The position numbers and the translations under genes were made by a program. The notes beneath the pieces are model-generated. The model was not told the origin of the DNA and made no database searches. It saw only the letters and a program-made list of their open reading frames with translations. From Octopus sinensis (lineage: Eukaryota), in assembly GCF_006345805.1 (NCBI RefSeq), contig NC_043002.1, positions 20,460,001-20,524,000 on the forward strand: a stretch of DNA of 64,000 nt, read 5' to 3'. Of this stretch, positions 1 through 64,000 are shown one piece after another. Numbering within the stretch: the first letter of the stretch is position 1; each line of letters starts with the position of its first letter.

Positions 1-1067
1 ATGTCTTTTTTTTTTTTTTGCTTTGAATTCTTGTTTACTAACTCCAAGTTAACAACACTAAACTGTGTTAGCAGTACTAAATCTGTCACTTAACCAACAG
101 AACTTGTCTGTTACTCTAAAAGCTTGTAGTTTTTACATACTCTCGACTCTTGTCCCTTGCTAGCAACATAATAAAATGATTATTATTTATTGAGATGAGG
201 CTTCTGGCACCTTCACTGTTGGTCTTTCTTTATCATTATTATTAGTTTCCTTTTTTGAAAGAAACCCTTGTTGGCAAGGTGCAAAGGGGTGGATTGGCCA
301 AGAATTCTGCCTAGTCTATCTTTAGATCACTTAAGGGAGAATAAGATAAAGTAAATTAGAAATAAAAATAAACTATTAGAACATCTCTTGGTGCATCGTA
401 TTGCTCATAATGGTACTGCTCATGTATATGTTTGTGAATTTGTTGTATATATATGTGTGTATATGTTGTATATGTTATGTGTGTTCTGTGTGTAAATAAT
501 GGATTAAAACAGTGCTAGTGTTGTAGACATCGACCACACATACTCAGCATGTTTTGTTTGTTTGCTGGTTCGCTGTGGTATAGTACATGGAGTGGGGGTG
601 ACTCCCTCGTAACGCTGGGTGTTAAAAATACTTAAAATGTCTGAAAGTCATAGAGAGGCAAGACAACTCATCGATCCAATTCAGGAGTGATGGATACCAA
701 TATTTTGCCATTTTTGTGGCCTCTCATCATCATCATGTACCTGAATTGAACTGGGGACAATCTGAATCGCTAGTCTATAACTATATGTAAATACTATGAG
801 GCTGATAATTGCAAGAGCATCTGGTTGTAAAAAACCTGCCTCAATAAATCTCGTCTGATCCATTTAAGCATGGAAAACTGGCCATTAAAACTGATTAGGA
901 GTCCATCATGCCCGTGCATGTGTGTGTATATGTGTGTGTGTGTCACTTTCATCCCTCCCACCCCTCCACTGTATCACTATTGATATGCATGACATAGATT
1001 TAGCTGCCACTGACCTAGAGCTTATAGATTGTGAATCTCACTTGACCTGTCACTGGACCTTCTAGAT

Positions 1068-1260
1068 CAGGGCTCCAAAACCAGTATGCCACAGCACACT
1101 GGTGTACCAGGAGACGATGCTAGGTGTGTCGCAGTGTAACCTGATTATAATTTTTTTTTTTCCCCTATACTTTTTAGTTGTACTTTTAGCTCAGGTGTGC
1201 TGCCGAATTTTGAAAAGAATACAAGTGTGGCGCAAGTGGAAAAAGGTTGCGGAGCACTAG
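1068..1260. mobile_element. hAT (Charlie-like) non-autonomous MITE
   Basis: Degenerate TIRs CAGGGCTCCAAAAC ... GGTTGCGGAGCACTAG; flanked by 8-bp TTCTAGAT / ATCTAGAT, the NTCTAGAN target typical of Charlie hATs. Confidence 0.65.
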
Positions 1261-1597
1261 ATCTAGATGCATACTAAGTCAGGGTTAGTAGGAGTTACAC
1301 AAAAACAACAACAACAACAGCAGCAGCAACAACAACAACAACAACAACATTATTTGTTGCTGTTAATTATCCTTGGTCTTTTAATAGCCTGAAGTTAAAA
1401 ATAATATATATATGTGTGTTTGTATATATATATATATATATATACATATACATAACTCTGTGTACAAATAAATACAACATAAACAGAAAACCATACTCAC
1501 CCCTCCACCTCTCATTAACACCTCTTCCTAAAAATTCTTACATCTCATACATAGCTAACCTTGTATTTTGATGTTTATCATATATGACAGGTACGTT

Positions 1598-1628
<31 letters not shown>

Positions 1629-2103
1629 ACATAAATATACATGCACACACACACACACTCATACATATATGCATACATGTACATAGATATGCATATTTAT
1701 ATGTATATGTGCCCACACACACACATATATATATATGAATGTGTGTGTCTATAAATATAGATACATATATACACACTCATACATTCAGACATATATGAAT
1801 TACATATATAACTATCTTTTTAGGCATGTATGTAAATATAACTCTGTTTATGTGTGTATCTCTTTCTCTGTCTCTGTCTGTCTGTCTCTCTGTCTCTCTC
1901 TCCCTTTCTCTCTCTCTCTCTCTCTCTATCTATCTGTCTATCTGCACATAGATATATAACTGTGGATATTTATATCCATCCATATATATATATATAAATG
2001 AAAAAATACACATTCAGTACGGGACATCATCAATAAGCAGAAAACATGTAAACAAACAATGAGAGACAAGTATGGGACAATATATATATATATATATATA
2101 TAT

Positions 2104-2252
2104 TGGCGTTAGGAAGGGCATCCAGCTGTAGAAACACTGCCAGATAAGACTGGAGCCTGGTGCAGCCTTCTGGCTTCCCAGATCCCCGGTCGAACCGTCC
2201 AACCCATGCTAGCATGGAGAACGGACGTTAAACGATGATGATGATGATGATG
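2104..2252 (+). mobile_element. RTE LINE 3'-end fragment with (GAT)n tail
   Basis: GGCGTTAGGAAGGGCATCCAGCTGTAGAAAC...GGACGTTAAACGATGATG, the same terminus as the RT-bearing RTE copy at 17056-18945. Confidence 0.8.
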
Positions 2253-2275
2253 ATATATATACACACACACATACA

Positions 2276-4817
2276 CAGAGTGCGATGGGTACATTGATGC
2301 CATTTTATATTTTTAATTTCGAGCATGCACATTGTTTTTGATTTTGTTGACTCCACAGCATAGTAGGGTCAGTTGGGCACCATCCTTGAGAAAAACAGCA
2401 TCATGATGCAATTCACTCTGTCAGAAATTTGGAAACGACATGCTGTACTGCTTGGCATTTGTGCCAGAAGCTCCAATATGAACAGATAGTGAACTCACAG
2501 AACAACTACTCTTGGCTTGCCGTCTCCTCAGAACATGTACCGAGAGTGATAAAAATCAATTATTCAGTCAACATCATGGTGTTTGGATTGATCACTAGTG
2601 ATGGCAACGTTATGCCTCCATTCGTCTTCCCACATGGCTTCAGACTCAACATGGAGGCCTACATCAAGTGCCTGGAGGAGGTAGTGCTGCCCTGGGTGAA
2701 GAGGATGGCTGCTGGAAGACCCTATGTCTGGCAACAGGACTGCATCATGCCACACAAGCAAGAGAACATACTGATAGCTGTCAGACAATTTCTGTGAACA
2801 CATAATAATAATAATAATAATAATAATAATTGTGTACAGTGCTCAGGTGCACTACAACTCATCTAAAGTGTATATATATAAAGGTGTAGTTTCGACGGAT
2901 TTCGGGAAGCATGAGGGCCTTAAAGGATGCAGTGTCATGGCAGTCAACAACTGACGCAGGCAGTTTATTCCACGCTTCAGCAACCCTGAGCGTGAAAAAA
3001 TGTTTCCGAAAGTCATGGGAGCTGTGCTGTTTTCTGACTTTGTAGGCATGTCCACGTGTGTTAGACACATGGAGATCAAAAAGGTGTTCAGTGTTGTTGT
3101 TGGTGAGGTGGTTGATAACCTTGTGGGTGTTTACCAAGTCCGTCGCTAGACGCCGGAGCTTCAGTGAATCCATGCCCAGGGAAACAAGGCGCTCAGAATA
3201 TGGTAGGTGTCTGATGGAGGGTATGCGTTTGGTTGCACGTCTCTGGACAGATTCCAGGAGGTCAATGTTCTGAGCAAGATAGGGATTCCAAACTGATGAT
3301 GCGAATTCCAAGTGTGTCGTCGTACCATAGCTGTATACAGTTTTAAATAGATGGCTGGAGAGCGGCTAACAAAAGTCTTGCTGAGTGATGCCAAGACACC
3401 CTCGGCCTTCTTGACAATTTTAGAGATATGCTTTGTCCAACGCAAATCACTGCTGACAGTGATGCCTAGGTCACGCTCGCAAGAGGATTTCTTGATATCA
3501 GTGTTGTGGAGGGAGTATGTGGACGCAGGGTTTTTTCTCCCAAAATGCATGGTGGTACACTTGTCCACAGCCAGTTTCAGTTGCCAGTCTGTGATCCATT
3601 GCTGCATTGTGTCTAGGTCTGATTGCAGGAAAGAGTTGTAGACATCAGGATCAGTCCTCTTGATTTCAAGGTACAGCTTGATGTCGTCTGCATATTTCAA
3701 TACTGTGGCATTCTTTAAATTGGCATCTATGTCATTATTGTATTCCACAAACAGGAGGGGACCAAGGACAGATCCCTGTGGTACACCCGATGACATCTCA
3801 TATGGTGTAGAGTGCTGTCCTAGAACTGTGACTACCTCCTTTCGGCTGAGGATGAAGGATTTCAACCAGTTAAAAAGGTCATCCCCCCACACCCATTGCA
3901 GAGAGTTCACCATAAGCCTTTTGTGTGGCACAGAGTTGAAAGCCTTAGCAAAGTCAAGGTAGACAACATCCACCCATGAGCCACTGTCAGTGATCTGAGT
4001 AATGTCCTCAAGGAACTCGACAAGCTGGTCACTGCAGCTGGAGTTAGGGACAAATCCATATTGTGAGGGTCGGATGAGACTGTGAGAGCTCCAGAAGTTC
4101 CAGAGTGTTTCTCTGACACACGATTCCATCAGTTTTGCAATACAGCTAGTGAGACTGACTGGGCGATAGTTGACAGGTGATGTGCGGTCACCCTTTTTGA
4201 ACAGCGGAATGACACTGGCAGTTTTCTACTGCTCCGGAGTAGCACCATTGTTGAGACAGTACTGGAAGAAAATAGAAAGCTGGTGTAAAAGGAAGTGCCT
4301 GCCACGTTTGAGAAGCAGGTATGTAACTCCATCGAGACCAGGGGAGGCATAGTTGCGCTTATTTTGAAGGTGACGTCGCAGCATTGCAGGTGTAAATTCC
4401 ATAGTTGTTATGGAGTTTGCTGTTAGTGATGGTGAAGATGGTACATTTTGACTTTCGACAGTCTAAAATGTAACCACCTAACTCCACCGTCTGCAACCCC
4501 TTTGATTATTATGTGTGGGGTACATTTGAGTGAGAGACCAGCAAAATTCCTTGTAACACCAAAGATGAACTGAAGGCAAGGATTATGACAGCATTCATCA
4601 ACTTAAACAAGGAGACCATCCAGAAGAGTTGTAGGAGATTCCGAAGTTGCCTCAAGGCTCTTTGTAGTTGAACCCAATGGTGATTTTATTTAATAAATTT
4701 ACTTTAGTATTTCAAGTTATTTTTATGTAATTTTGGTAAATATATCTGTTAAAATGAGGTGTCAGTGTTATTTTGATTTTTCTGTAATTTAGACGACAAT
4801 ATATTCACTGCACCCTG
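2276..4817 (+). mobile_element. Degenerate Tc1/mariner (maT/DD37D-like) DNA transposon split by a CR1/L2 LINE
   Basis: ORF 2429-2797 has IMVFGLITSDGNVMPPFVFPHG...VLPWVK...YVWQQD; after the LINE the frame resumes near 4474 with PPNSTVCNPFDYYVWG (WPPxSPDLNPLDY-like). Degenerate TIRs CAGAGTGCGATGGGTACATTG / CAATATATTCACTGCACCCTG-TA. Confidence 0.8.
2802..4465 (-). mobile_element. 5'-truncated CR1/L2-clade LINE, reverse transcriptase pseudogene with frameshifts
   Basis: QYGF, YLDFAKAF, GVPQGSVLGPLLF, KYADDIKLY and C-terminal LESVQRRATK...FFTLRVAEAWNKLP spread over ORFs 3161-4129 and 2859-3311; (ATT)n 3' tail at ~2802-2830. Confidence 0.92.
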
Positions 4818-4828
4818 TATATGTATAT

Positions 4829-4878
<50 letters not shown>

Positions 4879-4966
4879 CATACATATATACATACTTTAA
4901 TATGCATACTTATATGTACTCACACACACATATATGGATGTATATTTGTGAGTGTGTGTATGTGTG

Positions 4967-5009
<43 letters not shown>

Positions 5010-5429
5010 ATTTAACTCTCTTTTTGTTTGTATGTGTTTTTGTTTACATCTTATCTTTGCTTGAAGCAAGGCTGTTGCTACTGCTGCTGTTGGTAATAAC
5101 GATGATGATGATGATTGTGGTGTTGGTGGTGTGATAGGTAGGTAGGTAGGTAGGTGGGTTGAGGAGAGGTCCCCTCCCCACTTCTGCCTCCCTAGGAATT
5201 CACTGACCTACTTTTGGAACCAAAACACCAGGTCTGTTATTTTTGTGTCATAGTGGTAGGGATGGTGGTTCTGGTGGTTGTAGTTGTAGTGGCGTTGGTG
5301 GGGGTTAATGTTCGTGCAGTGCTGGAAGTTTGTGGGACCAAAAATGCTGCGACTGGGTTGGGAGTTTATGATATGGTAGTTGGTATTATTAGTGGTATAC
5401 ATACATAGATATATACGTGTATGTGTGTG

Positions 5430-5457
5430 TGGTAGATATATATATATATATTATATA

Positions 5458-5504
<47 letters not shown>

Positions 5505-5815
5505 TACAGATGTATATATATATATATATACAGATGTATATATATATAGATACAGATGTATATATATATATATAGATACAGATGTATATATATATATATA
5601 GATACAGATGTATATATATATATAGATACAGATGTATATATATATATATAGATACAGATGTATAGATGTATATATAGATACAGATGTATAGATATATATA
5701 TATATAGATAGATAAATACAGATGTATAGATATATATATATATAGATAGATAAATACAGATGTATAGATATATATATATATAGATAGATAAATACAGATA
5801 TATAGATATATATTA
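5430..5815. repeat. (TA)n-derived minisatellite with recurring GATACAGATG unit
   Basis: Repeated TAGATACAGATGTATATA.. units embedded in TA runs. Confidence 0.85.
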
Positions 5816-5877
5816 TGTATGTCTATATATATATGTGTGCATGTGTGTATATATGTTTTTATATATACATATATATA

Positions 5878-6124
5878 CTGGGTTGGCCAAAAGTCACCTG
5901 ACAGTAAATCAAAACCATTTAATTCCAAGATTTATTTATGTTTAACAACTGAAGGATTTTAATAAAAGCAACTAAATATGAAACATAATGAAAATTGTTC
6001 AAACCGAAATCCTTCTTGAACAACACATTTTTCCAAACACATTTTTCCATTCAAGTCAATACAGAATAACAGATAATATTTATGGAATTTTGATTTACTG
6101 GTAGGTTACTTTTGGCCAGCCCTG
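5878..6124. mobile_element. Tc1/mariner-type MITE
   Basis: ~40-bp TIRs CTGGGTTGGCCAAAAGTCACCTGACAGTAAATCAAAA / TTTTGATTTACTGGTAGGTTACTTTTGGCCAGCCCTG, TA on both sides. Confidence 0.8.
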
Positions 6125-6180
6125 TATGTATGAATGTATGTGTGTGCATATATATATATATATACATTATATATATTTAT

Positions 6181-6299
6181 TTTATAGAAGGAGCTTCTAC
6201 AGGACTAGAACTGTTTCATTCAAAAGAAATCATCAGGAAGCTCCTGATGATTTCTTTTGAATGAAACAGTTTTAGTCCTGTAGAAGCTCCTTCTATAAA
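6181..6299. repeat. Near-perfect ~58-bp-arm palindrome, Penelope-like inverted terminus
   Basis: TTTATAGAAGGAGCTTCTACAGGACTAGAACTGTTTCATTCAAAAGAAATCATCAGGA-agc-reverse complement with one mismatch. Confidence 0.85.
6189..6245 (-). ncRNA. Type I hammerhead ribozyme motif
   Basis: Minus strand: AGGAGCTTC-CTGATGA-TTTCTTTTGAAT-GAAA-CAG-ttctagtc-CTG-TA-GAAGCTCCT; 9-bp stem I, CUGAUGA and GAAA cores, stem III ACAG/CTGT, GUA cleavage triplet; stem II weak. Confidence 0.65.
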
Positions 6300-6370
6300 A
6301 TAAATTAATTTACTCTGCTATGTATTGAGTACCTTATTTACTGTGGTTAACCCCGACTCAACCCGGGACC

Positions 6371-6437
<67 letters not shown>

Positions 6438-7019
6438 AGATATATGTGTATATAAATGTGTGTTGATATATATATATGTGACACTTTTGTTATCATCTGG
6501 AAAGAAGAGGATCTGCACAAAGACTTCAGTACATAATTTATTCGATGAATTACAGTGTTTTACAAACTTTCTCATTCCCATACAATATCCAGAGCAAGAG
6601 CCAGCAAGGAAGTGATGAGGAGGATATAAGAAGAGTGCGTGTAGGCTGACCAGGAAGAGAGGATAGGGAGACTACACTGGACTGTTTAGGTACTAATATG
6701 TCTAAATATTCATATATGCGGTAACCTTAGGTGTGTATGGCACTCATATGGATGCCTGCATGGAGGCATATAGTAGAAAGAGGGAAGTAAGCAAAATATG
6801 TACCCTTACCCTCATCACAGGAGGGGTGTACGAATTGCCAGTTGAAACTGTTCATTTACATTTAAATTAAAATGGCAGTGGTAGGGGAGGGCAGGTGGGC
6901 ATAATGGGTGTACAAACATGGACATTGTGTTCATGATCTGTGCGAATGAATATTAGTCTCCTGATTATTAATACCATGTTAATACACATATACATTCTAA
7001 TCAGCATATTTATTGCATA

Positions 7020-8728
7020 CCATTAATAATCTGCATTTTTTTCCCCAAAATTTAAAGGTCAAAATTCCTAGTGCGTACTATATACGAGGTTAAAAATGAA
7101 AAATATTTTCTAAGCAATGTCCAAGTCTCTATTTGCTGTGAGACTCATTTTGTGATGTTGGGTGCGAAAATACCTTAAGCTAAGCCTGAAAGCAATGAAG
7201 TCATAAAAGAATTGTCCATAACTTGCAGTAAGCAAGATTTATTAAATGTTATTACTGTTATTTCTTTATTTTCTGCAAACAAAATGCACAAAAATGCTAC
7301 ACGACACTTGTGAAGACCTTTTGAGGCAAGTGAAAATCAAGACAAATCAAAATAGATGAACATCAATGGAATTTGTATCGTTGTGATACCAGTACGGTGG
7401 CACACAAGAAAACCATCCGAACGTGGCTGTAGCCAGTACCGCATCGACTGGCCTCCGTGCTGTGGGCATATAACAAACACCATCCGATTGTGGCCGTTCG
7501 CCAGCCTCATCTGGCACCTGTGTCGGTGGCACATAAAAACACCATCCGAAGACCCGGCAAGACTAGTCAGGCCATAACCCGTGGCCCCTATCTGGGACGT
7601 AGTCAGTCCACCTGTGCATACCTTCCTTCCTTCTTGTGACACTTGTGAAGACCTGTTGAGGCAAGTGAAAATCAAATCAAATCAAATCAAAACAAATCAA
7701 AATAGATGAACATCAATGGAATTTGTATCTTTGTGGTACCAGTGCCGGTGGCACACAAGAAAACTATCCGAACGTGGCCGTAGCCAGTACCGCATCGACT
7801 GGCCTCCGTGCTGTGGGCAAGTAACAAACACCATCCGATCGTGGCCGTTTCGCCAGCCTCATCTGGCACCTGTGTCGGTGGCACATAAAAACACCATCCG
7901 AAGACCCGGCAAGACTAGTCAGGCCATAACCCGTGACCCCTACCTGGGACGTAGTCAGTCCACCTGTGCATACCTTCCTTGTGACACTTTTGAAGACCTG
8001 TTGAGGCAAGTGAAAATCAATCAAAACAAATCAAAATAGTTGAACATCAATGGAATTTGTATCTTTGTGGTACCAGTGCCGGTGGCACACAAGTAAACCA
8101 TCCGAACGTGGCCGTAGCCAGTACCGCATTGACTGGCCTCCGTGCTGCGGGCACGTAACAAACACCATCCAATCGTGGCCGTTCGCCAGCCTCATCTGGC
8201 ACCTGTGTCGGTGGCACATAAAAACACCATCCGAGCGTGGCCGTTCGCCAGCCTCGTCTGGCACCTGTGTCGGTGGCACATAAAAAACACCATCCGAGCG
8301 TGGCCGTTCGCCAGCCTCGTCTGGCACCTGTGTCGGTGGCACATAAAATCACCCACTACACTCTCGGAGTGGTTGGCGTTAGGAAGGGCATCCAGCTGTA
8401 GAAACACTGCCAGATCTGACTGGCCTGGTGCAGCCTTCGGGCTCCCCAGACCCCAGTTGAACCGTCCAACCCATGGTAGCATGGAAAACGGACGCTAAAT
8501 GAATGATGATGATGATGATGATGATTTGCATTATGTTATGTATACAATAACGATAAAGAATGTTACCTTATACATTTTTACAAATCAAGGACATTATATA
8601 GACCTCCTTGACTCAAGTTAGAGAAGGGGTGCGTATTATGCACAAGGTTTAAGTTTTTCAGAGGTACAGCCCCCTAAAAATCCCCTGCGTATTATACTCA
8701 AGGGCGGACTATACTCGAGGATTTACGG
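7020..8728. mobile_element. pogo/Tigger-like non-autonomous element interrupted by an RTE 3' region
   Basis: Right terminus GCGGACTATACTCGAGGATTTACGG-TA and internal TGCGTATTATACTC / TGCGTACTATATACGAG subterminal motifs on both sides of the insert; left TIR eroded. Confidence 0.5.
7303..8525 (+). mobile_element. RTE LINE 3' UTR with ~350-bp tandem triplication
   Basis: Unit GACACTTGTGAAGACC...CATACCTTCC recurs at ~7303, ~7638 and ~7983; ends in the RTE terminus and (GAT)n. Confidence 0.85.
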
Positions 8729-9096
8729 TAAACATTATAAAATTAGAGGGGGAGAGTGACATGTGACTTTGGCAAATGGGATATTTATTGAGAAAGGGGA
8801 AGTTTATAAAGACATCGACTGAGTCACATTTAAATAAAATAAAAACTTAGGAACTTAACTGTTAATTCAAGATGCGTTGTTACGTGAATGGCAATTGAAC
8901 AAGTGAGGATATTAGTGAAAAAAACTATTCCTTAAATATACGATCGAATGGAGTGCTAAGGGCCCTATCTGAACGGATGTGTCTCCACATACTTAAACAG
9001 ATGGGGTCGATAAAATAAGTACCAGTCAAGCATTGGGTTGATATAATTGACTTACCCAATCCCACGAAACTGCTGGCCTTGTGCCAAAATTTGAGA

Positions 9097-9131
<35 letters not shown>

Positions 9132-9359
9132 ATTATAATCATTATTAAGACAGCAAGCTGGCAGAATTGTTGGCATGCTGGGCAAAATGCAGAGTGGCAT
9201 TTTGTCCATCTTTACGTTCTGAGTTCAAGTTCTGCTGTGGTTAATTTTGACTTTTATCCTTTCAGGGTTGATAAAATAAGTACCAGTTGCATACTGGGAT
9301 CAATGTAACTGACTGCTTTCTTTCCCACAAAACTTCAGGCCTTGTGCCTTTAGCAGAAT

Positions 9360-9467
9360 GGATCATTATTATTATCATTATTATTATTATTATTACTACT
9401 ACTACTACTACTATTATTATTGTTATTATTATTATTATCATTGTTATGATTATTATTATTATTATTA

Positions 9468-9517
<50 letters not shown>

Positions 9518-9655
9518 ACATGGTAATGTATAATGATAAATATGCTGATTAAAATGTACATGCATATTAATATGGTATTAATAATTGATTATAATAATAT
9601 TATTATTATTAATAATAATAATGATGGTGATGATGATAATAGTAATGATAATAGT
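9360..9655. repeat. (ATT)n/(ACT)n trinucleotide microsatellite
   Basis: Direct reading; source of poly-I/N/Y ORFs. Confidence 0.95.
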
Positions 9656-9674
9656 AATTAAATATTATGACATC

Positions 9675-12343
9675 TTCTTAATTCTTGTGTATATTCTTGT
9701 GTGTATTTCACTGGAGATTCTGGTCTGTCTGTGTGTGCTTGTGTATACTTAACTGGATATTCTGGGTTGTCTGGGATATTTTTGTATTTTTGCTGTAATG
9801 GAATGTGCTGTGTGGGTGTTTGTATGTTACTTACTTCCTTCTTTTTTGAGTTCTTCGGAGGTGGTGGAGAGTTTTTAAAATCCTTCCTCTTTTGCACTTC
9901 CCGGAATCCTTCATCTCTGCTTTCTGCATTTGCTTCTTCTGTGTTTTCCTTTAATTCCTCATTTCTGTTGTTTTCTTCTTGTGTCTCCTCTCCTGGTGTC
10001 TGGCTGTTAAGAAGGGAGACAGTTCACCCTTACGTGCCTCTTCTTTCTGCAGTGGTAGCAGATGGGAGGTCTTCCATCCACCACCGCTCGCAGCTTCGCC
10101 TCATCTGGTGGCTCTGTCTCTTTGGTAATTTCTTGTTAGTTAGTTAGTTAGTTAGTTAATTTGGCTCAAAAGCAAGTAGCAAGGCCATGGAGTTAAGTAC
10201 AGGGTGGTGTTCATGTAAAGAGTTCAGGCCACTTGAGGTCAAGGGAGGCTTTGAACAAAGCGGTCGTCGGCATCTTCACCATCTCGTCTGGCAACTTGTT
10301 CCATGGATCCGCAACCCGGACGGAGAAAGCTCCTTTCCTTCGATTGAGATGAAATGGTCGCAGGTAGAGCTTTTCGGAATGACCCCGCAGCCGATGCTCT
10401 GGAGCAGGAGTGAAGAACAGCTCTTTCGAGAGGTTACACTTTCCGCTTATGATGTTGTGGGCGAGAATGAGATCACCACGGCGGCGGCGTTTTTCAAAAG
10501 AATAAAGGTCGAGCGTCCTCAGCCTTTCTTCATAGGACAAATTTTTGAGACCATGAACCATGCGGGTAGCCAGCTTCTGGACTCTTTCGAGATGCTGCAT
10601 GTCTTTGAGGAGATAAGGAGAAGAGGCTTGAATTCCGTACTCCAATATGGGTCTCACCAGCGTGACATAGAGTGGTAGGAATATGGCTGTTGTGAGCATT
10701 CCGAATGACCGTCGAATCAAGAACAGAATTCCGCGTGCTTTGTTGGCAGCAGGCCCAGTGGGGTGGCCTGCATTGTAGCTTCCAGGCCATGTCCCTGTCA
10801 GTTCGTTTGTTTGGTGCGGCTGACTTGCAGCACTTCTGGGTCCTCCTTTGTTTCTATTAAGATGGCTGCAGGCAGCCGCATCTCATTGATCTTGTGGCAC
10901 GCCCTGCCAAGCCTCACTCTCGCCACACGTTTACTGAGGCAGGTTGGCGGGAGTGCCCATTCTTCTGTTTTCAACGTTTCAATGGAAGCTATAGAAGAAT
11001 GCTTGGAAGATATAAGAAGTGAAACTGAATTTTACTGCAGAGGAAGAAAGTTTGGCACAGTGGAGGTGCACTTCCCTGCTGTGGAGGAGGCAGTAAATTA
11101 CACCACTGTAACATTGAAAACAGAAGAAGGGGCACTCCTGCCAGCCTGCCTCAGTGAGCGAGTGACGGGAGTGTGGATTGGCAGGGTGTGCCACGGGATT
11201 AGTGAGATGTGGCTCCTTGCAGCTGTCTTAATGGAAACAAGGGAGGACCCGGAGGTGCTGCAGGTCAGCTGCACCAAGCAGGTGAACAGATAGGGATATG
11301 GCCTGGAAGTTGTAATGCGGGCCGCCCCACTGGGCTTGCAAGAGATTGCCAAGGAGATGGAGCTGCCAGATGAGGTGACGTTGCGAGTGGTGGTGGATGG
11401 AAGACCTCCCATCTGCTGCCACTGTGGAGGGAGGGGGCGCATAGGGGTGAATTGTCCCCTTCTTAACGGCCGGACGTCGGGAGAGGAGATGCAGGAGGAG
11501 GGTGGCAGAAATGAGGAATTGAAGGAAGGTGCAGGGGGGGGGGCAAATGTGGAGGGCAGAGATGAGGGATTCCGGGAGGTGCAAGGAGGAGGGATTTTGG
11601 AAACTCTCCACCACCTCCGAAGAACTCAAAAACGAAGAAAAAGAAGGAAGTAAGTGGCATGCAAGCGCCCACACGGCGCATTCCATTGCAGCAGAGATGC
11701 AGAAGTGTCCCAGATAGCCCAGAGTATCCTGTTAAGTATGCACAAGCACGCGCGGACAGCCCAGAATCTCCAGTCAAGTATACACAAGCACGCGCAGACA
11801 GCCCAGAGTCTCCAGTTGAATACACACAAGCAGACACACAAGCATTACAGGCCAGTTGTAAACATAGGGAGTATCTGATGCACTAGCGGTCGAACACAGC
11901 AATTTGAGGAAAAAATTGCAAAAATGAAGACAGTAATAAAAATTATAGAGGAGGGTGATTTACGCATACCAGGCATGGAGTGTATAATAATAGACTTAAA
12001 CAATTATAAAAAAATTGAAGGCAAGCTTTGGCGTTGATGTGAACCCACTAGGGAGCGAGGTAAAATATGATTGTCTACCACATGTGATGGAATTTGAACA
12101 ATCGAAACAATATTACATATATTAAGATAAATTAAATTGATGAATGTTGGTATAAAAAAAATGAGGAAAAAATATAATGAAATGGTACTACTCAAGAGTG
12201 AGGTTAGAGTAGCTATTACACCTCCCTTCATTATATAAATCTATTTTCATTCATTCATTTCATATTTTTGACCCCACTTGTATTGTTATGTCTGTCCTTG
12301 TGCCGTTCCCTCTATGTTCAGGCTATTGTGCCTAATAAAAAAT
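9675..12343 (+). mobile_element. Non-autonomous retroelement: LINE ORF1 (zinc knuckle)-derived sequence with a long inverted duplication and LINE/SINE-type 3' tail
   Basis: Left arm ~9675-10134 plus 10749-10985 is the reverse complement of 11103-~11845; loop 10986-11102. Sense frame reads LRVVVDGRPPIC(C/Y)HC..(R/H)..VNC (CX2CX4HX4C knuckle); 42-bp PEYPVKYAQARADS repeats; 3' end 12290-12343 resembles the SINE tail at 44686-44739. Confidence 0.75.
10135..10751 (-). mobile_element. Young CR1-like LINE 3' fragment inserted in the left hairpin arm
   Basis: LERVQKLATRMV..RRRRGDLI..RLRGHSEKL..VADPWNKLP; (TAAC)n tail; nearly identical to 50531-51160. Flanks rejoin exactly (GGTAATTTCTT|GCAGGCCC). Confidence 0.92.
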
Positions 12344-12449
12344 CAGAGAGCATCTTAGAAGTCTCACGAAGTACGTCGTGTGAACACATTGATTAAACCT
12401 CCGCTGCAAAATTTATCTATACCAACCTGTGGCAGGATATAAAAGTGGG

Positions 12450-12790
12450 ACGGAAATTGTAGTTGTGATAACTGCCGGTGGCACGTAAAAAGCACCATCC
12501 GAATGTGGCCGATGCCAGCGCCACCTTGACTGGCTTCTGTGCCGGTGGCACGTAAAAAGCACCAACTGATCATGGCCGTTGCCAGCCTCCACTGGCACCT
12601 GTGCCGGTGGCACGTAAAAAGCACTCACTACACTCACAGAGTGGTTGGCGTTAGGAACGGCATCCAGCTGTAGAAACACTGCCAGATCAGACTGGAGCCT
12701 GGTGCAGTCTCCTGGCTTCCCAGACCCCAGACGAACCGTCCAACCCATGCTAGCATGGAAAACGGACGTTAAACGATGATGATGATGATG
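12450..12790 (+). mobile_element. RTE LINE 3' fragment
   Basis: Three GCCGGTGGCACGTAAAAAGCAC monomers followed by the RTE terminus and (GAT)n. Confidence 0.8.
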
Positions 12791-13107
12791 ATTTTGCCCA
12801 GTGTGCTAACATTTCTGCTAGCTCACCACCCTATATAATAATAATAATAATAATGGTTTCAAATTTTGTCACAAGGGTAGCAATTTGGGGGAGGGGATGA
12901 GTTGATTACATCACCTCCAGTGTTCAACTGCTACTTATTTTATCAACCCCCAAAAGGCTGAAAGGCAAAGTTAACCTCAGTGGAATTTCAACTCAGAACA
13001 TAAAGAGGGACAAAGTACTATCATGCATTTTGCCCAGTGTGCTAACATTTCTGCTAGCTTGCCACCCTATATAATAATAACGATGACAGCGATGATGGTG
13101 GCGGCGG

Positions 13108-13690
13108 CCGTAGCTGCCCTGATGCAGTACCAGGCAGTGGCTCTCATGGCTTCTGATCTTAAATGATTGGAAGTGTTATCATGTACATTGTTTTGTTTTG
13201 GTATATAAGATGGACTACAGCAAATATTCTGCTCAGTACTACAGATTTGCTTGTCAGCTGTTTGATCATAACCAGTTGAGCATGTCCCTTAGTGGCTGAC
13301 GATATGTGCATCTCTGATCACAAGCAGAGGTAGTGGGGGAGCATCCTAGCCACATGTTGAGAGGAATTCTTTGGGGTTTGAATAATTCACCTCTGGAAAC
13401 AATGTTTCATTCAACATCCTTAAACAACCCTCATTCAGGGACCTTTTGAGCTGGATGGCCTACTTGACCTGATGAAAATTCTAACTGGGCTCACCTGCTA
13501 GGTCATGTGCTGTTTATCTTGATATTAGATCACCATGTCATGCACATACGGTTGTGATGCATGTGCCTGGTGTACTCTTATGAGTTGGGTAGTCATGGTG
13601 GGTATACTGGTCTTCGTATATTTTACAACAGCGTCACTTTGATGGCATGCACTGTTCTTTCACTCAATAATAATAATAATAATAATTATA
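13108..13690 (+). mobile_element. Probable non-LTR retrotransposon 3' UTR fragment with (AAT)n tail, clade unassigned
   Basis: GC-richer block ending CACTCAATAATAATAAT; no coding motif recognised. Confidence 0.35.
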
Positions 13691-14551
13691 AATTCTGACA
13701 TCAGCACAAAGGAATTTATATTGTATGTGGAGCATATAATTGTGATCCTGTTGGCCTCATCTACATGATGGATTCTTATATCATTAATAAACATAGAAAG
13801 ATGAAATGTTGTGTTCATGCTATGAGGGAATTAGTCAGTACCAGTAGTCCCAGGACTTCACTGGTACTTTAATCCACCCCTGAAAGAATAAAACGCCAAC
13901 TTGAAATTTTCTGGTTAGGGACCCAGACCATAAAGTGCTGACACAAATACCACAAAAGTTTTCTCCTATGTTCTAAAGATTGTGCCAGCTTACTGCCTTT
14001 AAATGGGTCTTTGATTTAGACAGAAGGCCAACAGTTTGAAGATGAGGGTGTTAGTAAATACCATTGGTACCAGTTCTTGATTGGTACTTTGTTTCAACCA
14101 TAGAGATTTGAAAGGCAAATTTGGCCTCAGCAAGGTTTGAACTTACTTGGAAGAAATATCTGAATGAATTTTTTTCCACTGATATTTTGTTTCTGGTCGT
14201 CATCACTAAATAGTGTAATTTAGTAAAGTGATAGTATTAAAATCATTGTTGTTATTTAGGTTTCATAACTTTGTACATATTTGTGATGAGGTGATCTACT
14301 TTGAAACTAATTAGTAAAATTAAGCAGGATGTATTTTAGTCTGTATAATATCTATTTAAGCAACTTATCAGACAAATTATTGCAAATTCATTTGAAATCT
14401 CTGTCTGATAAGTTTATTCCACATTCTAATTGTATTTGTATAAGGATTCAACTACAAGAACAGAATTCCAATATCATCTCCAACATAGAAGTTTGGATTA
14501 CAAATGATTTTCAGTCTACCGTAATGGACTAATCAAGTTAATTACCATACA

Positions 14552-14593
<42 letters not shown>

Positions 14594-14680
14594 TAATACA
14601 AGCATACACATATATACATTTCAACAATCAACATATACACGTTAAACGTACTAAACTATAAACTACCCACTTGTTTCAAC

Positions 14681-15574
14681 ATGAATGCAACCCATTTGTC
14701 TGATCCGGTTTTGATTTCAAGATTAATTGTTTTTAGTATGATACCTTTCTTCCTAATTGTGGGACTCGTTGGTAACATATTTGTGATATATATTTATGCA
14801 CGACAGTCCCAGAAAAGCAATGTAGAAACATTCATCCTTGTACTGGCTGTTATTGATCTCATTGGATGTATCTTTGGAATGCCTCTGGAAATGGCTGAAC
14901 TTTATCCTGCAATTCAATCAAATTATTTGTGTAAATTATACAAGTTTATTGTCTTCACCTGTTCTATCATGTCATCCCTCATTCTTCTCACAGTTGCCGT
15001 TGAAAGGTTCAGAAAAATATGTCGTCCACATGGAAAACAAATTACCCAAAACCTACGCCAGAGACTTATTGTTTCCATAGCAATAACATCGGTCATACTA
15101 ATATTACCAGTTATTATCTATAATGAAGGTGTTCCCTTTACCTATGAAAACAAGATATACATGATATGTGATTGTGACCTTAAAAGGTCATCTGTCTGGT
15201 CATATACTCTAGTAGTCTTAATTCTTCACGCTATACTTCTCCTAGCCTTGACTGTACTCTATTCCTTTGTTTGGAAAACTATTACTCAGCGTCTCAGGAA
15301 AAAGCAAAGTAAAGAAGAAGCTCCCAGACAACAAGGAATCAATCACACCATCATTGTACTTGTCTCAATCTCTGTTTTGTATTCTGTCAGTTTTTTGCCG
15401 TTCCTCATCTTCTTTGTCATATATCCATACTGCAAAGATTCTAATTTGTTGCAGATCTTTAAAGTGGTTTTATATCGTAATTGGATACTAAATTCCTCCT
15501 TAAATCCCATGGTGTATGGATTCTGCAATAAAATATTCCGGAAAAGTTTTGTAAATATTTTTACTAGGAGGTAA
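14681..15574 (+). CDS. Intronless rhodopsin-family (class A) GPCR, 297 aa, orphan
   Basis: Seven hydrophobic helices with class A landmarks: TM1 GN (GLVGNIFV), TM2 LAVIDL, Cys at top of TM3 (YLCK), ERF in the DRY position (AVERFRKICRP), TM6 FLP, TM7 NSSLNPMVY (NPxxY), helix 8 FRKSF; N-terminal N-A-T sequon; uninterrupted ATG-to-TAA frame. Confidence 0.93.
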   Translation: MNATHLSDPVLISRLIVFSMIPFFLIVGLVGNIFVIYIYARQSQKSNVETFILVLAVIDLIGCIFGMPLEMAELYPAIQSNYLCKLYKFIVFTCSIMSSLILLTVAVERFRKICRPHGKQITQNLRQRLIVSIAITSVILILPVIIYNEGVPFTYENKIYMICDCDLKRSSVWSYTLVVLILHAILLLALTVLYSFVWKTITQRLRKKQSKEEAPRQQGINHTIIVLVSISVLYSVSFLPFLIFFVIYPYCKDSNLLQIFKVVLYRNWILNSSLNPMVYGFCNKIFRKSFVNIFTRR

Positions 15575-17055
15575 AATTATTTTTGAAATTGAGGAGAAAT
15601 TTTAGGATTTGGTTTACACTACACTTTCAATACAGAGGAATTCTTTCAAGTCGAAGAAACATTTTCTTTACTGACTATTTCCAAAGAAGAATACTGTTGT
15701 TGTTTTTTGTACAATATTGAAAATAACTCAGTTTCAGGTATTTTATAAAATAACCAACTTTCTCATTATTTTTATGATGTTTGGAGAATTATATTTTCTT
15801 TCATAAAATTGGAAAATTTTGATTTCAATCCATGCCAGCATGGAAAGCGGATGTTAAATGATGATGATGATGATGATAATGATGAGCCTTTTAAAATATG
15901 CCATTTATATCCTTGATCCAGTGCCGGTCAAAGGTAGGTTAGTATCGGAAAGGTCTATTTGAACACCAACAGTTTCTCTGTTACATATTTATTCCAGTTT
16001 CTGTTGTTTTATACTTTCTATTAACCCATAACTGTGTATCTGAGTTCTCTTTTAAACTCCAAACTATTTGGATTCTACAGTTTCTGCATTACATATTAAA
16101 TCTGCATTAACAAAATACTGGGAAAAAAAATTGTTGCTATTATCACAGTCATCATCATTATTGCCACTGTCATCATCATCATCACTCTTACGTAAACTTT
16201 TCGTCCTTGAGTTTGTTGGTCAAGTCTTCCACACAGAATTATGTTATTCCTGTCTTTGTATCAACTTTTTTAAATCACAGAATTTTTAGACTGGCCAACC
16301 CATGGAGATCATCATTAATATCTACACGGACATGTTACCTATGCATGTTATATGCTGCTAATAAAGTATTTACTTCTTTTGTGCAATTCATTTGTCAGAG
16401 AAAGGATTTAAAATTAATCCCCTGTGCTTTTAGCAATTCTAATACAATTTCAAAAATAGCAATTAAAATTCTCTTTCAATGAAAATGTTTGATATTCTTT
16501 GCTGAGCAAAAAATTATTTTGAAACCCACCAACTCTTCAATCTTTTATTTTGCATACAGCATTAGCAACTTTTCTACTTATTTAAGAAATAAACACTTTT
16601 AGTTTTGTGATTAACATTGTTCTCATTGTCTCACATTTCAACATTTATTTACATGTCTTTGGTACACACAGTGTATTATATATTGTGTGTGTGTGTGTGT
16701 GCACGTGTATGTGTATTAATATGTTTGATACGTTCAATTTATGGAATATATCCTGTTAGTAAATGTATTAAACCTAGTAATTTTATGTTTTAGAAATTGT
16801 TGTTAATGGATGTGTTGAATTTTACATATATTTTCCTATTTTATTATTGTTGTTTATTTCCATATGACTCCAAATTGAGAAGACTTATTTTATCCAGCAC
16901 TTTTGGTACTCATTTCATTTATCTTCATTTTATCTAACCCTATCCAGGGGTAGAGAACATAAAGTACCATTCAAGTATTGGAATAGTTGGCATCAATTTA
17001 CCTCCCCCTGTCAAAACTGTTGGCCTTAAGGTGGTGAGCCGGTAGAATCATTAGC

Positions 17056-18945
17056 ATGCTGGATCAGGTGATGAAGGTCATGGAGAGGGTCATAGCCCCA
17101 CTAATTAGGGAGAGAGTCTGCTTAGATGAGATGCAGTTCAGTTTTGTGCCAGGTAGAAGCACCGCTGATGCTATATTCCTGGTACAGCAACTGCAGGAGA
17201 AATACCTAGCCAAGGATATACCCCCTATACTTGACTTTTGTGGATTTGGAGAAAGCCTTTGACAGGGTCCCCCAATCCCTAACTGGTGGGCGATGCAGAA
17301 ACTAGGGATTGACGAGTGGTTAATAAGAGCTGTACAGAGACATCGTTAGTAAAGTTAGGGGTGGCAGTGAGTATATTGAAGAATTCTGGGTAGAACTAGG
17401 GGTCCACCAAGGTCAGCTCTCAGCCCCCTCTTATTCATCATAGTCCTCCAGGCAATAACAGAGGAATTCAAGACAGGTTGCCCCTGGGAGCTCCACTATG
17501 TTGATGACCTTACTCTCATAGCAGAATCACTACCAGAACTAGAGAAGAAATTTCAGGTGTGGAAGCAAGGTTTAGAATCGAAGGGCCTTGAAGTCAATGT
17601 TGTAAAAACCAAAGTCCTAGTAAGTAGGAAGGCGAACACATCACAAACCCATTCACATAGATGGCCCTACTTGATCTGTAGAAAAGGTGTAGGTAGAAAC
17701 TCCATAAGATGTACCTAGTATAAGCTATGGATACATAAGAGGTGCAGCAACATCAAAGGAAGGTTAACTGGGAAGATAGCTTTCATGTGTGGCAGATGCA
17801 CAGGGGCAATAAATTCCATCACATGCTAGTGGGAGAAACTAGAAGTAGTCAATAGCTTCCGCTACCTAGGTGACCAAGTCTGTAGTGGAGGATAGATGCT
17901 CAGAGTGCGTCACCACTAGAATAAAAATAGCCTGGGCAAATCTCAGAGAGCTCCTACCTCTACTGGTGACAAAGGGCCTCTCGCTCAGAGTGAAAGGTAG
18001 ATTATACAATGCATGCATGTGTGCAAACTGCCATGCTTTACGGCAGTGAAACATGGGCCACAACTGCTAAGGACATGCGTAGTCGTGAAAGAAATGAAGC
18101 TAGCATGATCCAGTGGATGTGTAATGTCAGTGTGCACACACGACAGATTGTAAGCACCCTGAGAGAAATGTTGGACGTGGGAAGCATCAGATGTGGCATG
18201 CAAGAGAGATGACTGCACTGGTATGGTCATGTGTTACATATGGATGAGGAGAGCTGTGTGAAGAAGTGTCACTCCCAAACAGTACAAGGAGCCACTTGTA
18301 GAGGGAGACCCATGAAGACATGGGATGAGGTGGTGATGCAATGACGAAAGACCGAGACAGATATACTGTGAATGAGAAGACCTGGCAAGAAAAGTGATAT
18401 CACAGCTGTAGCCTACACCAGTGTCGCATAACCAACCTACTTAAAAATGTACCTTTGGATCATTGGGCGACATGCCATGCTTGAGGAGACCTATTGAGTC
18501 AAGCAAATCAAAATCTAATCAAATGCAAATTGTAGTTGTGGCTGATGCCAGTGCTGCCTGGCTCGCAATTAGCACCATTCATGCGTGTGTCATTGCCAGT
18601 GCCGCCTGACTGGCTCCCATGCTGATAGCACCTAAAAAGCACCATCTGAATGTGGTTAATGCCAGCGCCTTCACCCCGACTGGCTCCTGTGCTGATGGCA
18701 CATAAAAAGCACCATCCTAACGTGGCTGATGCCAGTGCCGCCTGACTGGCTCTCGTGCTGGTGGCATGTAAAAAGCACCCACTATACTCTCAGAATGGTT
18801 GGCATTAGGAAAGGCATCCAGGTGTAGAAATATTGCCAGATAAGATTGGAGCCTGGTGCAGTCTCCTGGCTTGCCAGTCCCCAGTCAAACCATCCAGCCC
18901 GTAGCAGCATGGAAAACGGACGCTAAACGATGATGATGATGATGC
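17056..18945 (+). mobile_element. Degenerate 5'-truncated RTE-clade LINE (RT, C-terminus, 3' UTR, (GAT)n tail)
   Basis: MKVMERVI..QFSFVPGRSTADAIF..FVDLEKAFDRVP, GVHQG, ELHYVDDL, AMLYGSETW; many stops and frameshifts; 3' UTR monomers and terminus. Confidence 0.9.
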
Positions 18946-19769
18946 TGAGCAAAATGCTTAGTGGTATTTCATCCGCTTTTACAAAATGAGATTTTTCAGT
19001 AGAGAATTTGTAAAAATGACCTACAGCCATGTAAGGAAACCCTGAGATAGACAAAGACAACAAAAAGTCGATTTTTTACATAGTTTTTAATTATTGTATT
19101 TTGCCTTATTTTTCCATGCTAATACACATACATATACATATATATGCATAAGTATGTGTGTTCATGTATGTATGTATGAAGATGCTTTTAAGCTCTTTAT
19201 ACATTCTTCCATATTTAGTATAATATCATCCATCCCCTCTTTTCGTATTTGACTTCTCTTTCACTCTCTACTTTTTTTCTTTCTTTGTAATTCCTAGTGA
19301 AAGTTTTATGTGTTTTGTATCTCTCTGAGACCTTGAAGCTAATAAATAAAAGATTGTAATTAGGGAGTGAAGGAGCAGTGCATACCACCAAAGTGACACT
19401 GGGGTACAAGTATACGAAGCCCAATATACCCATCATAACTACCTGTCTGATAAGGGTACATCAGACACAAGCTTCACAACCATATGTGCATGACGGTGCT
19501 ATGTTTTTTTGTCTGTCGTCACTTCATCTAATGTCACTTTGTCTGTCTTTTTGTCAAATGTTTTCTTTGTCCAACTTTTTGTCAATTTTAAATAAACTCT
19601 TTAGAAAACAAGGTGAAATATCTCTAATGATATATTCTCCGAAATTTAAGAAGCCTCATTATAAGATTGTTATTATCGTTCTTTTTCCTTCTGTGTTAAC
19701 AGTTTTACTTCCTCTTTTTCCTTCTCTCTCTTAAGTACGGTTCTGTGTGTAGAGAGTGCTGCAAATTTA

Positions 19770-21908
19770 GAGTACACATTTTTTATTTACCCATCCCAAA
19801 ATGACAAAGCAGTTGATGTAAGTAATTACATCAATGATTTTCATTCAAGCATAAGGTTGAATTCATATCAAGGTCTTTGAAAGAATAGTTCGTGGAAAAC
19901 TGGTTGAGTTCCTGGAATCTAACAATCTGATGAATTGCAACCAGCATGGATTCAGGTTAGGTAGATCATGTCTTTCCCAACTACTGGCACACCATGACCA
20001 AATCCTAGAAAATCTAGAGAATGGATACAACACATGTTATTTACCTCGACTTTGACAAGGTAGATCATGGCATCCTGGGTCACAAACTTCGAAAGCTAGG
20101 AGTAGGAGGAAAAGTTGGTACATGGATACATGAGTTCCTTACAAATAGAACTCAAACAGTCACTGTGAATGGAACCCATTCAACACCATCACCTGTGACC
20201 AGCAGTGTTCCTCAGGGCACAGTACTCGGCCCAATCCTGTTTCTCATCCTCATCTCTGACATAGATGAAGATACAACCAGCAACGTCTCATCCTTTGCTG
20301 ATGACACCAGGGTCATGAGACAAATCAAAGACGAGGTGGATACAGAGGCCTTACAAAAGGACCTGACCACCATATATAAATGGCAGGAAACAAACAACAT
20401 GTTCAATGATAAGAAGTTTGAACTAATTCGCTACGGAACAGATCAAGATCTGAAAAATACAACAAACTACAGAAACCCATCAGGACAACAAATAATGGAA
20501 AAACAGTATGTGAAAGATTTAGGCATCCACATGGGAACCAGCCTAAAATTCAGAGAACACCTTGACTCAGTCTGTCTTACTGCAAGAAAGTACAGTGGGT
20601 GGATCTTGCGCACCTTCAAATCAAGAGATACCTCGACAATGAAAACCCTCTGGAACAGTATGATACTTCCAAAGATTGACTACTGTTCTCAGTTGTGGTC
20701 ACCAACAACAAAGGGCCAACTATCTAAGATGGAATCGCTCCAAAGAAATTTTACCTCATACTTCTCAGAAACGAGGGACCTGGACTATTGGCAAAGACTC
20801 AAAACCTTGAAGATGTACTCAATAGAAAGAAGATTTGAGCGATACCGAATTATATACATTTGGAAAATGATAGAGCAAAAGGTGCCAAACTTTGGTATCA
20901 AAACCTACCACTCACTGCGCCACGGAAGACGCTGCCAGCTACCACCAATCAACAAAAAGGCTGGCCAGGCTGCAAAAACCCTGCGAGAGTCAAGTCTGTT
21001 GGTTCGAGGAGCACAACTATTCAACTCCATTCCGGTACATGTCAGAAATCTATCAGGATGCAGTGTGGAATCATTCAAATTGCAGGTGGTAGATACTTAA
21101 GCACCATTAGAGATGAACCCCATCTCCCAGGATATACACAACGAGCACAAACTGACTCAAACTCGCTCCTACACATATCAAAATTAAACAGAGAATACAA
21201 CCTGGCAACCACACCAGACTCTGAGGGTGGAGTCTTCGACTTGGCCTGAGCATGGACTCAAACTCAAATGAAATGAAATAACAAAACTAGGAAAAGGATA
21301 CTGGAGATGTGAGAAAAGAAAGCTATGTTCAGTGCATATTCACACCGTAATGGAAAACAATGAGCCAAAAATTATTTATTTTTCTAGTGAGCACCTCCAT
21401 CCAGCTGATGTAGATTTGTTAAATGCTAGAAAAGCAGTTGCAGAAATAAAGTATGAAGCTGTGGAAAACATTGCAGCAATTTTGCATAGCATAATAGCAG
21501 CTAATTTTACGCGGCTAACAGAAAATACTTACTTACAACTTCCTTGCTTGCCTCTGCTTTCCAGGATTATTCAAAGGTGCTAACAAAAAAAATTCAGGAT
21601 TTCTCACTAATCAGGGGCTAGGACTGGTTTTGAAATACCTGAAGAATATTGTAAACTTGATAATGGCGAACAGTTTCTGAGATACAATTTGGGTATCGAG
21701 GATCAACAGCGTATACTAGTATTTGCATCAGAAAGTGCTCTTCAGGGTATAGCATCATATCATCATTGGGCATGTGATGGAACATTCAAAAAAATGTGAT
21801 GGAACATTCATTCAGTGGTTTCAGCTGTTTAGCATTTGTGTACAAGTTAAAGGTAGCAGTTTTCCATGGGTCTTTGCATTGCTGCCGAATAAAACAAAGC
21901 AGATATAC
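19770..21908 (+). mobile_element. MULE/Mutator transposase remnant interrupted by a LINE
   Basis: After 21281: GYWRCEKRKLCSVHIHT..EHLHP (FLYWCH-like), RILVFASE..WACDGTFK, FQLFSI, FPWVFALLPNKTKQIY (MULE domain motifs). Left boundary uncertain. Confidence 0.8.
19866..21280 (+). mobile_element. 5'-truncated CR1/L2-clade LINE RT fragment
   Basis: QHGFRLGRSCLSQLL, IYLDF, SVPQGTVLGPILF, SFADDTR, KDLG, LESLQR-like MESLQRNFT; (GAAAT)n tail. Confidence 0.92.
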
Positions 21909-21911
21909 TTT

Positions 21912-22135
21912 TTTTACTTTTACTTGTTTTAGTCATTTGACTGCGGCCATGCTGGAGCACCACCTTTAGTCGACCAAATCAACCCCAGGACTTATTCTTT
22001 GTAAGCCCAGTACTTATTCTATCGGTCTCTTTTTGACGAACCGCTAAGTGACGGGGACGTAAACACACCAGCATCAGTTGTCAAGCAATGCTAGGAGGAC
22101 AAACACAGACACACAAACACACACACATACATATA
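21912..22135 (-). mobile_element. tRNA-derived SINE 3' half, truncated by an RTE copy
   Basis: TTTTACTTGTTTTAGTCATTTGACTGCGGCCATGCTGGAGCACC..; reverse complement of the family at 33072-33510. Confidence 0.8.
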
Positions 22136-22136
22136 T

Positions 22137-25100
22137 AAGCCTGACTGCCACCTTATAACTTATCAGTCAGGGGACTCCGCTAGCGAAATAGACTTCATCC
22201 TCACCAGACAGCGGGATGCAGGGTCGCTCTTAAATACAAAGACCCTCCCGGGTGAAGAGTGTATCCCTCAGCATAGGCTAATAATTAGTGACTTTAGGCT
22301 TGAGGCCAGAAGGACTCCAAGAAACAGACCAATCCAGAAAAGAAGGATTTGGAAGCTAAAGAACCCTTCACATGGTCAGAGATTTAGGGATATCCTCATC
22401 AAGAAATTTGATGAGAGGGAGGAGGAGCTACAGACGTCGGACATAGAAGGTAGCTGGAAATTCCTACGGGACAGCTTGCTGAGTGCCACAGACCAAGTCT
22501 GTGGATGGTGCAAAGTTCCTTCCAGACCTAGAGTTACGTGGTGGTGGAATAGTGCAGTAGACAAAGCCATTAGTTCTAAGAAACAGGCCTGGAGAGCCTG
22601 GAGGGATGGGGGTACCGTACCAAGTAGCCAAAAGGGAGGCCGGGCGGCAGGTATACATAGCCAAAGATATAGCAGAAAAGAAGTTTGCTAATGTCCAGCG
22701 ACGTGAGGACCAAAGAACTGAGGTATTTCGTATTGCTAGACAGTGTGTGAGAGAAAATAGTGATGTTACAGGAGAGAAATGTGTCCGCATGGATGATGGG
22801 GCACTTGCCTTTAATGTTGGTGAAAAGAAAGAGGCTTGGAGAAGCCATTATGAAAGACTGCTGAATGTGGAGAATGAATGGGAGGAGGAGAGCCTGCCAA
22901 ATGTTGACCCAGTAGAGGGACCAGCTATCTGAATAGACGGCTCCCTAGTAGATAAAGCAATTAAGGATATGAAACCGGGTAAAGCCCCCGGCCCATCAGG
23001 AATCACTGCTTAGATGCTTAAAACAGCTGGTTATGCGGGCTATGGCCTAGTCACCCGTATTGTTAACCAGGTAGTTCATAATGGAGTCATACCCAATGAC
23101 TGCCCATCCAAATTACCTTGGATCCCGGAACATCTTGCTGTGCTTGAGGAAACCCGTCGAGTCAAGTGCATATACATGAACATCGAACCAAATATCAATG
23201 GAAACAGTAGCTGTGATACCTGTGCCGGTGGCACATAAAAAGCACCATCCGAACGTAACCGATGCCAACCCCGCCTCGAATGGCTTCTGTGCCGGTGGCA
23301 CATGAACATCGAACCAAATATCAATGGAAACAGTAGTTGTGATACCTGTGCCGGTGACACATAAAAAGCACCATCCGAAAGTGGCCGTTGCCAGTGCAGC
23401 CTCCACTGGCTTCTGTGCCGGTGGCATACAAAAAGCACCATCCGAACGTGGACCGATGCCAACCCCGCCTCGAATGGCTTCTGTGCCGGTGGCACATGAA
23501 CATCGAACCAAATATCAATGGAAACAGTAGTTGTGATACCTGTGCCGGTGACACATAAAAAGCACCATCCGAACGTGGCCGTTGCCAGTGCAGCCTCCAC
23601 TGGCTTCTGTGCCGGTGGCACATAAAAAGCACCATCCGAGCGTGGCCGACGCCAGCACCACCTCGACTGGCTTCTGTGCCGGTGGCACATAAAAAGCACC
23701 AACCGATCGTGGGATCTCGGAACATCTTGCTGTGCTTGAGGAGACCTGTTGAGTCAAGTGCATGTACATGTACATGAACATCGAACCAAATATCAAGCCG
23801 GTGACACATAAAAAGCACCATCCGAACGAGTGCAGCCTCCACTGGCTTCTGTGCCGGTGGCACATAAAAAGCACCATCCGAACATGACCGATGCCAACCC
23901 CGCCTCGAATAGCTTCTGTGCCGGTGGCACATGAACATCGAACCAAATATCAATGGAAACAGTAGTTGTGATACCTGTGCCGGTGACACATAAAAAGCAC
24001 CATCCGAACGTGGCCGTTGCCAGTGCAGCCCCCACTGGCTCTGTGCCGGTGGCACATAAAAGCACCATCCAAACGTGACCGATGCCAACCCCGCCTCGAA
24101 TGGCTTTTGTGCCGGTGGCACATGAATATCGAACCAAATATCGATGGAAACAGTAGTTGTGATACCTGTGCCGGTGACACATAAACAGCACCATTTGAAC
24201 CATTTGAACGTGGCCGTTGCCAGTGCAGCCTCAACTTGCTTCTGTGCCGGTGGCACTTACAAAGCACCATCCGACCGTGACCGATGCCAAAACCGCCTCG
24301 AATGGCTTCTGTGCCGGTGCACATGAACATCGAACAAATATCAATGGAAACAGTAGTTGTGATACCTGTGCCGGTGACAATAAAAAGCACCATCCGAACG
24401 TGGCCGTTGCCAGTGCAGCCTCCACTGGCTTCTGTGCCGGTGGCACATAAAAAGCACCATCCGAACGTGACCGATGCCAACCCCGCCTCGAATGGCTTCT
24501 GTGCCGGTGGCACATGAACATCGAACCAAATATCAATGGAAACAGTAGTTGTGATACCTGTGCCGGTGACACATAAAAAGCACCATCCGAACGTGGCCGT
24601 TGCCAGTGCAGCCTCCACTGGCTTCTGTGCCGGTGGCACATAAAAAGCACCATCCGAACGTGACCGATGCCAACCCCGCCTCGAATGGCTTCTGCGCTGG
24701 TGGCACATAAAAAGCACCATCCGAACGTGGCTGATGCCAGCACCGCCTCGACTGGCTTTTGTGCTGGTGGCACATAAAAAGCACCAACCGATCGTGGGAT
24801 CCGGACATCTCGCTGTGCTTGAGGAGACCTGTTGAGTCAAGTGCATGTAGATGAACATCGAACCAAATATCAATGGAAACAGTAGTTGTGATACCTGTGC
24901 CGGTGACACATAAAAAGCACCACCCGAACGTGGCCGTTGCCAGTGCAGCCTCCACTTGCTTCTGTGCCGGTGGCACATAAAAAGCACCATCCGAACGTGA
25001 CCGATGCCAACCCTGCCCCGAATGGCTTCTGTGCCGGTGGCACATAAAAAGCACCATCCGAACGTGGCCGATGCCAGACCCCTCTGGCACCTGTGCAGGT

Positions 25101-25285
25101 AGCACGTAAAAAGCACCCACTACACTCGCGGAGTGGTTGGCGTTAGGAAGGGCATCCAGCTGTAGAAACACTGCCAGATCAGACTGGAGCCTGGGGCAGC
25201 CCCTGGCTCCCCAGACCCCGGTCGAACCGTCCAACCCGTGCTAGCGCGGAAAACGGACGTTAAACGATGATGATGATGATGATGA
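22137..25285 (+). mobile_element. RTE LINE copy: endonuclease end and linker, RT deleted, greatly expanded 3' UTR array
   Basis: EIDFIL..PQHRLIISDF (APE end), TWWWN, GKAPGPSGI, GVIPND; at ~23103 jumps straight into 3' UTR repeats; RTE terminus and (GAT)n at 25115-25285. Confidence 0.88.
23150..25115 (+). repeat. Higher-order tandem array (~190-200 bp unit of three ~60-67 bp monomers)
   Basis: GAACATCGAACCAAATATC marker at ~23178, 23304, 23498, 23776, 23933, 24124, 24326, 24516 and 24853; monomers end in TGTGCCGGTG(G/A)CACAT. Confidence 0.92.
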
Positions 25286-25585
25286 TATATATATATATAT
25301 ATATATGAATGTATGTGTGTGTGTGTGTATATATATATATAGTTTCAAGATACATCTCATGGATGCTGTCAGATGCATCAGCTGTGATGCTTCTGGAGTT
25401 TTAGGTGGGATTCAGGTCTTTCACCATCAGACTCCTTCACCCAGTTGACCCAGCTGGGGTTGATCAAGTTCCAACAAGCACCCCAGTAACAGCAAACCAC
25501 TGGTCTTCCCCCTTTCTCCAAAGCCACCTAGTTGCCCCCCGCCTCTCTCTATATATATGTGTATGTGTGTGTGTGTGTGTGTGTA

Positions 25586-26315
25586 GACATGGCTGTGTGA
25601 TAAGAAGCTTGCTTCCCAACCACATGGTTCTAAGTGCAGTCCCTCTGTGTGGAACCTTGGTTAGTGTCTTTCATTATACTCTCAGGCCCACCAAACCCTT
25701 GTGAGTGTATTTGGTAGAAGGTTGCTGAAAGAAGCCTGACATATAATATATATCTGTTTGTGTGTGTTGTGTCTGTGTTTGTCCCACAATATCGTTTGAC
25801 AACCAACGTTGGTTTGATTGTGTCCCGGTAATTTAGGGGTTTGGTAAAAGCGATCATTTGAATAAGTACAGGGCTTAAAAAAAATACTGGCATTCATTTG
25901 GAAATTACTATTTTTAAATCTCACAACGTGAGATATTCAGCAACAGTATTTTGTAGTAAAGATTGTTTGCCAACATAACATGGCAGTCCTGGTTTAGGAC
26001 GAATATTGCTGTAATTTAGCCCCAGGAGACATTGTCTCCAGTTGGCTATACAACACGTTCTGTGCCTTTATATTTTCAAACAAGGTGTCGCTAGATTCCC
26101 TTTTTTGAAAATATAAGGACACAGATCATTTGTATAGCCAGCTGGAGATGATGTCTCCTGGGGCTAAAATACAGCAACATTCATTCTAAACCAGGACTGT
26201 CATATTATGTTGGCAAACAATCTTTACTGGCATTGATTTGTTCAACTAAAATTGTTCAAGGTGGTGTCCCAGCATGGCCACAGTATCATAACTGAAACAA
26301 ATAAAAGATAAAAGA
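25586..26315 (+). mobile_element. Older tRNA-derived SINE carrying a foldback insertion
   Basis: Head ATGGCTGTGTGATAAGAAGCTTGCTTCCCAACCAC, tail CAGCATGGCCACAG..CTGAAACAAATAAAAG. Confidence 0.7.
25954..26229. mobile_element. Foldback MITE with ~130-bp inverted arms
   Basis: AGTAAAGATTGTTTGCCAACATAA... / ...TTATGTTGGCAAACAATCTTTACT; arms pair almost to the centre. Confidence 0.85.
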
Positions 26316-27599
26316 TATATTTATATTAAAGTGGTACTACAGACGATGTTGCTAATTGTTAAATGGTGAGCTCCAGATCCTTGCTCCCACTTCCCTGGCT
26401 ATAATAACTTATTTTACGATGAAATGTGTTCTATCCATGACCCTCCCATAGTTTATATAGATGTTGTTTATGAAGGACTCAGTGTCTGAAATTTTAGAGT
26501 TGTGGGGTCCTATTATTAATGTCTAACTGACAACTTAAATATCACTCTCTTGGGCTGTTGTCACGAGAAAATGTATCTGGTACATTCTGTAAAATGATTG
26601 GCAAGAGGAAGGGCATCCAGCCATAAAAACCAAACCAAAATGGCACATTTAAGCAACAGACAAGAAAGCAGTGGCTTCCAGAAAGGACTTGGACTGTGAC
26701 GATCCTTCTAACCCATACCAGCAGAAAGCAGACATAAAATGATGATGGTAATAAATACCTTGAGTAATAATATCAAATTTAATCTGCTCCTTGGTAAACA
26801 CTAGTAACTTTGGGAATGTTTCAGTCTTATTAGATCTCTTCAGCTAACCATAGCAGTTTGCTAGTATTTGCTAGATACAGTGATAGAACATCACTTTATT
26901 TATGTACAAAAAAACACAATGGTTGAGGAAAGTGACTGAAACGTTTACTTGATATATATACATACATGTGGGTGTGTTTGCACAATTGTGTAAATCAGAA
27001 GATCAGAAATAAATTTTAATGTTATAAAGCATCACTGGATTAAATGAGAATGTAAACATTCTTTCTATATTATTGATGTGTAGAAAAAAAAAATGAAAGG
27101 AGTCCCATGATAGATTATTTCCTAGTTTGTTGGCCATTCCCCGGAGATGTACTTGGCTTCCTTCAGTCAATGACAAAAGAACATCTGTGTATAAAGCAGT
27201 CATAAAATAGGCTAGCACCATGGTGGATACCCAAATGTGCATAACTGTGCTTTTGACAGCTTGTCATCAATTAAAAAATATCCATTTAATGTTTAAACAC
27301 ACACACACACATACGTGCACGACAGGCTTCTTTCAGTTTCTGTCTCCTAGATCCACTCACAAGGTTTTGGTTGGCTTGGGGCTTGTCCAAGGGTCCACAC
27401 TTGTAGATGTGAAGTAGATGCTTCTTCAAGGGTCCACGCTGTAGGACTGAATCAGAAACCATGTTGTTGGGAAACAAACTTCTTAACCATGCAACATTGT
27501 ATGTGTGTGTGGGCTAAAATACAAAACTTCATTTTTTTTTTGTCATTCAGTGATGGTGCCTTTAAGTAATCGCTCATTTCGTCAGAGATAAGAAACAAA

Positions 27600-27910
27600 T
27601 CTATATATATAAAGCTGAAGTTGTCTGTGAGAGTATGATAGAAGAAGACTTACTCTTCCTTCCGTAGAAGAAAAAATTCAAATCAGACCATGTTAAAACC
27701 AAAAATTATTTACATCAAAAAGGTGCTTTTTTTTCTATGAAAATCCCTATTTTTTACGATTTTTTTTACTGCTGTGTCGCCATTTTTCGGTGTATTTCAA
27801 CTTAAAGAGAATAACAAACTACATAATGCAAAACTTTTACTTTTCAAAAATTCCAATTCTAAAGGGTCGAAAAGAAAACAAGCCTGAGTAACGCTGGGCT
27901 ATACTGCTAG
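27600..27910 (+). mobile_element. Non-autonomous Helitron
   Basis: A|TCTATATATATAAAG start, CTAG|T end, subterminal hairpin-like CCTGAGTAACGCTGGG. Confidence 0.7.
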
Positions 27911-28164
27911 TTTATTTTAAATCACAACTTACAGTCGTAAAAAAGAAGACATTGGATAAGGAAATCTTAGGTGTAATGTTTTTAAAAAAAACATGACAAT
28001 ATAGTCACAAAAGGTTGTGTATGATTTGAGGAATACTTGGCTGTTATTTCTAGCAAGTTGAGCGACAGAGTAGCGTATCTCCTTTGTTGGCTCATTATTG
28101 TTATTATTTCTATTCTTATCGTTGCTGAATTTATTTATTCGTCTGTTTTATTTGTCAAACTTAG

Positions 28165-28262
28165 AAAGAACCGGTTTCAACGACCAACATGTGAAAGATC
28201 TTGAAACGTGGATTGACGAATATACTGCTGAGTTACCTCCCCTCAAGAATTTCATTCTCCCG
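28165..28262 (+). CDS. MMAB: MMAB internal exon (equivalent to human exon 6), 98 bp
   Basis: ttag|AA AGA ACC.. = RTGFNDQHVKDLETWIDEYTAELPPLKNFILP|gtaaat; matches the PduO-type adenosyltransferase motif LExWIDxxxxxLPPLxxFILP; phase 1 start, phase 0 end. Confidence 0.95.
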
Positions 28263-28864
28263 GTAAATTTTTCTTTCTTTTTCTTTTATGTTGTTTCTCG
28301 TCTGATTAAAATGTAATTCAATTCAGTGGCAGGGTATACGGATCTTTTTTTTGTTTGGTTCGCAGTTTTCAATTCTTTTAATTTTGTTCCACTTCTTTTC
28401 AAATGATCTGTGTATACTAATACTGCGAAGAGGTAGATTTTAGGCCAAACAACAGTAGCACCATCACCATCATCATCAATACCAAAATAGTGAGAAAAAC
28501 TGATGATTCTAGATCATATAGTTCCATTCACTCTGAAAAGGACAGGCTGGTCACTATAGGCCTTCTTGAAAAGGACATGATGGTCACTATAGGCCTTCTT
28601 GATCATATTTGAATTGGGGTTAAACATCATCATCATCACTGTACTATCACCTCCACTATCATCATCCTTGCCATGTATGCTATATGCATAATTCCACATG
28701 CTTTGATTGACCAAATTGCAGAGAATAGATAAGAGAATATTTAAATGAGTTTACCAGTAATAAACTGGTGTCTGATCCAAGAGCACTAACATTAACTAGA
28801 TCAAAGGGGCTCCAATTAATGTTATTACTGAGCTCTGAAACTTAACATCACCGATAAGGTTCCT

Positions 28865-29235
28865 TGGGGAATTTACTAACATATGTTCTAGCTTGCTCAC
28901 CAACCACATGGTTCCGGGTTCATTCCCACTGCGTGGCACCTTGGGCAAGTGTCTTCTACTATAGCCTTGGGCTGACCAAAGCCTTGTGAGTTGATTTGGT
29001 AGACAGAAACTGAAAGAAGCCTGTTGTATATATGTATATGTGTGTGTGTGTGTGTGTGTTTGTTCCCCCAACATTGCTTGACAACCGATGGGGGTATGTT
29101 TACGTCCCCATAACTTAGCAGTTTGCAAAAGAGACCAATAGAATAAGTACTAGGCTTACAAAGAATAAGTCCTGGGGTTGATAAGGTGGTGTTCCAGCAT
29201 GGCCGCAGTCAAATGACTGAAACAAGTAAAAGAGA
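28865..29235 (+). mobile_element. tRNA-derived SINE with internal (TG)n
   Basis: GGTTCCGGGTTCATTCCCACTGCGTGGCACCTTGGGCAAG (B-box-like) ... GACTGAAACAAGTAAAAG. Confidence 0.85.
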
Positions 29236-30084
29236 GATGAAGTCCACCTCCATTAGGTGAATTTCAGTTTAGGAAGGTGAGATATTCAGTTGGATGCAAC
29301 TGTGAAATATTTTCAGTGTAGCTTACCCCATGTAATTGGTTAAGTCTGTTTTGTATGAGCATGTGTGTGTAAGAGCAATCATCATTTAATGTTGACTTTT
29401 CCATGCTTGCATTGGTTAGGCTGAATATGTTTTGGTAGATTTTCTATGGCTGGATGCCCTTCCTGTCATCAACCCTCACATGTTTTCCAAGAAGGTTATA
29501 TTTCCCCATGACCACACACGTTTTTTTACAAAAGACTGGAAGAGAACAATGCTTGTTTACAACCATCACCTAATGCCAAGACAAGGGCACACACACACAC
29601 ACACACACAGACACACACACACAGACACACACACACAGACACAGACACACACACACACATATGCATGCACGCACACGCGCACACACATACATGCACACAT
29701 ATGGGTAGGCACACAGACAAGCTTGTACTTACACATATCCATGCACATGATGGGCTTTTTCCTATTTCTATCTCCTAAATCTACTCACAAGGCTTTGGTT
29801 GACTTGGGGCTTATAGTAGAAGACATCTGCCCAAGTTGCTGTACAGCAGGACTGAACTCAAGACCACATGGTTAGGAAGCAAGCTTCTCAGTCACACAGC
29901 CACAGGACAGAGAGAGAGGTGGGGGGAGAGAAAAGGGTGAGAAAGGAGAGAGATTCAATCAGAAGAATCACTAGATGAAACTGTCAGCCACCAGGATACA
30001 TTGAGTGAATATATTGAGCAAATATTACTCTAAGCAGAGTTCTAAGTTTTCAGTTTCTCAGCAGTATGTGTACACAGTACTTAA

Positions 30085-30305
30085 CCCTTTAGTGTTCGCA
30101 TTATTCTGCTAAAATTAATGCCTTTTCATCTACATTGTTTTGAATTAATCATGCCTTATCTTGTAGCTAGGAGATTTCAATGAGGTAGCTGTTAATTTTT
30201 CAAATGATATTGTAGGGTTTGTGTGAGAGACCAGATCTGGCCAGTTTGAACATAAAACAGGCAGAATACTTTTGGCCAGATATGGCCGGTTTAAATGCTA
30301 AAGGG
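30085..30305. mobile_element. piggyBac-like MITE
   Basis: TTAA|CCCTTTAG ... CTAAAGGG|TTAA. Confidence 0.75.
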
Positions 30306-30354
30306 TTAAGCCTTCTTCATTTACACACACACACACACTATCATCATTCTTTTA

Positions 30355-30770
30355 TTCTTTCACTCTTTTACTTGTTTCAGTCATTTGACTGTGGCTATGC
30401 TGGAGCACCGCCTTTAGTCGAGCAAATCGACCCAGGACTTATTCTTTGTAAGCCTAGTACTTATTCTATCGGTCTCTTTCGCTGAACCGCTAAGTTATGG
30501 GGACGTAAACACACCAGCATCGGTTGTCAAGCAATATTGGGGGGAACAAACACAGACAGACAAACATACACACACACACACACATGCATATATACATATA
30601 TACGACAAGCTTCTTTTCAGTTTCCGTCTACCAAATCCATTCACAAGGCTTTGGTCGGCCCGAGGCTATAGTAGAAGACACTTGCCCAAGGTGCCACGCA
30701 GTGGGACTGAACCCAGAACCATGTGATTGGTAAGCAAGCTACTTACCACACAACCACTCCTATGCCTATA
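30355..30770 (-). mobile_element. tRNA-derived SINE, full length
   Basis: Reverse complement of the family at 33072-33510. Confidence 0.88.
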
Positions 30771-31297
30771 ATCATTGTGTATAATATTTGTATGTACATG
30801 AATATATGTGTGTGCAAATGTGTTTAACCATATTTACTACTTCCACTACATAGTATGTACCTATTCATATACCTGTATATTTTTTTCAAAATACATGTAT
30901 ACAAACATACAGAGACACACAATACATTCTGTATTTATTTTACTCCAGTTCGTCTCCATAGTACTTGCCTTCAATCTTAGTGTTGTTATGTGTGTGTGTA
31001 AATCTACATAAATGTGTGTTCAACTGTGTATGTTTGTTTACATGTGAATATACATACCTATAATATCTAGGTCTGTGTGTAGTGTGTTTTGCTATTTTTC
31101 TGAAAATTTTATCATCTGTGAGTGAGTGTGTGTGTGTGTGTGTGTATGTTTATACATTTTTCTATGTATGAACTGGATGTATTTGTATGTCTATATGTCT
31201 AAATAAGAGCATTTTATACACACCTATATGTATATATTGAGATGTTTTTGTACAAGTTTGTGTGTGTATAATATATGTATATATATGTATATATATG

Positions 31298-31359
<62 letters not shown>

Positions 31360-33071
31360 CATACACACACACATATACACATATATATATATATACACAC
31401 TTACATATGTATATGCATGTACAAATTTTCTTAAACATCTCCATATTGTAATATAACAAGTATATATGAGTATACTATTCTGCATTATACATTCACACAC
31501 ACACATACACTCACTCACACACACACATGCACACACATGCACACACATATGTGTGCGCGTATATTTATGTGCACATGTACATACACTCATACAATTGCAC
31601 ACCGCTTATACAACTACCTGAACACACACACACACACACAGAGTTGTATAAGCTGTGTGCAATTCTGTGTTGGTCTTTAATTAACCAACCACTCAAGAAC
31701 TGTCTCTGTACATTACATCTAGCAAGTACCAACTGCTGCACCAATTCTATGTAACACCACTTAAGCTGCATCAGTCTGCAACTAAGTAACACTTTCATGT
31801 AAGGCTGCAGTATAGGAAATAGTACTAGTGGTGGTGGTGGTGGTGGTGGAGCATTAGTGTAAGTAATCACACTGTGTCAGTAGTTACTCTTGCAAGTATG
31901 GGTTGATGCTTGCTTGCTTTTGTTGTTTGTGTTGTTGTACTTGTGGTAGTTTGTCCTTAATGTTGATGGTAACGGTGCTCATGATTTGGTGGTGTTGTAG
32001 TTAATGTTATAGTGGTGATGTTGCATTTGATATTGAAGAGGGTGTTGGAGTTGTTGGCGGTAGTGATGGTGGTGGTGTTGTTTAACCACAGGTCAGTTCT
32101 GATCCAGCAGACCTATAATCAAAGTTGCTATTGCCATGATCACCCTCTCTTTATTTTTATTTTATCTGGCATAGTGTATCTAGGACTGCATTATACAATG
32201 TCTTCTTCCATTTTAAGACAGTAATGTTGGGTATGACAATAACTGCTATTTTTAGCAGGTTGAGTGACTATGTTAGGGCTCTTTCATTGTTGGTCATTTT
32301 TTTATTGTTGTTGCTTAACCCCCAGACCTTTTCTGATTGAGCACACCTAAGGTCAAAAACATTCCAAATATGGCCATCATGTCATTGAAGAAGTATACTG
32401 GACTAAATTATTTAATCAGTCTTTTCTTTATTTAAAATATTTGGATGTGAGTTCAAAGAGATTTGGCTGCTATTTCTAGCATGTTGTGCTACTTCATAGA
32501 TACTCCCTATTATTGGTATTGATTATGGTATTGATGTGGTATGTGATGATGATGATAGTAGTAGGTGGTGTTGGTATTGGTAAGTGGTGATGATGATGTT
32601 GTCAGGTGTTGGTGATGGTGGTGTTGGTGATGATGATAGCAGTAGGTGGTGATGGTGGTGGTGGTGTTGATGGTGGTGGTGTTGATGGTGGTGTTGGTGG
32701 TATTGATGGTGGTGTAGATGGTGTTGGTGGCAATGATGATGGTAGGTGGTGTTGCTGGTGGTAGCTTAGGTGGTATTGGTTGATAATGTTGATGGTGTTA
32801 GTGATGATCATGGTGGTGTTGTCGGCAGTGGTGGTGGTGGTGGTATTGTTGGTTCTATTGGTGTGGTGATGGTGATAGTGGTAGGTATAGAGGCAGTGTG
32901 TTGTTGTTGATGACCTTACTGTTATCAGTGTTGTCAATTTGTATGTGAAGTATCCAAACTGGAACAACTGTAACCAGTCAAGTTCTTCTTGGAGTACCCA
33001 ACTCTACCCAAATACAACACTTAACTCTGCTGATTTTGTTGTATGAAGCAGTTTGGAATAAAATATATCCA

Positions 33072-33510
33072 TAGGCGTAGGAGTGACTGTGTGGTAAGTA
33101 GCTTGCTTACGAATCACATGGTTCTGGGTTCAGTCCCACTGTATGGCACCTTGGGCAGGTGTCTTCTACTATAGCCTCGGGCCGACCAAAGCCTTGTGAG
33201 TGGATTTGGTAGACGGAAACTGAAAGAAGCCTGTTGTATATATGTATATATATATATATTATATATATATATAATATATATATATATATATGTATATGTT
33301 TGTGTGTCTGTGTTTGTTCCCCCAACATCACTTGACAACCGGTGCTGGTGTGTTTACGTCCCCGTAACTTAGCGGTTCGGCAAAAGAGAACCGATAGAAT
33401 AAGTACTAGGCTTACAAAGAATGAGTCCTGGGATCGATTTGCTCGACTAAAGGCGGTGCTCCAGCATGGCCACAGTCAAATGACTGAAACAAGTAAAAAG
33501 AGTAAAAAAA
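33072..33510 (+). mobile_element. tRNA-derived SINE, full length
   Basis: GGCGTAGGAGTGACTGTGTGGTAAG (A box), GGTTCAGTCCC (B box), internal TA/TG tract, GAAACAAGTAAAAAGAGTAAA tail. Confidence 0.88.
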
Positions 33511-33721
33511 TAAAGGAAGAGGGAGTATGTAAAGTTATATCTGAATTGTTCAATTGCAATCAGATGTTACAAGACCTAATGCTTCAAGAGTAGTCCTGGG
33601 GGAAAATTCTCCATCCAGACATTTTATTTTGGGTTTTGAGTAATGTCATTAGCTCATTGGACCAAGGAATTCACACTCCAGCACAAACATTCTGTCTGCT
33701 CTTTTCATGAATATATTTCTA

Positions 33722-34154
33722 CTAGCTGGTCCCGGTGCCATTAGAAATGGTGACTAATTGTAGTATCTTATATAAAGATAAGGTACAGAGTAAGGTACGT
33801 AATAATCACGGATACAAACATTCACATACTTCCCTTGTACATACACACGCATACACACATACTCACAGAGTTGAAACGCTGTTTGATTTTTCTTTTCCAC
33901 ATTGAATGTTCACCATCCCACTTCCATTGCACATACACGCACACACACAAACATTCACATACCTCCTTTTTTACATACACACACATATACTCACACAGAG
34001 TTGAAACGCTGTTTGATTTTTGTTTTCACCATAGGATTTACATCATCCCACTAACAAGTTTGTCATCACCCATTCCTCCCTTAATCATCTGTCACTCCTT
34101 CCTTTCTCGTTCATGTGTTGTAATGGAGAAAAACACAAGTATTATTATGGTAGA
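33722..34154 (-). mobile_element. Non-autonomous Helitron
   Basis: Minus strand A|TCTACCATAATAATAC start and CTAG|T end; internal ~130-bp duplication (CACAGAGTTGAAACGCTGTTTGATTTT twice). Confidence 0.55.
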
Positions 34155-34849
34155 TACTTAACTGGAACTCCGTCGGTTATGATGACTAGGGTTCCAGTTG
34201 ATCCAATTAACGGAACAGCCTGCTTATGAAATTAATGTACAAGCGGTTGAGCGCTCCACAGATACGCATGCCCTTAACATAGTTCTCAGGGAAATTCAGT
34301 GTCTTACAGAGTGTGACAAGGTCGGCCCTTTGAAATACAGGCACTGCTTATTTTTACTAGCTCAGCGGACTGGAGCACCATGAAATAAAATGTCTTGCTC
34401 AAGGTTACAATGCATCACTGGGAATCGAACTCATGACCTTATGATTCATTATCATCATCATCATTGTTGTTTAACACCTGCTTTCCATGCTGGCATGGGT
34501 TGAACAGTTTGACTGAAGACTGGCAAGCCAGAAGACTGTACCAGGTTCCAATCTCATCGAGCAAGGTTTCTTATTCCTTTATTGCCCACAAGGGGCTAAA
34601 CAGAGAGGGGACAAACAAGGACAGATAAAGGGATTAAGTTGATTACATCGACCTCAGTGCATAACTGGTACTTAATTTATCAGCCCCGAAAGGATAAAAG
34701 GCAACTTTGCCTTTCATCCTTTCAGGGTCGATAGATTAAGTAGCAGTCAAGTACTGGGGGGTGGGCTGATGTGGTCGACTATCTCCCTCCCCACAAATTT
34801 CAGGCCTTGTGCTTATACTAGAAAGGATTGTTATTATTATTATTATTAT

Positions 34850-34891
<42 letters not shown>

Positions 34892-36212
34892 CAGCAGCAG
34901 TAGCAGCAACAGCAGTAGTAGTAATAGGATTGGTGGTAGTAGTTGTAGTTGAAATACTAGAAGTAGACATTGATATTAATTGTAGTAGTAGCAGTAGTAG
35001 TGTGATGGTAGTAGTAGTAGTTCTTTGATTTTGCTGCTGTCCAAGCATTTAGTAATGTGTTCTTGTTATTAGTGTTGTTAACAATAATGTAAAGCTTGAT
35101 ACAGGCGATAATGATGGTGAAGATGATGATGGTGATGGTGGTGATGGCAATGGTTAGTGATGATGATGAAGATGAAGATGGAGTTGCTGTTGAGAGAGTG
35201 TGGAGGGTGTGGCTGTATATGCAGTCATGCAAGTATAGTGCATGTGTGCGAGGTATGAGGTATGTGTGCGTATGCATGTGTATGAGGTATGTATACAAAT
35301 GTATTTTGCACTCAGATACACACATGCCGTTTTACAGGTTACAGCAGGTTGTATGTACATGGGTGTGTGTGCACATGTGTGTGTGTGCATGTAGGACCAT
35401 ACATTTATGTGAATGATGGAATGTATGTATATCTATGTATGTGTGTGTGTGGTGTATATGTAAATATGTTGATGCACGCACACACTCACACACACACATA
35501 CATATATACACATGTGCACACACACACACATCTGAACATACACACACACTTAGAATCTGCATCATGGCTGCACTGTTAGAGCAGCATGCAGACTCTTCAT
35601 CTGAACTGATCTGATTCTAAGATGTTGACAACTTTGACAGCAAGGCTTATCCACGCATGCACACACATCAACATGCCCCACCCACGTGTCCCATCCCATC
35701 TCATCTCGACCAAACCTTGTGATGGAACCATTGCACATCAGATGTCTGCAGATTGCAAATTGGCAGTCTCTGTCTTATTTCTGTCATTCTTCTTCTTCTT
35801 CTCCTTTTCCTTACTCTTTTACTTACACAGACATGTATTTATACATACATATATACATGCATACATACATACATACATACATATGCACACCCATAAATGT
35901 ACATATATACACATATAACAACATGCAGTTAGGCACACACACAAACACAAGCATACTACTATTTGTATGTAATACACAAACCTTTTATCTTCTTATAGGA
36001 AACAAAAATCGATATTAAAGAAACCACATTTGCATTCACATTTGCATATGAACATACTGATATATATATATATAATATAATATATATATATATATATATC
36101 TAATATATATATATATATAAAAAAAATATATATACATGCACACCTTACAAATGCACACACATATCTACTTAGTTATGTGCATGCATTGCTGCAAATATTT
36201 ACAACTATGTAT

Positions 36213-36248
<36 letters not shown>

Positions 36249-36270
36249 ATCGTGAGAGAGAGACATGCAC

Positions 36271-36312
<42 letters not shown>

Positions 36313-36949
36313 GCACAAGCACATACTGACATTTATTTATATATGTATATAGATATACTTATGTAGATCTATACACATACATATGGACGCATATGCATGA
36401 TATATACGCTTTTAAGACTTGAACTGTCTTTACATTCAACTTGAAACCCTGTACTACTGGTCTCAGAAGAATTTATGTATGTTTGCACTGAAATGAACCG
36501 GCACAGTTCAAATAGCATTAGTAGTAGTGGTAGTTGTATTAGTAGTAGTAGTTGTTGTTGTAATAATGGTAGTGGTAGTATTAGTTGTTGTTGTTTAGCT
36601 CCACATCAGTCCTCATCAAATAAACTTAACATAAAAAGCATTCCAGCTGTGACCACCCTGTCTGGTTTTACAGCACACAGTATCCAGAACTACATTGATA
36701 GTGTTTTATTCTTCTGTCGGCTTAAATCAGTTAACTATGGCCATACTGGAGCACTACTTTCAAAGGTTTAGTTATTCACATAAACCCCACTCCCAGTACT
36801 TTATTTCCTTCTTGTACTTATTTTATCAGTCTCTATTTATTGTACTGCTAAGTTACAGGTTATCAAAGATCATGATATGTACTGTGACCTTCAAGTTAAA
36901 GTTTTGCTAAAGTATAGTGTGAAAGTCTGAGTGGTTTTGTAAGCCACTC

Positions 36950-37780
36950 GGGACATATTGAGTAGAGGTATAATGAGTCAGTAAGTGTTGTTGAGTCCAG
37001 ATGCAATGAGTCAGTGAGTACATGTTGAGTGGAGGTGCAATTTATCAGTCAGTAAGTCCATGGTAATAGTAATGGGCATGGCTATGTGGTTAGGGAGCTT
37101 GCTTCCTAGCTACATGGTTTCGGGTTCAGTCCCACTGCATGGCACTTTGGGCAGGTGTCTTCTACTATAGCCCCGAGCCGATCGGAGCTTTGTGATTGAA
37201 TTCGGTAGGTGGAAGTTACTGCCTTGTGTGTATGTGTGCGTATAGCTGCTCAGTGCCTCTCCGAAAGAGAGAGAGGGAATCGGTGAGTACATGTCGAGTG
37301 TGGTTTAATGAGTTAATGAGTACATGTTGAGTGGAGGTGAAATTCATCAGTCAGTAAGTCCATGATTGGAGTAATAAAATGAATTGGTGAGTACATGTTG
37401 AGTGTGGTTTAATGAGTCAGTGAGTACATGTTGAGTGGAGGTACAATTTATCAGTCAGTAATTCCATGATAAGAGTAATACAATGAATCAGTGAGTACAT
37501 GTTGAGTGTGGTTTAATGAGTCAGTGAGTACACGTTGAGTGTGGTTCAATGAGTCAGTGAGTACATGTTGAGTGGAGGTTGAATTTATCAGTCAGTAAGT
37601 CCATGATAAGAGTAATACAATGAATCAGTGAGTACATGTCGAGTGTGGTTCGATGAGTCTGTGAGTACATTTTGAGTGGAGGTGCAATTTATTAGTCTGT
37701 ATGTCCATAATAAGAGTAATATAATGAATCGGTGAGTACATATTGAGTGTGACTCAGTGAGTCAGTGAGTACATGTTCAT
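36950..37780. repeat. Compound minisatellite (~33 and ~71 bp units) interrupted by a SINE
   Basis: Repeated GAGTACATGTTGAGTG(T/G)G.. with ..TTTAATGAGTCAGT or ..TTTATCAGTCAGTAAGTCCATGATAAGAGTAAT. Confidence 0.88.
37073..37278 (+). mobile_element. Variant tRNA-SINE subfamily, copy 1
   Basis: GGGCATGGCTATGTGGTTAGGGAGCTTGCTTCCTAGCTACATGG...GAGAGAGAGGGAA; close match to 41652-41858. Confidence 0.8.
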
Positions 37781-38511
37781 TGTTGTATTGTACCGTGTAA
37801 TCCATTTCAAGCAGTTACATAGGCCATTGGTCACTGAACTGGTGGCACATCTACCAAGCTAGCCCAGTGAGAAAGTTACTAAAAGGAAACTTAGTGGGAT
37901 AAAGGCAAGGCTTGAGTATAATACAATGAGTCATTGAGCCTGTATTGATTGGAGTTCACTGAATCACTTACATTGATACATGAAAGACAAAGGATGTAGA
38001 TGAGATCAATACTTAGTTGCCTCAATATCTTCAGATTTAACATTAATATTTATCTGTCCAGCACAGGGCTTAAAGATGGAGAAATGATTGATTTTGTAGT
38101 CTGGTAGCAGTTGTTATTTAGTCTAGGTCAGCCATGGTTGAAATGACCTATGATCAAGAGTATTCCAGCCATGACCATCTCATATTTTTATATATTTTAT
38201 CTCAGATAACATTATTCAATATATCATGATTTTTTTACTATGATAAACATGGTGAGCAAAGCACATGGCTTAGTGGTTATGGTGTTGGACTCATGATCGT
38301 AAGATTGTGGTTTTGATTCCTGGACTGGGCAGTACATTGTATTGTTGAGCAAGACACTTCATTTCACATTGCTCCAGTCTACACACCTGGTAAAAATGAG
38401 TAATCCTGTGACAGACCAGTGTCCTGTACGCGGAGGTATATATATATATATATATAAGAAATTAACTATGTAAAAGTCAATATGAAGAGTACTCCATCCA
38501 ATGAGATTTCC

Positions 38512-38740
38512 ATATTACTAAACATTTCAACTACATGTACTTATCATGCTACTAATAGTTCCCCCATACATGTGTACGTTCATCAGGTGCCAATCGCACC
38601 TTACTCCTAAAACTTTAGTTTAATTCCGCTATTTAAACTAAAGTTTTGGGAGTATGGTGTGATTGGTACCTGATGAAGGTATGCATGTATGGGAAACTAT
38701 TAGTAGTGCAAATAAATACATGTAGTTGAAATGTTTAGTA

Positions 38741-38744
<4 letters not shown>
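38512..38744. repeat. ~110-bp-arm palindrome, Penelope-like, with degenerate hammerhead core
   Basis: ATTACTAAACATTTCAACTACATGTA... / ...TACATGTAGTTGAAATGTTTAGTAAT; right arm has GTAC-CTGATGA..GAAA-CTATTAG-TA-GTGC. Confidence 0.75.
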
Positions 38745-38771
<27 letters not shown>

Positions 38772-38812
38772 AATATATATATATATAGTAATATATATAT
38801 ATATATTTATAT

Positions 38813-39238
38813 AGGCGCAGGAGTGGCTGTGTGGTAAGTAGCTTGCTTCCCAACCACATGATTCCGGATTCAGTCCCACTGTGTGGAACCTTGGGCAAGT
38901 GTCTTCTATAGCCTCGGGCCGACCAAAGCCTTGTGAGTGGATTTGGTAGATGGAAACCGAAAGAAGCCCGTCGTATATATGTATATGTATATATGTATGT
39001 GTGTGTGTGTATATGTTTGTGTGTGTGTGTATATGTTTGTGTGTCTGTGTTTGTCCCACCAACATCGCTTGACAACCGATGCTGATGTGTTTATGTCCCC
39101 GTAACTTAACGTTTCTGCAAAAGGGACCGATAGAATAAGTACTAGGCTTACGAAGAATAAGTCCTGGGGTCAATTTGCTCGACTAAAGGTGGGGCTCCAG
39201 CATCGCCGCAGTCAAATGACTGAAACAAGTCAAAGAGT
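38813..39238 (+). mobile_element. tRNA-derived SINE, full length
   Basis: Same family as 33072-33510. Confidence 0.88.
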
Positions 39239-41529
39239 AATATATATATATATGTCAAGGGAAACTGAGAAACCAGTCCTGTGCTCCTTACAGAGTAATG
39301 TGGACTAATAAACATGGTAAACTGTGATTTGAGAGAAATTTCACTGCTGTTTCTACCAGTTTCAGTGACTATATTTAAGTTCCCATGTTGTCTATCAGTT
39401 TAGAAATTTGAGAACGTTCCTCTAATATCATAGACTACCTTGCCAAAGCATCTGTTGTGCCGATTGGCTATTAGCAACCTGTTCGATACAGATTTATCAG
39501 TATCATCATCAGCCTCATTTTAACATCCACTTTTCCATGTTTGCATGAATCAGACAGAGTTTATTGATGTAAATTTTCTAGAGTTGGATATCCTTCCTGT
39601 CTGTCTCCAATCTTTATCCAAGTATGATAATATTTCCCTGTGGCCAGACATGTCTTTGCAGAATATTGTAAATGCATGGCTGCAATCCAATGACTGAAAC
39701 CAGTAAAGAAGGAAAAAACAGATAGAAAACAGATTCTGCAAAACAAGCCAACTGGTAGGAGACCTAGGGGTAGACCAACAACAAGATGGTTGGATTACAT
39801 CGATAGTTTTGATCACATTTGGTAATCCAGCCAGAAATTATAATGACGCTGACTTCTGATAGAGCCTTATGGAATAGGTTCCTAAGGACTCTAACCAAAC
39901 ATCCCTTTCAGGTATAGTTGACAGTAAAGATGGATGGATAGATAGAAGAAAGGTATTATATCGTACCAGTGAAATATTTATTAATTAGACAGACTTATAC
40001 CAACACCAATGAATAGTGCCTCACTCTCTTTCACTATGGTACAAATGAATGGGTTTTGTGTAGCTTTGTTTTTGGTATTTGGCACTTAATTCTCCACATT
40101 ATTGAACCCCATGTTTCATTGAGCAAGCCCATAATCAGTGTTAGCCAGCCATGACCATCCCATCTTTTTTCCAATCTAGTATGCTCAGAACTACATCATT
40201 ATCCAATGTGACCTTCATTTCTTTGAGATATAAGGCAAACTAAGCTGCTGTTTCTAATGGTCAAGTGACTGGTAGAAGCTACTCAGAGGGATGAGTTTTT
40301 GTTAAAGTGTTTCATTCAATAAGATGTTCTTTCTGTTACTAACCATCAAACTGTGAATTAGGGAGTTGAACCTTGTTTCTTCAGCAGCCTGGCAAACTGG
40401 GTATCTTGTTCAAGGTCACAAAACCAGTCGTAATATCGTCATCATCACTATCGTTTAATATCTAGTTTCCATGCTGGCTGGCATGGGTTGGATGGTTTGA
40501 TAAGGTTCAGAGAGCCTCATGGTCACGTTCAACTCCAGTGTTAACTTTGGCATGGCTACTATGGTTGGGTGATCTTTCTAATTCCAGTGCCTAACACCAA
40601 TATAACATTTGGTTTAAAATCATTGCAATGTGATCAGCAATCCTGAATTTTAATCTCTGTGCCATTGTGACTTCCGAGTTGATCTACCATTTCCGGTACC
40701 ATCTGATACTATGAGAAGTGGGCCCAAGAAATCTATTTGCTGTCGCTTTTAAATTTCAAATTGGCCCTAATTAAACAAACTTATGATCAATGACATTCCA
40801 CCTTTGACCATCCTGTTTTTTTATTATTATTATTATCACAGATATGTACACTATAAACATTATCCAATGTCTTTCATTTCATTAAGACAGTAGAATGTGG
40901 TATGAGGGATATTTGATTGTTATTTCTAGCAAGTCAAGTGACTGTGTAACATTTTGCATGTTAGCTTAAAGATGTCTGGTTGTTGTTGTTGTTGGCGTCA
41001 ATGTTATTGCATCAGACTGCATATAACAGAAAAATCATTTTCAAATAATCCTTTATCAACTTGATACGTAAAGATTATAGTAAGTGATGGAGGTGGTGGT
41101 GGTTGTGTTGCTGTTGGTGGCGGTGACATGGTATTGATGGTAATGCTGTTATGATGTAGGTCATGGTGAGCTGTTATGATACTGGTGGTTGTTTTATGGT
41201 GGTAAATTGGGGTGTTGTAATGGTAGTGGTGGTGGTAGTAGTATAATCTGGTTGGTTAGGGCTGGGGTTAGGGTTAATGTCTGTGATAACTTTGCGGACT
41301 GATCTGATTAATATAAATATATATTGAATTATATACATTATAAATTATATAAATTATAGGTCTGGCATATCTGTGTCATTAAGAAGCTTGCTTTGCAACC
41401 ATGTAGCTTTGGGTTCAATCCCATTGTATGGAACCTCGGGCAAGTATATTCTTCTATAACACTGAGCCAATCAGTGGGTGAATTTGGTGGAGGAAAGCTT
41501 TGTGGAAGCTTGACATGTATATGTATGTG

Positions 41530-41574
<45 letters not shown>

Positions 41575-41651
41575 GTATGTATATATATGCAGTTTTGTTT
41601 GTGTATTGAACATCCAAATATTCTATTAAAATTTCCTCATTTCAGTTTGCA

Positions 41652-41858
41652 TGGGCATGGCTGTGTGGTTAGGGAGCTTGCTTCCTAGCTACATGGTTTC
41701 AGGTTCAGTCCCACTGCGTGGCACTTTGGGTAGGTGTCTTCCACTATAGCCCCGAGCTGACCGGAGCTTTGTGACTGAATTCGGTAGGCGGAAGTTACTG
41801 CCGTGTGTGCATATGTGCGTGTAGGTGCTTGTGCCTCTCCCAAAGAGAGAGAGGGAAG
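41652..41858 (+). mobile_element. Variant tRNA-SINE subfamily, copy 2
   Basis: Close match to 37073-37278. Confidence 0.8.
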
Positions 41859-42159
41859 GAATAGAAATGTAGGGTCAAGAGGACCCTTTAGTCTGGTCCA
41901 TTCAAGGACATGATAACATCTTTAGTACAGGTGCCATAATAAATGTATTTGGTGTTAGGAAGGGTATCCAGCCATTAGAAACCATACCAAAAATTAGCCA
42001 TTTTTTATTTTTACTCTTTTAATATGACATAAATTTAAATAAAAAAATCATCTATGCAATTTTTGACAGTATCAATAATGCTATAAAAATGAATATCATT
42101 TAATTTAAGAACATTTTAAGCATATATTCTCTTTGATAAAATAGAATGTGAAAAAACAT

Positions 42160-42460
42160 TTGAGTGAGGTTGTTGCCAGTGCCGCTGGACTGGCTCCTGT
42201 ACATGTGGAACGTGTAAAACACCATTTGAGCATGGCCATTGTCAGTACTGCCTGACTGGCCCTCGTGCCTATGGCACGTAAAAGCACCCACTACACTCTT
42301 GGAGTGGTTGGCGTTAGGAAGGGCATCCAGCTGTAGAAACTCTGCCAGATCAAGATTGGAGCCTGGTACAGCCATCTGGTTTGCCAGTCCTCAGTCAAAT
42401 CGTCCAACCCATGCTAGCATGGAAAACGGACGTTAAACGATGATGATGATGATGATGATG
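42160..42460 (+). mobile_element. RTE LINE 3' fragment
   Basis: RTE terminus with (GAT)n tail. Confidence 0.8.
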
Positions 42461-43118
42461 AAGAGAATGCCTGCATTAAATATTGGTGTCAGTTGTGTTT
42501 ACCACAAAGTGTTTCTTCACTGTCTCTGAATAATTTTAAGAAATTAGTAATTTATCTTGTATAGCATTTAATACACCTTTGTATATTAAATACCATACAA
42601 TCTCATATCTCTGGCTACTCTGAGTTATTTCTCTTAGCTCATTTCTATTATATGTATATATCATCATTATCATCACCACTTAAAATCTGTTTTCCATGCT
42701 GGCATGGATTGGATGGTTTGACAGGAGCTGCTGAACCAGAGGACTGCACCAAGCTCCAATGTCTTCTTTTGGCATGGTTTCTATGTCTGAATGCCCTTCC
42801 TAATACCATCCACTTTACAGAATATATCGAGAGCTATATATCAATTACTTTGTGGAAGAATTATTGTCGTCATTTTGAGTGAAATTGACTGCTATTTCTA
42901 GCAGTTTGATGAACTTCAGCGATCCTCTCTCACTGACTTGCTTTCTAGCAAGCATCTAGAAGTTCCTTGTTGATTTAGCAGCTATGTTGTTGTTGTTGGT
43001 GGTGGTGGTGGTGGCCATTGTTCTCAGGATGATAATCACAGTGCTGTAATATGATGATGATAATGATGATGATGATGATTATGCAAGGCTTCATATTTAT
43101 TTATTCATTTATTTACAG

Positions 43119-43183
43119 TCTGGTGGGAAAACAGCTGCCTCTCTCCACATGGCCAGATCCATTTGTCGAAGAGCTGAGCGAAC
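43119..43183 (+). CDS. MMAB: MMAB internal exon (equivalent to human exon 7), 65 bp
   Basis: tttacag|TCT GGT GGG.. = SGGKTAASLHMARSICRRAER(T)|gtgagt; includes the conserved RRAER motif; in frame with the previous exon. Confidence 0.96.
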
Positions 43184-44250
43184 GTGAGTAACCCTGTTTC
43201 ATACAACTGCTTCACCTTCATTCATCCTTTTCCAACTGACACACTTCCTCACTGATGCTTTGGTTTGTCTTGAAGATAAAAATCAATCAGACTAATTGGT
43301 GATTACTCCATCACCAAACACACACTACAACCTCTGATTCCAAGCCTTCATTCTGCTTCTCTGACTTCTACTACAATGGTCTCCCCCTCTGAACAGTTAG
43401 CTACACATAAGTCAAGTATTTTTCATGACAATTTTTAAGCATAAGGAATATATCAGAGAAGTAAAAAGAAACCTCAGTGAATGTTTCATTCAGTATCTAT
43501 AAATTAGTCAAAAATAAATCTCAGTTATATGTCATCAAAAATTGTTGTTGCTCAATGTTATTATTATTACAAGGGCAAGGGTGTTTGACTTGACATAATC
43601 ATTAGAGCATCTGGAAAAATGCCTTGCAGTATTTGTTCCAGATCTTTACTATTTGCATTTAAATCCTGCTGAGGGATTTAAACCCCCAGCATCAACAAAA
43701 TAAAGTACCAGTCATGTACTTGATGTAACTTACTGGTACTCTCCGCTCAGGATTGTAGAGCTCATGGTTAAATTAGAATCACTTATTTGAAGAATAATGG
43801 TGTGGCAGAAATAATTGTGTTGGGTTAAATGTCATAAAATCCTCAGGGATTTATAAAATATGTAATAGGCATGTACTGGTGTTATTTCTAACCTTGTGCT
43901 GTATGTGGGAAATCATTGTCATCACTACCTCAGCTATTGCTGCCATTGTTGTTGTTATTTAGCCTTTGTGTCCTCTAATCTAGGAGTCTAAAGCATAAAG
44001 AGCATTACTCCCATCCTTACTTTAGATGTAAAAGGATCCTAGTTCAATCTGAGCCTGGTTATGTACACTTTTAGTGACAATTGTCGATCAGACGTATTAT
44101 ACCGTGGGATAGTTAAAGATATTGTAGATATATTCTGAAATTCAGGTTAATATTCTGAACAATTATAATTTGAATAAATCTGATAACATTGTTGGTCTGT
44201 AGTATTTAAAAGAAATAGCATCTTTATGTCTTTCCTTTTTTTTACACCAG

Positions 44251-44310
44251 TGTTGCACCACTTGTAAGGCACAATGAGATGGACCCTTCTGCTCTTCAGT
44301 ATTTAAACAG
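44251..44310 (+). CDS. MMAB: MMAB internal exon (equivalent to human exon 8), 60 bp
   Basis: Polypyrimidine tract + ccag|T GTT GCA.. = VAPLVRHNEMDPSALQYLNR|gtaagt; leads into the expected LNRLSD motif; phase 2 to phase 2. Confidence 0.95.
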
Positions 44311-44509
44311 GTAAGTTCACCAGATCCTTTAGGCTTTTAAAATTAGGTGGGGTGATCTATCAACCTGTAATGCTTGTATTACAAAGAAAACGGAGACAGT
44401 TTCTTCAAGAATATCTGAAGAATAGAAACTTCTTCTCAGATTCTACCATTGACTCACATTCTATTAACAATGATATTCCCCAAGTTATGGTTATACTTCC
44501 CCACCATAA

Positions 44510-44739
44510 GGCGGCGAGCTGGCAGAAACGTTAGCGCGCCAGGCGAAATGCTTAGTGGTATTTCGTCTGCCGTAACGTTCTGAGTTCAAATTCTGCCGAG
44601 ATCGACTTTGCCTTTCATCCTTTCGGGGTTGATAAATAAAGTACCAGTTACTCACTGGGGTCGATGTTATCAACTTAATCCCTTTGTCTGTCCTTGTTTG
44701 TCCCCTCTATGTTTAGCCCCTTGTGGGCAATAAAGAAAT
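44510..44739 (+). mobile_element. Second SINE family, full length, with target site duplication
   Basis: GGCGGCGAGCTGGCAGAA head, GAGTTCAAATTC B-box, GCCTTTCATCCTTTCGGGG central domain, tail ..GGGCAATAAAGAAAT; flanked by TATACTTCCCCACCA / TATACTTTCCCACCA. Older copies near 9150, 12850, 34570 and 62670. Confidence 0.85.
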
Positions 44740-45112
44740 ATATACTTTCCCACCACACTTTCCCCTGTACATTAATGACCTGCTTACCCCCATCATCATT
44801 GTTTTAACATTTACTTTTCTATGCTTCCATGGAAGTTGTTGTGGTAGGCATTTTACAGCTGGATACTCTTCCAATCACTGACTCTCATTTCCAAAGAAGG
44901 TAATATTTCCCCACAACTTAACGTACAAATGCACGTTCCCACGGCTTTATCGATTGCATTCTCACCTAGAATCAATCTTTGTCATTTTTTCAAGACTTAT
45001 ACACGCCCAGATACTGTTGATATCTACATATCAAATTTGAGCGCAATCGGATGGAGGATGCTCGAGATCCTAGAAGACACACAGACAGACAGAACGAATT
45101 TTATATAATATA

Positions 45113-45144
<32 letters not shown>

Positions 45145-45394
45145 GTATGCATGTATGTAACCCAGGCCATGTCACCATGGAACATGGCTTTAAATAATGA
45201 TGATATATGAGAAGGTTTCTTTGACTTTCTGTCTGCCAAATCCACTTACAAGGCTTTAGTCATTCCTGGGTTATGGTTGAAGAAATTGTACCATGGGACT
45301 GAACTTGAAGCTACATGACTGGGAAGCAAACTTTTTAACCACACAACTATGCCTGCACGCACACACACACACACACACTCACACACACACACAC

Positions 45395-45441
<47 letters not shown>

Positions 45442-45761
45442 ATCTATATCATCACATCATCTTCAGATCAGATATATACACATGCACACACATGTGGTTG
45501 AACTGATGGGAGCATGGAAAAGCTGGGTGTAATACGATTATAATATGTTATTATTTCATATCAAATATTTCCATTATTTCTCAAATCTCAAAGAGTTTAG
45601 GGAATCTGGGATTATTGTTTTGAGACTTGAAAATATTTTGGAAGACTGAATAAAGTGTTTGCAGAATTTGCAGAAATTTCTGGCAGAAATCATGACAACA
45701 ATGATTATTTTCTGACTCCCTATATTTGTATATGTATATCTATGTGTCTGTATGTAATCAA

Positions 45762-45806
<45 letters not shown>

Positions 45807-46419
45807 TGATATTCTTCAGTCTTTTATTCCCAGGAAAAATCCTTCTCTTGTTCTTTAACCCATGCCAGCATGGAAAGCAGATGCTAAATGATGATGATAT
45901 TATATATGTATGATATTCTTCCGACTTTTATTCTCAGGAGAAATCCTTCCTCTTGTTCTTTCCCTTCATCTTATCCATCCGCCATCCATTTCCTCCTCCT
46001 CCCTCTCTCTCTCTTCTCCCTTCTCTCTCCTTTTCCCTTTCCATCTCTTCTTAATATAAAAAAAGAAAGGGCCAGATGTGCCAAAGTCTCAATGTTCAAA
46101 CGTATCAAAAGAAAAAAAAAAAATTTCAACACCAGACAGAGCGAAATGACATTCCGATCTATGCCGCCTGCCCTCCTCACCCGAGCCGACACCCATATCA
46201 TTCTGTACCTCACTTTACACCAACCCTCCCCCGCTTGCATTTCTCCTACTCCGCACCCCACTGCCCCACCTAACCTATTCATAACCCATCTCACACACCA
46301 CACACGCACACACATGCTTCATGAGAGGGCACCACCTGTATGTAATAGTCAGTTTAAGACTATCCCCCACCCTACCCCATCACTGTCATTCTTCTTATTA
46401 TATTCCCCCCCCCCGCCCA

Positions 46420-46990
46420 GCCACTGCCACCACCACCACCACCACCATTAGAGCAATCACACATCAGTGCCATCAATGCTACACACCCTGTCACTACTAC
46501 TACTACTACTGTAGGCACCTGAGCTACCATTTTCACCACTTCCACATCACCACCCCTGCTACCACCACCACCACACCACCACTACTTCCACCACTACCAC
46601 TTCTAGCACTGCTACCATCACCACCACCACCACCACCACCACCATCACCACCAACCACCACCACCATCACCACCACCACCACCACCACTTCTGTTTCCCC
46701 TGCCACCACCACTGCTGCCACTACTGGCACCTCTACCATCACTATTGTCAGCTCCAGTACCATGACCATCACAACTACCATCTTTTCTAAACTAACACCA
46801 CTACCATTACCACTATGCATCACCACCAAAGTAACCCTCTCCTCCGACACCATACATACCATTACTAATGTTACCATCACCTCTATCATTCCTCTGCCAT
46901 CACCACCACCATCACTACCACCACCGCTAATGACACTGTCATAACTACTACCGCCTTCACTACTACCACCTTTACCTATATTATCACCAT
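46420..46990. repeat. (CAC/ACC/ACT)n degenerate trinucleotide tract
   Basis: Direct reading; similar tracts at 32520-32890, 54975-55395 and 59930-60450. Confidence 0.9.
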
Positions 46991-46999
46991 TGGCTATAA

Positions 47000-47345
47000 G
47001 GAGGAGGAGACCCTTTTCGGTCATGAATGACCATGGGATTGCACCTAGAATGTTGCCCTCCCAGGCACAAGTCTAGGCAAAGTTGTTTATGGAAGACCAG
47101 CAGTCACCCATGTATACTGGCCTCCCCTCTCCACGCCACCGATGTTATCCAAGGGAAAGGTAAAGGCTGATACAGATTGGCACCAGTGGTATCGCAACTC
47201 ATTTCTACAGCTAAGTGAACTGGAGCAACGTGAAATAAAGTGTCTTGCTCAAGAACACAACACGCAGCCCGATCCGGGAATCGAACTCACAACCTCACGA
47301 TCGTTAGCTCGACGCTCTAACCGCTGAGCCATGGGCCATCACACC
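47000..47345 (-). mobile_element. tRNA-derived SINE (third family)
   Basis: Minus-strand tRNA-like head (plus strand reads GGGAATCGAACTC..CTCTAACCGCTGAGCCAT); related tail at 58150-58270. Confidence 0.7.
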
Positions 47346-50244
47346 ATTGCCTATACTATCACCATTATCAATACTATCACTTTAACAATACCACTTCTCC
47401 AATTATGACTATTACTAGTATCACCACTTTCATCACTATTAGTGATAATGAAGTCCTAGATGGGATTAAGCTTATGCATAAAAATATATATTAAGAGCAA
47501 CAGAAGCATTATTAATTCCAAAAGGTAATATTTATCCCCACTTAAGAATGGATGTTGTGTTAGAACACAGAATACTGCAATAATTACTGCAAGAGAACCT
47601 CTCATATAAACTTTTGGTGCATATAAGCACTCTTGTGTATATCATTAGCAAGAGATAATCAGCTGCCATTGTCACTGGGACTACTAGATCACGTGATTTC
47701 AGTCCTCCTTGGCCTTGTCAGTGGTAGACACCTGAAAACTGGAGATAGTGATTTCTCCACTAGCAGCTCTAGTGTTGCAAATAGCCAGTTGGCATATTAA
47801 AAAATAATTGTAACAAAAGCAGTATTAATATCACTTAATAGTGGATGTCATGTCAGAACATAGAATACTGCGATAGTTTCTATGAGAGAATGTCTCAAAT
47901 GGAACTCAGAAAGCATACTGGCCAAAAGACAAGTTGATCAGAAGACATAGTTCTAATGTGGTTTAACTCACAAGTGAGGACATAGAAACACCTGGGTTGT
48001 TGTCCAGATGCATTATAAGACTTCCCAGAGTAGATGGAACTCTATGTGCCTTGGTTAGCAGTCCATCTAGTGTCAGTGTCTGGTCTTATTGAACAGGTGC
48101 AAATCGGGAGCAACACACTAGGAAACAAATAATTCTGTATCAACAAACTCATTCTTGTGATGATGGAAAGAAATAATGAAACAAGAAGATACCAAGGCTA
48201 TGGGATTGTCAAAGGGAACCTTGAGGAGACCATTGAAGTGGCTATGGTCAGACATGGCGAGTTAGAAGTGGAAGTTTTCACTGGTTGTTATCCAGTGATT
48301 GGTTCTAAGAACGCAAAATCAACTCTGTATCATTATCATCATCATCACCACCGCCACCGCCACCTGTCCATCTCCCATGCTAGCAAGGATGGAACGGTAC
48401 CACAAGAGCCAGCCAGGCCGAAGCCTGTGCCAGACATCTGTGACTGCTTTGGCAGGATTTTCACAGCTTCTCTTAGCGTAAACTCCTGAAAATGTGAATG
48501 AGCCCTGTAGGCTCAAAACACTTTTTAAGCAATTACAATTAATTATTTGATTCATTAAAAAGTGGCGAGCTGGAAGAATCACTGGTGCATTGGACAAATT
48601 CTGTTGCAGTATTTTTTCTGAGGTCCTTTACAGAGTGGACTTAGTGCTTTTTATGTTGCACAAACACAGGTGAGGTGAGTAGTGCTTTATATGTGGCACA
48701 AGCACAGGCAAAGTCAGTTTTGGCAAGGTTTTTACAGCTGGATGCCCTTCCGAACACCAACCACTTTACAGGAAAAAACATGAAAGTTGAAGGTCACAAA
48801 ATGCTCTTGAGTGCATCAGTGAAATTAAAGAGATTGCTCTTGAGTGCATCAGTGAAATTAAAGCATTTTGTAAATGTGGCATTGGAGAAAAGGTTCACCA
48901 ACTTTGAAATGAAAGAGGTATGTCTGAGATTAGTACAACCCTAAATATGTGCTAAATTTGTGTAATATGGAAAAAAAGAACTTGTTTGCCATCATAGACT
49001 TTAAAGAAACAAAGTGCTGTGTTGAGAGAAGATTGCAAGATTTTAATGATTCTTTTGAAGGAAGCAGCTATGAAATGTTGATGAATAATCTAGGAACACA
49101 GAGAAGGATGTGGGGAGGTGTAAGTTGTGATATGGTACAATGGAGTATACTCATAGTGACTAGCACCCCAGGTAAAGTTGGTAATAGTGGATTCCATTGT
49201 GCTTCTAGGTTGGAAACATAATTTATATAGCTTCTCTGTTCGCCTATCTCTTGGGAATGGTGGATTCCATTGTGCTTCGGGGTAATGAACTTCATTCTAC
49301 ATAGCTTGCCTGTTCACCCACATGTCAAGAATGGTAGATACCAAGCTTTAGTTACTGGAGATGGGTTACATCCTCATATATATTTTGGAGAGACTGAGTT
49401 ATTCTCTGGGAAGAATTTCATTTTCCTTTCTTTGATCTATTCAATAATATAGAAATTGATATTGCATCTGTTCTCTAAGGATTCTTGTAAAGTTGATCAG
49501 TCACCTGCTTCATGCCAAAACACAGAATCAATTATTGAATCAATTATTCTTCAAGGCTTAGTAAATATTTACAGTGTTTACATTATACTAACCAACCAAA
49601 TAATTTAATAACTTCCTTAGAGTTGAATCATAACTTATGATCATATAACTATCATCATAATTCCTCTCTACCCCCTTCAGCACATCATCATCATCATCAT
49701 AATCGTCATCATCATCATCACTGCCAGTTTTCCATGCTGGTATCAATAATGCCCCTTGTTATCCTAACTACTCTTGACCCTTTTAGCATCTCACCCCCCC
49801 CCCATTATAATTTTTCTCTACCCTCTTATCATATCATTTCCACCGTGATAATCTCTTGCTGCCTTGTTATCATAGCTCTTCCAACCTCTTTATAATCACT
49901 TTCTACCTCCAATCCCATGACATGAAACAGCCAAGTGATCAATTTCACAAAAAGCCCTTAGGGACCAGGTTCAGTATCAATCACTACTCCTTTATCATAT
50001 TATCATTACTACTTTCAAAATCCCTTTATCATATCTTCATTACTGTCATTATAATCCCATTCCTACCCCTTTATCGCATTATCAACACCATTATAATCCC
50101 ATTTTAATATCAGCTCCTTGTTATCCTGACTTCTTCCTACTCCTTTATCATATCATTACCATCATTTTAATCCCTTTCTGTCCTTTTATCATATTATCAC
50201 TTCCGTTATAATGTTACCATACCCCTTTTATCATTGTATTATCT

Positions 50245-50279
<35 letters not shown>

Positions 50280-50530
50280 CTATTATACGTACCACATTTA
50301 CCTCTCCCCCCCACACACATTTACCCACCCCTCCTGCACACAATACCACATTTAGCATCACCACAACTGACAACAACAATAATGCCTAGAGGGTGCCACA
50401 GCATAGCCCCTTGAATTTCTAGAAATAATAATAAAATCTTCCTCATACTACACTATACTTTCTTAAGTAAAGAAAAGCTAGGTTGGCTAATGCGGCTCCT
50501 AATATACAAATTAAGAGGTTAGTCATGACT

Positions 50531-52810
50531 GTTAGTTAGTTAGTTAGTTAGTTAATTTGGCTCAAAAGCAAATAGCAAGGCCATGTAGGGGGACATGGAG
50601 TTAAGTACAGGGTGGTGTTCATGTAAAGAGTTCAGGCCACTTGAGGTCCAGGGAGGCTTTGAACAAAGCGGTCGTCGGCATCTTCACCATCTCATCTGGC
50701 AGCTTGTTCCACGGATCCGCAACCCGGATGGAGAAAGCTCCTCTCTTTCGATTGAGATGAAATCGTCGCAGGTAGAGCTTTTCGGAATGACCCCGCAGCC
50801 GACGCTCTGGAGCAGGAGTGAAGAACAGCTCTTTCGAGAGGTTACACTTTCCGCTTATGATGTTGTGGGCGAGAATGAGATCACCACGGCGGCGGCGTTT
50901 TTCAAGAGAATAAAGGTCGAGCGTCCTCAGCCTTTCTTCGTAGGACAAATTTTTGAGACCATGAACCATGCGGGTAGCCAGCTTCTGGACTCTTTCGAGA
51001 TGCTGTATGTCTTTGAGGAGATAAGGAGAAGAGGCTTGAATCCCATACTCCAATATGGGTCTCACCAGCGTGACATAGAGTGGTAGGAATATGGCTGCTG
51101 TGAGCATTCCGAATGACCGTCGAATCAAGAACAGAATCCGCGTGCTTTGTTGGCAGCATGGACGCACTGGGCCGAAGGCGAAAAGGAGGAATCCACCAAG
51201 ATACCCAGGTCCTTTACCTGATCAGTCCTCTCCAGCAGCAGACGACCCGGCTCGAAATCAAGTTGAGTTGCAGGAGTAGAGCCGACAGGCAGATGACAGC
51301 ACTTTGACACGTTCAGACACAGGTCCAATCGTTAGACCACTTCCAAATTTGGTGGAGGCAACAACGAAGATCCTCTATATTACCGCGAGGAGCGACCAGT
51401 TTGATATCGTCGGCAAATAGAAGGGTGTGTTGCGTGAGGTCGTCGGGCAATCATTTATGAAGACTAAGAACAACAAGGGCCCAAGCACTGAACCTTGAGG
51501 CACGCCACTGCTCGCACTGGAGACGTCGGACCGCGAACCATTAACTTGGACTTGGAAGGAGCGATCTGAGAGGAAGGCACCAACCCATCGTACAATATCC
51601 GGATGGAAACTATATGCTTGAAGCTTGACAAGTAATAGGCAGTGGTTTACCGAGTCAAAAGCTTTGGTAAAGTCCAATAAAACGAGGATGCGCGTCACCA
51701 ATTCTTCCATTACTAGTAAGTTGGTCAAGCATGATCTCTTCGGCACGAAGCCGTGTTGGGAATCAGAGATAGAGGCTGTGTTTAGGAGGTGGAGCATCAT
51801 ACTTTTCTTAAGGATGGTTTCAAACATCTTGCTGATTATTGATGTAAGGGAAACCGGTCGGTAGTTAAGCGGGTCTTCGCGGCTCCCTTTCTTGAAAATT
51901 GGGCAGATTATCGCTGTTCTCCAGTCTGCAGGTATAACACCTGTCGCCAATGACATATTGAATAGTCGTGTTAAGGGCTCGCAGATGACCGGAGCCAACG
52001 CTTTGATAACCCGTGGGTGTATGCCGTCAGGGCCGTGACCCTTGTTGACATCGAGGCCTTGAATAACACGTTTGACTTCGTCCCGCGTGATGACCAATCG
52101 AAGCATTGGAGGTACCGATCTATCAAATGGATGGGGTTCACGACCATCATCTTCTTTGAAAATAGTTGAAAAAGCCTCGGCAAATAATTGACTCTGTTGA
52201 TAAGGGTCCTCAATCGATACGCCTGTTGAGTCTACCAACGTTGCAATCTGGTTGTTCAAGCGGGAATTCCGCTGGACATGGGCAAAGAAGGTTTTTGGAT
52301 TGCTACTGGCATTTGCCGCGATTTTGTATTCATAACTGAAGTGTTCTTTCTTTTCAATTTTCACGGCTCGGTCTCGTTGAGTTTTGTACACCTCAAAAGC
52401 TGCAGTCGAATCCAGATTTTTGAATTCAGCCCAAGCAATATCTCTGAGTCGACGTTCTCGTTTAACCTTCTTCGTCACCCAGGGCTTGTGTTTCTTCTTC
52501 TTGGGAAGCCCAACGGGAACTGCCTGGTCAGTCAAACAGATTACATATGCTTTGAGGGATGACCATAGTTCGTCAACTGAGGACAACGTCATCAGGGATC
52601 GCCAGTCCAGAAGCGCGGAAGCCTCGGTTAGAATTTCAAGATTAATTGCAGAGAAGACTCTACATGGCAGCGAAGTAGTCGTGGGCGTAGAAAAAGTTGT
52701 GTGCATGACGAACTTCAGGACCGCATGATCACTCTTGGCAAGAGGGGCGCACACAGATACGTCTGACACTGATCTTGGATAGCGGGAGACTGGAGTGTCT
52801 TTGATCACAG
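50531..52810 (-). mobile_element. Young CR1-like LINE, 2.3 kb 5'-truncated ORF2 with a few frameshifts
   Basis: SDH (APE end), KGHGPDGIHPR, PIFKKGSR..NYRPVSLTS, QHGF, LDFTKAFDSV, GVPQGSVLGPLLF, FADD in a shifted frame; (TAAC)n tail. Confidence 0.94.
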
Positions 52811-52959
52811 TAGCCCACCCAGGTTTACTTAGAGCTAAAAGAAAAGTAAAATAAACTGGTACTCTGTCAGTTATGATGATGAGGGTTCCAGTTGATCCGA
52901 TCAGTGGAACAACCTGCTTGTGAAATTAATGTGTAAGTGACTGAGTGCTTTACAAGCAT

Positions 52960-53257
52960 GTTTGTTTGTTCCTTCTCGAGCCATGCCTGGCTCATAAGGG
53001 CCGGTTTCCTTGGCGTATAGGTTCCCCACCAGGACGGGATGCTGGTCCATCGCAGGTGAGCTGCAAGATACAGGAGGAAAGAGTGAGAGAAAGTTGTGGC
53101 GAAAGAGTCAGCAGAAGTTCGCCATTACCTTCTGCCGGAATCGCGTGGAGCTTAGGTGTTTCGCTCATAAACACACACATCGCCCGGTCTGAGATTTGAA
53201 CCTGCAATCCCTCAACCACGAGTCTGCTGCTCTAACCACTAGGCCATGTGCCTCCAC
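52960..53257 (-). mobile_element. tRNA-derived SINE nested in another SINE (52855-53485)
   Basis: Plus strand ..GATTTGAACCTGC..CTCTAACCACTAGGCCATGTGCCTCCAC; host resumes TTTACAAACATGTG, echoing TTTACAAGCATGTT on the left. Confidence 0.7.
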
Positions 53258-53522
53258 TTTACAAACATGTGTATCCTTAACATAGTTCTCAGGGAGATTC
53301 AGTGTGACATGGAAAGTGGCAAGGTCGGACCGAAATACAAGTCCTACTCATTTTTGCCAGCCGAGTCAACTGGAGCAACATGAATATGTACCTTGCTGAA
53401 GGACACAATGTGCTACTGGGGATTGAACTCAGGGCCTTATGATTGTGAGCCAAATACCCCTAACCACTAAGCCATATGCTTTCACCTAGAGCTAAACAGT
53501 AACAGGAACAACATCAGCACCA

Positions 53523-53993
53523 GTGGAGACACATCGGCCCAGTGGTTAGGGCAGCGGGCTTGCGGTCATAAGAGCGCAGTTTCGATTCCCAGATTGGGCA
53601 TTGTGTGTGTTTATTGAGCAAAAACACCTAAGCTCCACAAGGCTCTGGCATGAGGTGGTGGTGAACCCCGCTGTACTCTTTCACTATAACTTTCTCTCAC
53701 TCTTTCTTCTTACTTCTGCCACAAAGCAGAGGAACCACGGTGTAACCCATTATGGTGTGGTAAACTTTCAGACCCTAGTCTAGACTGTGAATCCTCTGTA
53801 CCCCAGGATGGTTCAGCTCTCCACCCGTTAAAAGCCACCGTTTACGGAATGAGGATAACAATGTAGCTTTCGCGCCCATGGGTGGATCTTCAAGTTGCCA
53901 CACGCATTCATAGTAACTTAGAGTAGGCTCGAATTAGAGATTATTCTTTGTGGCTAATGGCGTGAGTCCTGATTGGAAGAAGAAGAAGAAGAA
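53523..53993 (+). mobile_element. tRNA-headed SINE with (GAA)n tail
   Basis: GGCCCAGTGGTTAGGGCAGCG..GTTTCGATTCCC head; GGAAGAAGAAGAAGAAG tail. Confidence 0.65.
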
Positions 53994-55929
53994 CACCAGC
54001 ACCATCAGACACTTATGTTTTGGTTTGATATAAAGGAGCAGCAGAAATGAGGAGTCTACACCCAAAACTCCTGAGAAAAATTGATAGAAATAGCAGCATA
54101 TCTCCCTCAAATTTCACTCTATTTTATAACTTTGTATTGGATATATAATATAATGAAGCAGGGGAAAGAAAGTATATGCACAATGTACTACTGTTCCTAT
54201 TACATGAGACTCAATGCTCTACCTCAGAGGCTCACAGTGAATTGTACCAACACAAACTCCAATCACTCACAGTTCTTTGTTTTACAACAGTGCATACTGT
54301 TCACCTTTAGTCACTTGAGGGTGGTCAAAATCCTTCCTCAACACCTTACCTTATCAAGAAAAAGAAAAAAAGGACTGTTATATTTGGGACATCTGTGATC
54401 ATAGATCTGCTAGTTCATGGCTGAACTGGGGCTAAACAACAACTACAGTACATTTCCAAGACTTCCTTAACAGGGTTCAATTCTTACCCTGATGACATGA
54501 TTCATTGGGTCCTAAATACAAATATTGCAGCGACTACTTTTAGATTCAAATCTCTGCATTCTAGGTTCAAATTGTTTAAATTGCTTGATATTATCCTTCC
54601 ATGACTTTGTGATGAGAAGTTTGCTTCCCAACCATGTGGTTCCAGGTTCAGTCCCACTGCATGACTCTTTGGGCAAAAGTCTCTTACCATAGCCTTGAGC
54701 CAACCAAGGCCCTATGAGTGGATTTGGTAGATGGAAACTGAAAGAAGCCCATTGTATATCTGTGTGTGTCTTTGTATCTGTGTTTGTCCCCCACCACTAC
54801 TTGACAATTGGTGTTGGTGTTTTTATGTTCCAGTAACTTAGCAGTTTGGCAAAAGTGACTGATAGAATAAGTATTAGGCTTAGAAAAAAACAGAATTAAG
54901 GACTGGAGTCAATTCTTCAGCATGGTACTCCAGTATGGCCACAGTTTAATGACTGAAACAATTGATAAAATAGGCACTATCACCATCATCACTATCATCA
55001 CCTCCACCATCACCACCACCACCATTATGACCACCAATGCCACCACCATCACCAACAACAACACCACCACCATCACTACCAACAAAAGTACCATCACCAC
55101 CATCATCATCATCACAATGACCAGCAACATCACCGAAGTTACCACTACTGCTTCCCACATTCACCACCATAACCACCACCATCACTACCAAACACAAGCA
55201 TCATCATCACCAGTACCATCACCACCATCATCACAATTATCACTACTGCTTTCCACATTCATCACCATAACCAGCATCACCACTACCACCACCACCATTC
55301 CACCATACCATCAGCACCTCTATACTAGCTGTACCACCACCAGCACCACTTCCACCATCTTACCCCTACCACTGTTGCCACCACCACCACCACCAAACCC
55401 TCTACTGTTCCCTCCAATAAAAACTTCAATGATGTGTAAAGTGTGAAGCTTTAAAATAAAGAGAGGACTATGGAGAGGATGGGGGGAGGTGAGGCTATTA
55501 ATGTTGGCAGGTGTTCAATTAATAGCCACAGCTGTTGTTAACATGATGTGTCATTCTTGGTGGTGGTTAACCATATGTTGTAGGGGATGGCGATGGAATA
55601 GGTAGGGAAGAAGGATGGCTTGGGAATGTTATAAATGGTTGGTTGTTCTGCTTTATTGTTAGTGTGATATAGCCCCAGGTTAACCCTCATGCAGCAGATC
55701 TGTGATCAAAGACTTTCCAACTGTGACCATTCTGTTTTTTTTTACCCATCTGCAGCAAATGCAGAATCACATTATTCTATGTGTTCTTTTCTAAGATGTT
55801 AGGGTGTGATTTAAGGGTGGTTTGGCTGCTATTTCTAGCAAGTTGAGTGGCCACGTAGAGAGACTCTTTCACTGGTACCCTTAGATAGTTGACCATGTGT
55901 CTATATGTGTGTGTATATTTGTATGTGTA

Positions 55930-55964
<35 letters not shown>

Positions 55965-56475
55965 CATGAGGGGTAGGTGTTGAGGTCTTGAAGGGGTGGA
56001 AAGATGAGTGTGTGTGTGTCGATGGGGGGGGGGAGCATTGGTGGATGTGTGAGGGGATGGGTAAGATATGCTGTCAGAGTTGGGGTGGATGGACTAAGGC
56101 AGTCCCTATGGAAGTTGGAAGAGTGGATTCTGTGATGTGAAGCATGAAGGGATTATATTGTGTGTGTGGTTAGGGGAGTTATTGTGTTGTATAGGGGTGG
56201 GTATGGGTAGATGAATGGGATGCATGGTTATGGATTGGAGTGTCATGTGATGTTGAGGGTGGCGTTGGTTGGTCAGGTGGATCAATGATTTGGGAGTGAC
56301 AGGAAGAAATGAGAGGTTTGTGTGTGTTTGTGTGTGTGTGTGTGTGTGCGTGCATGTGTGTGAGTGAATGAGTGTGTGTGTGTGTGAGTGAGTGTGTGTG
56401 TGTGTGTGTGTGTGTGAGTGAGTGAGTGAGTGTGTGTGAGTGAGTGAGTGAGAGTGTGTGTGTGTGTGTGTGTGT

Positions 56476-56508
<33 letters not shown>

Positions 56509-56904
56509 ATCCTTCCAACTTCCTCATCAAAACACATTGTTGCTATTATTGCCACCACCTACAACAAAAATACTACCAAGGAAATAACATTAAGTTACAT
56601 CATCACCATCATCATCATCATCTTCATCATCATCATCATCATCATGACTATTATAAATAATGTCATTATATACTAAGGAGAGAGCTTCTATTATATGGTC
56701 GCTTGACTTGCTGAAAGTAGCAGTCAAATCTTCTTCAAACCACATTCTGCCATTTTGAGTAAGGCAAGGACACATTATGTACTCTTAAAAGAGCAGGATG
56801 GTCACGGTTGGAATGTCTTTTAGGTTTGACATAAGGCTAAACAAGATTGTCATCACCATTACCATCAATGTCATCATCATCATTATCATCATTACTCTTA
56901 TAAA

Positions 56905-57300
56905 CAAGGTGTAAGAGTGGCTGTGTGGTAAGTAGCTTGCTTACAAACCACATGGTTCCAGGTTCAATCCCACTGCATGGCACCTTGGGTAAGTGTCCTC
57001 TACTATAGCCTCGGGCTGACCAAAGCCTTGTGAGTGGATTTGGTAGACTGAAACTGAAAGATGCTCGTCGTATATATATGTATGTGTGTGTGTATGTTTG
57101 TGTATTTGTGTTTGTCCTCCAACATTGCTTGACAACTGATGCTGGTGTGTTTACGTCCCCGTAACCTAGCGGTTCAGCAAAAAGAGACCAATAAAATAAG
57201 TACTAGGCTTACAAAGAATAAGTCTGGGTCGATTTGCTCGACTCAAGGCGGTGCTCCAGCATGGCGACAGTCAAATGACTGAAACAAGTAAAGAGAGTAA
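56905..57300 (+). mobile_element. tRNA-derived SINE
   Basis: Same family as 33072; further copies at 54590-54965 (+), 59510-59870 (-) and 61665-62090 (-). Confidence 0.85.
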
Positions 57301-58653
57301 GCTGATAAGGAAAGCTTACATGGTTGCTTGACATGCTAGAAATAGCAGCTAAATCCTCCTCAAATCACACTCCACTTCTCATACGAAAAAGGACAGGTTA
57401 GATAATGTAGTCCTAGACACACTGTTATCATCATCATCATCGTCATCATAATCATTTTAATGTCCATTTTCTGTGTAGGCATAGGTCATATGAAATTTGT
57501 GGATGACTTTTTTCCAAGCAGGTTAATATTTCCACCCCCACCCACAATGGCTGGACATGTTTCCGCAGATGACCAGAAATGAGAGACACCACTTGTATGG
57601 CAGTGCCACTTGCTATATCTATTACATGATGTCCAAACATCATACTCTACTGGTCTTATAAAAAAAACCGCCATATTACAGAATATGGTCCAGTAGTTAG
57701 AGTATCAAGCTTACAATTGTGAGTTCGATTCCTGAATTGGGCTGTGTATTGTGTTCTTGAGCAAGACACTTTATTTCACGTTGGTCCAGTTCACGTAGCT
57801 TTAGAAATGAGTTGCGACATCAATGGTGCCAAGCTATATCAGCCTTTGCTTTTCCCATTGAGGTCGCTAGTGCTGCTAGACTGGCTCCTGTACAGATGGC
57901 ACGTAAAAAGCACCATTTCAGTGTGGCCGTTGCCAGTACTGCCAGACTGGCCCTCATGCTGGTGGCACGTAAAAGCACTCACTACACTCTGAGAGTGGTT
58001 GGCATTAGGAAGAGCATCCAGCTGTAGAAACTCTGCCAGATCAGTTTGGAGCCTGGTTCAGCCATCTGGTTTGCAAGACCTCAGTCAAATCGTCCAACCC
58101 ATGCTAGCATGGAAAGCGGATGTTAAACGATGATGATGATGATGATGAACATTGGTGGCATAGAGAGGGAAGACTGGTATACATGAGCGACTGCCGGTTT
58201 TCCATAAACAACCTTGCTTGGACTTGTGCCTTGGAGGGTAGCTTTCTATGTACAATCCCATGGTCATTCTTTACTTTTTTTACACATGGTTACTTAACTG
58301 GGGACTACAGCTGCCGCTGCTTATAATTGCTTATGGAGAGAGAGAGAGAGAGAGAGGGGATACATGAGATGACAGAGAGGGTAAATATTCTTTGTGGGAT
58401 GATCGCCTCATTCAAAGTTTTGAATTTGAATTTCTGTATTCATTTTACATTTTGAACTTGAAAAAGACAGGCAAGCTGTTGAAATATCGTTCAAACCAAC
58501 AAACAATCTATTTTAATTGCATTGTGCTCTTCGTATTGTCTATTTACCTTTGTGAAGAATTACAGCAACCCTTTTTAGAAAAAGATAATAAAATAATAAT
58601 AATAATATAATAATAATAATAATAATAATATAATAATAATAATAATTATAATA

Positions 58654-58798
58654 AGGCATCTCAAAGCGACTACAGTACCAGTGATTGTAGGATCTCTAGA
58701 AATGATAAAAAAAGGTACTGAAACCTATTTGAAAATGATACCAGGCTTACTATCCCTACAGGAAGTCCAAAAAGTCTTGTTAACTGGAACGGCTCAAG
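58654..58798 (+). mobile_element. Fragment of the restriction-like endonuclease C-terminus of an R2/R4-type LINE
   Basis: HLKATTVPVIVGSLEMIKKG..IPG..LQEVQKVLLTGTAQ resembles the PVxxGxLG..QKxxLLGTA end of RLE LINEs. Confidence 0.6.
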
Positions 58799-59473
58799 TT
58801 TTCACCACTTACTGCATTCCCCTTCCCCACTCTCTATTCACGCTTCTTTGGCAATGTCCTGTCACTTACATTAAGACCTTTGAACCTCAAGGGTTTGCCC
58901 TGGCACTTTTCCACCATCTTTATCCTGCTGCCTTCCATCCTCTCTCTCCTTCTCCTGTGCTTCCCTCAGATTGGGTAGCCATGTACCTCCTTTACGGCAA
59001 CTCACCTGTTTCTGTCCTCATTCCTGATCTCTCTCTCTCTCTCTCTGGCTGGGTAACCTTGTACTTCCTCTACAGTAAGACACCTGTTCCTGTCTCTCTG
59101 TCTCACTATAACCTTTTATCATCTGAAACAAGATCACCTCCTCTCTCAAATGATTTTTGCCTTGCAAGTTACTTGGTGACCCTGTCAGAGCAGGTGCCAC
59201 TTAAAAAGCATCCAGTCCACACTGTAAAGTGGTTGGCTTTTGGAAGGGCATCCAGCTGTAAAAACCTTGCCAAAACTGACCTTACCTGTGCTTGTGCCAT
59301 GTAAAAACCATTCAGTCCACTCTGCTGGGTAGTTGCTGTTAGGAAAGGAAGCCAGTCATAAAAACCCTGCCAAAACAGACACAGACATCTCATGCAGGCT
59401 TCCGCCAGGCCAGCTCCTGTCAAACCGTCCCTCCTATGCCACCATGGAAGGCAGACATTAAATGATGATGATG

Positions 59474-59513
<40 letters not shown>

Positions 59514-60859
59514 ATTTGTTTCAGTCATGTGACAGCGGCCATGCTGGAGCACCACCTTTAGTTGAACAAATCGATCCCAGAACTTATTCTTTGTAAGCCT
59601 AGTACTTATTCTATTGGTCTTTTTTGCTGAACTGCTCTGTTACAGAGATGTAAACACACCAACATCACCAAGTACTAGTGGGGGACAACACACACACACA
59701 CACACATACATACATACGATGAGCTTCTTTCAGTTACCAAATCCACTCACATGGCTTTGGTTGGCCCGAGGCTACAGTAGAAGACACTTGCCCAAGGTGC
59801 CACGTAGTGGGACTGAACCTGGAACCATGTGGTTGGGAAGCAAGCTTCTTACCACACATCCACTCTGCGCCTATGTATATTATATGTGTAGTTACCCTGG
59901 TTAAGTAATCTCTAAATTTATAGTCTCAACCCTCTTATCACTACTACCTCTGGCCGTCTATCACCAGTACTACTACTCCAACTGTCTCAGTCATCTCTAA
60001 TACATCATCTCCATCACCACCAGCTCTGCAACTACCTTCACCCACACTGCCATCATCACCACCATCATTGTCAAGCAAACCTACTACTACTACTACTACT
60101 ACTACTACCATTAACACCCACCATGATTATCTTTCTCATCATCATCATCATTATCATTAACATAATCCTGACAGCCACCATCACCATGTACATCAGCTCC
60201 TTTCTACATCACCACTGCAACCACCTATGTCAACACCATTAATCTCATCATGATCACTACCATCACCATTACAACCACCACCACCACCACCACCATCACC
60301 ACCACCATCATCATCATTACTACCATCACCACCATCACCTACATCATTATCACCTACTAACACCACTACCACCATCACCATCATCATCATCATTGTCACC
60401 ACTGCTACCATTACATCATATCGCCATCATCTTGATCACCATCACCACATTATCCCAGTACCAACAATATTGTCGTAGAAAATGTCAGTGAAGTGACTTT
60501 GACATTTATCAACTCACTCCTTCTCTCCTACTCTCACTCTCCCCACCACTTCATCTTTATTTCTCTCTCTCCTGTAAGCGTAATAAACACAAACACACAC
60601 ATACCAACACACACTCATGCACACATACCTGTGCATACCCAACTGGTACTCGGTTGGTTATAACGACAAGTGTTCCAGTCGGTCCGATCAATGGAACAGC
60701 CTGCTTGTGAAATTGGCTGAGCAATCCACAAACACATATACCCTTAATGCAGGGACACAGAGTTTGACAAGGGTGGCCTTTTGTAAAACAAGTACTACAC
60801 ATGTTTACCAGCTGAGTGGACAGGAGCAACATGAAATGTACTGTGCAATATTTTTAAGA

Positions 60860-61200
60860 TCATCATCATCATTGTTTAACGTCCGTTTTCCATGCTAGCA
60901 TGGGTTAGACGGTTCAACTGGGGTCTGGTAAGCCAGGAGGCTGCACCAGGCCCAGTCCAATCTGGCAGTGTTTCTACAGCTGGATGCCCTTCCTAACACC
61001 GACCACTCCATGAGTGTAGTGGGTGCTTTTTACGTGCCACCGGCACAGGTGCCAGACAAAGCTGGCAGTGGCCACGATTGGATGGTACTTTTTACGTGCC
61101 ACCGGCACGGAGGCCAGTCGGGGTGGCACTGGCAATGGCCACATTCTTATGGTTCTCTTACGTGCCACCGGCACTGGTATCACAACTACAATTTCCATTG
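60860..61200 (-). mobile_element. RTE LINE 3' fragment
   Basis: Reverse complement of the RTE terminus plus three 3' UTR monomers; another copy at 57868-58146 (+). Confidence 0.8.
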
Positions 61201-63454
61201 ATGTTACTGTTAAGTGTATTGCACTATACTGCTCTCTGCTACACTACGGATTATATAATTTTTTCTGAACAAACCTATCAGTTGTGTTCTCCATTTTATA
61301 AACTATCCACATATATATATAGTCGGTCTTTTAATTAGAAGTTTTAAATTAAAATTTCTCATTAGAAGCCATCTAGGTTGCTGATGACTTTTTAATTAAA
61401 TTTCTGATTAATGATTTCTTTCTTTACTGGCCATTTGGTTGGTAACGGCTGGTTTTTAATTGGATCTCTAATGGCTCTGAGGTTAAAGCACTGGACTGCT
61501 AACTAGCTGAGTTGTGAGTTCAAATCTGCACTGAAGTCATTGGCTTACTTTTGATTGATGTTTAATGCTTTAGCATTCAGATTACTCTGTAAAGCTTATT
61601 TGTTCACATTGATTTGAATTAATCATTCATTATCTCATTGCTTTGAGATTTTGGTGATGCAACTCTACTCTTTTCTCTTTTACTTGTTTCAGTCATTTGA
61701 CTGCGGCCATGCCTGAGCACCGCCATTAGTCGAGCAAATCGATCCCGGGACTTATTCTTTGTAAGCCCAGTACTTATTCTATCGGTCTCTTTTGCTGAAC
61801 CGCTAAGTGATGGGGACGTAAACACACCAGCATCGGTTGTCAAGCAATGCTAGGGGGACAAACACAGACACACAAACACACACACACATGCATATATATA
61901 TATATATTATATATATATACATATATACGACAGGCTTATTTCAGTTTCCGTCTACTAAATCCACTCACAAGGCACTGGTCAGCCCGGGGCTACAGTAGAA
62001 GACACTTGCCCAAGGTGCCACGCAGTGGGACTGAACCCGGAACCATGTGGTTGGTTAGCAAGATTCTTACCACACAGCCACTCCTGCACCAACTGTTTAT
62101 TTTTAGAATGATAGTATAGGATAGGTGTGAGATCACAGATCTGGCTTGTGGGATCATAGAACTGGTAGAATATTTTGGTTGGATATGACCAGTTTAAATG
62201 CTAAGGGATTACAGTAAACAAATTTACTTATTTTCTGTTGTTGCTGTTGTTGTTATCAGTACTATGTCGGTTCTGATTTAGCAAACCTGTGATGGAAGAT
62301 ATTCAAACCAAGATCATCTCATAGTTTTATCCAAACAAAAAAATATACCCAAGACTTATCTTATGTATTCTTACATTATTTAACTCTTAATACCATTTTC
62401 CCATTGAAATATGCTGTCTTTGTTTCAATTAATTTAAAAATTAACCAGGAATTCAATAAAATGATTTTGTCATTATTGAGCTGGTGTTTGTTACATAAAT
62501 TCACATGACATTTTGATGGAAGGTTTTTTTTTTAACTTGGATAACTTTAAAACAGGAGGTTTGTACCATAGGTCCAACGATGGTCTCAGGCTGGCTGGTG
62601 GCAAAAGGGTTAAAATGATATGGTATAATATAGTGGAGATTTGGCTGCTATTATCAGTAGGTCAATCAAGATGGTGAGCTAGCAGATTCATTGTCATGTT
62701 TAGTGGTATTTCTTCCATCTTTATGTCTTGAGTTCAAATTCCACTGAGGTCAGCTTTGCCTTTAACCCTTTTGGGATCAATAAAATAAGTACCAGTTATA
62801 CACTGGGGTCAATGTAATCAACTAACCGCCTCCCTCAAATTTCAGGCCTTGTACCTATAGTAGAAAAATTTATTAGTATGTTGATCTATCATTTAGAGGA
62901 TGTCTCACGATAGATCATATTGGTAATGATAGTGGTATTGTTGTTGCTGTTCAGCCATGATCCATCAAACGAACCATGATAGATGTTGTAGCTGAAAACA
63001 CTCCATCTTTTGTTTTAGACAATGTGTTACTTTTAAAGGTAGTAGTGTGTGATTTAAGGGAGAGTTGGCTGTTATTTCATGCATGTTGAGCAACCATTTA
63101 TACGTTCCTTTATTAGTTCATATTCATGTTGGTGGTGTTGCTGTGGTGGTTGTGTTGGTAATGGTAGTGGCAGTGGTGATTTTGTTTAGCCCCAGGCCAT
63201 TGTTAACCCATCAGAACTATGATCAAATGCATTTAGGCCATGCCCAATTCATCTTTTATTCACAATTAGTGTATCTAGGAACATATGATTTGTATTAGGA
63301 AGAACATTCAGCTACCAAAATAATTATTCCAACAATATACAGATTTGTCTAAGATGTTTAGCTCTTGTGCTAAGAAAAGAAAAATTCATTTACAAATTTG
63401 TGTGTGTGTGTAAAAATGAAAAGAAAAAGTTTTACAATTGACACATTTTAATTT

Positions 63455-63716
63455 CAGCGTGGAAGGTGTTTATAAGCCATTTAAAAACACACAAAAACTG
63501 TTAGATTCAATTCAACATTTAAATTTAATTTGCCAAAATATTTTTGTCACTTTGAGAACGTAACCTGTTCACTGAGAAAATTCTGTATACTGCACAGAAT
63601 TTTGTCAGTGAACAGGTTGCGGTCTCAAAATATTTTGGCAAATCTAATTTAAATGTTGAATTGAATCTAATGGTTTTTGAGTGTTTTTAAATGGCTTATA
63701 AACACCTTCCACACTG
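63455..63716. repeat. ~120-bp-arm palindromic element (foldback MITE or Penelope-like terminus)
   Basis: CAGCGTGGAAGGTGTTTATAAGCCATTTAAAAACAC... / ...GTGTTTTTAAATGGCTTATAAACACCTTCCACACTG. Confidence 0.85.
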
Positions 63717-63837
63717 CAATTGTTTTTGTTCCAGCACACGATCTCAGATCAGGTCACTTGTTATGCAAGTACATCTCTATAACTGGTATTCGAGTACTAT
63801 TTTTTTACACCTTGTTTCACATTTATGTATTTACTCT

Positions 63838-63908
<71 letters not shown>

Positions 63909-64000
63909 AGCTGTTGAGTATTCCAGTTATTCAATCAACTAAAAGCTGTACTTATTGAATTATATTGTAAGTGGCTGAGTATTCCATAGACACTTGTAAC

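What the first reader, a model, noticed from the sequence alone, without database searches (positions are those of the whole stretch)
9675..11845. Long hairpin whose arms differ almost only by G-U pairs: candidate ADAR hyper-edited RNA written back into the genome
Seen: with the CR1 insert (10135-10748) removed, a ~0.7 kb left arm is the reverse complement of 11103-11845 around a 117-nt loop. Hand alignment of the inner arms (~235 bp) gave 32 differences forming G-U in the + strand RNA, 3 forming A-C and 7 transversions; the outer arms gave about 70 G-U against 1 A-C. The antisense reading of the left arm keeps an A-rich protein (ETQEENNRNEELKENTEEANAES; CYHCRKKRH), while the right arm is its A>G version (EMQEEGGRNEELKEGAGGGANVEG; CCHCGGRGR). 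Adenosines directly 3' of G are nearly always spared (GAAAAC>GAGGGT, GAAAGAAG>GAGGGAGG, CAGAAT>CAGAGT), and none of the 13 left-arm G gains in the inner stem has a 5' G. The loop and downstream sequence stay A-rich. The palindromes at 25954 and 63455 show no clear skew. Established: ADARs deaminate A to I (read as G) on both strands of long dsRNA, disfavour a 5' G, and are very active in coleoid cephalopods. Inference: a hairpin transcript was hyper-edited, reverse transcribed and integrated, making RNA editing heritable. Alternative: a functional hairpin/endo-siRNA locus under selection that tolerates only wobble pairs.
Basis: partly seen in the sequence, partly recalled or inferred. Interest (0 to 1): 0.93.

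Follow-up and report, generated by a model that had tools for sequence, protein, structure and literature searches.

The report
RNA edits fossilised in retroduplicated DNA
A 12-kb stretch carrying a receptor gene seems to have been copied to a new place in an animal genome by way of RNA, and about 110 RNA-editing changes made on a hairpin in that RNA became permanent DNA changes, while the parent copy stayed unedited.

Summary
The hairpin is real: 110 G-U against 4 A-C differences between its arms, the only such outlier among 293 inverted pairs, and present in contigs of four public runs. An unedited parent copy lies 1.1 Mb away in a tandem GPCR cluster. Against it, 107 of 372 stem adenosines read G on the + strand in both arms, versus 1 of 41 in the loop and 34 of 3136 in flanks; a 5' G protects (5/81 vs 102/291). 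This is an ADAR hyper-editing footprint. The unit written back is probably not the hairpin alone but a ~12-kb unspliced block with the GPCR gene, fused at its 3' end to a same-strand, similarly aged RTE-like LINE, between TA runs. A second daughter of the cluster has the same build and splits one repeat in two. Best reading: LINE-primed reverse transcription jumped onto an edited long transcript. Main anomaly: the distal 226 nt of the left arm are unedited (1 of 34, 14 expected). No RNA evidence was obtained.

The parts
9675..9900 (+). Distal left arm: pairs with the right arm but is almost unedited (main anomaly)
   Evidence: 1 of 34 A changed, 14.0 expected from sequence context
9901..10134 (+). 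Middle left arm, edited
   Evidence: A>G 10 of 37 against the parent
10135..10748 (-).
   Evidence: parent aligns across the gap; none of the 9 listed differences to other copies is an A>G gain, 99 rows of that table not shown
10749..10985 (+). Inner left arm, edited
   Evidence: A>G 10 of 42
10986..11102 (+). 117-nt loop, unedited; joined to the left arm over a 3-nt microhomology
   Evidence: A>G 1 of 41; junction read
11103..11830 (+). Right arm, heavily edited
   Evidence: A>G 86 of 267 in 11103-11790, further changes to about 11818; 83 right-private A>G, outgroup majority A at 75
10986..12345 (+). Old dispersed retroelement-like repeat (ORF with CCHC knuckle) that supplies the arms; class not settled
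   Evidence: 47-48 matches in the genome, lower bounds; other copies match on to about 12340; zf-CCHC in one copy; none of 26 other loci holds it as an inverted pair
6478..22137 (+). Daughter block: unspliced copy of C6:19,324,522-19,336,325 (parent), 1.1 Mb away, opposite orientation
   Evidence: 179 differences in 10148 columns outside the hairpin; only two copies found
14681..15574 (+). Single-exon rhodopsin-family GPCR copy with a late frameshift
   Evidence: 7tm_1 E 1.6e-31; 97% to parent gene, 1-nt insertion shortens the C-terminus
22138..25285 (+). 5'-truncated RTE-like LINE fused to the block's 3' end, with an internal jump at 23102 and a (GAT)n tail
   Evidence: endonuclease + RT in a close copy; 5 private changes in 955 nt
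6373..6477 (.). TA/TG run at the 5' junction (target half)
25286..25340 (.). TA/TG run after the LINE tail (other target half, inferred)
   Evidence: continuity of the two flanks could not be shown

Best explanation
An old inverted duplication of a repeat sat upstream of one gene in a tandem GPCR cluster. A long unspliced transcript running through it on the GPCR sense strand folded a ~0.7-kb hairpin, and ADAR deaminated about 30% of its adenosines on both arms. In a germ-line cell an RTE-like LINE began target-primed reverse transcription at a TA run 1.1 Mb away, copied part of its own RNA, jumped onto this transcript and copied about 12 kb, reading inosine as G. The daughter kept the edits as DNA; the parent locus stayed unedited and later (or in another allele) lost most of its right arm. 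The unedited distal left arm needs one extra step: a further template jump to an unedited RNA or to parent DNA, or later gene conversion from the parent. Shown: direction, strand, confinement and context of the changes; parent-daughter relation; LINE fusion in two daughters. Inferred: transcription, ADAR as the enzyme, reverse transcription, single event, the extra step.
For: Polarity and confinement: 107/372 stem A vs 34/3136 flank A, p 4e-80; loop 1/27 editable A vs 102/291, p 4e-4. 5' neighbour rates U .46, A .40, C .22, G .06, p 3e-8, matching the upstream-G depletion in PMC5625713 and PMC2873906 (passages). Edited strand = GPCR sense = LINE sense. Parent sits in a four-gene tandem cluster, the edited copy is a lone daughter. 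Hairpin older than the edits: 8 derived states shared by parent and left arm, yet the parent's arm and its right-arm remnant are unedited, so the edits came late and in one lineage. LINE fused at the block's 3' end; the parent has no LINE there; its age (5/955) fits half the block divergence (0.88%). Second daughter at C6:35,644,864-35,650,533: 5.7 kb, same sense, fused to the same kind of LINE tail, flanks are two halves of one repeat (62 of 91 left-flank hits adjoin right-flank hits), ages 3.3% and 7/252. Only 5 LINE tails met 348 TA runs in 554 kb, so two chance insertions at breakpoints are unlikely. A_deamin-family genes with open frames are present.
Against: Left arm 9675-9900 is unedited (1 of 34, 14.0 expected, 0 of 100,000 simulations) while its partner is edited at 29/83 editable sites; one copy of one RNA does not give this. 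The parent no longer has the long hairpin, and has about 90 nt of the repeat that the window lacks, so the template allele is inferred, not seen. 3' neighbour A is the least edited class (19/87 after removing 5'-G sites), whereas PMC5625713 reports a downstream-A preference for invertebrate hyper-editing. These LINEs do favour TA runs (5 of 24 tails). No target-site duplication can be told from a TA run, and the window's two flanks could not be linked. The A>G excess outside the hairpin (34 vs 15 T>C, p .006) splits between both lineages when polarised and is not support. 12 kb is far longer than the spliced chimeras in 10.1101/2025.02.02.635956 (section 24). The second daughter stops short of the hairpin and carries no editing signal (A>G 27, T>C 22), so its template could have been DNA.
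Confidence: 0.7

Rival explanations
1. The block was duplicated first (as DNA, or LINE-coupled but DNA-templated). Later a cDNA of the daughter's own ADAR-edited transcript replaced a tract from about 9900 to at least 11820 in place, for example while repairing a break at the palindrome. Still ADAR plus reverse transcription, but by local conversion.
For: Explains the sharp unedited distal left arm as the end of the tract and the central deletion with microhomology. The repeat's own 3' end at about 12340 is in sense and could prime.
Against: Needs two rare events. Does not explain why the hairpin gathered no edits for a comparable span before the duplication nor, if the block was a DNA copy, the LINE at the breakpoint of two daughters.
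Confidence: 0.16
2. No reverse transcription: ADAR deaminated the + DNA strand directly, where the transcript of one arm hybridised to the displaced DNA of the other arm, and changes built up over generations.
For: ADARs can edit DNA in RNA:DNA hybrids in model substrates (PMC12925331, passage). Predicts + strand, stem-only changes and more on the right arm. One G>A difference at an edited site each in X8 (11319) and X1 (11468).
Against: The older shared history of the hairpin shows at most 4 such changes against 107 afterwards; four runs hold nearly the same edit set; both reverted sites are CpGs created by the edit, so decay explains them; sharp boundary at about 9900.
Confidence: 0.06
3. 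A functional hairpin/endo-siRNA locus in which selection tolerates only wobble pairs.
For: The + strand still folds almost fully.
Against: Selection cannot raise a rate: 29% of stem A changed against 1.1% in flanks; C>T, which also gives G-U, numbers only 10; transversions are not purged (14 in the stems); 5'-G avoidance has no basis in pairing; a 614-nt insertion splits the arm.
Confidence: 0.02
4. Assembly or polishing artefact (edited RNA reads written into the assembly).
For: One or more of the runs may be the source of the assembly, and run types are guessed or unknown.
Against: Edited arm on contigs of 4 runs from 3 studies and 4 organism labels, with run-specific differences in X8; depth over the LINE insert is that of genomic DNA.
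Confidence: 0.01

Closest known systems
ADAR-type A-to-G hypermutation of avian retroviral RNA recovered in proviral DNA (Felder 1994; Hajjar and Linial 1995; seen only through review PMC12925331, section 30)
   Same: A>G in an inverted-repeat region, near half of the A, fixed by reverse transcription
   Different: There a virus in infected cells copying its own RNA; here a host germ-line locus, a cellular transcript, non-LTR machinery, and an unedited parent in the same genome
APOBEC 'DNA editing' of retroelements fixed in vertebrate genomes (PMC4866542, passages)
   Same: Deaminase clusters frozen into genomic copies and found by comparing copy and source
   Different: G>A on cDNA of LTR elements, reported absent from 19 invertebrates; here A>G, confined to a duplex, with 5'-G avoidance
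RNA/LINE chimeric retrocopies made by template switching (U6/L1, mRNA/L1; 10.1101/2025.02.02.635956, section 24 and passages)
   Same: Cellular RNA 5', LINE 3' with its tail, same orientation, source locus lacks the LINE
   Different: Known 5' parts are short and spliced; here 12 kb and 5.7 kb unspliced with a whole gene and flanks, RTE-like LINE, looks like a segmental duplication
Retroprocessing of edited RNA in plant mitochondria and kinetoplastids (recalled, no call)
   Same: Edited RNA state becomes the genomic state via cDNA
   Different: Organellar, C-to-U or U-indel, site-specific and in place; here nuclear A-to-I hyper-editing
Drosophila hairpin-RNA (hpRNA) loci (recalled; search listing only)
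   Same: Long inverted repeat rich in G-U
   Different: Here one-directional hypermutation with an enzyme context, no sign of selection on pairing

Membership tests
ADAR hyper-editing footprint | A>G on one strand only, in both arms of the duplex | tested here: met
   107 A>G vs 6 T>C, 5 G>A, 10 C>T; 21 left, 86 right; outgroups agree at 75/83 and 16/20
ADAR hyper-editing footprint | Confined to double-stranded RNA | tested here: met
   loop 1/41, flanks 34/3136; but one paired zone is unedited
ADAR hyper-editing footprint | Depletion of G 5' of the edited A | tested here: met
   5/81 vs 102/291, p 3e-8
ADAR hyper-editing footprint | Downstream-A preference reported for invertebrates (PMC5625713) | tested here: not met
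   3' A .22, C .46, G .46, U .29 among non-5'-G sites; different normalisation from the paper
ADAR hyper-editing footprint | ADAR gene in the genome | tested here: inconclusive
   17 A_deamin matches, several in open frames; dsRNA-binding domains not checked, family also holds ADAT1/ADAD
ADAR hyper-editing footprint | Locus transcribed and edited in RNA | not tested
   only contigs were laid
RNA/LINE chimeric retrocopy | 3' part is a LINE with its natural tail, same sense as the captured RNA | tested here: met
   window 22138-25285 and second daughter
RNA/LINE chimeric retrocopy | Source locus lacks the LINE at the junction | tested here: met
RNA/LINE chimeric retrocopy | Whole unit flanked by a target-site duplication or splitting one target | tested here: inconclusive
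   met for the second daughter; for the window only TA runs on both sides
RNA/LINE chimeric retrocopy | Both parts of the same age | tested here: met
   5/955 vs 0.88% per lineage; 7/252 vs 3.3% pairwise; wide error
RNA/LINE chimeric retrocopy | Captured part spliced or otherwise RNA-processed | tested here: inconclusive
   no intron loss, largest parent-only gap 33 nt outside the hairpin; the edits are the only RNA mark
APOBEC DNA editing | G>A on the element's sense strand | tested here: not met
   direction is A>G by parent and outgroups
hpRNA / endo-siRNA locus | Pair-preserving change of all kinds with mismatches purged | tested here: not met
hpRNA / endo-siRNA locus | Phased small RNAs | not testable with these tools
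   no small-RNA data

The most novel reading that the evidence does not exclude
RTE-like LINEs in this lineage routinely jump onto long unspliced germ-line transcripts and paste whole genes with their flanks elsewhere, so some apparent segmental duplications behind its GPCR expansions are RNA copies; ADAR edits ride along and become heritable, and they can be used genome-wide as a dye that marks RNA-born duplications and records germ-line ADAR specificity.
Probability: 0.45. Interest if true: 0.92.

Novelty: new variant of a known kind. Interest (0 to 1): 0.83.

Why it matters
It is a clean natural experiment: unedited parent and edited daughter in one genome. It shows (1) that A-to-I hyper-editing can be written into nuclear germ-line DNA, a route usually left out when A>G substitutions at editing sites are explained; (2) that a 12-kb, intron-blind duplication with a gene and its upstream DNA can be RNA-born, which standard retrocopy screens (intron loss, poly-A) would miss; (3) a cheap genome-wide test: inverted pairs with G-U skew, and blocks fused to LINE 3' ends. 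The edits here fall in dead repeat sequence, so no adaptive effect is claimed. My 10 literature searches listed no paper describing such a germ-line case; the library lacks most subscription journals and no supplements were read.

Tried and rejected
No RNA holder listed for the stretch; no evidence either way. Scan of 765 kb for runs of 8 or more same-type mismatches found no second ADAR-type cluster; nearly all other runs were microsatellite misalignments or pairings within this repeat family, so frequency is unknown. A>G excess outside the hairpin: suggestive but about 11 window-derived and 13 parent-derived when polarised, many sites without outgroup; one three-site cluster at 18177-18180. 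Old inverted repeat pairs inside the block (76-82%) show no editing; low power. Linking the window's two flanks through a shared repeat failed: 0 of 12 copies of the right-flank repeat carried the left flank. Class of the arm repeat: Pfam gave only zf-CCHC in 1 of 6 proteins, no longer homologues, Atlas hits unnamed, a PRE_C2HC cluster at 0.85, fold pLDDT 33, no PDB match; left as retroelement-like. The GPCR copy on C2 is too old to read junctions. Insertion of an already edited hairpin before the duplication was rejected because the parent shares the insertion site and is unedited. A flip model for the parent's arm was not supported (1 shared state vs 8). Hajjar and Linial 1995 could not be read.

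Full report
Observation. Alignment of the arms gives 32 G-U, 3 A-C and 7 transversions in the inner stem (10749-10985 with 11103-11339) and 78, 1 and 6 in the outer stem (9694-10139 with 11335-11790). Among 318 inverted pairs of 100 nt or more within 12 kb in 554 kb of neighbouring and parent DNA, 293 had 10 or more transitions; they sum to 3478 G-U and 3345 A-C, and the two hairpin segments are the extreme cases. The edited right arm and the junction of arm and loop are on contigs of all four runs laid, from three studies. Run types are guessed or unknown and one may be the assembly's source, but run X8 has its own differences. The feature is real DNA.

A parent copy. The arm sequence belongs to an old dispersed repeat with 47-48 scored matches. 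One match, 1.1 Mb away, shares both flanks: window 6478-22137 is an inverted copy of C6:19,324,522-19,336,325, with 179 differences in 10,148 filtered columns outside the hairpin (simple repeats and columns near gaps left out). That locus lies in a tandem cluster of four same-strand GPCR genes; the window's GPCR is a lone copy with a late frameshift. The window copy is therefore the daughter. The parent has the left arm and only about 115 nt of the right arm.

Direction and context. Parent to window, on the + strand, the stems show 107 A>G of 372 A, with 10 C>T, 6 T>C, 5 G>A and 14 transversions; the loop shows 1 of 41 and the flanks 34 of 3136. Twenty-six other loci as outgroups back the ancestral A at 75 of 83 right-arm sites and 16 of 20 left-arm sites. 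Rates by 5' neighbour are U 31/68, A 48/119, C 23/104, G 5/81. Upstream-G depletion is the shared ADAR mark in PMC5625713 and PMC2873906 (passages read). The 3' neighbour pattern (C and G high, A low) does not match the downstream-A preference PMC5625713 reports for invertebrates. A rate 27 times background cannot come from selection, and pair-breaking changes are not purged.

Timing. Parent arm and window left arm share 8 derived states that the right arm lacks, against 1 clear state shared by parent and right arm; some may be CpG homoplasy, but the long hairpin most likely predates the duplication. The parent's centre holds a 20-nt piece of a common repeat, so both copies look like deletions from a longer ancestral hairpin. 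The parent's left arm and right-arm remnant are unedited. The edits thus came at or after the duplication, in the daughter only, after a long quiet period. Edits at 11337-11352, opposite the LINE insert at 10135-10748, suggest the insert came later (inference).

Route. The block's 3' end, inside a CA/TA run where the parent continues differently, is fused to a 5'-truncated LINE on the same strand; it has an internal jump at 23102 and ends in (GAT)n before a TA run; the 5' end of the block also abuts a TA run. A close family member encodes endonuclease and reverse transcriptase; the label RTE is recalled from the layout, not tested by a tree. The piece has 5 private changes in 955 nt, compatible with half the block's divergence. 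A second, older daughter of the same cluster (C6:35,644,864-35,650,533) has the same build: TA run, 5.7 kb of unspliced parent in GPCR sense, a same-sense LINE 3' end with (GAT)n, TA run; its flanks are the two halves of one common repeat, and block and tail ages agree roughly. These LINEs like TA runs (5 of 24 tails), but 348 such runs were counted in the same DNA, so two independent hits on breakpoints are unlikely. The simplest reading is target-primed reverse transcription that switched from the LINE RNA to a long transcript of the cluster. In the window's case the ADAR marks show that at least 9900-11820 came from RNA; for the second daughter the template could have been DNA.

What does not fit. 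The distal left arm (9675-9900) has 1 edit in 34 A where 14.0 are expected, though its partner is edited. A further template jump, or later conversion from the parent, is needed; divergence along the block is uneven (3/969 at 13000-13999 against about 3% in other bins), which allows conversion but does not show it. In-place conversion by an edited cDNA explains this zone better and is the main rival. The template allele with the window's hairpin is not in this assembly. The window's flanks could not be shown to be one target. No RNA was examined. No second edited case turned up in 765 kb.

Comparison. It works like the A-to-G hypermutated inverted repeats of avian retroviruses (review PMC12925331, section 30 and passages; the original papers not seen) and is the A-to-I counterpart of APOBEC footprints in retroelements (PMC4866542, passages; that screen reported none in invertebrates and was built for G>A in LTR elements). 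Its build is that of RNA/LINE chimeras (10.1101/2025.02.02.635956, section 24 and passages), but unspliced and much longer. RNA-templated write-back of ADAR edits into germ-line DNA has been proposed speculatively (PMC12941027, passages). I found no description of a fixed germ-line case with an unedited parent in 10 searches of an open-access library. Unchecked notes of this scan report ADAR-like A>G in L1, LINE and LTR copies in other genomes; they are leads, not support, but suggest the editing footprint alone is recurrent. The distinctive part here is the host-gene block and the parent-daughter pair.

Verdict. Observation confirmed; ADAR editing followed by reverse transcription about 0.86 over both routes; whole-block LINE-primed retro-duplication 0.70. 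New variant of known kinds. Interest 0.83.

Noticed in passing
G000:C6:35,644,864-35,650,935 (L151, L152): Second daughter of the GPCR cluster: 5.7 kb unspliced block fused to an RTE-like 3' end, inserted as one unit into the TA run of a common repeat
   Followed up: yes
G000:C6:19,307,571-19,339,477: Tandem cluster of four single-exon rhodopsin-family GPCR genes; further dispersed copies on C2:35.74 Mb and C6:35.65 Mb
   Followed up: partly
window 14681-15574: Differences between daughter and parent GPCR look mostly amino-acid-changing (not counted formally), plus a frameshift near the end
   Followed up: no
window 7302-8524, 10135-10748, 19854-21278: Three LINE insertions in the daughter block and none of that size in the parent over the same time
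   Followed up: partly
window 13000-13999: Only 3 differences in 969 columns between daughter and parent: constraint upstream of the GPCR or recent conversion
   Followed up: no
window 18177-18180: Three A>G within 4 nt, two of them window-derived by outgroups, outside the known hairpin
   Followed up: partly
L003:700-1300, L020:2700-2900, L006:2900-3100: The arm repeat family shows similar sequence before its 5' end and after its 3' end (terminal repeats or head-to-tail arrays); ORF with CCHC knuckle, no RT seen; class unknown
   Followed up: partly
window 6180-6300, 25955-26228, 63450-63721: Near-perfect palindromic elements without G-U skew, all outside the daughter block
   Followed up: yes
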